Assembly (NCBI GenBank): GCA_964035545.1
Contig: OZ037770.1
Coordinates: 4,744,662 to 4,808,661 of the forward strand
Origin: Bugula neritina
Taxonomy: Eukaryota; Animalia; Bryozoa
Direction: 5' to 3'
Length of the DNA stretch: 64,000 nt
In this document: in pieces, positions 1 to 64,000 of the stretch
Position numbering within the stretch: the first letter of the stretch is position 1
How the letters are laid out: the number at the start of each line of letters is the position of its first letter
Made by a program: the position numbers and the translations under genes
Notes under the pieces: model-generated
The model's input: only the letters and a program-made list of their open reading frames with translations
Database searches by the model: none
What the model was told of the DNA's origin: nothing

Positions 1-56
1 AAATTTCTTTTTTACTCATCACGGTGCAAGTTTGAATGCGTTTGTTTTTCTTGCAG

Positions 57-307
57 CAAACATTGATGTGAATCCAGACAGATCAGGTCTTGCAGCAGCT
101 CAAGAAGAAGAAACTGAAGCTGTCTCTTCTACACATTCTGAAGCTGATGGTGATATTGTATATCCTGAAACACCCATTGTAATGAGACCCATCAGACCTG
201 TCTCACCACCAGAATATAGAGTAGAAGAACACATGACAAGACTGGATATTGATAATCTTCTTGTTCTGAAGAGTAACGTCTGCTGTAAGTATAATAAGAG
301 ACAATGA
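57..307 (+). CDS. Probable terminal coding exon of an unidentified gene that starts upstream of the window
   Basis: Pyrimidine-rich acceptor ttttcttgcag ending at 56. Open frame ...NIDVNPDRSGLAAAQEEETE...CCKYNKRQ* to TGA at 307. Followed by a long AT-rich UTR-like region with AATAAA at 1700-1705. No recognisable domain. Confidence 0.45.
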
Positions 308-1959
308 TAGGCTGATATTTCTAAACTGTTGTACTTTGTCACCTATCTAAAAATTGTTCTTTGCCGTTTTCTTGCGTTACTTCCACATTTTTAATCTTGT
401 TGATTTGATAAGCTTCTAAACTGAGGTGACTAAAATGTTTTCTAGAACTTTGAAATTTAAATTGTGTTACACTTTAGCTTAAAACATCTTATACTTTGTC
501 TGACTAGACCATGATTTTGGCTGCATTTAAAATTATTATAGCATCAAAAAGACATCCTGAGTATGGATCTCCCATGATTAGAGTCCTAGTATCTTCAATC
601 TACAAACATGCCTGTCACCGTGATCTCTACACCATCTTTCAGCAGGCAAGTTAAAAGCTCAAAAGTTTTTTTGCTGTTTTAACTTTTACGCCAGAAACTA
701 TTTCTCATCGTGGCACCTCTTTCATCTCCATGTTCAAACCATTATGTCATTTGAAAGAAACAATTTAAGTTGTTCTGAGTACGAGAGAAAGTCATTCAGT
801 GCTTTACTCGTTTGAATCGTAACTAGTCCCCTTTATCAAATGACATTACTGTAGTGGACAACTCCAAAAGTTTTACTACTCAGAATTGTTAAAGTAGGAT
901 GCAATATTCTAACAGCTCAGAGTTGTACCTTATTACTTATGATAGTGAATTTATGAACAGTCTTACTAGTCATTACTTACTCTACAGGTACAGACTAAAT
1001 TAGTGAAGAAACTGTATGCAGATAAAGATTCAGAGAAAAGCAGAAATTTGATTGTAATCTGGAATACTTTTCCTCCCCGTAAAAGACTTCACCTGTTTCC
1101 AGGCTTTGATGGATTTGGTGAAGAGGCCAAATCTTAACTCAATACATGACTCTATTTGTAATTTGCACAACACTCAGTTTAAGTTTGACTAAAATCCCGT
1201 AACCATTGAACCTAAACAGATAGTGAGTTTGTGCAAATGGGTGATGTTTACTCAACAGTCAAATTATCTATCAACGATTTTTAACTTTTGTATCTTATTT
1301 TGAGTATAGAGCTATATACTGATAACATTTACTTCTGTAGATTAGCTTGTGATGTCATCTCATATTGAATAATCATATTATATGGTATGCTGTCCTGTCA
1401 GATTACATGTATTATATAATCAGTTCACTTGTGAATTTGTATGTTTTGCCTATATAGATTACTATGTTATAGTATTTAGTATAATATGGTTGCAGTTGAT
1501 TTTATGTCCTGTAAAACATTAACCATTCCCGCTTATATGGTTTTTACTTAGCCAAATTTTTGTTTTGTTTATATTTTGATGTGACACTAAGCACTGACTA
1601 TGTTGTTTCATCCACATGTTCTAATGCCTATGCTAACATTATTATCATAATTGCAGTAGCTTGCTAGTATATATCGAAGTTTGCTTTTTATATTTTATCA
1701 ATAAATTTATTCAAATATTTTATGTGAAAATTGTTTGCTGATATGATTTCAAGGTCTGAATATTTTACTTCAATAATCTGTGACTAAAGAAACGAGTCCA
1801 TTATCTACAAATAATAGTTATGAAATCAGTCATTTTCTTATCTGCATCTGCAACCAATCAATTCTCAAATGAGCTAATGAAATGATGACATTATTCTTTA
1901 TTTAATGCTATTCAGACATTATGTGCAGATGGGGCTCATTAGTCTGTGAAGACAGCTCA

Positions 1960-2957
1960 TTTAGGAGAAGAAACATTCTGATCTCAAACCTCTGCTGCCT
2001 TGCAGCAATGCCTAATCAAGGTAAAAGGCTTGAGGAGTAAACCCCTGGGATAAATCAGGTGCTGGAGCCCAAAGGCATTTCCTGGTTATTTATAACCTCG
2101 ACCTGGCAGCTTCTATGGTGATCCTGGTGCTGAGCCGTAACAGCCCTGCTGTTCTTTTGGATACGCCAGCGACGTAGAGAGTTGGAACATGCTACATGAA
2201 CAACAGCCTGTACTTCATATAATCAATACCCAGGTAAACACCCGCACACCATCTCCCTGTAGAGAACACTCCATCTTTGCCTTTTGTGTAGACACAACAC
2301 TGGGAGCAGGAGATACTGGTTATAAGATGTCTCTCAATTGGTGTAGAGCAAAGCGCCGGGGGGGGGGGGGGGTTTCAACAGTAGGAGAGGCTTTTATATC
2401 TCACTGGAAAGTACTGCTGACTATAAGCTGGCCAGCCCCAAGCCATTTAGGTGCTGTTCTGCTACAGTCTGCCTTTCTTATTGTGTGCAGGGGAAATAGG
2501 GGACAGCCAAACAGCAGCCCGCAATTTTTGTACCAGGCAACAAAAAACTGAAACTAAGAGAACAGCTTCTAAATTGGGATGTTTGGAACATCCGTACTTT
2601 GCTCAACGATTTATTCACCAATTTACAGGACATCATAGGGACACCTGAAAAACTACCATTATAATCGGCGAACTCAAAAGAGTAAGCGTCGACATTAATA
2701 CTACCCTTCAAGAAACCTGGTTAGGTGGTTGTGGCACTCTAAAAGAAAAGTACTATACATTTTACTGGCAGAAAAGGAGTTCTAATCAGCTAAGAGTAGA
2801 CGCAGTTGGCTTTGCATTGAGGAACAGGCTCTTGAGTATGGTAGAACCATGTAGTAACAGCTTAGAGCAACTCTTGACACTTCATTTCGACACCACCAGT
2901 GGCCCTGTCAACCTTGTCACTGTCTATGCTCCGACACTATCCGCCACACAGGACGCC
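1960..2957 (+). mobile_element. Decayed RTE-clade LINE: 5' UTR plus N-terminal part of the APE endonuclease, 3'-truncated
   Basis: Frameshifted translation from ~2570 gives KLGC-WNIRTL...LQETWLGGCGTLKEKYYTFYWQ...VGFALRNRLLSMV...GPVNLVTVYAPTLSATQDA, typical of RTE endonucleases. The upstream ggagaag...ctgatctcaaacctctgctgccttg resembles RTE 5' UTRs. Confidence 0.75.
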
Positions 2958-3846
2958 ATATATATTTATATATCAACTAACTAGTCTACACTCTGTAGAT
3001 ATAAAACTGAATGAACATGTTATTGAGAATAATATTATTATAAGGTGCATCTTCAGTCAACACTTTCTGTTTAAAATATTATAATGCTCCTCACTAACAC
3101 AGACTGAGATGCATGATCGAATATAACTATTTAATAAACATTAAATATTTCTTTGAAGAATAAAATCTCTAGGTGGTATAAATTAACAAATTGTTAAATC
3201 CCTTAAGATATTCTGCAGTTATAAGTAACTGTTATTACATTAGCCTTGACGGCAGAGCCGACAGCTAAACTTAATTCTATTTCCTGTATTTTCTTAATTA
3301 TATTATTCCCTGTATTGTTCATCTAGAACAGGCACATATGACTCGCTACGAGACTGTATTTAAAGTAGACAAGTGACCCCATGTCAATTGATATACAACT
3401 TACACCATCTTTAAACTCAATATACACTTATCTAGATATAAGAATGTGTGATGAACAAACCGATGTGACAATTATTGCCAGATATGAATCAAAACCAAAT
3501 AGTGTATCTCTCCAGCTCTGTCAGTTTACCTTGTCTTCATGTTTGTAGTGATTAGCTAAAGCATCACTCCCAATATAACCTCTCTATTTATAAAATACTA
3601 ATTGACTCAATTTAAGATCGATGACATGATAAAAAATATACATAAAATGCAACTTTCTTGCAAAAATGCAAATAGTTTATGTAAACAACCAATTGATTTT
3701 ATTCATATATAAAAAGTATGTATATATAGATCTATATACTTCATATACCTTCACAAATGACAATTAACTCCACTGTGAGCACAATAACATAATATGAAGG
3801 TGGTCATACAATAATACGGTATTCTAAAAAAACATTCTAAATTTTT

Positions 3847-4010
3847 TCACCCTATAATCCTGTATTTTAATTCAGAGTTGAGGAGTTGTCTTTCTTGTCT
3901 AGAGTTGGCTATCAGAGAGGAATTTTCATGAGATCGTCTAGACAGATATGGCAAAGACTCGCTGATTGTACCAACAGCCACTGATTTATACACAGGATAT
4001 CCTTTTTGAC
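3847..4010 (-). CDS. PRODH2: PRODH-like exon 9 (terminal)
   Basis: GQKGYPVYKSVAVGTISESLPYLSRRSHENSSLIANSRQERQLLNSELKYRIIG*; minus-strand AATAAA at 3703-3698. Confidence 0.92.
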
Positions 4011-7000
4011 CTAAATACAGCAGGAAACTGAAAATAAGTATTTATTAAAGAATTTCTTTTATAACTCGATGGAAGTTTTCTTCTTTTTAAAAAATACTTT
4101 TCTTGAAATAGGTATATATAGTTGGCTGAGTATTATAGATTTAGATAGCTGTTAAGAGTTATCATCTACAGATGAAGGTATATTTAAACTGGTCAAGTTC
4201 CGTTGGGTTTTGAATTTTTACTCAGTTTTAAACAGTGTGACTTTGAATTATATTGATTCTCATCTGGACTGAAGTGTTTAGAGTTGATTTTTAACTTAAC
4301 AAAACTTCCAGGTTTATAGCCGCTAACCCTGCAACAGCCTCAGATAGAAGAGGTGAACTACAATTGTCTCTTTATTGTTGTAAAAGAAAAATATGACTGA
4401 ATTCTCTTCTTCAAATCACCAGTGGCTTTTCTATAGAACGAAACCGTTGCCTTTGTGTTTGCTAAGCCTTTGCTCTAACCACTAAATCATGCTGCTTCAA
4501 TGCTTTAATTTATTACTGAATCAGATGTTTCAACTCTCATTTTCTGATTACTTCCTACCAGATCTACCAGTAACAGGGCGTGCTTATTGGTAACTCAGTA
4601 ATCAACACAGTAACTCGGACATTAAAGCTGGCAATAGTTACACTTACCTAGAGTATATGTTATGTGGTCACACATCCCATAAACCTGAGCAAGTATCACT
4701 TTCCTGTCTTCACTTGAAATACCATAACTTCTCATTCTACATGAGAATAATAATACTAGCTAACTTGAGTTTATATATTATATTATGTGTGCACGCGTAT
4801 ATAATGGATATGCACATTGCATCAGAAGAAGGTGGATTATGCAAATAGTCGTTAGTAATAAAACATTTGATCAGTTTCCACCACAGCATGACCAGCTACA
4901 ATTAAACTCGTAAAACTATATCTACCTTTCTACAGCCTGTTTGATGGAATTTTGGTTATGAGAAGCGAGAACAAATCTGATTTGTCTCCCCTGGTTGCTG
5001 TTATCACGAATCTTCTGCAGTAGCCAGTTGGCTGTAGAGTTGTATGAGTTATGTGTAGCCTGTATTCCATCGTGTATAGGACGAGGATGACCTTGACTTT
5101 TAGCTTCATTTTCCTCAGCTACCATGTACGCCCCCCTTACCAACTTAGCTGAAATATCAAACACACAGTTTTTAGAACCTAAGCCTTCTGTTATATAAAC
5201 AGCATAAAATTAAATAATTCGACATAATATATGTGTGAATCAGTCAAAAGGAAGTAAATATGAACATTCCCAAGTAATTACACAAATATAATATTGAACT
5301 ATACTCATCTGTTGATAAAAGTTTTAAATTAGCTGCATTTTGTCACAGTTTATATTAAGAACAATCTCATTCTAATATAAGTTAAGTGTTTTGTTTTTTT
5401 ACAAGAGCCCACTATTGTAGAATCATTAGAGCACAATTGGATGCGTCAATAATTTTTAAAATGCATTTTGAGTTATGCCAATCAGCTGAATAAAGGACAT
5501 CGGAAGGTCACATGGATCCACAAAATAGAGTATAAACTGTAATAGATTATCTCAAATCAATCTTTAATCTAATATACAATAGGTTTGTGATTGTGAAGAA
5601 GAATTTCCTCTCAATTATTTATGTGTTTGCTAGTTCAACCTATTGGGAATTTAAATTATTATTTATATACTTGAGAGTTTCTCTCTTAAATTTTGGTGAA
5701 GGCCAGAATATAGACAACTCTGTATGCTAATCAGGTAATCAACTGGAAAACTGACTAAAGTTGCGTTTATACCTCTGCTGAAAAAAGTACCGAGTTTAAG
5801 TTAATAATGCTTTTCCAGGTACCCCTTTATAGTCCAACTGAAACTCGTCGAAATCATATTGATGCGGTTGCTCACTTTCTGAAATTGAAATTTGACTCGC
5901 ATAATAGCTATTTGATGCCCTTTGTAAACGTCATGAATTAGTGAAGTGGAAAGCATAAAAGTGATAATTGAGAAGGCGTAGGCTATATAATTATAACCGT
6001 ATAAGTAAGTTGTCTAATCGCCAAAGTAATAACTAAATAACTGTTTTATGTTGATTTGTGATATTATTTCAGCTATCGTGAAAAAGAGAGAACGTGCTCG
6101 ATTCAGTTGATTAACGTAAGAGGCCGAAGACGTGATTTATTACCGCAATATATATACAAGATAATACTAAAACTATTACAATAAGTGAGACAATTAATTT
6201 ATTAAGATTATGACAAAAAATAGTAAAATAAAAAAATAACAAATTACAAATAAATGTTTACATGAACACGAAACATCTCCCACAGAATAGAAAAAAGATA
6301 TTTAGATATCATTGTTTTAGGAGGGCACATAGTCTGCCATCCAACTAGGTGGCTTCCGTTCTCTGGTTGAACGTCGTAGGTTGTCGCTATGATTGGCGCT
6401 CTCGGTGGTGTCAACCTGGGTACTACTAGCGTTTTGTTTAGGATCCTTTGGTGTCTCAGGACCCGCTGGCTCCGTGACGAGTGGTCTGATGTCTTGCCGG
6501 TTTCTCCGAAAGAGGTTGTTGTTAAGTTGTACGGCATAGGCTCTGCTACTCAATTGTCTGTTAATTTGTGCCTCCTGCCGTTTTCTCCGGTGCTGACTCC
6601 AGTCTCGAACCAAAACTGGTTGCCCTTCTTTCAGCACTGCCAAATCTCTTGCACCGTCATTGCATCTCTGCTGCAGTTTTTCATTGTGGCCCTGCTTTTC
6701 CCACCAACTTTGGTTGTTCTCTGTTTCTGGCCGAACTTGTGGTAGTACTGACCTGGTGGGCCCTCCAATAAGTTGCTGAATTGGGCTGGCCGTAAGGCCT
6801 TCTTTGGTGGTGTTGAGATGTTCCAGTAATGCAAGTTCGGGCTCTTCACATCTGCAGAGTATACGTTTGGCTATCTTCACAGCAGACTCTGCCTTCCCAT
6901 TAGACTGAGGATGATATGGAGAGCTGGTAGTGTGTGTGAAATTCCATGATTGGCTGAAAGTAGAAAACTGGTGCGAAGTAAACTGTGGTCCGTTGTCAGT

Positions 7001-10000
7001 GTGAACCTGTCTGGGTATTCCCAGGCGTCTAAAACAGCGCTTTATAGAGTTGATAACAGTCTCTGCTGTTTGGTTGTCCAGTCGGTCATATTCAAGGTAG
7101 TCAGTCGTATAGTCAACAATAGTAATGTAGTGAGTGTGATTGTATTCAAACAAGTCAATTCCTACTTTGGTCCAGAGTTGTTGGGGAACTGTGTGGAGTA
7201 AAAGTGTTTCCTTCTGTTGCCGGGGAGCATCCAGTTGACATTGTCGACAGTTAGCAATATTGTTTTTAATGTCATTGGTGATGCCAAGCCAAAACACTGT
7301 GTGGCGGGCACGTCTTAGTGTGGAGTTAATCCCATTATGGCCAGTGTGAAGTAGTTGGAGAAACTTTCTCTGGAGTGTCTTTGGAATAAGGGCTCTTAGT
7401 CCTTTGTAAACAATGCCATTGTCAACAGATAGTTCGTCTTGAAAGTGTTTGTACTTGTCATGAGTTGTGCAGTTGGCAATGTTCCAGTCATGTTTATTAA
7501 GGTTTGTCAGTGTCATAAGTTCATTGTCCTGTGCCGTAGCAGTCCTAATGTTGTCAATTAAGTCGTCACAAACAGGAGCGTCATTATTTCGAGAGTCAAT
7601 GTGAAAAATGTGTTCTGGTAGTTGTTGATAGTTGGGAGAGTCAAAGTATGAGTCTCTTGAGAGTAAGTCAGCCGTGATCTGTTCAGCACCCTCTTGCCAA
7701 GTTACCTTAATGTTGGGGTATCTTTGTAAGTGAAGAAGCATAGCCTGCAACCTCCGAGATGCCTTATGAATAGATTTCCTGAAAACAGATACAAGGGGTT
7801 TGTGGTCAGTTTGGATAGTGACAGCATGGTGACCAAAGATATACTGGTCAAAGCGTTCAGTGCCAAACACTATGGCAAGGCACTCAAGCTTTAGTGGTAC
7901 ATAGTTCTGTTCCGATTTTGTTAAACTGCGAGATGCATATGCTACAGGCTTGCCTCCTTGCATGAGTGTTGCACCCACACCAGCATTTGAAGCTTCAGTT
8001 TGTAAAGTTACTGGCTTGTTGCAGTCAAAGTATTGTAGAGTTTCCGAGTCAGTTAGTAAGGTCTTCAGTCTATTAAAAGCGTTCATTTGGTCGTCAGTCC
8101 AGTGAAATTCTTGAGCATTGTTTTGTGTCAGTAAACGTCGTAATGGTTCAGATTCCGATGCTAGGTTGCTAATAAATTTTGACATGTATGTGATGTGACC
8201 AAGGAACCGTTTTACTCCCTGTGAAGATGAGGGAGGTTTCATCTTAAGAATGGCTTTTACTTTGTTAGGATTTGGTTTAAGTCCATTAGTTGTCAGTATG
8301 TGTCCAATGTAAGGTAATTCGTCCTGAAGGAAGCGGGATTTTTCCTTGTTCAGTCTCAGTCCTGTCTGTCGAGCACGTTTGAAAAGCGCTTCAAGGTTTC
8401 TATTATGCTCTTTCCTTGTGCTTCCGAAAATTAGGATGTCATCTGCAACTATGGTGATGCCATCAAGACCAGCAAGATTTTCCGTGAGCCTTCTCTGAAA
8501 CTCCTCCGGCGCTGATGCAATTCCGAAGGGTAGCCTTAGGTACTTGTACTTCCCTATGGGAGTCCAGAAAGTTGTCAAGTTTGTAGATTCTTCAGCTAGG
8601 GGAATTTGATAGAAACCTTCTTTGGCGTCACACAAGGAGAAAAACTTGGCACCGTTGAGTTGTGGCAAAACATCTTCCAATGTTGGCATGACAGCGTGGT
8701 TTCGTTTAATTGCTTGATTGAGATTTTGCGGATCTATGCAGATGCGTATCTTTCCATTAGGCTTGCGTACTGGTTGTAGATGGCTTATCCAGTCTGTAGG
8801 TGCTTCTACCTTAGTGATAATTTGGCGTTGTTCTAGTTCAAGAATAGTCTTGATGAGATCTGATTTCATCGACAAGGGCACCTTCCGCGGTCGGACTTGC
8901 ACTGGTACAGCTTCAGGTCTTAGCTCTATCCTATATTCCTGTTCAAACTTTCCAAGTCCAGTAAATATGTCATCAAAGTCAGTCAGTAAAGTCTGAAGGT
9001 CTGGGTCAGTAGTGACAAAGTTTACATTCTCGCTTTTGGTGCTGAGCATTTGTAATAAATCCAGGTGCAAACATGATTTCCATGACAGCAAGCTATGTTG
9101 GGTGGTTTCCACAACTAGGAATTTTTCATGTAGTGTAACATCCTTGCTTGTTTAGTATCTGTATCAGTGTCCACCCTAGTGGTGCACACTTGCTTTGGTC
9201 ATATAAAGTTAGTACAGTATCAGTCGGTGTAAGTTTCGGTCTACCTAGCTTGTCGTAGTCAACCGTATTCAAAGTATTGCATGATGCACCAGTGTCAAGT
9301 TGGAATTCAATGTCATAAATAGTATCTGCTTGCTTAGCAGTGAGCATCGCTAATAATTTACGATCTCCTACTGTAGTGGAGATAGTACTTACATGTTGAG
9401 AGTCACTGTCTGAAGAGTAATTCCAGGTGACTTGATTGGCTGTTTCGGTTGAGTCGCGATAATGATGCATGCGTGACCTGCAGTATGCAGCAAAGTGGTT
9501 AAATTTCTTGCAATGATTGCACTGTTTCCCATATGCTGGGCATGCTCGAGGTGGGTGATTGCCTCCACAGTTTCCACACCTAGAAGCACCAACTGATCTT
9601 CTGACGTTGGGCTGAGAGTGAGTGTGTGAAAGTTGTCCTCTGTGTTTATCAGTGTTACGAGTGTCATTAGAGTGATATTGATGAGTCGAAGGTCTATGTT
9701 TTACCAAGTTCACTTGTTCAAGTCCATATGTGTTATCCTTAGTCATAGTCTTGTAGTCAATAGCCGATGCTTCTTCTCGTCTGCAGAGTTCAATTGCTTT
9801 GTCAAAGTCAGTCAAGTCAAACAGTTTCTTTCTAATCTTATCACTTTCAATTCCCAGTATCAGTGCTTGTAGTATCAGTCGATTGTACATGTCTTTTAAG
9901 TCACATAGTCCTGCAATGGTATGTAGTTCAGTCAAAAATTCGTCAATAGTTCTATTCTCTTGCTTACAAGTCAGTAGTGAGTGAGTCTTAGCCACTAAGT

Positions 10001-13000
10001 TTATTCTTGGTTTGCAGTAGTCATCAAACTGCGTCACAACTTTGTCATAGTCAGTTTTGTCATTGTTGTCAGTCCAGTTGAAAGAGTCGTATATTTGGTT
10101 GCCTCGGCGACCGATAGTTCTAAGTAGGTATGCAGTTTTCACTTTGCCTTCGGCTGTATCTTTCGATGTGGCAGTTAAAAAAAGTTCAAAATCACGTTTA
10201 AAAATCTTTCATTCCTCAGGTAAATTCGGTCCATCTGCTAATGGTTTCGGCGCTAGTAATTGCTCCATGTTGTTTCAGTGTAATATTAATAATAATTGGA
10301 CTCGGGGCACCATGTTTTATGTCAATTTGTGATATTATTTCAGCTATCGTAAAAAAGAGAGAACGTGCTCGAGTTAGTTGATTAACGTAAGAGGCCGAAG
10401 CCGTGAATTATTACCGCAATATATATACAAGATAATACTAAAACTATTACAATAAGTGAGACAATTAATTATTAAGATTATGACAAAAAATAGTAAAATA
10501 ATAAAATAACAAATTACAAATAAATGTTTACATGAACGCCGAACAATAACGATGTCTACGAGAAGTTATTACTCCTATTCTAAAGTTGGGCGATTAAGTT
10601 ATCACAGTGCAAAAATTTCAACGAGTGGCTTTTACAATGCAATGCAACTTGGAGAAATTTCAACCCGGCCAAATTGAATTTTTGACCGAAAATCGTGAAG
10701 GTATAAAGGCAACTTGACTCACCCCCATAGTGAAGGTTATTCTTCTCGGCAAAATTGAATTCCCACTGCAAGGCCTCAAATGACTTCTACAATGTGCAAG
10801 AAACAACCAACATAGTGTGCACACATGAAGACATCTTTGTATAAGAATAGGTTATACAACTACCAAAAATATATTTACATGGAGAAACAAAAACACTTCT
10901 TGTGCACGTCTTGAGAACCAATTTGGATCAAGTTTCAATGCTTAAAAGAAAGAATAATGAAAGAAAGACAACTTTTTTTTAAGTCTAACCTTGAGGTAAC
11001 ATTGTGTTGTATTCCAAACAACAGCCTTGGACCTATTACACACTAGACTGAGACCCATGGCCAAAGCTGTGAGAGCCGGGTTCGTGTTGGTATACTCAGC
11101 GTCCACCATCAACACGGTATCCGTGACAACCGCTTTTTGTCCCACTTCCCCGAGCAGAATCAGCCCCGACAGCAACTCTGGAACAGTGCCGGAAGCCCCA
11201 GGTGTCTCTGCTAGCCACCTTAGGGTGTCTACAGGTGCAGCATAAGTGCTGTATAATGCAGTGGAAGTAATTATGAATTTCAGACCAAAATTTTAGTTGA
11301 TATTTGAATTATTTAAAAGGAGTCAACACAGACTTATATAACAAAACACACTCAAGTTTAAAGTCCGTATCCTAGATGGACGAGATATTTTAAAAGCTGG
11401 CTAAAAACCTAAATTATCATGTAGCACAATGGTAAATCACACATGACCTTTACTGGGAATTGACCCCATCACCTTGGTGTTACTATGTCAGCAATCTAAC
11501 CCCTAAAACACTGCTGCTTCCTAACATATTTATAGGATAAGCAAAAGGTATAATAATATGCAGATTTGGTGAAGATCAAATTTTTTGCACACTGAGGTCT
11601 TTGAGCTTCACAATTGGCACGTTGAATCTGCACTCCAAACCAAAACACATGATTACAATATAGGAACTTAAGCTATATCTCATACAATCCATAGATCTAA
11701 ACGACTTATCACTTACACAGATTACAGACTATCACTGCTTCTCACTGCTACAGGACTATCAGGACTATCAAGAGAAAAGATTTAATGTGAACCAGTTACA
11801 ACTGGTTTCAACCAAAACATTGGGATATGTAAATTCTTTTTCAATGATGGCTGTCACTGAGACATGACAAGATGACAGCCTATGATAAGCTGACTGACAG
11901 CACAATACCAGGGAGACTGAAAAACTCATTTGTTGTGAATTATGACATTTATTTTGTAACGAACCTTAAATCTGCCAGCCTACACTGCAAATGCTCTTAT
12001 ATAATTGAGAGCTCCTCCCCCCTCCCCCTACACTATGCCTTTTGTATAACCCCCTTTTCCCCTTCCCACACCACTTACACTCACTGCATGTCCATCATTG
12101 CATTATGTGAATGAATTGTTCATTTGGTCAACATGCAGAAACAACTACTTTGAATGAAACCACAACCAGAAGTTATTACAAACTACAAGCACAATTTAAT
12201 CTGTTACCATAATGGCAGCCAAGCTTTATGATGTAGAATGTTCTAGAAATATAATGAATAAACTATGGGGGTTGTGTAAATACACAATGGCGTTGTTTCC
12301 ATGACAACAAAGTCCATCTACATTCACACTAAACATTATATTATGTGTAAACCCATGTAGTTCTTAATTCATTGTTTTTTTCAAGTTCTCAAATAGAATT
12401 CACACTTTCTATAAAGTGTATAAGTGATGCATATTTACAGTTGAAATTGAAATTTATGATTTCTAGTTCAAAGTTTGGGTGCAGAGCGAAATTAGGTTAT
12501 AGTAATATAGGTAAAACCAAAATATATAAAAATAACTACAGCTTAAAAACGAATAAAAAACCCCTTATTAGCCTGACAGACTAGAAGAGATAGCTGATGT
12601 CATACCAGGGTTGTGGGTGCGCATGTACTCAGCTGAACTATAAATAACTTTTTCTCTCACTTCATCAGACAGTAGGGACAGTGACTTCTTGTCAAATATA
12701 GAATAGTATATGTATTATGAGTATATCGAGCTATATTTCTTCATGTATATCAACATGTCCTAAATTATAATTAAACAATATAATTACATGCATAGATCTT
12801 CTATTTATAGCAATATTGTTTTACATTATAATTGTTCTAAAAAATATTATAGTTTCTAAGTCTTACATTTTTCTACAATTGACAACAAAACAGATTTAAT
12901 GCTTTTATAAACATAACATATATATTTTTCTTAGGATAAATCTAAATGCCAAGTTTTACTAATTAAAATACTGAAACCAGAACTCGTAGCTGAAACAACA

Positions 13001-16000
13001 AAGCAAGCAGTGAACTCACCAACAGGTGTGAAGAGAACATAGCAGAAATACGAATTTGCATGTAGGAGCCATAAGGAGTTATCTTTTCAGTAATACCTTC
13101 CATCATTTTGATGATGTTTTTAGCATTTTCATTAGCTTCCTCCACCCTTTAAAGCAATATATTTCAATTACAAAACTAGAATAGAGCCAATAATCAAAAA
13201 CTGAAAATGAAATCATTTTCTTCATTCTTAGTTTGCAGTCACAGTTGTTGTTTTGATAAAGACACAAAATATTGTTATTAAAAACTGTTTTAATAAAAAG
13301 ACGCTAGTGTATCACTGATGATAAAGTACATCATATGACGTGTGTGGATCCCAAAAGTAACAGTATAAGTTAAAAGTCGAACATGTTATATAAGTTTGAA
13401 TACGTTATATAACATTTGCTGATACCTTATGGCACATTGGCAAGCATACGGTATTGGGCTGCATGCACTGCAAAATCTTGAATGTCAAGCTTGCTATGTT
13501 AATTATAATCAGCAAAGTACTGAATCAGATCACATCTCAGATCAAGTCACAGTTCAAGTCAATTATGGCAATGCATGACTATAGTGTTTATTGAATTGAA
13601 AATACAATATAACCAATCAATTGCTCTAACAGCATATATTAATCACAGTTTCCAAAATACTTTTTGTAATCATAGTACCAAAAACTTAAGCAACAGATAT
13701 TTCAAGTGTTGCTATAAAGTTATTAAATACAATTTTATTGATTCCATATTCTATAAAACTATTGTCACCACTAGGATCCGATCCCGATACCCGCCAGTTG
13801 CAAGTGCAGACACACTAACCATTACACCAAAAGGCCTATTGGATAACCGCAATAATACGCACTTGCTCAAAACTTAACTCATTTCAGAACATTTTTCAAG
13901 ACAAGTTGCATATATAGTCAACACTCTAACTAAGTCCACAGGTGAGTTGAATAAAATTAGCTTGAATAAACTCTGAGAATTAGTAAGTCATTTAGCTGTC
14001 CCATGCATAAAGAAGGCAGACAACTTAAAAATAGTTCTTAGGTATTTCATGAACTACACATTGCTACGCTTCGGGCCGTCATATACCAACCCTCTAATCT
14101 ACTTGAAAGAGAAAGGAAACTTACTTGTCTATGGCCTCCATTACCATCAGAACAAACGTGCCACTGTTGGCTGTTATAGCATGACATTGCATAAATCTAA
14201 AATATGTAATGGCTTTTTCATGTTAGCTTCAGCGCTCATTTTGTTTATTTATATACAGCTATATCAGCTTTTCTGTGCAAGGTAATATATAGGGTGGTAA
14301 CACTTCTACTGTTTTCATTGTAAATTATTTTATGATCAATACACCTGTTTGAAACACAACAGATTTTGGCAACGAGGACAGGATCAGCTTCAAGGATTTT
14401 CAACTGATCATCTACTTTTACTTTATGCGGTTATCATCAGAATCTTCAAATCTTCAAAGACTCTTCATTTAGACATACTTCAAAAATTATGTTTACACCT
14501 ACAGATCAACTGATAGCTTTGCTAACTTAGCAGTTGGCACAGCAAAAGGAACAGATGGATTTGCAGAAGCAACAGATGGAACAGCAAGAAGCAAGGATAG
14601 AACAGCAAGAAGCAAGGATGGAACAGCAGCAAACAGAAAATCGGGAGCTGATTCAACTACTCACCCAGTCAGCAGAGAAGAAAACCCCAGCATCAACCCC
14701 GAATTTTGCAGCATTTGATCCAAGTACAGAACTATGGACTCAATATTCAGCAAGATTCACCACCTTTATTGGAGCCAACTCAATCGCAGAGGATAAAATA
14801 CCACAAGTATTTTTGACAAACCAATCAACAGCCATCTACAAGCAGTTGAGTGATTGGGCGGAGCAGCAGACACCAAAGAAGGAGATCAACAAACTGACGA
14901 TGGATGAAGTTAACAACTACATGATGACACAATATAACCCAAGGACATTCATCATCAGAGAAAGATACAGATTTTGACACGACACGAAAAGGAAGCCAGG
15001 GGAGACTATTCCAGAACTAGCAGCTAGGATTCGACATGACGCAACAACTTGTGACTTTTCTTCAATTACTGACCCACAAGATGAAGCACTTCGTACCAGA
15101 TTTATATGCTCAGTAGGAAATGAAGCTATACTGAAGGCAATCTTTAAACTCAAGGACGAAGATCTCACTTTCAACAGAGCTACTGAAATCGCTGTGGAAA
15201 CTGAAGAAGCAGCTAAAGTAGCTAAAGAAACTGTTCATGGAGAGGTCAACGCTCTCCATAAAGTCAGCAAGAAGAAGAAGATGACTCCAAGCTCTACACC
15301 ATCGACCCAGCCAACACAGGTCAACAAACCCTGTTATTGCTGTGGAAAGACCAATCACCAGCCAGCAGAATGCAGATACAAAAGTTCTACATGCAACTAC
15401 TGCAAACTCACTGGACATCTTGAAATTGTATGCCGAAAGAAGAAAATGAATGACAGCAAACCACTCAAAGTTATCAGGACTTTAAAGACTATGAACACAG
15501 TTCCTCAACTACAAGTAGATGTAACTCTTCAACGCCAACCTTTTCAATTAAAAGTCGACACTGGAGCAGGAGACAACTTCTTGTCTTTAGAGAACTGGAA
15601 AAGACTAGGATCACCTAATCTTCAATCACAACAGATACATTATGAATCAGCTACGCATCATCCAATTGACATCATGGGAACCTGTAATCTCTTCACCAAA
15701 TTCAGAGGCCAGCAGGAGAAGAAACTTGAATTCGTCATCAGCAGAATATCCAACCTAAACCTACTCGGCAGAGATGGAATTCAACAACTGGGAGTTTCTG
15801 TAGATTCCTTGATGCAGCCTACAGATGGAAAAGACATCAGCAAAGATGTTCATAATGTCAACCTCAATCTCAAGGAATCCTGTAAAAAACTAACAATGGA
15901 GTTCAGCAGCCTCTTCAAACCAGAACTGGGATACCTCAAAGATTTTGAATTAGAATTCAAATTCAACAAAGATGCTAAGCCAGTATTCTGCAAACCCCGA

Positions 16001-19000
16001 CTTGTACCTTACGCCATTCAAGAAGACTTAACTCAAGCCTATGATGTTGGAATTGCTAAAGGAGTATGGGAGCCAGTGCAGTTCAATTCCTATGGCACCC
16101 CAGTAGTTCCTATACGCAAAGCACAACTACCTAGACAGCCAAAGCCAAAGCTACGTGTATATGGACTCCACATACACGTAGCTTTGGCGGAGACTACTAG
16201 AGACTACTCTGTTTCAGTCAACTCTCAACTAGAGTATCATCATCAACCAATTCCTTTACCAGAAGACCTGATGAGGAAACTTGGAGGAGGACATGGTTTC
16301 TCGAAGATTGACTTGGCAGACGCATACAATCAGATTCCTCCAGCTCCAGAAAGCCAAAGAAGGTTGGCTCTCAGCACTCATCGTGGTGTTCTACTACAGA
16401 AGCGCTTACCTTTTGGTATCAGCTCAGCACCCGGTTATTTCCAGGAGATTATGGAGCAGCTCACATGTGATATACCCGGAGTAGCAGTCTATTTGGATGA
16501 CATTCTAGTCAGTGGAGCCACAGCCACAGATCACATCACAAATCTACGAAGATTATTGCAACGGCTGCAAGACCGAGGATTAAGATGCAAACTGGAGAAA
16601 TGTGTATTCGCAGAACAGTCAGTAGAATACCTGGGACACAAGCTTTCTGACAAAGGTATAGAAAAAGGATCTGGTGTAGAAGCTTTGAAGAAGATGCCAG
16701 CCCCGACTGATGTTAGAAGCTTGAAATCCTTCCTAGGATCTATACAGTTCTACCACAAGTTCTTGCCGGATCTTTCCACGGTCACATCACCACTTCAAAA
16801 GTTATTGCAGAAAAGAGAGCAATGGCAGTGGGGTACTACGCAGCAAACATCATTTTTACAACTGAAGAAGATGTTGAGCAGTGATCTGGTATTAGCACAC
16901 TATGACCCCTCTCTACAAATTGGCATATCCTGTGATGCATCAGAAGTTGGAATTGGAATTGTGTTGTTTCATCGTTACCAAGACGGGACAGAGTGACCAA
17001 TTGCCCATGCCAGCAAAACTCTGACAAAAACTCAGCAAAGATACAGTCAAGTACAGAAGGAAGCACTCTCAATCATATTTGGAATCACCAAGTTTCATCA
17101 GTTTCTGTATGGAAGAAGCTTTGTATTGGTTACAGATCACCGACCACTACTGGCAATCTTTGGACCCAACAAAGCAACACCAGCTATAGCAGCCAACAGA
17201 CTTGCTAGATGGGCACTCACTCTCAGCCAATACAAGTACACCATTGAACACAGAAAGACCTCGGACCACTGCAATGCAGACGTACTGAGTTGTCTACCAA
17301 TGGGGTCAGACGATGGCTTTGATAAAGAGGAAGAAGGTGTAGATATCGACAAAGTTTGCACAATAAAGACTATTGGAAAGCAGCTGAAACCTACAGATCC
17401 TGGAGTTCTAAAGAAAGAGACAGCCAAAGATTTAGTACTCAGCACCGCACCCCGCTATACACTATGGAAGGATGGATGGATGGTGAAGAAAGCAAAGAAT
17501 CATCAGAAACAATCGCTGATGGCTACACCATTAAAGACTTCAAGAAGATCGCAACCTCACTGACAGTTGAAAGCGGATGCCTACTCTATGGAGCAAGGAT
17601 TGTCATACCTTTATCCCTGCAGAAACAAGTGTTAGAAATACTACATATGGGACACTTTGGCAGACAACGTATGAAGCAACTTGCCCGCACAGCAGTCTAT
17701 TGGCCAAGATTAGACAACAACATTACAGAATTGTCACAGCAATGCTCAACCTGCGGAGAGCACCAAAACCAGGAAAAGAAGTCACCAGTTCACCCTTGGA
17801 TGATGCCTGAAAAGCCATGGAGCAGACTACACGTAGACCATGCAATCAACTTTATGGGAACAAATTGGCTAGTGCTTGTGGATGCATTCACCAAGTATCC
17901 TTGCATTCATCCTACAAGCTCTATATCAACCAAGATGACAACTAACTCATTGGAGACAGACTTCGCTCACTTTGGTTACCCTCATACCATAGTGACAGAT
18001 AATGGACCCAGTTTCACGTCAGAAGAATTCCAACAGTGGTGTAAAAATCGAGGAATTGTCAACCTAAGAGGAGCACCTTATCATCCCGCTACCAATGGAG
18101 CAGCAGAACGACTAGTAGAATTCTTCAAGCAGTCGCTGAGAAAGTCTACACTTCCACCCAGGGAGGCCCTCCAAGAGTTCCTAATGCAATACAGAAGAAC
18201 ACCATTGCCTTATGGATTTTTTCCAAGTGAGCTACTGAATGGGCGACAGATTAGAACCAAAATAGATGTTCAACTTCCCTCTCCAGCACACCTATCTCAA
18301 AGACATCAGATGCAACAGAACAAGACTACCAACAAACTACACTGCTACACAGTTGGAACGCCTTGCTATGCTCTATACTATGGGCCTAGAAGAGACAGAC
18401 AACCCAAGTGGATCAAGGCAGTTGTGATCAAAGTTTTGGGGAGCCGCTCTGTGAATGTGAAAGTAATACCTAAAGGACCATTTTGGAAACGACACATTGA
18501 CCAACTCTGTCCACGACATTCCAGTACAGAAGATACAGAGCCACCTGATGATTTGATGGTTACCACTGAAAATACTGCACAACAAGAGGAAACACCAGAG
18601 CCAGATCCTGTACCCTCACAACCTAGACGCAATCCTAGACAACCAGATGGTGATGAATATACCCGGGACCATCCAAGACGCTCAACCAAAACCCGATGGC
18701 AAACTAGACGCTAAAAGAAACATAGTACTTTAAGCTAGTCGGGAGGTGTTATAGCATGACATTGCATAAATCTAAAAGATGTAATGGCTTTTTCATGTTA
18801 GCTTCAGCGCTTGTTTTGTTTATTCATATACAGCTATATCAGCTTTTCTGTGCAAGTTAATATATAAGGTGGTAACACTTCTACTGTTTTCATTGTAAAT
18901 TATTTGATGATCAATACACCTGTTTGAAACACAACATTGGCTTTAGCCAGTTTATCAATATTATATCTAACATCGGCTATAGTCACACCCCCAACAAACT

Positions 19001-19883
19001 GGTCATAGAACGAAGGCTTTACAAAGGCAGAAGACAGTCTTTTACCCAGAATTCTCTGTGTCCTTTCAAATATCTGTAACAAAACAATTGCTGCTCAATA
19101 CTCTACAAATATTTTCCAACTGAGACATAATATATGTACAGAACTAACAATATTCTATAACATTGTTCCACCTTTATATTATGTCTGTTTAAATCACTGA
19201 GTGAAGCACATCACCAAATGATGTGATGGCAAAGGTCGCTGATGTCGACTTTGATGATATTGGTTTGTTTAATAAATATGTTCCAATGATTCACTAAAGA
19301 ATTTTTTTTCAATAATTATTTTTATTTGCTTTTTTTCTATAAAATTAAATTTGCTGGTGATTTTCAAGTCTTACTGGTTAAGAGTTGTATGCTCCTGTCA
19401 TATATCACAATAACATTATATTGAGTTATAATTAAGAAGCACATTGAGATGTAAGTTATAATAAACTGTGACATTACATTGTGCATGAATTTTACAACTT
19501 CACTATAATAAGATAATGATGTGCAATATTATACAAAGTTGTGGTGTTTTGTAATACAATACCCTATATAATTTACATAGTAAGTTTCAAAAGTAATGTA
19601 AAGCAAGACTCAGTATGTAACACATAACCTCTGCTGATCTGCTCACAAATGTCCTGTTGGAACAAACTCTGAAGACTGTTAGAGCTCTCACAATCTCCCA
19701 CAATGACTTCTCTTTGAAAGCTTGCCTGTGATCAGTGAAATCCAAATCTGCAACTGGAGATGTTGCTGTATCTTCTGCAACTGTTTCTTGGTTTATTAAA
19801 GCTGCCTTTTGCTGACGCGGCAAGACAGTTGATAAATATTTCTGCTGCCGAAAATGTCGCGCAGAGAGCTTGAGAAAAGACAT
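3847..19883 (-). CDS. PRODH2: Mitochondrial proline dehydrogenase-family gene, hydroxyproline dehydrogenase (PRODH2)-like; 9 exons, ~473 aa; exon 2 interrupted by an LTR retrotransposon
   Basis: Exons: 19883-19629, 19073-18937 + 14166-14125, 13146-13020, 12687-12606, 11228-10990, 10786-10723, 5148-4926, 4736-4648, 4010-3847. All junctions are GT-AG with matching phases; total 1422 nt. Motifs: FYDQFVGG, LMVDAEY, NTTQCYLK, GAKLVRGAYM, LASHN, AQVYGMCDH, YKSVAVG, PYLSRRSHEN. Arg/Ser/Leu-rich N-terminus resembles a mitochondrial presequence. Confidence 0.9.
4648..4736 (-). CDS. PRODH2: PRODH-like exon 8
   Basis: MRSYGISSEDRKVILAQVYGMCDHITYTL; donor G|gtaagt. Confidence 0.92.
4926..5148 (-). CDS. 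PRODH2: PRODH-like exon 7
   Basis: atttcag|CT AAG...: KLVRGAYMVAEE...PIHDGIQATHNSYN...VLASHNQNSIKQAVE; donor AG|gtagat. Confidence 0.92.
6042..10545 (-). mobile_element. Ty3/gypsy LTR retrotransposon (Mag-type), full length but inactivated; lies in PRODH intron 6 (element 1)
   Basis: LTRs 10545-10313 and 6275-6042 (TG...CA, about ten differences). 5-bp TSD ATAAC at 6037-6041 and 10546-10550. PBS TGGTGCCCCG at 10312-10303. Gag with two CCHC knuckles, protease DTGA, RT, RNase H and integrase. Confidence 0.95.
6317..10268 (-). pseudogene. gag-pol of element 1 (disrupted)
   Basis: ATG at 10268; in-frame TGA at ~10211-10209; frameshift near 9150-9126. RT VADDILI; RNase H QTEAS (Asp of the DAS motif replaced by Glu); integrase HHCC plus GIDLF / HTDNG / KAESAV. 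Confidence 0.88.
10723..10786 (-). CDS. PRODH2: PRODH-like exon 6
   Basis: ttgtag|KSFEALQWEFNFAEKNNLHYG G|gtgagt; joins the next exon to make HYG-A-KLVRGAY. Confidence 0.85.
10990..11228 (-). CDS. PRODH2: PRODH-like exon 5
   Basis: TLRWLAETPG...VLMVDAEYTNTNPAL...VVWNTTQCYLK; donor AAG|gttaga. Confidence 0.88.
12606..12687 (-). CDS. PRODH2: PRODH-like exon 4 (poorly conserved linker)
   Basis: KSLSLLSDEVREKVIYSSAEYMRTHNP; donor G|gtatga. Supplies the phase 0 to phase 1 bridge needed between exons 3 and 5. The acceptor is weak (NAGNAG). Confidence 0.6.
13020..13146 (-). CDS. PRODH2: PRODH-like exon 3
   Basis: Acceptor tttaaag|G; VEEANENAKNIIKMMEG...YMQIRISAMFSSHLL; donor TTG|gtgagt. Confidence 0.8.
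13768..13830 (-). mobile_element. Possible degenerate tRNA-derived SINE head
   Basis: Minus strand TGGTGTAATGGTTAG (A-box-like) ... GGATCGGATCC (degenerate B-box). No complete cloverleaf. Confidence 0.35.
14125..14166 (-). CDS. PRODH2: PRODH-like exon 2, 3' part (downstream of the LTR insertion)
   Basis: Removing the element and one TSD copy gives a continuous frame KLAKAN-SGTFVLMVMEAID(K). Donor AA|gtaagt is phase 2 and matches exon 3. Confidence 0.85.
14172..18936 (+). mobile_element. Ty3/gypsy LTR retrotransposon (Mag-type), decayed, inserted antisense within PRODH coding exon 2 (element 2)
   Basis: 190-bp LTRs 14172-14361 and 18747-18936 (TG...CA; 7 differences by eye). 5-bp TSD TTGGC at 14167-14171 and 18937-18941. 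PBS TGGCAACGAGGA at 14367-14378 (one mismatch to the tRNA-Ser(GCT) 3' end). Purine run GGGAGG before the 3' LTR. Confidence 0.96.
14489..18714 (+). pseudogene. gag-pol of element 2 (disrupted)
   Basis: ATG at 14489; stops at 14528 (TAG) and 14975 (TGA); frameshifts near 16990 and 17450. Two CCHC knuckles, protease VDTGA, RT YLDD, RNase H CDAS, integrase HHCC plus HVDH / VTDNG / AAERLV. Confidence 0.9.
18937..19073 (-). CDS. PRODH2: PRODH-like exon 2, 5' part (upstream of the LTR insertion)
   Basis: Acceptor ttgttacag|; IFERTQRILGKRLSSAFVKPSFYDQFVGGVTIADVRYNIDKLAKAN, then runs into LTR sequence. Confidence 0.88.
19629..19883 (-). CDS. PRODH2: PRODH-like exon 1
   Basis: ATG at 19883, MSFLKLSARHFRQQ...LDFTDHRQAFKEKSLWEIVRALTVFRVCS...SAE; donor GAG|gttatg; phase 0. 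Confidence 0.85.
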
Positions 19884-21307
19884 TACTGGACAAGTCAAAA
19901 TCTGAGTGCAAATTAAACTTGTTTTACAAAATAATGTTGTGAGAGATTCTAATGTCGGCTGTCAAGTGTGGTTACTGCAGAATGTGTTGTACTGTGAACA
20001 GTAAACTTCTAACACTCAGTTTGATTGGCTTAACAGGAGTGTCTGGTCAGTTACTTACAACAGACCAGCCACTGTGTAACATATTAATATAACACTGAAG
20101 TAAAGATTTACACTATATTCTGATTGGTATAATTATAATATTATTTGCCTACATCAGTCTTGGTATATTTAGCTCCCTTCCAGGGACTGCATTGTGCAAA
20201 CGAATTTCTCATTGATGCATGGGGACAGTGTCTTTAAGGACACAAATCCATTCAAACGGTTCTATCAAATGATGCGAAGCTGATTTATGTATCGATGCCC
20301 TTTAACCTTTTGGTGCGAAGCCCTTCAATCAAGTCGGATAAACTCTTTTGTCGCAGAGGCAGAGATCGGTAATCGTACTGGCTCTAGTTACATAGTTACA
20401 AGATGTAAGCAATAAAATTCTCCAACTACGACTAAAAACTAAAATGTTATTTCACAACCAATTTGAACAAATTATTTCATGTATTTTAGCTGCCATTATT
20501 TTAAATAATTATTTTTCACTGTGAATCTTCGTAATTTTTCTGTGATTGTAAAGAATTAAACTTCCAATGGCTAAAACAAGCCAACGGCTAGTTTGAAAGT
20601 AGGTTTTATTCTGAAAACATTTAGTAAGCCTTTATTTCATGCACCATGAAAAGTAAGGCATTCATTTGTTAAAACCTTTAAAATTTAAAAAAAAGTTTGA
20701 CACAATAAATTTAATTTAGCAAAAACCAAGATAGAGTGAATGGCGTAAAGTACCATGAAGTAGTAGCACTGACTCGATATTAGCCATATCTGTCGACAAT
20801 ATGCCGCCGCAGGAGTGCGTGTTTTGCTGGCAGAATAGTCTTAGAGCACATTATTTAAAGAAAAGACAACTTTGCACAAATTGCCTGTAGCACTGTGTTC
20901 CTATTATTCTGTTTAACCCGGGCAGGAATATTTGTGAAAAGGTAGTTAGTGCGCTGTGAAAGCTTAATATAAATTAAAAATAAAATTTCATTGCAGCAAC
21001 TTGGATATATGACTATGAAGTTATATGCACCTACATATCAACTGAAAGTTTTATTTTTGTGTTTAATAACTACTTTTGGAAATTCATGGTGTCTTTAAAA
21101 TAATTACAACATAAATTTTGTGCATCAGTTTGAAATTGCTTGTTTTTAATCCTAAATGTTAGCTATATTCTAAAATCAGTGTCAAGAATGGTGGTGTCAT
21201 CACTGCATGCAAGAAATGCTGTTTCATTGATTTCTGTTTAATTTTGATATTTTATGCTATTATGTGATGAAGCCTCAGAGTTTAACTGTTAGTGCACCAA
21301 CTGTTAG

Positions 21308-21440
21308 TACTATACTACTACTACTACTACCACTACTACTACTACTACTACTGCTACTACTACCACTACCACTACTACTACTACTACTGCTACTGCTGCT
21401 ACTACTACTACTACTACTACTACTATTACTGCTACTGCTG

Positions 21441-21489
<49 letters not shown>

Positions 21490-21491
21490 CA

Positions 21492-21527
<36 letters not shown>

Positions 21528-21595
21528 ATAGTACTAGTACTACTGCTTCTACTACTACTCTGATTACAGCCACTATGACTACTGCTACTACCACC
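21308..21595. repeat. (TAC/CTA)n trinucleotide microsatellite with CAC/TGC variants
   Basis: ~290 bp of imperfect ctactacta; the source of the poly-Leu, poly-Tyr and poly-Val ORFs. Confidence 0.97.
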
Positions 21596-21722
21596 AGATC
21601 AAAATTGTCATTGACACATTGTTCAATACAAGACTAAAGAAATGAATTACTCAAATTTATGAAATAATATTTTATTTTGGTTCACTTTGCATAGAGAAAA
21701 TATAAATACTAATGAAATGGGT

Positions 21723-23807
21723 TCAGAGATTAAACTTCCGACGGCTGGTATCCATTTCATGTCTCTTGTGCATCCATTCATATTCACCGAACTTGGAGTC
21801 AAACGTCCCCTTCTGAATGGAACGCAGTTTGAGTGTGAATCTTGGGCCAAGCTCGTGCAAACCACACTTCTTCTCATTGCGGAACTGAAAATGATATACA
21901 GTAGTAGTAGTAGAGCAGTGTTTGAACTATACATTATAATATATAATATAATTTATACAATAATACAGCAGCTTTAGCTAACATAATAATGATAATTTGA
22001 AGTAAAATATTTTATATAATACACAGATATCTATTCAACAAGAAAATACTGATCTCCAATGGTATCTGGATTATTGAGTACAAACTTGATATCTCTAGTG
22101 TTTAGCTAGTTTCACAATTTAGTAGCTAATGTATATTTTTTTTGTCCCCTTCTAAGAAAATTTTAATAAATACAATGAAAGTATGAGGGTTTTATCAAAT
22201 TTTGCTTGAATTCCCATGTTTGAACCTAACTTTTTAATAAATTGGGAGATGAGGACCACAAGGAAAAAACCATCTCCCAACTCCAAATCCGAGAATCCCT
22301 CACTACTGCACTCAGTTACACGCATCACGGAACTGCTTGCAGAATGATTCAACTAAAACCACCATTAGCACAAGTTCTAATTCATTATTTTTTGAAGTGG
22401 CTGGGGTGCTTGCTACATTTTATTCAATCTAAAGCTGCATGTACACTGGTTGATTTTTTCAGCCGATTTTGTATTTTTATTCCCCCTCCCCCCCTTATCT
22501 CCCTGCTTGCGTTTTATTGGCTGACGGCTCTCCGTCTATATAACTTTCTTCTAGGTTCATGCGCAGAGGTCAAGATGCTAACACTGGTTGCATGAATATA
22601 AAAAGTAAAACTACAAGTTATAAATTATGTTATAAATGAGTAAAAGTTAAGAATAATACCACATGTTTGTTCGGATGTTCTAATAAATAAAAACTGAATA
22701 AAATAAACTGGCTGCGTATAATTTGTTGACAGCTTGCTGCCTTTGAAAGCTGCGTAAAAATGTATCACTAATTGTAGTATTAAATTAAAAATCAAATAGC
22801 TGGCTTGGTAGCTATTTATTTAACAATATTTACTAACTATAATTATCCATAAATTACTAAGCTACACTATTAACATCTCTCACCAATTTTTTTAAGCTAA
22901 TTAGTTTAAAACTAGAAGTTCAACTCAAGCGTTATTTTTTAAAGAGTTGATGAAAACTTCTGATTGCAGCAAATCTGTTCTCCAAGAAAATATCTAAATT
23001 ATAAAGTTGAGATACTCATACTAATACTGGTTACATGAATATAAAATTAGCAAAATTTAAACTACAAGTTTGAAGTTATAAATTATAATTTACATTAGTA
23101 AAAGTTAAGAATAATAATAATTTTCTATTTAAAAAAAGAGCAATGTTTAAGGAATTTCCACGAAAGTGAAACTAACTTTCAAAGTTACACAACAACCAAT
23201 GCGTTGTTATTACTACTATTGCTATTGATAGTTATTGTAATTAATTTTATTTTGTAAATGATGTATCGTAGTGATAGCAACGTATTAGTTACTTCCTGGT
23301 TGTATTTCAACAATGGTGCTAATTTCACTCGCTGTCATGATTTTCTGCCACCTTTTGATTGGCTGGCTTAACAGAAAATCGGCAAAAATTGATCATGTTC
23401 AATTCTGAAAATCGCTTCAAAAATCGGGCAAAAGCAAAAATCGCCGATTAATTTAGAAATCCTAAAAAGTCGAGAACAGTAAATCGCTGTGTACATGCAG
23501 CTTAAAGGAAAGATGCTGCCATTTTCCATTATTTTTAAACTAATGGGGTTTCTCTACTTTAATTCAACAACTCTAACCCACAACTAATCTAAAAACAACT
23601 GTCCCTCACCTGATATCTGTGATGTCTAAAGAAGATGAAGTCTCTCTGATTGTGAAATGTGATGACCCTGCGACCATTGAACTGAGGGTCATGCGGGAAC
23701 AGCGAGGCAAACATCCTTCCCACGGTCAGCCCTAGCCTTGTGTTGAAGTTGTTGAGTATTACCTCTGGAAGATGGGACGTCGTCTCCCCAGCCTTCTTTA
23801 TTTCAGT
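21723..23807 (-). CDS. RPF1: Last two exons of ribosome production factor 1 (Brix domain); upstream exons not found in the window
   Basis: Exon 23807-23610: [66 protein letters not shown]. Exon 21884-21723: [53 protein letters not shown]. Clean phase-0 GT-AG junctions; minus-strand AATAAA at 21676-21671. Not present in the supplied ORF track. Confidence 0.92.
22433..23502. mobile_element. Non-autonomous PIF/Harbinger-type DNA transposon (Tourist-like MITE) in the RPF1 intron
   Basis: Perfect 14-bp terminal inverted repeats AGCTGCATGTACAC (22433-22446 and 23489-23502) flanked by a TAA duplication (22430-22432 and 23503-23505). No coding capacity; internal ~80-bp direct repeat near 22580 and 23020. 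Confidence 0.8.
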
Positions 23808-25871
23808 CTGAAACGAAAAACATCATAGCAAATAGCTGTGGAGATGCTGGATTACTTATTGTTTATGTGTACCCTTAATATAGCTATAGGTAGTCCACCA
23901 GTATGTCTCACATGTTAGTTGAAACATCTCTTTACATGGATAAGTCCATACTATACAGTGTGATAACATTGTATTGGCCATGCCCATTCCCTTATATTAT
24001 CAATATGCAGTCAGCTACATACTATGACCTTGTTACATAATAGAATACAAGTATGTCAGGCATCATACCAACTAAGCAACAGGAAGTAACAAGAGAGGAC
24101 AACATCAAATTGAATCGAAATCAATGTCAACATCCAATATTCCTCTAAAAAGATGGAATTAAACTAAATTGTGCGCTTTTATTTTCACGACTTTCAATCA
24201 AAAATTTGATTTTGTCGACTTGAAAATTTCACCGAGTTGAATTGCATTGGAAAAGCCACTCATCAAATCCTTTCACTTGCGACAACTTAATTAGCCGAAT
24301 TTAGAATAACAATCAGTGGGGAAGATAACTCCTTGTAGAAATCGATATTCAATGATGACTTCAGAGACTGGATGACATACTTATAGTATGTTTATAATTA
24401 TATTGGCTAAGTTTTCTCAATTATTGCATTAATGATGTCAACTTGACAAATTCACTACAGTTTCAAATGGCATCAACTAACTAACTTAGAAAGGGAGTTT
24501 CCACATCAATATGATTTCAATGGGTTTCAGTTTTTAACTATAAAGGGGTACTCAGCCGAGTGAAATTGACTGAAACTCAGTAATTTAATATATTAAAAAA
24601 ATTAAAGAACTTAGGCTATCTCCATTTCTCTACTACTGCTCCTAAATGCTTTATAAGTTTAGGTTTAGAAGTAAAAGGTTAAGTCCTTCAAAGAAAGTGA
24701 CTTATTTAACTATACGACTTATTAGAACACAGGTTATTCTGAATTTCCAAATGACTGCCCCTACTTTGAGATGAAATCCCAGGTACTGGTCACCTTAGCC
24801 TACTTTTCAAACATGTCTCACTACAAGAGGGGGCCCAGGTAAGAGCCCAGAGTGAAACTGATAAACTGAGTTGTGGGAAACAAGGAAGTTTCATTCTCTC
24901 AGACTGGGAGCGTAGCAGCTCAAACTCACATGAAAACCGACTAATAGAAAACCAGAACTCAAAGAGTATTAGCCTGTGAATGTACCTGAGTGTAATTTAC
25001 TGGGTTGGAGCTAAGGCTAACAAATATATTCCAACTACAAACAATTATTGCTGAAACCACTGAAGTGATGCTACAGCATAGAAAGTGTAATCAACTATGT
25101 GAAATATCAACAGAGAAATAATACATCGTAATTAAATTTAAATAAGTTTGTGCCATCCACTACTTTTACTGTCATTACAGAGCTTGGTAACCTTGCATTA
25201 ACAAATAAATAGCGTATTATGTACGTTTTATCTATATTGTTCTCCACTAGAAAAGATAAAAACCTATGACTTAAGCATAGAATTCTTTTAAGAGAAAACA
25301 AGAGTCAATATCTGGTTAGTATCAAGGAAACAAGGACTATGATATTGTAGACTTTTGTTTAGTGGTTTGTGCAGTGCTACATGATAGAATGAATAATTAG
25401 TCCATGATAGTGTTACTTTAGTACTTATATAAAGGCTACTAGCATTGGGAGTGATCAGTCAGTGAGCGACTCAGATACTCAGTGAGTGAGTTTATTAAAT
25501 AGTAATTCAAACAACCTGCAGGACCCATTCACTGATTAAACTAATGGATATCCAAGCCAGTTAATGAATTACAGAGTGAATATACAAATATCTCATTTAA
25601 ATCAAAACTCAAATCAGTGTAGGCCTGTCAGAACAAGTCAACAAGTGAAAACCTCACAGCTAGAAATCTACAGAATAATTCTGAAGGGCATAAAATGTCT
25701 CACTGTGAGAGGAAAGTAACAGGAAATGAAATAAACTCATGTCACGGAATATCAATATAATGCACTTTCCTTTGCAAGGGAAATGAAGCCCTGACTTTGA
25801 TATTCATAAAAGCAACATTTCTAACATAAATACAATGAGTATACAAGAGTGTAAAGATACAAATATTTTAC

Positions 25872-26028
25872 CTCCTGAAACAAAAGAGACAGGTGAGCAG
25901 CACTACCACAATGATAATAACACACAGTGCTACAGTCAGTCCAGTGATTATCATATCCCTCTGAGTTAGACCTCCATCACTACCTCCTCCTTTGTCAGTT
26001 GTTGATGACATAACTACATCTGGAAACA
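25872..26028 (-). CDS. Candidate exon encoding a transmembrane helix of an unidentified single-pass membrane protein
   Basis: ttctgtttgcag| FPDVVMSSTTDKGGGSDGGLTQRD-MIITGLTVALCVIIIVVVLLTCLFCF-R AG|gtaaaa; ends in phase 2. Confidence 0.6.
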
Positions 26029-26442
26029 CTGCAAACAGAAATATCAAAATACTGTAAGTTCCGTGGAATCATTCAGATATATATAAGAAAACCATATGGG
26101 CAAACCACTAATCAATTGTTGATAATTATTAATAACCAATCACTGCCAACTATGAGTATTAAATTTCATGCTAATCATTAAATGGAATAGGAGCATCAAA
26201 TATGCACAGTGCTCCCCCATATCTCACAAAATCTCACAGGTCAGGAGAAGAGCTTGGACTCTCACCAAATGTATGAGTTCTGTTCAGTGATAACTAGTAA
26301 GTATCATCTGGGGGTGAGTCAACCCAACCAGTCTGACCAGCTGGTTGATAATAGAAATAATCTTCATTGAAAAAATGAGCCCATTCTCTGTCTAATAAGA
26401 GTTATGTCTTGTGTAAATAACTGCTGATTGGCTGGTTTGAAG

Positions 26443-26569
26443 TCACATGAACGATGATGTCTCGTGTTTCCGAATTATCTCGGAGAGACACTCGTTTGTG
26501 ATGTTGTGCCACATGATATTCTGATTTCCTCCTGGGCGCCTTCGTACCTTTTTCTTGTGGTCCCGATAT
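26443..26569 (-). CDS. Candidate terminal exon encoding a basic juxtamembrane/cytoplasmic tail
   Basis: ttgtag|A then YRDHKKKVRRRPGGNQNIMWHNITNECLSEIIRKHETSSFM*; begins in phase 2; GC-richer than its flanks. Confidence 0.45.
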
Positions 26570-27156
26570 CTACAATTACAAGAGTTATTTCCTCTGTATA
26601 TGCTTAATTCAGAAGCACTACCTTTTGAGTTTACATTCACTACTTAATTTTTAATTTTCTACAATGCATTAGGCTCAGTATATATGCATCCAATTATGTT
26701 AGCAAAAAAAGCTTGATTTATAAATCCCCATTAAAAGTAAAGGCTAGTTACAGAAAATTATTTTAAAATTTATTCTATTTCTACAACTTATTATTGCAAC
26801 ATCTAACTTAATTTGAATAACAACTTGTTTTAGAGCTTCCATTTTCAAAGCAACAGAAATTCAGAATATTGTTTTGAGATACCTACAGAATTAGTTTATC
26901 TATCAATTTATTCACTAGAACATATTAAATACAAAATCACAATCAGCAGAGCTAATCACAGCCAATAGCATAGTATGCTTTATAACACTGACTATGTTTT
27001 CAACAGTAGCAGAAGATACTTATATTGATATTTACAATGAGAAAAAATTTAAATCATGCGCTAAAAATCAAAAGACCAGGCTAGACCTAACTATCACTTG
27101 TAGTCAATTATTACAATTATAATGATAATTATGTTAATGCTACAATTCAAGCAGTT

Positions 27157-27640
27157 TATTATTATTATTGGTTGTATCACAGCTTTTAGCTGGTGTAACC
27201 TTCTACCATCGGCCTAGTTCCACTAGGCTGGGATGGATAGAACTTTCCTCAAGATGTGAGCTGATCCTAGTAAGGCTGTCTGCTGAATCAGTGGGTACTT
27301 GTTTTCAGCTACTCCAAGTAGTGCCATCCAGTCTACAGTCATGTGTGAAGCTCCAAGGGCTCCAATTACAATGGGGATGACTTTTGTTGATGTTTTCCAA
27401 AGGCGGGTTAACTCTAGTGCTAAATCCTGATATTTTCCTATCTTCTCTGATTCTTTTTCTTTTACTCTGTAATCACCAGGAACTGCGATATCGATGATTG
27501 TTGTTTCAGCATTACGCTTATCAACTACTACTATATCAGGCCTCCTAGCTTCGATGACTCTGTCGGTGTGTATGTTGAAGTCCCACAATATTTTTACATT
27601 GTCATTCTCCAGTGCTGATTCCGCTCGGTGGTCGTACCAA
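27157..27640 (-). mobile_element. 5'-truncated R4/Dong-clade non-LTR retrotransposon (restriction-like endonuclease C-terminus plus 3' UTR)
   Basis: KILWDFNIHTDRVIEARRPDIVVVDK...IIDIAVP...KEKESEKIGKYQDL...VIPIVIGALG is a PD-(D/E)xK-type RLE. Flanked on both sides by (TAA)n, the known Dong target. Confidence 0.88.
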
Positions 27641-27753
27641 TTTATTATTATTATTATTATTATCATACTAATACTCATTATAATAATCAACTATAAAGAA
27701 AGGTATAGTCATAGGGATTGTAACACTAACAGTCATACTCATACTCCTAATAA

Positions 27754-28090
27754 CAATGGCAATGATATTCATATTAAATTTGATAAGATACAATCAATAC
27801 ATAACTTTGTGAACACTAAAAATTAATAGTAAGAGAGAATAATTTAAACTTCAAATTATGTATAACAATTAACATGAAAACTTACTGATACTAAAACTAA
27901 TACTAATATTATAATCATAATGGCAATAATGGCAATGATATTCATATTAAATTTGATAAGATACATAACTTTGTGAACACTAAAAATTAATAGTAAGAGA
28001 GAATAATTTAAACTTCAAATTATATATAACAATTAACATGAAAACTTACTGATACTAAAACTAATACTAATATTATAATCATAATGATAA
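27754..28090. repeat. Tandem duplication of an ~170-bp AT-rich unit
   Basis: aatggcaatgatattcatattaaatttgataagatac...ctaatattataatcataatg occurs twice head-to-tail, differing mainly by a small indel. Confidence 0.85.
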
Positions 28091-29217
28091 TCATAATACC
28101 AATATTATTAGGAAAGTCATTATTAATTTGGAGATCATTATTGATTATTCAATATGAATATGAATATCACTATGACCACCGGAATACGTTGACAATCACA
28201 GTGACACGTAATTTTGAAAAGCAAAATGAATGTGTTGTCAAATTCAAACTCAATCAGTCAATGTGTTTTAGTATGAGTTTCATTCCTAGTTCTACTTTAC
28301 TCTTAGTATTAGTAACTTTAAAACTAAAAGAGAGTGAGTTCAGGAACAAATAACGCGTAATAATGACACATAATTATTAAATTATGTGTTATTATATTTA
28401 TTACGCGTTATTTCATATTTGTTACTATTAGTATTACTATTATGATAATAGTAATAGTAATACCATTGGCAATAGTGAGTAACACTAGTAATAGTAATAC
28501 TAAGAGTAGGAGTGTAGTACAACTACTACTAGTACTAGACCTAGTAGTAGTACTAGGTTTAGTGGTACTAGTGTAGTAATTTGTGCAATTACCGAGCGTG
28601 AGTTATTTACTTGCGTATAGTTAGCTGGTTATTCTGTTATCAATTACTAGGGTAGCTGTCGAGTAATTATATTTATTATCCACAATAAAGCATAAACCAA
28701 ACATCACATCAAATTATCCTATACAAGAGTCAACTACTAACACATGTTACTACTCCAAGCCTCCGCTTACAACAACGTGATATAATGTTAATAACCCGGG
28801 AAGTGTCACGTGAATCGGAAGCATATCTTCCGGAGCTGCTAATTGGTTGCTACATAAGAGTCTAAGTATTCCAAGAGTAGGGAGAAGGCGATTCCCGTGT
28901 TTGTACTTTGCACTACTCACTACACCGTCCCCCCCAGCAGAAAGCCCTACTTTCTGATAACACAATAAAAAAAACACATAATGAAAAACTATACAATAAT
29001 CCAAAAAGAAAAACATACATAAGTAAACCCACAAAGAGTAAGAAAAGAAATAGTTAAACACGACAACATTTACATTAGAAGACAACAGGGTGATCGATCA
29101 CACACATCTAGTCAGCTATTAAGAGAGAGGGTGCTTACCAGCACGCGGGCCAATGTCGGAGCGCTCGTCACATTCCAAACGAGTATCGCTCAACGAAGGT
29201 GCCTACCCCAGGCATTC

Positions 29218-30054
29218 TCATTGGTTGGACTCTGATTCTTGTAGCGACCGTGCTCTGTGTCGAGCCTGTCGGGCCCGTAGCCGCCTCTTCAGTCGTCCCA
29301 CTGAGTCCTTCAACTGGTATAGACCTGTCGTCGTATCCAGCAGGTCAGGGGCAAGTTGTGTGAACTCGGCTTGTAGTCTTATAAGCCGCTCTTCTACGTT
29401 AGCCAGCTGGCTAGGCCTTGGTGGGGTTGTAGTGGTCTCCGTTAGAGGGGATATTGTTGTTTCTTCTACTTCTGGGGTGTTGCTGGGGTTGACGGGGGTA
29501 GGAGGTGGGCCCTGAACCATAGGGGACTTATGGCGGGCGGATAGTAGCAGTACGTGAAACCCTGACGTTAGTGCGGCCAGGGTGATAGCCTTCCTGATGA
29601 CTGGCTTGATGGCATCCAGGTATAGGGGGAAACTGTCTTCATCAACAGTGTGGTTCTCTCCGGCGAAGCAGCTTAGCTTATGTACTGTCACGGGATACGG
29701 GTAGACGTCGTGGAACCCGCAGGGACAGAAGTGGAGTAGGAAATGGGCGTCTACATGTAAACGCAGGGAGCGGTGTGATGGGCACTCCTCAAAGCAGACC
29801 TGGCAGGTTCGGTGTGGTCCACTGGTCCTATGTTGGTATCTCCTTGCGGAGCCCCTCCCACGGGGGGTTTTTGCACTTCCGGACCTGTTTCTGGTTCCGG
29901 AAGTGGTGATGATGGCAGGCTTGACGTTGGGGGCGGTGAGCGCACTTTCAAGGACGGAAGTGGCCTTTCTCGCCTCGCCAAGTCTTCCTGACGTGTCATG
30001 GAGGTGTTTCCGGCCAGGTTGACAGTCTCCGCCTGCCGAGACCTTCTCGCACAA
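29218..30054 (-). CDS. Accessory ORF of element 3: C2H2-like zinc fingers plus C-terminal coiled coil
   Basis: CQVCFEECPSHRSLRLHVDAH-FLLHF-CPCGFHDVYPYPVTVHKLSC and LANVEERLIRLQAEF...LYQLKDSVGRLKRRL. Homology to elements 4 and 5 starts near 29820. No upstream ATG, so the start is uncertain. Confidence 0.75.
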   Translation of the reverse strand: MCEKVSAGGDCQPGRKHLHDTSGRLGEARKATSVLESALTAPNVKPAIITTSGTRNRSGSAKTPRGRGSARRYQHRTSGPHRTCQVCFEECPSHRSLRLHVDAHFLLHFCPCGFHDVYPYPVTVHKLSCFAGENHTVDEDSFPLYLDAIKPVIRKAITLAALTSGFHVLLLSARHKSPMVQGPPPTPVNPSNTPEVEETTISPLTETTTTPPRPSQLANVEERLIRLQAEFTQLAPDLLDTTTGLYQLKDSVGRLKRRLRARQARHRARSLQESESNQ

Positions 30055-31904
30055 TGCGTCTGCCGCCCCGCTTCACCAGGGAGACGGCTATGCTTGTTGG
30101 TCTGGCAGACTTTGCACCGTCTCACTCTGCGTCGGATATCCCGTTCCATGTTAGGCCAGTACCACCGGAGTTGTAGCTTGGTGACCACCCCTTGGACTCC
30201 TCCGTGAGTCTCCTCGTGGGTGTCTTGTATCAACTTCCGGCGGATGGCAACTGGGCAGACAACCCTCTTCCTGGCTGGCTGTCTGCTGTTGGCGGCCAAG
30301 GTCATGGTTAGCAGACCATCTGGCCCGACCCGCAGAGAGCTCCAACGTTGACAGTACAGCCGTAACTCGGCGCATCCCTGTCGCCGTTGTGTACTACTGG
30401 GTCGTCGCCCCTCCTGTTTCGCTCGGTACACGTCGGCTACCACCCCAGGAAGGCATTCCTGGAGCTTCGGCAGCTCCCTAACGTTACCAGCCCATACAGG
30501 TTTGGCGCGGAGGCTCTGGGCAGCCTCCGGGGGCGTGTCAGCCCTCTGTTGGAGTAGCTGAGCAGGGGCGGTCCTCGCCGCCCGTGGTATCTCACGGTAG
30601 CCTGCTCTATTTAGGCGGGCTCCGTGGTCTGTGTGGCTGAACGCCTCACTGTACCCATGTGGCAACCTAGCCATAGCCTGGCGCTTCCCGTTGCCTGTGC
30701 AGCCACGCGTCCCTGGAGGAGGGGAGGCGTGGGTTGGGACGATCCTCCGCCCTCGAGACGGGCTCTGCTGAGGACCTTCCGTCAGAGCTCCCGACGACGG
30801 CCCAATGGCTTCCTCCTGGACAGGATGGAAGCGACCCAGCATGGATCTGGGTGGTAGGTCTACTGTCTCTGAGAAGGGGTTGACACACTGCACTGAGATC
30901 TCTCCTTGCCCCGTGAGCCGGCTAAAACTACGGGCAAGTTGGACTCTCGAGTGCGTACTTTCGACAACTCCCAACTTAGAGGTTTGGCCACCGTCTACCT
31001 TGCAGCGGACGGTAGCCCGGGAGTGGCCTGGTATAGTACAGCTCCGTACTACCTGCACTGCTCCCGCTAGAGGACGACCAAACTTATTGACACAAGCGAT
31101 CTCCTTGTCGCCCATGATCATCGCAGATTTACTGAAATCGATGCGACAACCGTGTCGTTGTAAGAATGGCATCCCGAGGATAGCATCCTCGTTGAGCTGC
31201 CCGACGATAAACGTCTCCTGGATGGCCTGGTTACGGACGTAACCAGTTAGCTCAATAATGCCGTAGAAGGGAATGCACGACCCGTCTGCCAGGGTGCCAT
31301 GATCCCCCTCATACGGTGCCAACCCGTCCTTGACCTTAGCGCTGAGGGTGTCAAAGAACTGACGGCTAAGGAGGTTGGTGGTGCAGCCGGAGTCCAGGAG
31401 GAAGTTGGCAGGCTTGCCGGCTAGCTTCCCTGGTAGGAAGTAGCTACTTCCGTGCGGCTGCAATTGTGTGTGCCGTGGTTGCACCTCCCTCGCTGTGGGT
31501 CGAGGGGTCCACGGTCGGCGGCGACTATTGACCAGCTGCCGAGGTTGGGGCGATACGCCTTGCGGCGCCTGTACCGTTTCCCTCGCAGGCTCTGTGGTCA
31601 ACCGTCTGCCGGCTCCGTGTTGGTGCCGGAGTGGCGTAGAGGACCCAGGCGGCGAGTGGCTTGAGCCTATTTGCCGCGGGGGTCGCCACTTCACAGCATC
31701 TCCGCGCGGCGCCCAGCGGGGCGACAGACGCGCGGGCCTCCCTGGGTGATTCACAGACGGCCCGCAGGAGGTGGGAACATCTGCGGGCCGGGGTAGTTTA
31801 ACCCTGGTGGGAGCTGAGGGCAGTTTCTCTGGAAATGTCCTGGTCTTCCGCATTCCCAGCAGAAGTGGTGCCCCATGCCTGGTGATTGTACCTGCGGCCC
31901 GCAA
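29751..31904 (-). CDS. Internally deleted Pol of element 3 (protease, linker, integrase Zn-binding domain, Pro-rich tail), in the -1 frame relative to gag
   Basis: FLLDSGCTTNLLS protease; THEETH...RWYWPNM...CKVC HHCC domain; no YxDD, RNase H or DDE core. The frame stays open across both deletions. Confidence 0.85.
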   Translation of the reverse strand: MRAAGTITRHGAPLLLGMRKTRTFPEKLPSAPTRVKLPRPADVPTSCGPSVNHPGRPARLSPRWAPRGDAVKWRPPRQIGSSHSPPGSSTPLRHQHGAGRRLTTEPARETVQAPQGVSPQPRQLVNSRRRPWTPRPTAREVQPRHTQLQPHGSSYFLPGKLAGKPANFLLDSGCTTNLLSRQFFDTLSAKVKDGLAPYEGDHGTLADGSCIPFYGIIELTGYVRNQAIQETFIVGQLNEDAILGMPFLQRHGCRIDFSKSAMIMGDKEIACVNKFGRPLAGAVQVVRSCTIPGHSRATVRCKVDGGQTSKLGVVESTHSRVQLARSFSRLTGQGEISVQCVNPFSETVDLPPRSMLGRFHPVQEEAIGPSSGALTEGPQQSPSRGRRIVPTHASPPPGTRGCTGNGKRQAMARLPHGYSEAFSHTDHGARLNRAGYREIPRAARTAPAQLLQQRADTPPEAAQSLRAKPVWAGNVRELPKLQECLPGVVADVYRAKQEGRRPSSTQRRQGCAELRLYCQRWSSLRVGPDGLLTMTLAANSRQPARKRVVCPVAIRRKLIQDTHEETHGGVQGVVTKLQLRWYWPNMERDIRRRVRRCKVCQTNKHSRLPGEAGRQTHCARRSRQAETVNLAGNTSMTRQEDLARRERPLPSLKVRSPPPTSSLPSSPLPEPETGPEVQKPPVGGAPQGDTNIGPVDHTEPARSALRSAHHTAPCVYM

Positions 31905-32702
31905 GGCTCACGGGCAGTATCTACCTGGCTTGGGGAAGCTAATGTGGTGACCAGTTTATCTAGCATGTCAGTCATCTGTGAGATTTTTGACGCTAGTGAC
32001 ATCTGGTTCCCATTAGCCACCGCGGAGGGTTCCGCGTTTAGTTCGGTGTGAGCAGTAGAGTGCTCCGTGGTCACCTGGCGGGAGGCCACGCGGTTGCGGT
32101 GCATATGAGTCGCCAAGAGGTAGGCTTCTCCCACCGCAAGTGCATCTTTGACTGTGGTGACTCCCCTCGCTTGGAGTTGATGGTGGAGCCCCAAGTCGTT
32201 GATGGACTGCACGAAGGCATCATAGGTATACCTCTCACGGTGTACCGGAGGCAGATCGCGGAATGCGATCTGTGCTAATGGGTATACCGTGGCAGCATGC
32301 TCTTCTAGTGACGTGTGAGGATCACGCCGCATCCTCTGTAGACGGGCCCGCGCATCTATGGGAGAGATGCCAAAACGGGCCCGCAGGGAAGCAAAGATTC
32401 CGTCTATGTCAGGTCCCGCTCCGTACGGCTTAGCTTTGCCCGTCAGCGCCATCCTGAGCTTGAGCAACGCCACCCTTGGTGGCCACTCCGCAATCTCCAT
32501 CACATCTTGGAATATTTGGATAAACTGCTCCACTGCTTCTTCGCCTGCGAAGGTGGGCGCCTTCATCCGGTATCTGTCTTCACCATGCTCTCTAAGAATT
32601 CTCACTTCTTCATCTAACACCACTGGTTCCACAGGTATATCAACATTATCTCTCTCACCTTCATTCAGTGGAATGGGTAGCTCCGTGCCGTCTTCTGCCA
32701 TG
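31751..32702 (-). CDS. Gag of element 3
   Basis: MAEDGTELP...KAPTFAGEEAVEQFIQIF..., CCHC knuckle CWECGRPGHFQRNC; homologous to the gag at 38969-39874. Confidence 0.9.
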
Positions 32703-33574
32703 ACTGCTATACGCAAGATCCCACCGCTGCCACCACTGTAGTAATTTGTGCAATTACCGAGCGTGAGTTATTTACTTGCGTATAGTTAGCTGGTTATTCT
32801 GTTATCAATTACTAGGGTAGCTGTCGAGTAATTTGATTTATTATCCACAATAAAGCATAAACCAAACATCACATCAAATTATCCTATACAAGAGTCAACT
32901 ACTAACACATGTTACTACTCCAAGCCTCCGCTTACAACAACGTGATATAATGTTAATAACCCGGGAAGTGTCACGTGAATCGGAAGCATATCTTCCGGAG
33001 CTGCTAATTGGTTGCTACATAAGAGTCTAAGTATTCCAAGAGTAGGGAGAAGGCGATTCCCGTGTTTGTACTTTGCACTACTCACTACACTAGTACTACT
33101 AGTACTAGTAGTACTAGTAGTAGTAGTACTACTACTAGTACTAGTAGTACTAGTACTAACTACTAGTAGTACTAGTAGTAGAGTAATGAGTAGTACTACA
33201 TCGAGACTGAGCAGTGAAAACTGATGGTGATATGTACATATTGAAATATAAACTTATCAAAGTGATTAAATTACTTTGGTCAAATATTAATAAAATTATT
33301 AGCAACGCTAACCATTTTTTTTTAACTTTAGAGTGCAACACTAACTCACCCACTGCCACTGTGACACTGACTGGAAGCAGCTACATTCTGTTGCAAAATG
33401 AGAAATGAATTAAATATTGTCGGTTTCAGCGGCTAGAGCGGCAAGAGTCAGCAATCAAAATGTATTGGATGCAGTGGGGGAGGGGGTGGGGTGCTGCTTA
33501 GTACAAAACGATATTTTATGGATTTACTACTACGTCTGAGGCCTATTTCAATAATCGTATTGCTACAATCACTG

Positions 33575-33625
33575 AACTGAAACTATAACTATAGCTATAA
33601 CTATAACTATAACTATAACTTATAG
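33575..33625. repeat. (AACTAT)n hexamer repeat
   Basis: Directly visible; the reverse complement (GTTATA)n recurs at ~46960-47050. Confidence 0.8.
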
Positions 33626-35235
33626 TTCAATGGCTACAATACCATAAAACTAGGTGATCGATGGAAGCACAACTCTTATTTTAACAAACGGCAATTTCGT
33701 GTACGTCGTAAATTACCCTGTTCCCTGTAATCTGAAAATATTATAACAATTTTATTATAGAGAGATCTGAATAATTTATAGACCCAAAAGTTGTAATTTT
33801 TTATTTTTTCAATTATATTTTTTTTTCAAATATTTTTTTTATAATTGTCACTACCCCAATTAGAAAACTTAAAAACTTGTTTTCGAAACAGAGTAGAGAC
33901 GACTCTGAACATAATTGCTATGATACTAGACAGCAGTAGATGCCATCATATGCAATTTGTATAATTTCCCCGATTATATCGAAAAAAACATATTGCAATC
34001 TAAATATTGTTTTTATTATGACCATAAATATTATTAGACGTCAAAATAGAATAATTACGCACTATAATTTAAAAAAACTGTTTGTAGCTGTAGTGCTTTT
34101 ATCACAATAACTTTCTCACATTCAGCTCTTTCCAGCCTTAGTTTATTAGGTTTCAGATGACTCATTCGATGGCGATAGAAATATGGTTACTAGTGGTAAT
34201 CACTAACTTTAAGTCTATAATAGCTATTTTTTATGCTATATTTTACTCTAGAACACAGGCTTTTCTTAATTAATGCACCTACCTTGGCTGAGAATGCCTG
34301 CAGGGGCTGAGGCAAGAGTCAAGAACATTCCTTCAGGACAATGCTACCAAAGAAAAAGGGTTACTAGTTAATCGCTAACTCTAAGTCTAATAGTTATTTA
34401 TTATGCTACATTTTACTCTATAACACAGGCTTTTTTCATTTTCTTAATTACTGCACCTACCTTAGGCGAGCCATAACATGACAATGCTACCAAAATAGAG
34501 AGGTTGGCCCAGATTCCCTACAGAAACCTGGATACAGCCGGCAGATGCTGGCCTTTGAGGCACACTCTTGACAAGTAGATGCTGAAGAGGGAGAGCTGTC
34601 TCGAATACATCAAAGGATCCACCAGTCGCAATCACTGCAGCTGCACCGGCCTCCACAGAAATCTCCATATTGCTAGAATTGGTGCGAGGTCTGCAGGCTG
34701 GAAGGCCAGTGCATCCCATCAGCAAGTCAAGGTGCTGAAAGACTGGTTCAGCATTCTAACTCGGGACCTAAAGCATTGTATGGAGAATTTAGACGACTCT
34801 GATGGCAGTCCCTGCATCTGGAGCAAGAAGTACTGCAGAGGCCGCACTCATTTTTATACACACAAGCATGATGTTGTAATACTGTTAGATTCTATTGGTT
34901 ATCTTTTGTTAATGCAGGTGGCTGGCTATATTATGTAGCCAGGTACTTTCTTTGTCTAGTTTCTTCTCCTGTTATATAATTAGAGGGCCTGATTGTGACC
35001 TTTCTTATTCAGTTGTGTTTTTTAATACCGTGTTTATACTCTAGCGCAAAAAAACAAAAATAGCTTAAATTAAAGATATATATATAGTGTACTAACTTAA
35101 GTAAAATAACCCACATGTTCAAAGGTTTATCAGCCTAACTCAACCCGCACGTAATTCTTGCGTATTACTAAGACGCCAAATTACTACAATATCTCACAAA
35201 AATTTCGATATTTTAGTGAATTTGCTAATTAATAC

Positions 35236-35698
35236 TGTTGTAGTTTTGTGCACTATTCTTTAGGGTGTTATTGCGTGCTCAATAAATACTGCATATCACT
35301 GTGAGGTTATGTGAAGAACCGAACCAGTTGATTATTTAACGAGAGAACTGTATTAGTATTTCAAGTACGCACTTGCAATAAAAAGTCATATATATATATA
35401 TAAGTATAAAAAAGAAAAGAGTACAATTAGTAAAATGTTGCACAAGGTTAACCTGTCTACTTAACTACCATCGTCTAGACTGGTGTAGATACTGGACGGC
35501 ATTGTTTATATATGAGGGGTTGATCTTGATTGGATTAATAAGGTTCTGGTGGCGTCACCATAGAGAGTGATACGGTGCCACACAGGGAAGCGCTATAACT
35601 AGCGGAGTTGTCCTCCTTGAGACAATAGTTGCACCATAATATATTGTAAGTCTGTAGCAGGGGCACTGAAGGGTGTGCTTCCCTAAACCACTGCAACA
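35236..35698. mobile_element. Possible solo LTR
   Basis: Starts TGTTGTAGT and ends ACTGCAACA (8/9 inverted match). The flanks atac and tac are only an imperfect TSD. Confidence 0.4.
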
Positions 35699-36817
35699 TA
35701 CTATTAATATTAGCTAGTGTTCTATTTCTTACATTATCTTTTTTAACCTATATATAATTTACTTGTAGTTATAGTTTATTTCCACTTAGATCTATAGTTT
35801 TGTCTTAGACCTCAACTGTCTAGCTTCTGCACTGCATTCATGCAGCTGGATGAAGTCATACAAGTATTTTGTACCAACATGACTCTGGAGTAGGTTTATT
35901 CATAGCAACTGTATTATTTCTTCTTATAAACAGCATATAATTATACTTTATTATTATATTATCTAGTTGTCATGTTGTACTATTATATATAGCATCATTA
36001 TAATGGTATAGTATTATTGCATAATGTATAGCATCCTTATATCATAGCATTGTTATATATAGTATCATCTTATAGTTTTGTTATGTATAGTAATATTGTA
36101 TTGCATTATTGTGTAGTATTATTATATAGTACATATAGTTGTAGTAACTCTTTATTGAGTACAGCTGCATGCATATGCATGGTAATAATATAGATATTTT
36201 ATATATTATTATATGATATTATAATAGGCTACAGGGTGTCATTATGCAGTAGTCTGGTCAACTTTGTTTTGGTTTGATATTATATTATATTATGTTAGTC
36301 TTCATAAGTATTTCACTAAGTCTGCCTTTCTTTTTCACATAAAAATGTGTGTGTGATGAGTTTAAAATATTTAAAATTATATAGTACTTTTCTATAAGAC
36401 AACATTATGGTTCAAGTTCTGTTGATTAGTAAAAGTATTATACAGTTAGTTGAACAAAATATTATTATATAATATGTTGCATGCTTGTGAGCACTCATAC
36501 ATAACCTTAAATGTTAAATTAAGTACAAATGCATAGTGTATGATTATATATACAGTAATCATATATTTGTGTGTATTAGTATTGCATTCATTTAATACTA
36601 TAATCTATTTTATTTTAAAATATGTAGAAATTTATTGCAACTAAAACGTAATTCCACATGCAAGTGTTATGATATCATAATATATTTAGTACTGAGAAAT
36701 CTTATTCTGTATTAAAGTCCTATATACGCTATAATAGCATGTTTAGTGTTATGAATTAACATGGTAAATCACTTAACTCTCGTTTGTACTGACAATATAA
36801 CTATAATATGTTTCTAG

Positions 36818-37055
36818 GTTACAGAATCTACAGGAGTTACAGATACTAAACATATCAGAGAAAAACTTTACCAGTCTACCATCTTCAGTGTGCAGATTGA
36901 GTAGTCTGCTAGAACTCGAGTTAAATTAATCTTCAATGACTGCATGACATCGTTTAATCAGCTGAGATGCTATATAGCTTACACATCTTAATTCTTTAGA
37001 CTAGGTGGATGTAATGCTCTTACAGCTCCTCCACTATAAACCTGTAAGAAAGAAG
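36818..37055 (+). pseudogene. Decayed LRR gene fragment: one LRR exon plus an LRR-cap/hinge exon
   Basis: tttctag|G LQNLQELQILNISEKNFTSLPSSVCRLSSLLELELN* (36818-36929) and tctttag|A LGGCNALTAPPL*TCKKE G|gttaga (37000-37055); both contain in-frame stops. Confidence 0.65.
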
Positions 37056-38129
37056 GTTAGATGCTGTAAAACAATACTATAACACAGACTTGATTAAAGG
37101 AGCAGGTAGAAAACTTCCATTCATACAATAACTGTATTGTGAAAGACCAGCTTGCAGAGCACTAATAGGAAGTGGTGTCTGCAGGCTGACAATGTTTGCG
37201 CATATAATTATTAGGCTTATTTTACCACTGTATAAGTATATGTTTATACATCTGTGAGATTTGCCTGGTTTACCTATAAGCTTATGATGTCATTTCCTGT
37301 TACTTTACGCACTCTTGCAGTGTTTCATTTCACTGTATATCATATTATGATTATTTTAATTGATTTGTTTTAATTATTTCAATTGTATATTGTTATCTAT
37401 TAATTCAACGTTATTTACTAGTTATTTATGCCTCACGTACAATCTCAGCACCAGTTTACTAAATTATATACTGCTTATAATATTATGGTTCATTAATTTC
37501 CCACCAATATATATAATGCAAATACCTGTTCTTTCTTTTGAAGGTAATTAGTTGTAATGCTTTTTCTCCATTAGTCATCAACATTATTGCCTTTTTCTAT
37601 TTTTTTGTTTAAACTTCAATTTTATACTCTATGAATAAATTGTATGTGTTTATTATGAAGCTATATATGAGTTTTAATAATTCTACTCAAATGTAGAACT
37701 TTGCTTAGTTTTGAATGACAAATTAATTGTCTAAAAGTTTGAAGGTAAAGAAACTAGTAAAAAGTTTCGTCCATATAGCGGCTGGTTGATGGAAGATTTC
37801 AGATGTAAAACACACATTTATAGGTTGGATAATCAAATTATAATTGACGTGTTAACAATTCTTCAGGGCATGGTGAAAATGTGGCTATACACGTTGTGTG
37901 ACAGCTATAGTCAATAGAATTCAATAAATTTGCACAATTTTTTTAATGATGCTTATTTGTCCCCAAAACTTTGTTAATTTATTGGTAAACCAACTTCTAT
38001 AGCAGTATTATATAATGAAGGCGTAGAAAAGCAAAATATTCTATTGATCTAGAGAACATAATAATCTTAAATATGTGATATATAATAATTTACTGATATG
38101 ACTGACATATTAATACAGGTGCACAGTGA

Positions 38130-38200
38130 AAAATAATTGCCCGGCTGAGATTCGAACCCGTGATCTCTGGCTAACAATTATACACCAATGGACTACTGGG
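38130..38200 (-). mobile_element. Degenerate tRNA-derived SINE head
   Basis: Minus strand GTAGTCCATTGG (A-box-like) ... GGGTTCGAATCTCAGCCGGGC (B-box GTTCGAATC). Confidence 0.5.
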
Positions 38201-38626
38201 TATATTCACATGCAGCACTACACATAGATGTGGTTTCAACGTTTTTGAAAGTATTACATATTTCATTGTCCTAAATATTATAATATGGATATGATTATGT
38301 ATCTTTTACTAAAAAAATATTACTTTGAGACCTACTAATATTATTGATATAATGGTGACATAACCTCATATTAAAATTCACTCTTAATTGCCTGCCAGAT
38401 TTGTTGGAAAAAAATTAGCATGAAGTTCAGCATAAAGTTATTAGAAGCTATAATATGGATTATGTATTTCATTAAGGAGAAAGGATAGGCTGAGTCAAAC
38501 GCTGCAGTTGTGTTCTATACTATGTATTTGTTATCACAAGGGGATCATCAGGTGAGCAGAAACTCTGCATATTGTGATAGATTATGCCTTTGGTTTATTC
38601 TTTTGTTCAATAATGTTAATTGGGGT

Positions 38627-38851
38627 CCGAAATTCGGAGTTCCGAATTTCGGCTTGACCGAAGATCGGTTCCCCCGATCTTCGGGCCTGCCGAATTTCGG
38701 AGCTACCGAACTTCGGGCCACACACACAAAAGATTCTTTGTTTTATGTTCTTTTGTTCGCTGTATATAAAAGCAGGCGAGTTACGGTGTAAAGCCAGTCT
38801 ACTACTGGAGCTCGCCTGGACAAGTTGACATTATTTTTCTAATACAATAAA
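38627..38851 (+). promoter_or_regulatory. LTR promoter: six CCGA-N3-TCGG palindromes, TATA box and poly(A) signal
   Basis: Palindromes start at 38627, 38642, 38658, 38674, 38690 and 38706. TATATAAAA at 38763; AATAAA at 38846. The same arrangement is present in the 3' LTR. Confidence 0.75.
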
Positions 38852-38968
38852 CATTTGGAACTCTACCACTTCAACCTATCTTGTTCTGCACTAAGTTACA
38901 TTCAACCCACAAGTTTATCACATTGGTGGCAGCAGTGGGATTCTGAATACTAGTGTAAGAAGAACAAG

Positions 38969-39874
38969 ATGGCTCCAGGGGGTGAGGAGGCGACCCCTGG
39001 AGCAGCCGCGACACCAACCCTCACTGTGGAGGCTTTGGTGACAGCCCTCCGACAGTTGCAGGGGACAGGGCAGGCGCCACCTGGTGACAGGTACCGCCTC
39101 AGTCCCCCAACTTTTGGAGGTGATGGGGATGTGGAGCAATTCATCCGGGAGTTCCAGGACGTGGCCACCATCGCTGAATGGCCAGTGCCGGTGCGCGTCC
39201 TCCAACTCCGGGCCTGTTTGACAGGCCGGGCCAAGAGTTTCGCTCTGGGGCCCGATGAAGCACACATCTTACGTGCCCTAAGGGCCAGGTTTGGCATGAC
39301 GTCAGAGGAGGCGTCTGACCGCCTACAGGCCCTGAGAAGGGACAGGAGGACATCGTTGGAGGACCACGCCAACGTGGTGGAACGCTTGGCCCAGGCTGCT
39401 TTCAGCCAGGCTACCGGAACGGAAAGACAGCGCCTGGTGTACAACGCGTTTTTCCGGAGTATAAATCATCCTGACCTCCAACGCTATTGGATGGCTAGCA
39501 AGGTGGGCAGCCTGGACGAAGCTCTGGAAACGGGTAAAGCCTATTTCCAGGTAGAGGAGCTTCAGGGACCAAGATTCGCCGCCCGCCAGGTTGTCGATGA
39601 GGAGACCGCCCTGCCTGCTAAACCCCAAGTAGCGGCCGCAGCAACTAAATCACTCGAGCAGACGCAGCTCACCATGTTAATGGACATGATGAAAGGCCTG
39701 CAGGCTACAGTGACGAAGTTGCAGAGCGAACAGGCGGATAGGCGGGCTCCCCGTTCGCGGGACAACCCTGTCCGCCCATCTCTGCTAACCTGTTGGGGGT
39801 GCGGGGTGCAAGGGCATGTGAGGAGGCACTGCCCTAGAGGCCAAGGGCCTTTAAACACCCAAGGCTCACGGTAA
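38969..39874 (+). CDS. Gag of element 4 (301 aa)
   Basis: ATG just after the PBS; LSPPTFGGDGDVEQFIREF; CCHC knuckle CWGCGVQGHVRRHC. Confidence 0.92.
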   Translation: MAPGGEEATPGAAATPTLTVEALVTALRQLQGTGQAPPGDRYRLSPPTFGGDGDVEQFIREFQDVATIAEWPVPVRVLQLRACLTGRAKSFALGPDEAHILRALRARFGMTSEEASDRLQALRRDRRTSLEDHANVVERLAQAAFSQATGTERQRLVYNAFFRSINHPDLQRYWMASKVGSLDEALETGKAYFQVEELQGPRFAARQVVDEETALPAKPQVAAAATKSLEQTQLTMLMDMMKGLQATVTKLQSEQADRRAPRSRDNPVRPSLLTCWGCGVQGHVRRHCPRGQGPLNTQGSR

Positions 39875-42800
39875 CTTCCGCCAACCGTGGGCCTCACGCC
39901 AATCCCATCCGGGATAGGACTCGAAGAGGAGAGGAAGAGACCTCCACAGGGTCTGCCGATACCGAGTGGCAGAGGCCACGGAGATCTCGGAGACCGCAAG
40001 GTCTACCCGATCCTCCGGCCGTGTCACTCGAGACCCGGATGCAGCTAGAAGAAGCAGGATGGCAGGCACCTCGGAGATCTCGGAGACCGCAAGGTCTACC
40101 CGATCCTCCGGCCTGGCCACTCCAGAACCGGTTCGCGGGGTTGCCCGAGGAGGTTGTGGAAGAGGATTCAGCTTACTCGCAAGAGTACCCCAAGCTACCC
40201 TCCCGACCTCAGAAAACCCCCGTTGTCTCTAAGACAAAGAGGAGGCCCGCTGTGCGGACCCAAGTTGTGTCTCCCCCAGAGACTGACCGCTCCAGGAGCA
40301 CCCAGCCGTATGGAAGCAGCTACTTCCTGCCCGGAAAGATTTCGGGTAAAGCTGCCACATTCCTACTGGATACTGGGTGCACTACCAACCTGCTGAGTAG
40401 GCGTCTCTTTGACACCCTTGGTGCACGAGAGCGGGCGAGCCTCGAGCCGTATGAAGGTGCGCATGGTACGTTGGCGGACGGATCATGCATTCCTTTCTAC
40501 GGCATCATTTCACTACCTGGACGCGTCCGTGATCAAGCAATTCACGAGACGTTCATAGTCAGCCAGCTGAAGGAGGACGCCATCCTGGGAATGCCGTTTC
40601 TGGAGAAACACCAGTGTCACATGGATTTCCAGAAGTCAGTGGTGGTGATGGCTGGGAAGGAACTTGTCTGCGTCGACAAGTTCGGGAGGCCCTTGGTGGG
40701 CGGAGTCCAGGTAGTGCGGGACTGCACAGTTCCGGGGAGATCCCAGGCGACCCTTCGCTGCAGAGTCAACTGCAAAGGGATCGCCGACCTGGGGGTGGTT
40801 GAGGGAACGCACGGAGCGATCCGACTAGCAAACAGCCTGAATCGGCTAGATGGTCGGCAAGAGCTCCTCGTGCAGTGTATCAACCCCTTCACGGAACCTG
40901 TCCAATTATCGGCCGGAGCACTGGTGGGGAAGTACCACTCCATCCAGGAAGCGGATGTGGGTCCGGCACTGGAGACAGTGGCCGACACCCAGGGGAACCC
41001 CCTTCACACCAGACGAGGAGCAGTCCCGGAGCATATGGCTGACCTGTATGATGGAGCGTGTGGAAACTGTACAAGTAGTACTGAACGCCAAGTACTGGCT
41101 CAACTACTTGCGGAGTACAGTGATGTCTTCAGTCGTGGCGATAGAGACATGGGGCTGACCAAGGTCATCTCCCACGAGATACCCCTGGCAGCCGGCACCA
41201 CTCCCATCAGGCAGCCTACCCGGCGTCTAGGCCCGGAGAAGGAGAAGGAGGTGAGCCGACAGGTACAGGATCTTCTCGACCGGGATCTGATTGAGCCTGC
41301 CCACGGTGCGTGGAGCTCTCCAGTAGTCCTGGTCAAGAAGAAAGATGGTAGCTGGAGGTTCTGTGTGGACTACCGCAGACTCAACAGCGTTACTATCCAA
41401 GACGCCTACCCTCTCCCTCGGATAGATGAGTCTCTGGATGCCCTCGCGGGTAGCAAGTACTTCAGTACTTTGGATCTGCTTAGCGGGTACTGGCAAGTGC
41501 CTCTCAGTCCTGATGCCCAGGACAAAGCAGCATTCATTACTCGCGACGGGCTCTGGAAGTGGAAAGTACTGCCATTTGGACTAACGTCCGCCCCGGCAAC
41601 TTTCCAACGGCTCATGGAGCAGGTCCTCAGTGGATTACACTGGAAGACCCTCCTCATCTATCTGGACGACGTCATTGTCATCTCCCCAGACTTTTCGACT
41701 CATGTCAGTCGTCTGCGGGAGGTCTTTGACCGCCTCCGGGCAGCTGGACTCAAGCTGAAGCCCTCCAAGTGTGCACTCTTGCAGCCGGAAGTCACGTACC
41801 TGGGTCATGTGGTGGGCCGTGATGGGGTCGCTACCGACCCAGAGAAGGTACAGGCTGTGAAGGAGTGGACTGTCCCCCGTGACCTCCCTGAGTTGCGCGC
41901 ATTCTTGGGCCTAGTAGGGTACTACCGGCAGTACATACCTGGCTTCGCAGGAGTGGCTCAGCCGTTAAATCGGCTGACCGCAAAAGGGGTCCGGTGGCAG
42001 TGGACGCAGGAGGAGCAGCAGGCATTCGACCACCTCAAGCAACGTCTAATGGAGGCGCCAATTCTGGCGTATCCTGATCCAGCCAAGGAGTACATCCTGG
42101 ACACCGACGCCAGTGACCACAGCGTGGGAGCTGTCCTGTCTCAAGTCCAGGGGGGAAGTGAGGTGGTCGTGGCTTACTACAGCAAGACTCTCGCGGCCGC
42201 CGAGAAGAACTACTGCACCACTAGGAAGGAACTCCTAGCAGTAGTCAAGGCGGTCAAGCACTTTCGGCCATATCTGTATGGGAGAACGTTCCGTTTGCGA
42301 ACAGACCATGCATCACTGATATGGCTGTGTAAACGTGCGGAGCCCTCGAGCCAGGTAGCTCGTTGGCTAGAGATTCTTGCCGAGTTCTCCTACCGGGTAG
42401 AACACCGTGCTGGCCGGAAGCACGGGAACGCCGACGGCATGAGCCGCCGGCCGGTAGAGGACTGTAAGCAATGCCTGCACATTGAAAAGCGGGACGGGGG
42501 ACCCGCTCGCCTTGACGTGGAAACAGAGTTAGGGGAGGGCGCCGTCTATCGGTGGGAGCACGGCCATCTTCGGACCGAAACCCACTCAGACGACGTCCAG
42601 GCGCTTCACGCCAACCCCACTCTGTACCAGAATGTCAAGGAGCTGTGCCGACTCCAGGAGACGCTACCCGGCGCGGTAGCAGACATTTTCCGGGCCAAGA
42701 AGGAGGGCCGACGGCCTAGTGAGGAACAGCAGCGGCAGGGAGACGTTGAGTTTCAACTCCTCTGTCGTCGCTGGGATGCCCTCAAGGTCAGTCCTGATGG

Positions 42801-45516
42801 CCTCCTGATGATAACGTTAGCAGCAGACAACCGTCAGCAGGAGAGGGACCGCGTCGTCTGTCCACGCGCCCTCCGACGGGAACTGATCTGGGACACCCAT
42901 AAGCAGGCTCATTCTGGAGTCAGTCGGGTCATCAGGTGTCTGCGGCTGCGTTGGTATTGGCCCGGAATGACTCGGGACGTACGACTGCGGGTACGGCAAT
43001 GCGAGGTCTGCCAAGCTAGCAAGCATGGCCGCCCCACGGAAACCACTGGTCGACGCCGGCTGTACGCTGGTCGACCGTGGCAAGTAGTGGCGGTAGACCT
43101 TGTCGGGCCTATGCCGTTATCCGCCAGAGGGAACACCTGGATACTGGTGCTCACGGACCACTTTACCCGGTGGGCGGATGCTCTGGCTATCCCAGACGCA
43201 ACCGCCCCCACGGTGGCCCGGACCCTGGACCAACATGTGTTCTGTTACCTCGGTTTGCCCGAGCAGATACATACGGACCAGGGTGCCCAGTTCCAGTCCC
43301 AGCTCATGGGAGACCTCTGCCGGATATGGGGGGTGAACCAGAGTCGGACCACCCCATATCACCCACAAGGGAATGGAGTCGTCGAGCGGAACAACAGGAT
43401 GTTGGGTGACGCCCTCAGGAGCCTGCTCCTTGGTCGAGGTCAGGAAGAATGGGACGTGGTGCTGCCACAAATCATGCGGGCTTACCGCAGCACACCACAC
43501 TCCACCACACAGGAGACCCCAAACTTCCTGATGCTAGGCCGGGAAACGCGGGTTCCGGAACACCTGACATACCATGTTCCCGCCCCCGAATCACCGGTAC
43601 ATGAGTACGTAGAAAGACTGACAGAGATCATGGGTAAAGCCCATGATGCACTGCGGGCCCAGCAGTGGCAGATCCGCACAGAGGACTCAGAAGAGCCCCC
43701 ATTGTATCAGGTGGGAGACTGGGTCTGGATGGTGAGCTATCGTAGGCGTCGCGGACAGTCGGCTAAACTTCAGCCCAAGTTCGTGGGTCCCTACTGCGTG
43801 GTGGAGGTGCTGGCCAACCACACATACCGTGTGGAGCGCTCTGGACAGGTCTCAGTCCAGAGCGAACAGCGCCTGAAACCATACCATGCCAGCCCAGACG
43901 CGGTGGGTCAGGCTCCACCCCTCCTGGAGCCCAACCGCCAGCCTAACCAGCGGGGGAGAGTCACCCGGCCCCGGGAGGTGGAAATTGTCATCCGAAGGGA
44001 GGCAGAACAGGAGCAGGCTGCCCTACGAGAACAGTTGGAACAACAACAGAGGCAGGAGCAGCAGCAGCAACACGCCCCAGAGCCACCACCCCTCTTGGGG
44101 GAGGACACCCCCACCCGTATTACGGGTGAAGGCGGGGACCCCCCTACGGTGGCAACTGAGGAGCAACTGGCACCACCAGCACCCGCACCGCTGGAAAGGA
44201 GCCAGCGAGCGAGGAAACCACCCGGATATCTGGCAGACTATCACATAGGACACCTAGGGTTGCCCCCCCCAAGTGGGAATCCATCTGTCCAGGGCCATTA
44301 TTCCTCCTTAGTTAGTAAATTCTTCCACCCTCCTGGAGAATCACTACAAAAAGGAACAGTTGCAAACCGAAATTCGGAGGGCACGCGATTGTCTGAGTTG
44401 TCCCTTCAAAACTCGATGGGAATTCCCCACGATCGCGTAGCAGGTAAAAATATTGAAACACGAGGCTCGGCCATTTGCACTACTACTAACCCACTAGTAA
44501 CACGCAATTTTAAAGCTGAAACTTGTAATCGAATTAATCACAAATTGGATATGGGTATTACTCTTCCCGGTAACAACACTACAAACACAGGTATTTCATT
44601 AGAGTCAGAGCCTCCCGTACCGGAGTCTGACTCAACTGTAATTAATTGGGCTAGTTTAGATTTGTTAGAATCTAGTTTATTAACGGAGGAAGTCGATGTG
44701 AGTTTTGGAGAAGACTCTCTAAATGAGTTTTTATTAGACCAGGACATAGGGTCAGTCACTCTCCATGACTCACCTCGGCTCCCTACCACCCACAAAGTAC
44801 CCTATAAGGCGATGCCGAATTTCGGCGATGGCGAGACCGGCCTTACTCGGCCTCTGCTGTCTATTGTAGACACTGCAATGGAGTGTGATGAGGTGGAGGT
44901 CAGTCGAGTCGACTCCCCCCCTCCACCAGCCCCCGTGACGGCTCCTTGCAGCCCGCGGGTCGCCACAGACCGGACTGAGGTGCTATCCACCATGAATAGT
45001 GACCCTGTCGCCAACCCAGTTGAGCTACAATTAGCCGCCGGGGAGGAACAGGGAATACTATGCGGTGTGCCCTCCTCTACTCGAGCTGAAGACGGTGACA
45101 CCCCCACCTTGGCTCTACCCCAGGCACTGGTCGCCCGCCAGTCCTGGGTCTCTCGCGACACTAATCAGCAGATTAGTGAAGCATGCGGGGCAGCGGGCAA
45201 CCGCATCTGCCGGCAATGTCGGAGGAAATTCTCCTCCTCCCGGCGGTTGCGTGTTCACGCCCCACAACATTTCATCAATGTATTCTGCCCTTGCGGCGAA
45301 TACTCCTACCAGCGGGATTATGTGCTGCGCCACCAGCGCATCTCGCGCTGCCACTCAGGTCACGTGTTCACCGTGGATCAGGCCACATTTCCGGAGTTCC
45401 GGGACCTCATCCTGCCGCACGTCGCGGACCCCCACAAGCGTGCCACCCTCGGCCAAGGGTTTCCGGCGTGCAGAGCAATTCAAGAAGAAGACGGAGAACC
45501 CGCCGCCGCCCTCTAA
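39850..45516 (+). CDS. Pol of element 4 (PR-RT-RH-IN plus a long C-terminal extension with zinc fingers), probably expressed by -1 frameshift
   Basis: Frame open from the TTTAAAC at 39850. Motifs LLDTGC, YLDD, LDTDAS / KELLA / RTDH / NADG, HHCC, VAVDLV / HTDQG / VVERNN, KFVGPY; all catalytic residues intact. Confidence 0.95.
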   Translation, partial: FKHPRLTVTSANRGPHANPIRDRTRRGEEETSTGSADTEWQRPRRSRRPQGLPDPPAVSLETRMQLEEAGWQAPRRSRRPQGLPDPPAWPLQNRFAGLPEEVVEEDSAYSQEYPKLPSRPQKTPVVSKTKRRPAVRTQVVSPPETDRSRSTQPYGSSYFLPGKISGKAATFLLDTGCTTNLLSRRLFDTLGARERASLEPYEGAHGTLADGSCIPFYGIISLPGRVRDQAIHETFIVSQLKEDAILGMPFLEKHQCHMDFQKSVVVMAGKELVCVDKFGRPLVGGVQVVRDCTVPGRSQATLRCRVNCKGIADLGVVEGTHGAIRLANSLNRLDGRQELLVQCINPFTEPVQLSAGALVGKYHSIQEADVGPALETVADTQGNPLHTRRGAVPEHMADLYDGACGNCTSSTERQVLAQLLAEYSDVFSRGDRDMGLTKVISHEIPLAAGTTPIRQPTRRLGPEKEKEVSRQVQDLLDRDLIEPAHGAWSSPVVLVKKKDGSWRFCVDYRRLNSVTIQDAYPLPRIDESLDALAGSKYFSTLDLLSGYWQVPLSPDAQDKAAFITRDGLWKWKVLPFGLTSAPATFQRLMEQVLSGLHWKTLLIYLDDVIVISPDFSTHVSRLREVFDRLRAAGLKLKPSKCALLQPEVTYLGHVVGRDGVATDPEKVQAVKEWTVPRDLPELRAFLGLVGYYRQYIPGFAGVAQPLNRLTAKGVRWQWTQEEQQAFDHLKQRLMEAPILAYPDPAKEYILDTDASDHSVGAVLSQVQGGSEVVVAYYSKTLAAAEKNYCTTRKELLAVVKAVKHFRPYLYGRTFRLRTDHASLIWLCKRAEPSSQVARWLEILAEFSYRVEHRAGRKHGNADGMSRRPVEDCKQCLHIEKRDGGPARLDVETELGEGAVYRWEHGHLRTETHSDDVQALHANPTLYQNVKELCRLQETLPGAVADIFRAKKEGRRPSEEQQRQGDVEFQLLCRRWDALKVSPDGLLMITLAADNRQQERDRVVCPRALRRELIWDTHKQAHSGVSRVIRCLRLRWYWPGMTRDVRLRVRQCEVCQASKHGRPTETTGRRRLYAGRPWQVVAVDLVGPMPLSARGNTWILVLTDHFTRWADALAIPDATAPTVARTLDQHVFCYLGLPEQIHTDQGAQFQSQLMGDLCRIWGVNQSRTTPYHPQGNGVVERNNRMLGDALRSLLLGRGQEEWDVVLPQIMRAYRSTPHSTTQETPNFLMLGRETRVPEHLTYHVPAPESPVHEYVERLTEIMGKAHDALRAQQWQIRTEDSEEPPLYQVGDWVWMVSYRRRRGQSAKLQPKFVGPYCVVEVLANHTYRVERSGQVSVQSEQRLKPYHASPDAVGQAPPLLEPNRQPNQRGRVTRPREVEIVIRREAEQEQAALREQLEQQQRQEQQQQHAPEPPPLLGEDTPTRITGEGGDPPTVATEEQLAPPAPAPLERSQRARKPPGYLADYHIGHLGLPPPSGNPSVQGHYSSLVSKFFHPPGESLQKGTVANRNSEGTRLSELSLQNSMGIPHDRVAGKNIETRGSAICTTTNPLVTRNFKAETCNRINHKLDMGITLPGNNTTNTGISLESEPPVPESDSTVINWASLDLLESSLLTEEVDVSFGEDSLNEFLLDQDIGSVTLHDSPRLPTTHKVPYKAMPNFGDGETGLTRPLLSIVDTAMECDEVEVSRVDSPPPPAPVTAPCSPRVATDRTEVLSTMNSDPVANPVELQLAAGEEQGILCGVPSSTRAEDGDTPTLALPQALVARQSWVSRDTNQQISEACGAAGNRICRQCRRKFSSSRRLRVHAPQHFINVFCPCGEYSYQRDYVLRHQRISRCHSGHVFTVDQATFPEFRDLILPHVADPHKRATLGQGFPACRAIQEEDGEPAAAL

Positions 45517-45807
45517 CCAGCAGCCACCCAGCCTCTTCGGGTCATGCTGACAAGGGTCGGGGATGGTGCCAGACCCGGTACATCGGACCTGGACCCCCGC
45601 TCCTCGGCGGCAAGCAGACACCACCCAGAGCGCAGACAACACCCGGAGCGCAACACACTCCGCTCCCGACCGCAACTAGAAGAGGAGGTGCGCCACTTAC
45701 GGCGCCGCGTGGCACGGTGTGAGGAAGATCTGACACAATTGCGACGACGACTGATCCGGCTGGAACGACGTCAGACCGACAACGACGATGGGACATGGAG
45801 GGAGTGA
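45517..45807 (+). CDS. In-frame continuation after the pol stop codon, encoding a coiled coil
   Basis: Same frame as pol after a single TAA; LEEEVRHLRRRVARCEEDLTQLRRRLIRLERR heptads; corresponds to the C-terminus of the element 3 accessory ORF. Confidence 0.6.
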   Translation, partial: PAATQPLRVMLTRVGDGARPGTSDLDPRSSAASRHHPERRQHPERNTLRSRPQLEEEVRHLRRRVARCEEDLTQLRRRLIRLERRQTDNDDGTWRE

Positions 45808-46959
45808 GACCCGCCTCTCCCTGACTGGTGGCATGACAATTCTCTGTTATACATATTCGTTGCCCCTTATACTATGTACTTGGTGTTTTGTTTTGTTTTG
45901 TTTCTTTGTTCTCTCTCTTCTGTTTTTTTTTTTTTTTGTTTTGTTTATTGTCCGTCTCATTGTTATTATGTTATTATTCGCCCTCGTATCGGAAAGCACG
46001 CTTTCCGATAGGGGGTGTGTGTGATAGATTATGCCTTGGTTTATTCTTTTGTTCAATAATGTTAATTGGGGTCCGAAATTCGGAGTTCCGAATTTCGGCT
46101 TGACCGAAGATCGGTTCCCCCGATCTTCGGGCCTGCCGAATTTCGGAGCTACCGAACTTCGGGCCACACACACAAAAGATTCTTTGTTTTATGTTCTTTT
46201 GTTCGCTGTATATAAAAGCAGGCGAGTTACGGTGTAAAGCCAGTCTACTACTGGAGCTCGCCTGGACAAGTTGACATTATTTTTCTAATACAATAAACAT
46301 TTGGAACTCTACTACTTCAACCTATCTTGTTCTGCACTAAGTTACATTCAACCCACAAGTTTATCACAATATTTCAAGTTGATAAATTTTTGTGTGGAGT
46401 AATACCTATGTCAGATCAACAGCTATATTTGAATGTTTGACATTTTCACATGTAGAATGCTACATTGTAGTATAATATCATATCATAATAGTATATTGAA
46501 TATTATAGACAGTGACTAGTGAGATAGTTGTCTCCCCTAATGCATTCCAATACAATCACCAGCTTGCTAAAATAGAACAAATCACACATAACTCTTAAAT
46601 TATTAATGAATACAATAATATAACTATATTAAACTATTATATTATTAATTATTGGCGCAGATAGATGAAAACAATGAAAACTGGTTTTAGCCGGGAGAAG
46701 AAAACTCTACAGTGCAAATAATAGATAGCGTATTGTTTCTAACCAGCGTGAGTAGTTGCGTTTCTTTGCCGTTTCCGACTTACTTCCTAGTTGACTAGAG
46801 TCACAAAATTCCTAACTCGTTAATTTTTAATCCGCCATTCCCTGTTATGGTAATTTCATTTATTTTATCTTGTTTTCAAATTGCTGTATTCAAATAATTA
46901 GGTTACATAAGTGTAAATTATGATATCTCTATAGTGGCAAATAATCGTTTTGATTATCA

Positions 46960-47050
46960 GGTTATACATATAGTTATACTTATAGTTATAGTTATAGTTA
47001 TATAACTATAAGTTTAAGTTATAACTATAAGTTACAGTTATACTTATAGC
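46960..47050. repeat. (GTTATA)n imperfect hexamer repeat
   Basis: Directly visible. Confidence 0.75.
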
Positions 47051-49328
47051 AATAGCTTATCACTTTATCAGTTATCATCAATATTATGATTGTGATATCA
47101 TTATCATCATTATGATAAATTGATTATGGTTTAGAAAACCATAACGGTAATTACTTTGACTTTAAGTTTATATCAATATAAATATTATTATGATTTTTGT
47201 TATAATATCAGTGATGATGATTATAGTTTTGCTGACAATCATAATGATGTAATACCAATAACATAAGGCGGTAAGCATTAATGGTTTTCACTATAGTTGA
47301 ATACTCTATGAATATGGATATATGATAATTCGATCTTAACCATATATCCATGACCAGAATGATTATGTAATACTAATACTAATACTAATAATAATATACA
47401 TATTTATTAATACTCTGGATATCAATATCAATATAAATATGATTGTTTATGTAATGTAAGTTCCTACTCACTCGACAGTCAGTGTTAGAGTCTTCACTTT
47501 TACGTTCACTCTCACAATAGCCAATATCCAAGCCTTACAAGCTGGTAGAAAACCCAAATACTTGTAAGGCAGTTAGCCAATCGCCTCAGGTTAGCTTGTA
47601 GCTTATCTGCTAAAGACTATAAACCACATTATATTCCAGTTTATAATATTGTTATGTAATACTTGTAGTAGTATGTATCGTAGTAATATTTATTGATGGT
47701 GATGATAATTAATGACTATCACTATGCTTGTTCTTAGCTTTAATATTTATATTAAACGAAAAGACTATGCTGAATTTTATATAGTTGATCTACACAAGTG
47801 CAGTACCAAAGGCAACACCCATGGGCGATTTTGTTTAATAGTTATAATGAAACTACACAGTAATATTCCAAATTAATTTGATGCTATTTTGGCAATAACG
47901 AAATGCATAAACAAAGCCACATGTTGATAGTGTAATTGTCGGTTTTTTCTTAAACTTCCAATTGGTTCTTCTTACAGTGTTTCTTCAAGGTTTTTTCTCC
48001 AATATATGTCAGAAAGTTAGCCATTTGCGCCTGCATGTAAAATTGCATAGTCTTTAACATGATTTAAATGGTTTTATAATCTTTTAGTGCATCAGTGAGC
48101 TCTTGTACTTGGTTTTCACAAATTGTGTTATTCTAGATACACTCTAACATGTGTCAAATTGTATTTCAGTAATTAAATAAATAAAGCTGTTTAAGTATAT
48201 ACAGCTATAGAAGTTTTATCACTGCTCCTTAGGCTAGTTGTAGTTATTGTACTTTGTTAGGAGTTATGTTTAGGTATTTTATAGCTACATTGCTTGTCCT
48301 AATACGATATAGTATGCCATTGTTTAACATCTATATTGTAATATTTGAGGAAATTTGCATGAAAAAGCAAACTAAATTAGCTCAAGGTGTGTTCTCAGCG
48401 TCATAAGTGTTTTGTATGTTTGTTGAAGTTAAGTTTTGAGGCTATTGTTATAGCCAGAGTTTAAGTTGTTTTCATGTAAAGGTTTTCATTACTTTTCTAT
48501 TTGTAATAGTTCTATATAATTTATTTTAGTGATCTCTTAATCTTTAGTATAAGTTGATTTAATGAACACCATCTATTAGTATTTCCAGTTCATCTGCATT
48601 GAGATCCGCAGCTTCTTTAGGATTTTCTGTTTCAAACATATAATTTATTGCACAGCCAACAAAATAGCTTTATATTCTTGAGAATGGTGGATACATATTT
48701 TGCAATAGGCAATATGTGAAATATGTGTTTAACAAACCACTTAATCAAAGTGTATGTGTCGACCAAATAAGATATTTGATTTGAGGATGTTGTAATTGCA
48801 TAATCCAAATAATAGGTGAGCTATTGGTCAGCTATATGACTATGGCTCTACATGGTCTAGGGGTTAGAGCCTAGAGGGTTTGCCTAGTAAGCAGAAAGTG
48901 ATGGGCTATATAGGTATAAAGGCTATATAGGCTATATATAGGTGATTGAAATGTTTAATAAAATTCCTTAGATATGAATTCTTTGCATTTTCCATAAAGT
49001 GTGTAAAGTCAAATAAAAACTATCACTTTCTGTTTGAGTCACAACTTATTCAACTTTAAAGTGTTTGATGCAAAGTCATATTAGTAATGATTATATATTT
49101 ATCCAAAATAAATTATGTTAGTGTTTGAGAAAAGTATCAAAGCCCCTGAATTAGGTTTGTTGACCTGATGTTTTGTTCAGCCCTTTCTGAGAAAATTTAT
49201 GTACTACAATACTGAAAATAGCAGGTGACCATATTTTATTACTTCATGTATAATAAATATTTTAGATGGAGTTGTTACACCGTAGCTAAAACTTATTACC
49301 AAGAAAGATAATCTACTATTTGGTAACC

Positions 49329-49614
49329 ATGGCAACAGCTGGTGAGTAAATTTGATAACAACTTTATTCCCTTATTTCTTGAAAAGTAGAAATATTTAAA
49401 CTCTGAAGAAATGTTGATATTATGCCACCACCAATTAATATATATATATGGATAATTTTCTTTATGTAAAAATTTGAATAATCGGTATGCTTCATAGATT
49501 TTATTTATTTTTAGTCTAACACCTGAGGAGTGCAGTTTACTGCACGAAACTATATAGTCGTGTAAGATTTTTTAAAAAAATATATATGTATCATTAACAA
49601 TCTGAACACACTAC

Positions 49615-49665
<51 letters not shown>

Positions 49666-52600
49666 CTATAAAACTATTTTATTATCACTACTACATATAA
49701 TACTGTTTTATGTCACTAATTAGCGTAATACTTTGAAAATAGTAAAATAGATAAAATTACGCAAGCAGCTGGGTTAGAGTTGTCTTATCTCAACACAATA
49801 AACACTGAACTATAAACTATACATTAAATGATTATTTAGAAAGAATATAAAGCTATCCAATAAAATATATGTTACTCATGGTTATGACTACTGAAATCCA
49901 CCATATAATGAATTTATTCAATCAGTAGATGACAGGTGTCAGAATGATAGACACCACCTGCTAGCACTGTGTAATAATTGAACTGTCACTGTTTTTGTAT
50001 GATGTTACAGAAAATATGGAAATCTGGTTCAGACATTCTGGACAGTCTCCTGTAAGCTGGTGGGATGTATGGTCTGCTGATACCAAGTCATATACTACTG
50101 CTGAGGTGAAACGTGAAGTTGGGAGTTATAATATCACAGATTTGAAACTGGAAGAGAAAATTCCAAGTAACATTGGAGAGATTGCTGGTGAAGCCCTGCG
50201 TCTATGTGTTTCTAACCTGACTGACAGAGCAAGTCTAGACAAGTGAGTGTCTACTAAAATAGCAGTGTAAATGTTAAATGATAATGGATAATATATGCTG
50301 AAGCTGAAGGATATTTTTGCTCAGAATATATTCATACAATATAATATACATCAACATAGTAATATGTGCAACATTGTATGTAATCTAAGTGAGGTTATAG
50401 TTGTAGGAATTAAGGAGTGTAAAACTGCCTGTACTGTTATTTGATTATAGTATTGAATAAATCATGTTTCATGTAGCTAAAAACTGAAGTAATGTACAGT
50501 TTACAATATATTATACAAAAAATTATGTTTTGTCGTTAACTGCAAATATACAATATTAAACATTGGTTGATATATTAACTCACATAGGGTTGTAGAGTGA
50601 GGCCTTATGTACTATAAACTAACAGCTAACCTTGCATAATGAAGCTTCCTCTCCTCACCTACAACATAATATAACTGAATCTCTTAGCTGTTTTTTGCAG
50701 CAATATATCTGTTTCCTGCATGTTTTTTTTGTTAAATACACAAGTAGCATGATATATTAGTATATATTATTTTGATATGGTAGACATAAATAAATGAGAC
50801 ACTTTATATATTACAGTCTATGTCAGCTGACTCAGTTAGAGAGACTAGACATGGAATGGAATCCTCTCAACACAGTACCAGAAGTTGTGTCATCACTCAC
50901 ATCACTTAAAGAGTTGGATATGGGGAGCTGTAGATTATCTACTCTACCTGAGAGGTTTCTGTGTCACAGTCTCTCTTGTTTAAAACACTCAAAGATTCAC
51001 ATGTTGATATAATGCTTACGAAGTATTGCTAATTAGTATGTCACTATGTATTGTTGAAAAGCATAGAGCTATAAATTACAATTTTCTTGAAGCTATATGA
51101 TATTAGAATTTCTCAAAACTTGAAAATATTTTAAATATGTTTCAGTTATCTGGCATTACATTTCCTTTTGCTATAAAACTTTCTTCAACAAATACTATAG
51201 CACCCACTTGTAGTTTACTAGAATCTATTTCTTATTAAACGCTTATTAGCGTTCGGTATTTTGCTTTGAATTTGCTTTGTTGCAATAAATTTGTTTCTTG
51301 AATATTTTACCTGATTGAATACACAAGTATAGTATATACAGTATATAATAACATCCTGATACAGTGGATTATATATATTATGCACTTTATATTACAGTCT
51401 ATGTCAGCTGACTCAGTTAGAGAAACTAGACATAGGAGATAATCCTCTCAACACAGTACCAGAAGTTGTGCCATCACTCACATCACTTAAAGAGTTGTAT
51501 ATGAGGAACTGTGGTTTATCTACTCTACCTCAGAGGTTTGTGTGTCACAATAGTTATTTCTTGTGTATTAAACATTCCATATTTCACTTCTTTAATGCTT
51601 CTCAAGTAGTGTTATGCTATGATATCATATATTGCCAACGTATGTTAAAATACCTGAATATGCATTTTCGAACTTGTCCAATAGTTTGTGCTAAGGTGGA
51701 AATAATACAGCATTATGGTATGCCATTGTATATCCTTATATCACAAGAACCTTTTGTAATGAATAATAAAACAGCCATCTGCAGTTTACTGGCAATCATG
51801 GTAATAATCGAATCTTTCTTAGCTTCTTGCGTCTAGCACTTTGACTATCCATTACCGGAATGAATTTTTTTTCTGCATTTTTACTTGGTTGACTGTGCTT
51901 AGCAATAAAACATGTACAGTGTATATTATTATGACACAGGAGACTACATATATCATACCCGTTATAATTATTGCAGTCTATGCCAGCTGACTCAGTTAGA
52001 GAAACTAAACTTAAGAGGAAATCCTCTCAACACAGTACCAGAAGTTGTGTCATCATTCACATCACTTAAAGAGTTGGATATGGGGAGCTGTAGATTATCT
52101 ACTCTACCTAAGAGGTTTCTGTGTCGCAGTCTTTCTTGTTTAAAACACTCAATGATTCACATGTTGATATAATGCTTACCAAGTATTGCTAATTAGTATG
52201 TCACTGTGTATTGTTGAAAAGCATAAAGCTATAAATTACAATTTTCTTGAAGCTATATGATATTAGAATTTCTCAAAACTTGAAAATATTGTAAATATGT
52301 TTCAGTTAGCTGGCATAACATTTCCTATTGCTATAAAACCTTCTTCAACAAACACTATAGCACCCACTTGTAGTTTACTAGAATCTATTTCTTATTAAAC
52401 GCTTATTAGCTTTCGGTATTTCACTTTGAATTTGGTTTGTTGGAATAAATTTGTTTCTTGAATATTTTACCTGATTGAATACACAAGTAGTATATACTAT
52501 TATCATGATACAGTGGATTAAACATAATATAACACACTTTATATTACAGTCTATGTCAGCTGACTCAGTTAGAGAAACTGGACATGGGATGTAATCCTCT

Positions 52601-55600
52601 CCATACAGTACCAGAAGTTGTGTCATCACTCACATCAATTAAGGAGTTGGATATGTGGAGATGTGAATTATCTATTCTACCTGGGAGGTTTGTATTGCAC
52701 AATATTATCTCTGTTTCAAACATTCAATATTTCACTTCTTTAATGCTTATCAAGTAGTGTTATGCTATATATTATCATATATTGCCAACGTATGTTAAAA
52801 TACCTATAGATATGCATTTTCGAACTTGTCCAATAGTTTGTGCTAAGGTGGAAATAATACAGCATTATGGTATGCTATTGTATATCCTTATAACACAAGA
52901 ACCTTTTGTAATGAATAATAAAACAGCCATCTGCAGTTTACTGGCAATCATGGTAATAATCGAATCTTTCTTAGCTTCTTGCGTCAAGCACTTTGACTAT
53001 CCATTACCGGAATGAATTTTTTTTCTGCATTTTTTACCTGGCTGACTGTGCTTAGCAATATAACATGTACAGTGTATATTATTATGACACAGTAGACTAC
53101 ATATATCATACCCTTTATAATTATTGCAGTCTATGCCAGCTGACTCAGTTAGAGAAACTAGACATAAGATGGAATCCTCTCAACACAGTACCAGAAGTTG
53201 CGTCATCATTCACATCACTTAAAGAGCTGGATATGTGGAACTGTAAAATATTAACTTTACCTGAGAGGTTTGTGGAACACAGTCTTTCTTGTTTCAAACA
53301 CTTAATAATTCACAGTTTGATATAATTGTAAACTATCATCCCTGGTTTGTAAACAGGCACAATGTGGTCTTCAGTCTCTACTGATGTTTTATTGGTAAAA
53401 CTGTCGTGAAAACTACAATTGATGAAATTGTGAATTTGCCATAATGAATGATAATATGTGATAAAACTTTCATCAGTGGTAATTTGACACTAACTAATAA
53501 GCTTCAAGTAAAGAACAAGTATTGCTATAAAAATCAGTATACACCATCCAAGTTATTAAAATTGATATTAAAAAAGATAATACAAATGCCATAAATGATT
53601 GTCAAAAATACTACAATAACAACAATCACCTTGTTAGACCATCCGGGAATGGAGCTTATAACTTTGATGTTAATGTAGTAGGTAAATATTTTCTACTTTG
53701 ATAATATTGATTTAAATGCAACAAAATATTTAACATAACAAGTGAAAAGTTACTCAGCAGTTTATGCTACATGTTAGCTGACTAAAAGTGTAGCATAGAA
53801 CGAGAGCTGAGAGTAAAATATTCTTTAATGAATGAGTCATTTCAGGAAGCTGATGGTGTAAAAAGCTATTTATATATCTTAGTCATAGCGAAATCATACA
53901 CATGAGGAAATCATGTTGACTTTCGTGTGCAAATTTGTCATAGCCATAAAAGCAAAACAGCTACATATAAATGACTAATGCAATGGTTTTCTAATTATAG
54001 GCACGTTGGTTAACTTTGTTTGTTTTGATGAGAGCAAAAAATTTTACTGGCATTCCAATTAATTACAATAATGCTTACCAAGTATTGTCAATTAGTATGT
54101 CACTATGTATTGTTGAAAAGCATAAAGCTATAAATTACATATTTCTTGAGGCTATATGATATTAGAGTTTCTGAAAACTTGAAAATAAATATGTTTCAGT
54201 TATCTGGCATTACATTTTCTATTACTATGAAACCTTCTCCAACAAACACTATAGCACCCACTTGTAGTTTACTAGAATCTAGTTCACATTAAATGCTTAT
54301 TAGGTTTCGGTATTTCACTTTGAATTTGCTTTGTTGCAATAAATATGTTTCTTGGATATTTTACCTGATTGAATACACAAGTGGTATACACTATTATCAT
54401 GATACAGTGGATTAAACACATAACACACTTTATATTACAGCCTGTGTAAGCTGACTCAGTTAGAGACACTATACATAGGATGGAATCCTCTCAACACAGT
54501 ACCAGAAGTTGTGTCATCACTCACATCACTTAAAGAGTTGGATATGTGGTACTGTGAATTATCTACTCTACCTGGGAGGTTTGTATTGCACAATATTATC
54601 TCTGTTTCAAACATTCAATATTTCACTTCTTTAATGCTTATCAAGTAGTGTTATGCTATTTTATTATATATTGCCAACGTATGTTAAAAAACCTATAGAT
54701 ATGCATTTTCGAACTTGTCCAATAGTTTGTGCTAAGGTGGAAATAATACAGCCTCATGGTATGCCATTGTATATCCTTATATCACAAGAACCTTTTGTAA
54801 TGAATAATAAAACAGCCATCTGCAGTTTACTGGCAATCATGGTAATAATCGAATCGTTCTTAGCTTCTTGCGTCAATCACTTTGACTATCCATTACCGGA
54901 ATGAATTTTTTTCTGAACTTTTTACCTGACTGACTGTGCTTAGCAATATAACATGTACAGTGTATATTATTATGACACAGTAGACTACATGTATCTTACC
55001 CTTTATAATTATTGCAGTCTATGCCAGCTGACTCAGTTAGAGAAACTAAACTTAAGAAAGAATCCTCTCTACACAGTACCAGAAGTTGTGTCATCACTCA
55101 CATCACTTAAAGAGTTGGATATGAGGAGCTGTAAATTATCTACTCTACCTGAGAGGTTTATGGAGCACAATTTTTTTTCTTTCAAACACTCAATAATTCA
55201 CATGTTGATATAATGCTTACCAAGTATTGCTAATTAGTATGTCACTATGTATTGTTGAAAAGCATAAAGCTATAAATTACATATTTCTTGAGGCTATATG
55301 ATACTAGAGTTTCTCAAAACTTGAAAATAAATATGTTTCAGTTATCTGGCATTACATTTCCTATTACTATGAAACCTTCTCCAATAAATACTATAGCACT
55401 CGCTTGTAGTTTACTAGAATCTAGTTCGCATTAAATGCTTATTAGGGTTCGGTATTTTACTTTGAATTTGCTTTGTTGCAATAAATTTGTTTCTTGGATA
55501 TTTTACTTGATTGAATACACAAGTAGTATATACTATTATCATGATACAGTGGATTAAACACATAACACACTTTATATTACAGTCTATGTAAGCTGACTCA

Positions 55601-58600
55601 GTTAGAGAAACTAGACATAGGATGGAATCCTCTCAACACAGTACCAGAAGTTGTGTCATCACTCACATCAATTAAAGAGTTGGATATGTGGTGCTGTGAA
55701 TTATCTACTCTACCTGGGAGGTTTGTGTGTCACTACAAATTTTATATCATTTTTAACGTTCAATAATTATTATTTTGTAGGAGAATTTCAGCACAGTAAA
55801 TACTACATTAAGATGTTTATACTTTTTCTCTGCAAACCCCCATACGAATCTTAACGTTTCAGAGGATATTGTCAATTAGCACACTATCAGTTGTATAGTT
55901 GATTATTATTCACACACTGAGTATATATAATAATTGAATACTTGTATGCTATTATAATAAACTGTTAACTTCTCATGCTCTGCATGTAATATGCTACAAT
56001 AAGTTGCTTGGTAGTTGAGTTGTATATAGTTTTACCTGGTTGAAAACAAAATGTGAATATAGTATAAAATATTATAGTAATGCAGACTACATATATATCA
56101 TATACTATATATTACAGTCTATGTCAGCTGACTCAGTTAGAGAAACTGTACATAGGAGCAAATCCTCTCAATACAGTACCAGAAGTTGTGTCATCACTCA
56201 CATCACTTAAAGAGTTGGATATGAGGATATGTGAATTATCTACTCTACCTGGGAGGTTTGTATTGCACAATATTATCTCTGTTTCAAACATTCAATATTT
56301 CACTTCTTTAATGCTTATCAAGTAGTGTTATGCTATTTTATTATATATTGCCAACGTATGTTAAAAAACCTATAGATATGCATTTTCGAACTTGTCCAAT
56401 AGTTTGTGCTAAGGTGGAAATAATACAGCCTCATGGTATGCTATTGTATATCCTTATATCACAAGAACCTTTTGTAATGAATAATAAAACAGCCATCCGC
56501 AGTGTACTGGCAATCATGGTAATAATCGAATCTTTCTTAGCTTCTTGCGTCAATCACTTTGACTATCCATTACTTGAATGAATTTTTTTCTGAACTTTTT
56601 ACCTGGCTGACTGTGCTTAGCAATATAACATGTACAGTGTATATTATTACGACACAGTAGACTACATATATCATACCCTTTATAATTATTGCAGTCTATG
56701 CCAGCTGACTCAGTTAGAGAAACTAAAGTTAAGAGGAAATCCTCTCAACACAGTACCAGAAGTTGTGTCATCACTCACATCACTTAAGGAGTTGGATATG
56801 GGGAGATGTAACTTATCTACTCTACCTCAGAGGTTTGTGGAACACAGTCTTTCTTGTTTCAAACATTCAATAATTCACATGTTGATATAATGCTTACCAA
56901 GTATTGCTAATTAGTATGTCACTATGTATAGTTGAAAAGCATAAAGCTATAAATTACAATTTTCTTGAGGCTATATTGTATTTGAGTTTCTCAAAACTTG
57001 AAAATAAATATGTTTCAGTTTTCTGGCATTACATTTCCTATTGCCATAAAAAGTTCTTCAACAAATACTATAGCACCGCTTGTACTTTACTAGAATCTAT
57101 TTCAGATTAAATGTCTTTTACTTTAAATATGCCTTGTCAAAATAAATTTTTTTTGCATGTTATACCATATTGAATACACCACTGTAGTATACACAGTACA
57201 TAATATTATCCTGATACAGTGGATTGCATATATTATGCACTTTATATTACAGTCTGTGTCAGCTGACTCGGTTAGAAAAACTAGACATAGGATATAATCC
57301 TCTCAACACAGTACCAGAAGTTGTGTCATCACTCACATCACTTAAAGAGTTGTATATGTGGAACTGTAAATTATCTACTCTACCTGGGAGGTTTGTGTGT
57401 TACAATAATTATTTCTTTTGTTTTAAACATTCTATATTTCACTTCTTTAATGCTTCTCAAGTAGTGTTATGCTATGATATCATATATTGCCGACGTATGT
57501 TGAAAAACATAAACATGTATTTTTTTAACTTATCTAGTTGTTTGTCCTAATGTAGAAATAATACAATTTTATAGTGAGCCATTGTATATCCTTATATCAC
57601 AATACTTTTTGTAATCAAAAATAAAGCAGCCCTCTGCAGTTTACTGACAATCATGGTAATAATCGAATCTTTCTTAGCTTCTTGCGTCAAGCACTTTGAC
57701 TATCCATTACTGGAATGAATTTTTTTTCTGCATTTTTTACCTGGCTGACTGTGCTTAGCAATATAGTATGTACAGTGTATATTATTATGACACAGGAGAC
57801 TACATATATCATACCCTTTATAATTATTGCAGTCTATGCCAGCTGACTCAGTTAGAGAAACTAAACTTAAGAAGGAATCCTTTCAACACAATACCAGAAG
57901 TTGTGTCATCACTCACATCACTTAAAGAGTTGAATATGTGGGACTGTAGATTATCTACTCTACCTGAGAGGTTTGTGGAACACAGTCTTTCTTGTTTCAA
58001 ACACTCAATAATTCACATGTTGATAAAATGCTTACCAAGTATTGGGAATTAGTATGTCACTATGTATTGTTGAAAAGCATAAAGTTATAAATTACATATT
58101 TCTTGAGGCTATATTGAATTAGAGTTTCTCATTACTTGAAAATAAATATGTTTCAGTTATCTGTCATTACATTTCCTATTGCTATAAAACTTTTTTAACA
58201 AATATTATAGCATCCACTTGTAGTTTACTATAGTGTGTATTTCTCATTAAATGGTTATTAGAGCCTTCTGTACTTTACTATGAATATGCCTTAGCGTAAT
58301 AAATTTGCTATTTGGATATTTTACTTGATTGAATATGCAGTGTTTGTTATGATACAATAAATTAAATATATCACATACTTCTTATTACAGTCTATGTCAG
58401 CTGACTCAGTTAGAGAAACTAGACATAGAAGGGAATCCTCTCAACACAGTACCAGAAGTTGTGTCATTACTCACATCACTTAAAGAGTTGAATATGGAGA
58501 GATGTAACTTATCTAATCTACCTGAGAGGTTTGTGTGCCACAACGAGTTTTATATATCACTTTTAACATCCAATAATTGTTATTTTGAAGCAGATTTCAA

Positions 58601-59686
58601 CACAGTAAATACTACATTAAGATGTTTATACTTTTTCTCTGCAAACCTACATATGAATCTCATCGTTTCTGGGGATATTGTCAATTAGCACACTATCTAG
58701 AAGTTTCCTCTGCTTCACAAGTTATTTTATAGTATTTCTATATCTTTTTGAATATTTCCCATGATAGGTTGACTGGGCTGTTTTTCAGAAATCGTTTTAT
58801 TAACTCTTTTCATTATATTATAACTATAGCTACTTCTGTACACATAATATTATATTGTTATGGTAACGCAGTTTCTTATCACTGTCTAATTGAATGCACA
58901 AGTGCTATATACAGTACATAATATTATCCTGATACAGTGGATTACATGTATTATGCACTTTATATTACAGTCTATGTCAGGTGACTCAGATAGAGAAACT
59001 AAACATAGGAGATAATCCTCTCTACACAGTACCAGAAGTTGTGTCATCACTCACATCACTTAAAGAGTTGGATATGGAGAGCTGTGGATTACCTACTCTG
59101 CCTGAGAGGTTTGTGGAACACAGTCTTTTTTGTTTCAAAAACTGAATAATTCACATGTTTTTATAATGCTTACCAAGTGTTGTTAATTAATATGTCACTA
59201 TGTATTGTTGAAAAGCATAAAGCTATAAATTGAAAAATTTTCTTGAGTCTATATGATATTAGAGTTTCTAAAAACTTGAAAATAAATATGTTTCAGTTAT
59301 TAGGCATTACATTTCTCAATGCTATAAAGCCTTCTTCAACAAATACCATAGCATCCACTTGTAGTTTACTAGAATCTATTTCATGTTAAATGCTTATCAG
59401 CTTTCAGTATTTTACTTTGAATTTGCTTTATTGCAATAAATTTGTTTCTTGGATATTTTACCTGATTGAATACACAAGTATAGTATATACAGTATATAAT
59501 AATATCCTGATACAGTAGATTACATATATTATGCACTTTATATTACAGTCTGTGTCAGCTGATTCAGTTAGAGAAACTAAACATAGCATGGAATCTTCTC
59601 AAAACAGTACCAGAAGTTTTGTCATCACTCACATCACTTAAAGAGTTGAATATGAACAACTGTAAATTATCTACTCTACCTGAGAG
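49329..59686 (+). CDS. 5' part of a large LRR protein gene (candidate Roco/MFHAS1-like intracellular receptor); 3' part not in the window
   Basis: Putative start exon 49266-49341 (accATGG, MATA G|gtgagt). Exon 50011-50242 (ENMEIWFRHSGQSPVSWWDVW...SLD AA|gtgagt; phase 1 to 2). Then 15 phase-2 LRR exons, all stop-free, with no terminal exon. The Roco assignment is inference only. Confidence 0.8.
49617..49663. repeat. (TA)n microsatellite
   Basis: About 23 TA units. Confidence 0.95.
50817..59686 (+). repeat. Tandem array of 15 exon-plus-intron units; each exon is 138 nt and encodes two 23-aa LRRs
   Basis: Exons: 50817-50954, 51398-51535, 51977-52114, 52550-52687, 53130-53267, 54441-54578, 55018-55155, 55583-55720, 56118-56255, 56695-56832, 57253-57390, 57833-57970, 58391-58528, 58971-59108, 59549-59686. 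Consensus SLCQLTQLEKLxIxxNPLNTVPEVVSSLTSLKELxMxxCxLSTLPE; cag| acceptors and AG|gttt donors. Confidence 0.95.
53327..54067. mobile_element. 741-bp insertion (solo-LTR-like) in LRR intron 5
   Basis: TGTAA...TTACA ends and a 5-bp TSD ATAAT (53322-53326 and 54068-54072). Sister introns show the empty site gat-ataat-gcttacc. Confidence 0.85.
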
Positions 59687-60016
59687 GTTTGTTTGTCACT
59701 ACAAATTTTATATCATTTTCAACATTCAATAATTATTATTTTGTAGCATAATTTCATCACAGTAAATACTACATTAAGATGTTTATACTTTTTTTCTGCA
59801 AACCTCCATATGAATCTTACCGTTTCTGGGGATATTGTTAATTAGCACGCTATCTAGAAATTTCCCGACTTCACAAATAAATTTTTAGTCTTCCAATATC
59901 TTTTCTGAAATGCTTCCCATAATAGGTTGACTGGGCTTTTCTTCAGAAATCGTTTTATCAACTCTTTTCATTATATTATAATGATAGCTACTTCTGTACA
60001 CATAATTGGTATATAT

Positions 60017-63000
60017 TGTAGTAATTTTGGTAATTACTGGTTTTGTGGGCTTCTAGCGAGCAATATATTTATATTATCTTCCAATAATATCACGGCTTGT
60101 AACAGGAATGAATGATTTATTTATACACAATAAAAGTAGTAGCAAAACGATAAATCCGGTATCACTGGTAAAAATATACATCTATCTTACACTAACTAGC
60201 CATCATACTCTGAGTATGGCTGCTATCTACATCCAGCGCCCTCTGCGCATCGCTGGGGCTCTCATGTGACAGATATATGATTGGCTGGGGAGCGCGTGGG
60301 ATAACATACTACACTCCCCACTACACTGCCTCTCCCAGCAGGAAGCCCACCTTCCTGATAATACCAAAATAAAAAATTAAAATAACAACAAAAAAACAAT
60401 AAGATATCTGCATCACAAGATCAAAAAATGTATACTTAGGCCAACGGCCTATTAAAAAAAAATCTTGTTAAAATATAAAAATTATGTACTATAAAACTAA
60501 GAGATTGTATATGTACCAAGAGCCTCTGGTCTGGCACCAAGAGATATGATGTGTAGAGAGACGGTAAGTGAGGCACCACCTGCGGCGCAGATCAGGAGGA
60601 CAGCTGGATGGAGTTAGGGACGGGGAAATAGAAAGGGAAGGAGAACGTCATCCATGACACGTGTCGGGGCAATGTGGAGGGTAGACACTCAGTCTTCATC
60701 ATCCCTCTTGAGCTGGGCCACATAGTCCCGGAGAGCCTTGAGTTCAGAAGCGGCGGCTGATATCCTAGGCGCCAACCGCTTGATCTCCCTCTCTCTAGTT
60801 CATGCATCCGTTGCTCCATCTCTCTTAGATTTCTAGCAACAGAGGAGTGGCGGTTGGGGGATGAAGATTGCTAACGCCGGCGTCATCTCTGGGGGATTTC
60901 TATCCGTTGTACGACTACTACGGGTACGGTGTTGGAAAAGGGCACAGTGTGAGCAGGGGGTGACGGGCGAGGTATTGTGAGCTTCCTAAACCCAGGGGAT
61001 TTGGGGCAGGGTCCTTGGGTAATGGTACGGGGAGCGGGGAATTTTTGGCTCAGCCGTTTGTAACGTGCAGGGTCTGAAATGAATGGCTTGGTGAGGCCTA
61101 GAAAAGTAGAGAAGGAAAGCTTGTTCACATTGTAGAGATGTCCAGTGTGACACTCCATAGTCCTCTGGTAACGGAGGATGTAGTCCCTGTGGTAGCTGTA
61201 CTCCCCACAGGGACAGAAGGTGGTGATGAAATGTTGAGGGATGTGTACTCGGAGGCGGCGAGGTGTGGTAAAATGCTGTTGACAAAGCCGGCAGGTGGTG
61301 CAGTCGTCGTCTCCTTTATTTTGTTGAATCATGTCCTCGGTATGTTGGGTAACCCAGCTAGACCGGGTTATGAGTATTTCTGGTAGTGTTGTGGAGGTAG
61401 GTTCCGTCTCCTAAGCCATCTCCAATGGTGGCATATCATTGTAGTTAGGAGAGCGAGTGGTACCTGAAAGAGCAGAATTATTGTTGGATCGAATTTGATC
61501 TTTACAGCATAATTCTGATGACAATCGACTGTTACTAGTCTGAGAGTCATGCATCTTTTTGTACGGCACTCGAGAGACTGTGTTTGGATGCCTAGACTGA
61601 CTGAGAAACATAGTGACATGGCTGGAACTGTTTGCCCCGGGCGCATTAATTCCACCTACTACTCCGCCCTCGCAAAAAATGATATTTTCGTGGTGTTTAC
61701 AACTCCCACGTTTCGCTGCCAGTCTCTCCGTACGGCACTCAGCTTGGCCTTCATATCTGCCGCTTGTAACACAGTCACATACGAAGTCTTTCAAATATGC
61801 TGGGGGTTGCCTAGTACGTTGTCCACTTTCTAAGGGAAGTGGTGTGCTAGTTGGGGGAGATGGTGTAGTCACTGCTGGTGGGGGTGTACTCACTGGTGGA
61901 CTTTTATGTTCCGCCGGTGGCGTTTTCGGCCTGCTATTGACTGTTGTATCATTTTCAAGATCTCCAGATGGAGCCCTCCCCTGGGGGGGTTATGCACTTC
62001 CGGAGCTGAAACAGGTTCCGGAAGTGGTGGCGTTAGACTTGGCGCTGGAGGTGGTGGGCGCACTTTTGGTAACGCAAGTGGCCTTTCCTGCCTCACCAAG
62101 TCTTCTGCCCGCGGCATGATCACTTCATACTCTGGTTCAGGTCGCCGCCGCCCGCGCGTTGCTGTCTGCCTCCTGGGCTCTAACAACGGGGGAGCTTTTC
62201 CTGCCGCACCTGGGCTAGTCCAATACGACTTCAAGCGAGCCTCATTTTAGATAGACACCTGTCCTGAGCGCTCAAACTTGTAGGTGTGATTGGGCATCAC
62301 TTCAACTACCGCGTAGGGTCTCACGAACTTAGGCTGTAGCTTAGCCGCCTGTTCTCGATGCCTACGGCAGTTGACCATTCAGACCCAGTCTCCAACTTGG
62401 TAGAGGGGTGGTTCTTCGGAGTCTTCTTTTTGCACTTGCCACTGCTTTTTCCGCAGTATTTCGTGTGCAACCTTCATTTGCTCTACCGATTTGCTGGCAT
62501 ACCCAAATCCCAAACCCCAAATCCTGGGGGGGTAACCCAGTCTTCCACAGCTCGTACTCTTTCAGGATCAGTCGCCACGCCATGACGGCCGACGTGGTGC
62601 CCCAGGTACTTCACCTCCAGCTGCAAGAGAGCGCTCTTGGAAGGTTTGAGCTTCAGGCCGGCACCTCTGAGTCATTCGAACATCTCCTGCATATGACTGA
62701 CGTGTGTCTGGAAATCCGGGAAAATCACAATGACAACATCGAGGTAGACTAGCAGTGTCTCCCAGTGGAGCCCACTGAGGACCTGTTCCATGAGCCTCTG
62801 AAACGTGGCGGGGGCGGAGGTCAACCCAAAGGGTAGTACTTTCCACTTCCACAGTCCGTTCCATGTGATGAACGCCGTCTTCTCCTGGGCGTCGGGAGTC
62901 AGAGGGACCTGCCAATAACCGCTCAGCAAGTTTAGTGTGCTAAAGTACTTGCTGCCGGCCAGGGCGTCCAGAGATTCATCAATCCGAGGTAGAGGGTAGG

Positions 63001-63167
63001 CGTCCTGTATGCTTACGCTATTTAGTTTGCGGTAATCCACACAGAACCACCAACTGCCGTTTTTCTTCCGGACCAGGACGACCGGCGAGCTCCACGCACT
63101 ATGTGCTGGCTCTATGAGGCCGCGGTCCAAAAGATCCCGGACTTGTCGGCTGACCTCCTTTTCTTCA
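60017..63167 (-). mobile_element. Decayed, 5'-truncated and internally deleted Ty3/gypsy element related to elements 3 and 4, in the intron after LRR exon 15 (element 5)
   Basis: 3' LTR ~60017-60325 (TGTAGT...ACTACA) followed by the same cccagcag(g/a)aagccc context as element 3. RT at ~63160-62600 (QDAYPLPRIDESLDAL; YLDV) is joined almost directly to the integrase C-terminus near 62480. Zn-finger ORF at 61332-60883. Stops and frameshifts throughout. Confidence 0.9.
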
Positions 63168-64000
63168 TTAGTAAAAAATCACTTAGTAGATTATATAGTA
63201 TGTTTGATTTAGGTAATTCAAGTTCTACTTTTATTTATTTTGAAATAAAAGATCTGCCTTTATATTGTAAACCAAAGAAGACAAAAAAAATTATTCAATA
63301 TTGCAACTTTGTTTTTTTTTCATGCTCTTTTTTGGTTATCTATCTCCAATTCTCAGTGTAATAGAAACCAATTTTTATCCTATTCCTGTTCTTAAACAGC
63401 CTGTTAATATATTGTTTCATAATTACTTTACAATTCTAAATTTTGAATTAACTTGCCTTTAAAAATGTAACGTGTTCCTGCAAGATGATGACTTTCCAGA
63501 ATTTTATTCTCTCGTAGTGAAATAATTCACAACTTCTATTTCCTGTCTAGAAACTATAATACATTTATTAGAGCAATTAGTGAGAGGTTGTGGCAGAAGT
63601 ATTTTATTCTACTTGAAATTACTTTAATTAATGGCTTGTGTAGATGTTTCAGAGCTCTACTGTGTTCCTATTTGATGATAAATTGCATGTATTATGACAC
63701 ATATAAAACAATATTCCTTATAATTATAACATCCATATAGTAGAATATCAGTGTGAGTAGTTACTCAGTGATCAGAAATGTCAGAAGTATTTTATTTTCA
63801 CTTGACATAACTTTAATGCCTTATGCGGAATATGCCACAAAGCTGTAGCCTACCATGTTCATGTTTGCTGATAACTGTGTTATGGCACATACTAGGAATT
63901 TTCTACTCTGTAGTATAAAATATTACTCTCTCTAGTAGAACAGCAGTGTGAACAGTTACTCAGTTATCTGCCATATAGAAAAAGATGATAGTATTACATG

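What the first reader, a model, noticed from the sequence alone, without database searches (positions are those of the whole stretch)
50817..59686. Array of interchangeable two-LRR exons, hypervariable only at predicted ligand-contact codons: candidate diversified immune receptor system
Seen: 15 exons of exactly 138 nt, all phase 2-2 and stop-free, nearly identical at scaffold codons but highly variable at about six codons. LRR1 core: DMEW, DIGD, NLRG, DMGC, DIRW, YIGW, NLRK, DIGW, YIGA, KLRG, DIGY, NLRR, DIEG, NIGD, NIAW (8 different residues at the last position). LRR2 core: GSCR, RNCG, GSCR, WRCE, WNCK, WYCE, RSCK, WCCE, RICE, GRCN, WNCK, WDCR, ERCN, ESCG, NNCK (7 residues at the second position). 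No two exons are the same, and these codons look more divergent than the adjacent introns. Known: these are the x positions of LxxLxLxxN/CxL, the concave face that binds ligand in lamprey VLRs and plant NLRs; a similar exon-per-repeat hypervariable design is described for Ectocarpus ROCO and NB-ARC genes. Inference: a receptor repertoire generated by diversifying selection plus exon shuffling. Because all exons are symmetric, any subset could be spliced or recombined in frame.
Basis: partly seen in the sequence, partly recalled or inferred. Interest (0 to 1): 0.88.

Follow-up and report, generated by a model that had tools for sequence, protein, structure and literature searches.

The report
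Hypervariable LRR exons, ROCO-caspase gene
Fifteen near-identical exons build the sensor arm of a moss-animal (Bugula neritina) gene that joins leucine-rich repeats, a GTPase switch and a caspase in one protein. Six or seven codons per exon change amino acids several times faster than neutral DNA, as in immune receptors, but all the variety seen lies in the inherited genome.

Summary

They are exons 2-16 of a roughly 20-kb gene. It starts at exon 1 (50016-50241) and runs past the window's end into a Roc-COR GTPase exon and caspase exons with the His/Cys pair intact. The genome is almost certainly Bugula neritina.

Diversifying selection is supported. In 14 independent pairs of family cassettes whose flanking introns differ by 0.36%, the seven named codons differ by 7.1% (odds ratio 21). 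Changes there are 71 replacement to 3 silent, and the silent rate at those codons is not raised. Scaffold codons are under purifying selection.

Germline shuffling is shown by:
- three intron classes in the array;
- two chimeric introns;
- a 10.5-kb tract, starting at the E12/intron boundary, that is 99.4% identical to a gene 300 kb away with only 8 cassettes.

Not shown: pick-and-mix splicing, somatic rearrangement, an immune role, or transcription of this particular copy. Spliced family RNA does exist.

The closest described design is the brown-alga ROCO gene with 72-nt one-LRR exons. I found no paper on the animal family.

This scan has already found the same family at many other places in this genome.

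The parts
50016..50241 (+). Exon 1. The ATG comes right after a possible acceptor, and the exon codes about 75 residues with no signal peptide. The donor is AA|gtgagt, phase 2.
   Evidence: Sequence read. At least 33 other homologues exist, nearly all in C6:2.5-6.25 Mb. Run X6 has GT..AG joints from 50242 to cassette acceptors.
50817..50954 (+). Cassette E1 (DMEW / DMGSCR)
51398..51535 (+). Cassette E2 (DIGD / YMRNCG)
51977..52114 (+). Cassette E3 (NLRG / DMGSCR), follows a class-B intron
52550..52687 (+). Cassette E4 (DMGC / DMWRCE)
53130..53267 (+). Cassette E5 (DIRW / DMWNCK)
53322..54072 (.). A 750-nt repeat inserted in intron 5; it is why that intron is 1173 nt rather than about 440 nt.
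   Evidence: 95% identical to a stretch in an intron of the upstream paralogue. High word depth in all runs.
54441..54578 (+). Cassette E6 (YIGW / DMWYCE)
55018..55155 (+). Cassette E7 (NLRK / DMRSCK)
55583..55720 (+). Cassette E8 (DIGW / DMWCCE); looks like a former last cassette
55721..56117 (+). Chimeric intron I08. Its first 168 nt are 92% identical to the start of the terminal intron; its 3' end resembles class A.
56118..56255 (+). Cassette E9 (YIGA / DMRICE)
56695..56832 (+). Cassette E10 (KLRG / DMGRCN)
57253..57390 (+). Cassette E11 (DIGY / YMWNCK). Its flanks are nearly identical to cassettes of two other genes, yet the exon differs at 14-15 nt.
57833..57970 (+). Cassette E12 (NLRR / NMWDCR). 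The recombination breakpoint with the paralogue at 5.10 Mb lies between 57949 and 57980.
58391..58528 (+). Cassette E13 (DIEG / NMERCN); looks like a former last cassette
58529..58970 (+). Chimeric intron I13. Its first 320 nt are 87% identical to the start of the terminal intron; its last 85 nt are class A.
58971..59108 (+). Cassette E14 (NIGD / DMESCG)
59549..59686 (+). Cassette E15 (NIAW / NMNNCK), the last of the array. It has a 5-difference patch against its twin.
59687..64000 (+). Terminal intron. It continues 356 nt beyond the window to the acceptor ttattag|A of the 2-kb LRR-Roc-COR exon (L004:357-2403). Caspase exons follow at L004:4561-4716, 5055-5282 and 5872-6024.
60883..63130 (-). 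Remnant of a Gypsy-type retrotransposon inside the terminal intron; also present in the 99.4% identical tract of the paralogue.
   Evidence: ORFs; shared tract
57981..64000 (+). In-window part of the 10.5-kb tract (to about window-equivalent 68480) that is 99.4% identical to C6:5.103-5.113 Mb.

Best explanation
The array is the main part of the LRR arm (30 of about 33 repeats) of one intact-looking member of a large Bugula neritina family of cytosolic single-chain LRR-Roc-COR-caspase proteins.

Shown here:
- The cassettes are real, phase-symmetric coding exons.
- Six or seven codons per cassette, at the x5, x7, x8 and x10 positions of LxxLxLxxN/CxL, are driven to change amino acid. The scaffold codons are conserved.
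- The variety is made in the germline in three ways: duplication of a two-cassette unit, block exchange between clustered paralogues with breakpoints in conserved cassette ends, and point or short multi-nucleotide changes fixed by selection.

Inferred:
- The variable positions line the concave binding face.
- Each gene recognises a different, fast-changing ligand from a pathogen, symbiont or another colony.
- Binding releases the Roc-COR GTPase/dimerisation switch, which brings the fused caspase domains together and activates them. This would be a one-piece analogue of an NLR inflammasome.
For: Gene model:
- Exon 1, the 15 cassettes and the Roc exon all join in phase 2.
- Roc scores 31.5 bits against a cut-off of 27. 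Peptidase_C14 scores 34.2 and 27.7 bits against a cut-off of 21.4.
- The His and Cys align with the catalytic pair of caspase-8.
- Watersipora proteins of 1413-1419 aa have the same LRR + Roc-COR + caspase layout.

Constraint:
- 174 of 179 family cassettes in 24 sampled arrays are exactly 138 nt, AG/GT-bounded and open.
- Scaffold codons show 73 replacement to 61 silent changes, against 27% silent expected.

Selection:
- In 14 independent young pairs, introns differ by 0.36%, the seven codons by 7.1% (odds ratio 21, P 2e-17) and the rest of the exon by 0.79%.
- The result holds when all window exons are left out (odds ratio 5.5-12.7).
- At the seven codons, single-nucleotide changes are 71 replacement to 3 silent (P 0.001).
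- Their silent rate is 1.1-1.9%, about the intron rate.
- Per-codon tests single out 11, 13, 14, 36, 37 and 39.
- In the 10.5-kb twin tract, the seven codons show 6/63 differences against 47/8039 in non-coding DNA.

Shuffling.

Family size: at least 74 Roc-COR exons, 61 without stops.

Spliced family RNA: GT..AG and cassette-to-cassette joints occur only in run X6.
Against: - There is no functional, expression-pattern or binding evidence for any member, and no paper on the family.
- Transcription of this particular copy is not shown. The RNA-like contigs are 60-70 nt long and fit several cassettes.
- The position of the variable residues on the concave face rests on general LRR knowledge, not on a model of this protein.
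- The COR-A match is below Pfam's cut-off (19.1 bits against 35.3).
- Young pairs were chosen by intron similarity. If introns are homogenised by conversion, the intron yardstick exaggerates the ratio. Against exon silent sites the ratio is still about 2.3 from single-hit changes alone and about 4.6 counting multi-hit codons.
Confidence: 0.75

Rival explanations
1. Individual-level diversification. Cells, zooids or colonies use different subsets of cassettes, either by alternative or mutually exclusive splicing (as in Dscam or the brown-alga ROCO isoforms) or by somatic recombination (as in lamprey VLR). One gene would then yield many receptors.
For: - All junctions are phase 2, so any subset stays in frame.
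- Paralogues with near-identical 3' halves carry 8 and 15 cassettes, so arrays of different length are viable.
- Run X6 has a joint from the exon-1 donor to a class-B-type acceptor that this gene has only from E3 on.
- Brown-alga ROCO genes do show LRR-exon splice variants (PMC11378527).
Against: - The X6 joints have only 25-26 nt on one side and fit several cassettes and paralogues, so they show no skipping.
- The one run that covers the introns, and so reads as DNA (X1), has no listed joint in the stretch laid, E1-E8. Contigs would miss rare forms.
- The cassettes have ordinary splice sites and sit inside a complete gene, unlike VLR donor cassettes.
- All the diversity seen is accounted for by germline copies.
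Confidence: 0.07
2. The same protein and the same selection, but the conflict is not with pathogens. The cluster could be a colony self/non-self (fusion or rejection) system. It could also control programmed polypide degeneration, with rapid change driven by symbionts or selfish elements.
For: - Bryozoans are colonial and show allo-incompatibility (mentioned in PMC8195603).
- The caspase effector points to cell death.
- The family is large, clustered and fast-changing.
Against: - The protein has no signal peptide or membrane segment in exon 1, so it cannot itself touch a neighbouring colony's surface.
- Nothing here distinguishes this reading from pathogen sensing.
Confidence: 0.15
3. Nothing adaptive: a decaying or relaxed tandem repeat whose apparent hypervariability comes from mutation hot spots or gene conversion between copies.
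For: - Differences per young pair are overdispersed (0,0,0,0,1,1,1,1,1,1,2,6,6,14), so some events are multi-nucleotide patches.
- There is whole-exon replacement between near-identical introns.
- 13 of 74 Roc-COR copies carry stops.
Against: - Exon length, splice sites and frame are kept in 174 of 179 cassettes.
- Scaffold codons are under purifying selection.
- Silent changes at the seven codons are not raised, while replacements are 5-10 times higher.
- The downstream exons of this gene are open and the caspase dyad is intact.
- The E15 patch has no template anywhere in the assembly.
Confidence: 0.03

Closest known systems
Brown-alga (Ectocarpus, Saccharina) LRR-ROCO genes with cassette LRR exons (PMC3341825, PMC11378527)
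   Same: - An N-terminal LRR array upstream of Roc-COR.
- Repeat-sized, equal-length exons in phase 2.
- Clustered expanded families and exon shuffling.
- Positive selection at concave-face x positions.
- Proposed as immune receptors without functional proof.
   Different: - Here the host is an animal.
- There are two LRRs (an N-type and a C-type) per 138-nt exon, instead of one per 72-nt exon.
- A caspase is fused behind COR, whereas the algal proteins end after COR.
- Splice variants are documented in the alga and not here.
- The Roc-COR part is only distantly related, so the design probably arose independently.
MFHAS1/MASL1-type animal ROCO proteins (the name RefSeq gives the Watersipora homologues)
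   Same: The LRR-Roc-COR order. About 32-36% identity over 630 residues to Watersipora proteins carrying that name.
   Different: Vertebrate MFHAS1, from my own knowledge, has no caspase, is single-copy and has no cassette-exon array. The automatic name hides the caspase domain that Pfam finds in XP_067947674.1.
NLR receptors and inflammasomes (plant NLRs; animal NAIP/NLRC4, NLRP)
   Same: The same logic: a variable LRR sensor, a nucleotide-driven oligomerisation switch and a death effector. Also shared are clustered birth-and-death families and positive selection in xxLxLxx.
   Different: The switch is a Roc-COR GTPase, not a STAND NACHT/NB-ARC ATPase. The caspase is part of the same chain instead of being recruited through CARD or PYD.
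Lamprey and hagfish variable lymphocyte receptors
   Same: LRR cassettes with diversity concentrated on the concave face.
   Different: VLR cassettes are unspliced donor pieces that are copied somatically into an incomplete gene, and the product is secreted or membrane-anchored. Here the cassettes are ordinary exons of a complete cytosolic protein, and no somatic step is seen.
Arthropod Dscam1 exon arrays
   Same: Tandem arrays of duplicated, frame-compatible exons coding a binding surface.
   Different: In Dscam one exon per cluster is chosen by competing RNA pairing. Here an LRR solenoid most likely needs many cassettes at once, and no choice mechanism was seen or tested.

Membership tests
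Leucine-rich repeat (typical 23-residue LRR) | LxxLxLxxN/CxL motif repeated with a period of 23; match to Pfam LRR models | tested here: met
   Each cassette holds two motifs, L7..N15..L17 and L30..C38..L40. LRR_4 scores 31.6 and 29.8 bits against a cut-off of 27, and LRR_1 scores 24.8-27.1 against 20.6, on single exons.
ROCO proteins | Roc GTPase domain with a P-loop | tested here: met
   PF08477 scores 31.5 bits against a cut-off of 27 in L004:322-2403, with a GNTMAGKTS P-loop.
ROCO proteins | COR domain directly behind Roc | tested here: inconclusive
   COR-A scores 19.1 bits, below the 35.3 cut-off. The exon does align over about 630 residues with ROCO proteins, and one of them (P0140) has COR-A at 47.3 bits.
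Caspases (Peptidase_C14) | Caspase fold with the catalytic His (SHG) and Cys (QACxG) | tested here: met
   PF00656 scores 34.2 and 27.7 bits against a cut-off of 21.4. THG and QACSEG align with SHG and QACQG of caspase-8 p18. A p10-like exon is found by tblastn. Protease activity was not tested.
Brown-alga type cassette-exon ROCO receptors | One LRR per 72-nt exon | tested here: not met
   There are two LRRs per 138-nt exon.
Brown-alga type cassette-exon ROCO receptors | Phase-2 symmetric exons, exon shuffling, and positive selection at the concave x positions | tested here: met
   Phase. Shuffling. Selection.
Brown-alga type cassette-exon ROCO receptors | Alternative splicing of LRR exons | not testable with these tools
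   Only short contigs of older runs were available, and they cannot order the cassettes.
VLR-type somatic cassette assembly | An incomplete germline gene flanked by donor cassettes that lack splice sites | tested here: not met
   The cassettes lie between exon 1 and the Roc exon of a complete gene, and all have AG/GT splice sites.
Dscam-type mutually exclusive splicing | One exon chosen per cluster; docking and selector RNA pairing | not tested
   No long transcripts were available. Intron conservation here reflects recent duplication, so it cannot reveal selector elements.

The most novel reading that the evidence does not exclude
The phase-symmetric cassettes are used combinatorially within one animal, through regulated exon choice or somatic exchange between the clustered arrays. 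Each zooid, cell lineage or colony would then carry its own set of LRR-Roco-caspase sensors. That would be an individual-level variable receptor system wired directly to a death protease, possibly serving as the bryozoan allorecognition locus.
Probability: 0.07. Interest if true: 0.92.

Novelty: new variant of a known kind. Interest (0 to 1): 0.66.

Why it matters
If the inference holds, an animal phylum with almost no studied immunity has about a hundred germline receptors. Each would sense with a rapidly selected LRR face, switch with an LRRK2-like Roc-COR module and kill with its own caspase.

This would give three things:
- a natural, testable case of what a ROCO GTPase switch does when its output is simple;
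- a second, independent invention of the cassette-exon LRR-ROCO design known from brown algae;
- candidate genes for pathogen, symbiont (Bugula carries the bryostatin symbiont) or colony recognition.

The quantitative result is as strong a selection signal as those used to define plant R-gene and VLR binding sites. The seven codons change 5 to 20 times faster than their flanking introns, almost always with an amino-acid change.

Tried and rejected
- Donor search for conversion patches. Among 166 sampled cassettes, most patch strings had no second copy. Both versions of the E15 patch are unique in the whole assembly. Templated conversion is therefore neither shown nor excluded, because donors could lie on the other haplotype.
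- Four-gamete test on LRR1 against LRR2 haplotypes. It gave no quartets, but it is uninformative because there are 103 x 117 haplotypes in 166 exons.
- RNA evidence. These give family-level splicing but not cassette order, level or strand. X4 and X7 may be RNA or thin DNA; I could not tell.
- Pseudogene or satellite reading: rejected (see rivals).
- Haplotig artefact for the 99.4% twin: rejected. Its 5' array is only 84-92% identical and has 8 cassettes rather than 15, and a third copy at 98% lies just upstream.
- Literature. Searches for ROCO + caspase + LRR or invertebrate, ROC-COR + caspase + amphioxus, and bryozoa + LRR + caspase found no description of this family.
- Not done. No structural model was made for that reason, and the fold tool returns no coordinates from which exposure could be read.
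Full report
**Observation**

A motif search finds exactly 15 copies of the conserved core on the + strand between 50.8 and 59.7 kb, and none elsewhere in the window. Each is open only in the frame that leaves one base at the 5' end and two at the 3' end, so both flanking introns are phase 2.

The 15 peptides are all different. The quoted tetrapeptides and residue counts are right. Single exons match Pfam's two-copy LRR model over residues 5-44.

**What the array belongs to**

- The window is G000:C6:4744662-4808661.
- An ATG at 50016 opens a 226-nt exon that ends in AA|gtgagt, which is phase 2.
- After E15 comes a 4.67-kb intron that carries a Gypsy remnant on the other strand.
- The intron ends 356 nt beyond the window at ttattag|A. 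That acceptor is again phase 2, and it opens a 2-kb exon.
- This exon codes two more LRRs, a Roc GTPase (31.5 bits, cut-off 27) and a weak COR-A match.
- Three further exons code a caspase: Peptidase_C14 scores 34.2 and 27.7 bits against a cut-off of 21.4, and tblastn with Watersipora proteins finds the p10-like part.
- THG and QACSEG align with the catalytic His and Cys of caspase-8.
- Exon 1 has no signal peptide, so the protein should be cytosolic.

The gene spans about 20 kb, and the 15 cassettes supply 30 of about 33 LRRs. All searches were made exon by exon.

**Organism**

G000 has 216,009,554 bases in 321 sequences. The Bugula neritina assembly tzBugNeri2.1 has 216.00 Mb in 320 scaffolds plus a mitochondrion (PMC11480708). 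The only named relatives are proteins of another cheilostome bryozoan, Watersipora subatra. The older runs that hold parts of the stretch are 'symbiont metagenome' samples of 2016, which fits PMC5041132. The identification as Bugula neritina is an inference, but a strong one.

**Family**

- At least 74 Roc-COR exons lie in the genome, 61 without a stop. About 31 of them, at 72% identity or more, lie in C6:2.5-6.26 Mb.
- Exon 1 has at least 33 other homologues, nearly all in that same stretch.
- In 24 sampled arrays, 174 of 179 cassettes are exactly 138 nt, AG/GT-bounded and open.
- 166 non-redundant cassettes give 151 different peptides.
- Across them, codons 11, 13, 14, 34, 36, 37 and 39 have 2.1-3.2 bits of entropy and 9-16 residue types. 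Every other codon has 1.3 bits or less.
- Watersipora proteins of 1413 and 1419 residues have the same LRR + Roc-COR + caspase order, under the automatic names 'MFHAS1 homolog' and 'uncharacterized protein'.

**Is it selection?**

Over all 105 window pairs, Nei-Gojobori gives dN 0.60 at the seven codons, against dS 0.08 and dN 0.06 at the other 38. Because the seven codons were chosen for being variable, I used three tests that do not depend on that choice.

1. *Young cassette pairs.* These were defined by their 400 nt of flanking intron, with each cassette used once.

   | Sample | Intron difference | Seven codons | Rest of exon | Odds ratio (P) |
   |---|---|---|---|---|
   | 14 pairs, flanks under 1% diverged | 0.36% | 7.1% | 0.79% | 21 (2e-17) |
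   | 10 to 37 pairs with no window exon | 0.35-3.2% | 4.3-15% | 0.34-2.9% | 5.5-12.7 (down to 4e-41) |

2. *Kind of change.* Among single-nucleotide codon differences, the seven codons show 71 replacements to 3 silent, where 18% silent is expected (P 0.001). The other codons show 73 to 61, where 27% silent is expected, which indicates purifying selection. The silent rate at the seven codons (1.1-1.9%) is no higher than the intron rate (1.0-4.3%). A mutation hot spot is therefore unlikely.

3. *Per-codon test on 45 independent pairs.* Codons 11, 13, 14, 36, 37 and 39 exceed the intron rate 4- to 9-fold after Bonferroni correction. Codons 34 and 18 are suggestive, with 10:0 and 9:0 replacement to silent changes.

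A caveat applies. Scaffold silent sites run about twice the flank divergence, so introns may be homogenised more than exons. Measured against exon silent sites, the ratio is still about 2.3 from single-hit changes alone and about 4.6 when multi-hit codons are counted.

**Shuffling**

- The 14 internal introns fall into three classes. Class A holds I1, 3, 5, 7, 10, 12 and 14. Class B holds I2, 4, 6, 9 and 11. Class C holds I8 and I13.
- Classes A and B alternate, so the growth unit is two cassettes of about 1155 nt. Cassettes after B introns read xLRx and those after A introns read xIGx.
- I08 and I13 start like the terminal intron that leads to the Roc exon and end like class A. E8 and E13 therefore look like former last cassettes, and the array appears stitched from three blocks.
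- From 57981 to about window-equivalent 68480, the gene is 99.4% identical to a gene 300 kb away. The tract covers E13-E15, the intron with its retrotransposon, the Roc-COR exon and the sequence up to the caspase. Upstream, the two genes are only 84-92% identical, and the other gene has 8 cassettes rather than 15.
- The breakpoint lies between 57949 and 57980, in the conserved end of E12 or the first bases of its intron.
- Inside that tract, the seven codons carry 6 differences in 63 nt. Non-coding DNA carries 47 in 8039, the other cassette positions 1 in 351, and the Roc-COR exon 5 in 2047 (Fisher P 3e-6).
- Some cassettes have been replaced wholesale between almost identical introns. E11 has 2/400 differences in its flanks against 14/138 in the exon.
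- Differences per young pair are overdispersed. Single substitutions and short multi-nucleotide patches both occur.
- For the E15 patch, neither version has a template elsewhere in the assembly. This is unexplained.

**Expression**

Only contigs of older runs were on offer.

Run X6, labelled RNA-Seq, covers the exon bins and almost none of the unique intron bins. It alone has GT..AG joints from the exon-1 donor (50242) to cassette acceptors, and cassette-end to cassette-start joints.

This shows that family members are spliced at the predicted sites. The pieces are 60-70 nt and fit several cassettes, so they show neither that this copy is transcribed nor which cassette follows which.

**Comparison and novelty**

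The nearest described system is the brown-alga LRR-ROCO family. It has 72-nt phase-2 exons with one LRR each, exon shuffling, positive selection on the concave face and LRR-exon splice variants (PMC3341825, PMC11378527).

The bryozoan genes differ in three ways. They have two LRRs per exon, they occur in an animal, and they carry a fused caspase. Reviews list CARD and death domains on Trichoplax ROCO proteins but no caspase fusion (PMC4104024). My searches found no paper on this family. I therefore rate it a new variant of a known kind.

Earlier notes of this scan describe the same family at many other places in this genome. I used them as leads. Here I re-tested the downstream ROCO-caspase, the family size and the selection signal.

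**Verdict**

Diversifying selection and germline shuffling are well supported. Combinatorial or somatic use and an immune role are open.

Noticed in passing
window:32-307 (+): This open stretch is near-identical in sequence to L004:5357-5665, the linker between the caspase exons of the gene studied. The window therefore begins inside the 3' end of the upstream paralogue, whose Roc-COR exon (C6:4740043) is 98% identical to this gene's.
   Followed up: partly
window:38969-45516 (+), 29218-32716 (-), 14534-18714 (+), 6317-10142 (-): Four Gypsy-type LTR retrotransposon bodies. One has an uninterrupted 1831-residue ORF. They fill most of the 50 kb upstream of the gene. I only observed them.
   Followed up: no
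window:53322-54072: A 750-nt insert in intron 5, 95% identical to a stretch in an intron of the upstream paralogue, with very high word depth in all runs. It is a dispersed repeat of unknown type. Only a weak 23-nt inverted repeat lies inside it.
   Followed up: partly
window:59644-59660 versus C6:5104345-5104364: Five differences within 16 nt, including all three bases of codon 36, between two copies that are otherwise 99.4% identical over 10.5 kb. Neither version has a second copy in the assembly.
   Followed up: yes
L010:5557-5685 (C6:4857556-4857684): A family cassette of 129 nt instead of 138 nt. It is an in-frame loss of three codons in the linker between the two LRRs, with splice sites kept.
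   Followed up: no
L010:3286 and L010:3854; L027:4213 and L027:5429: Perfectly identical cassette pairs, exon plus 400 nt of flank, within single arrays. These are very recent internal duplications, or possibly assembly collapse or expansion.
   Followed up: no
window:21264-21594: A long simple repeat that reads as poly-Leu on one strand and poly-Val on the other. It is not a gene.
   Followed up: no
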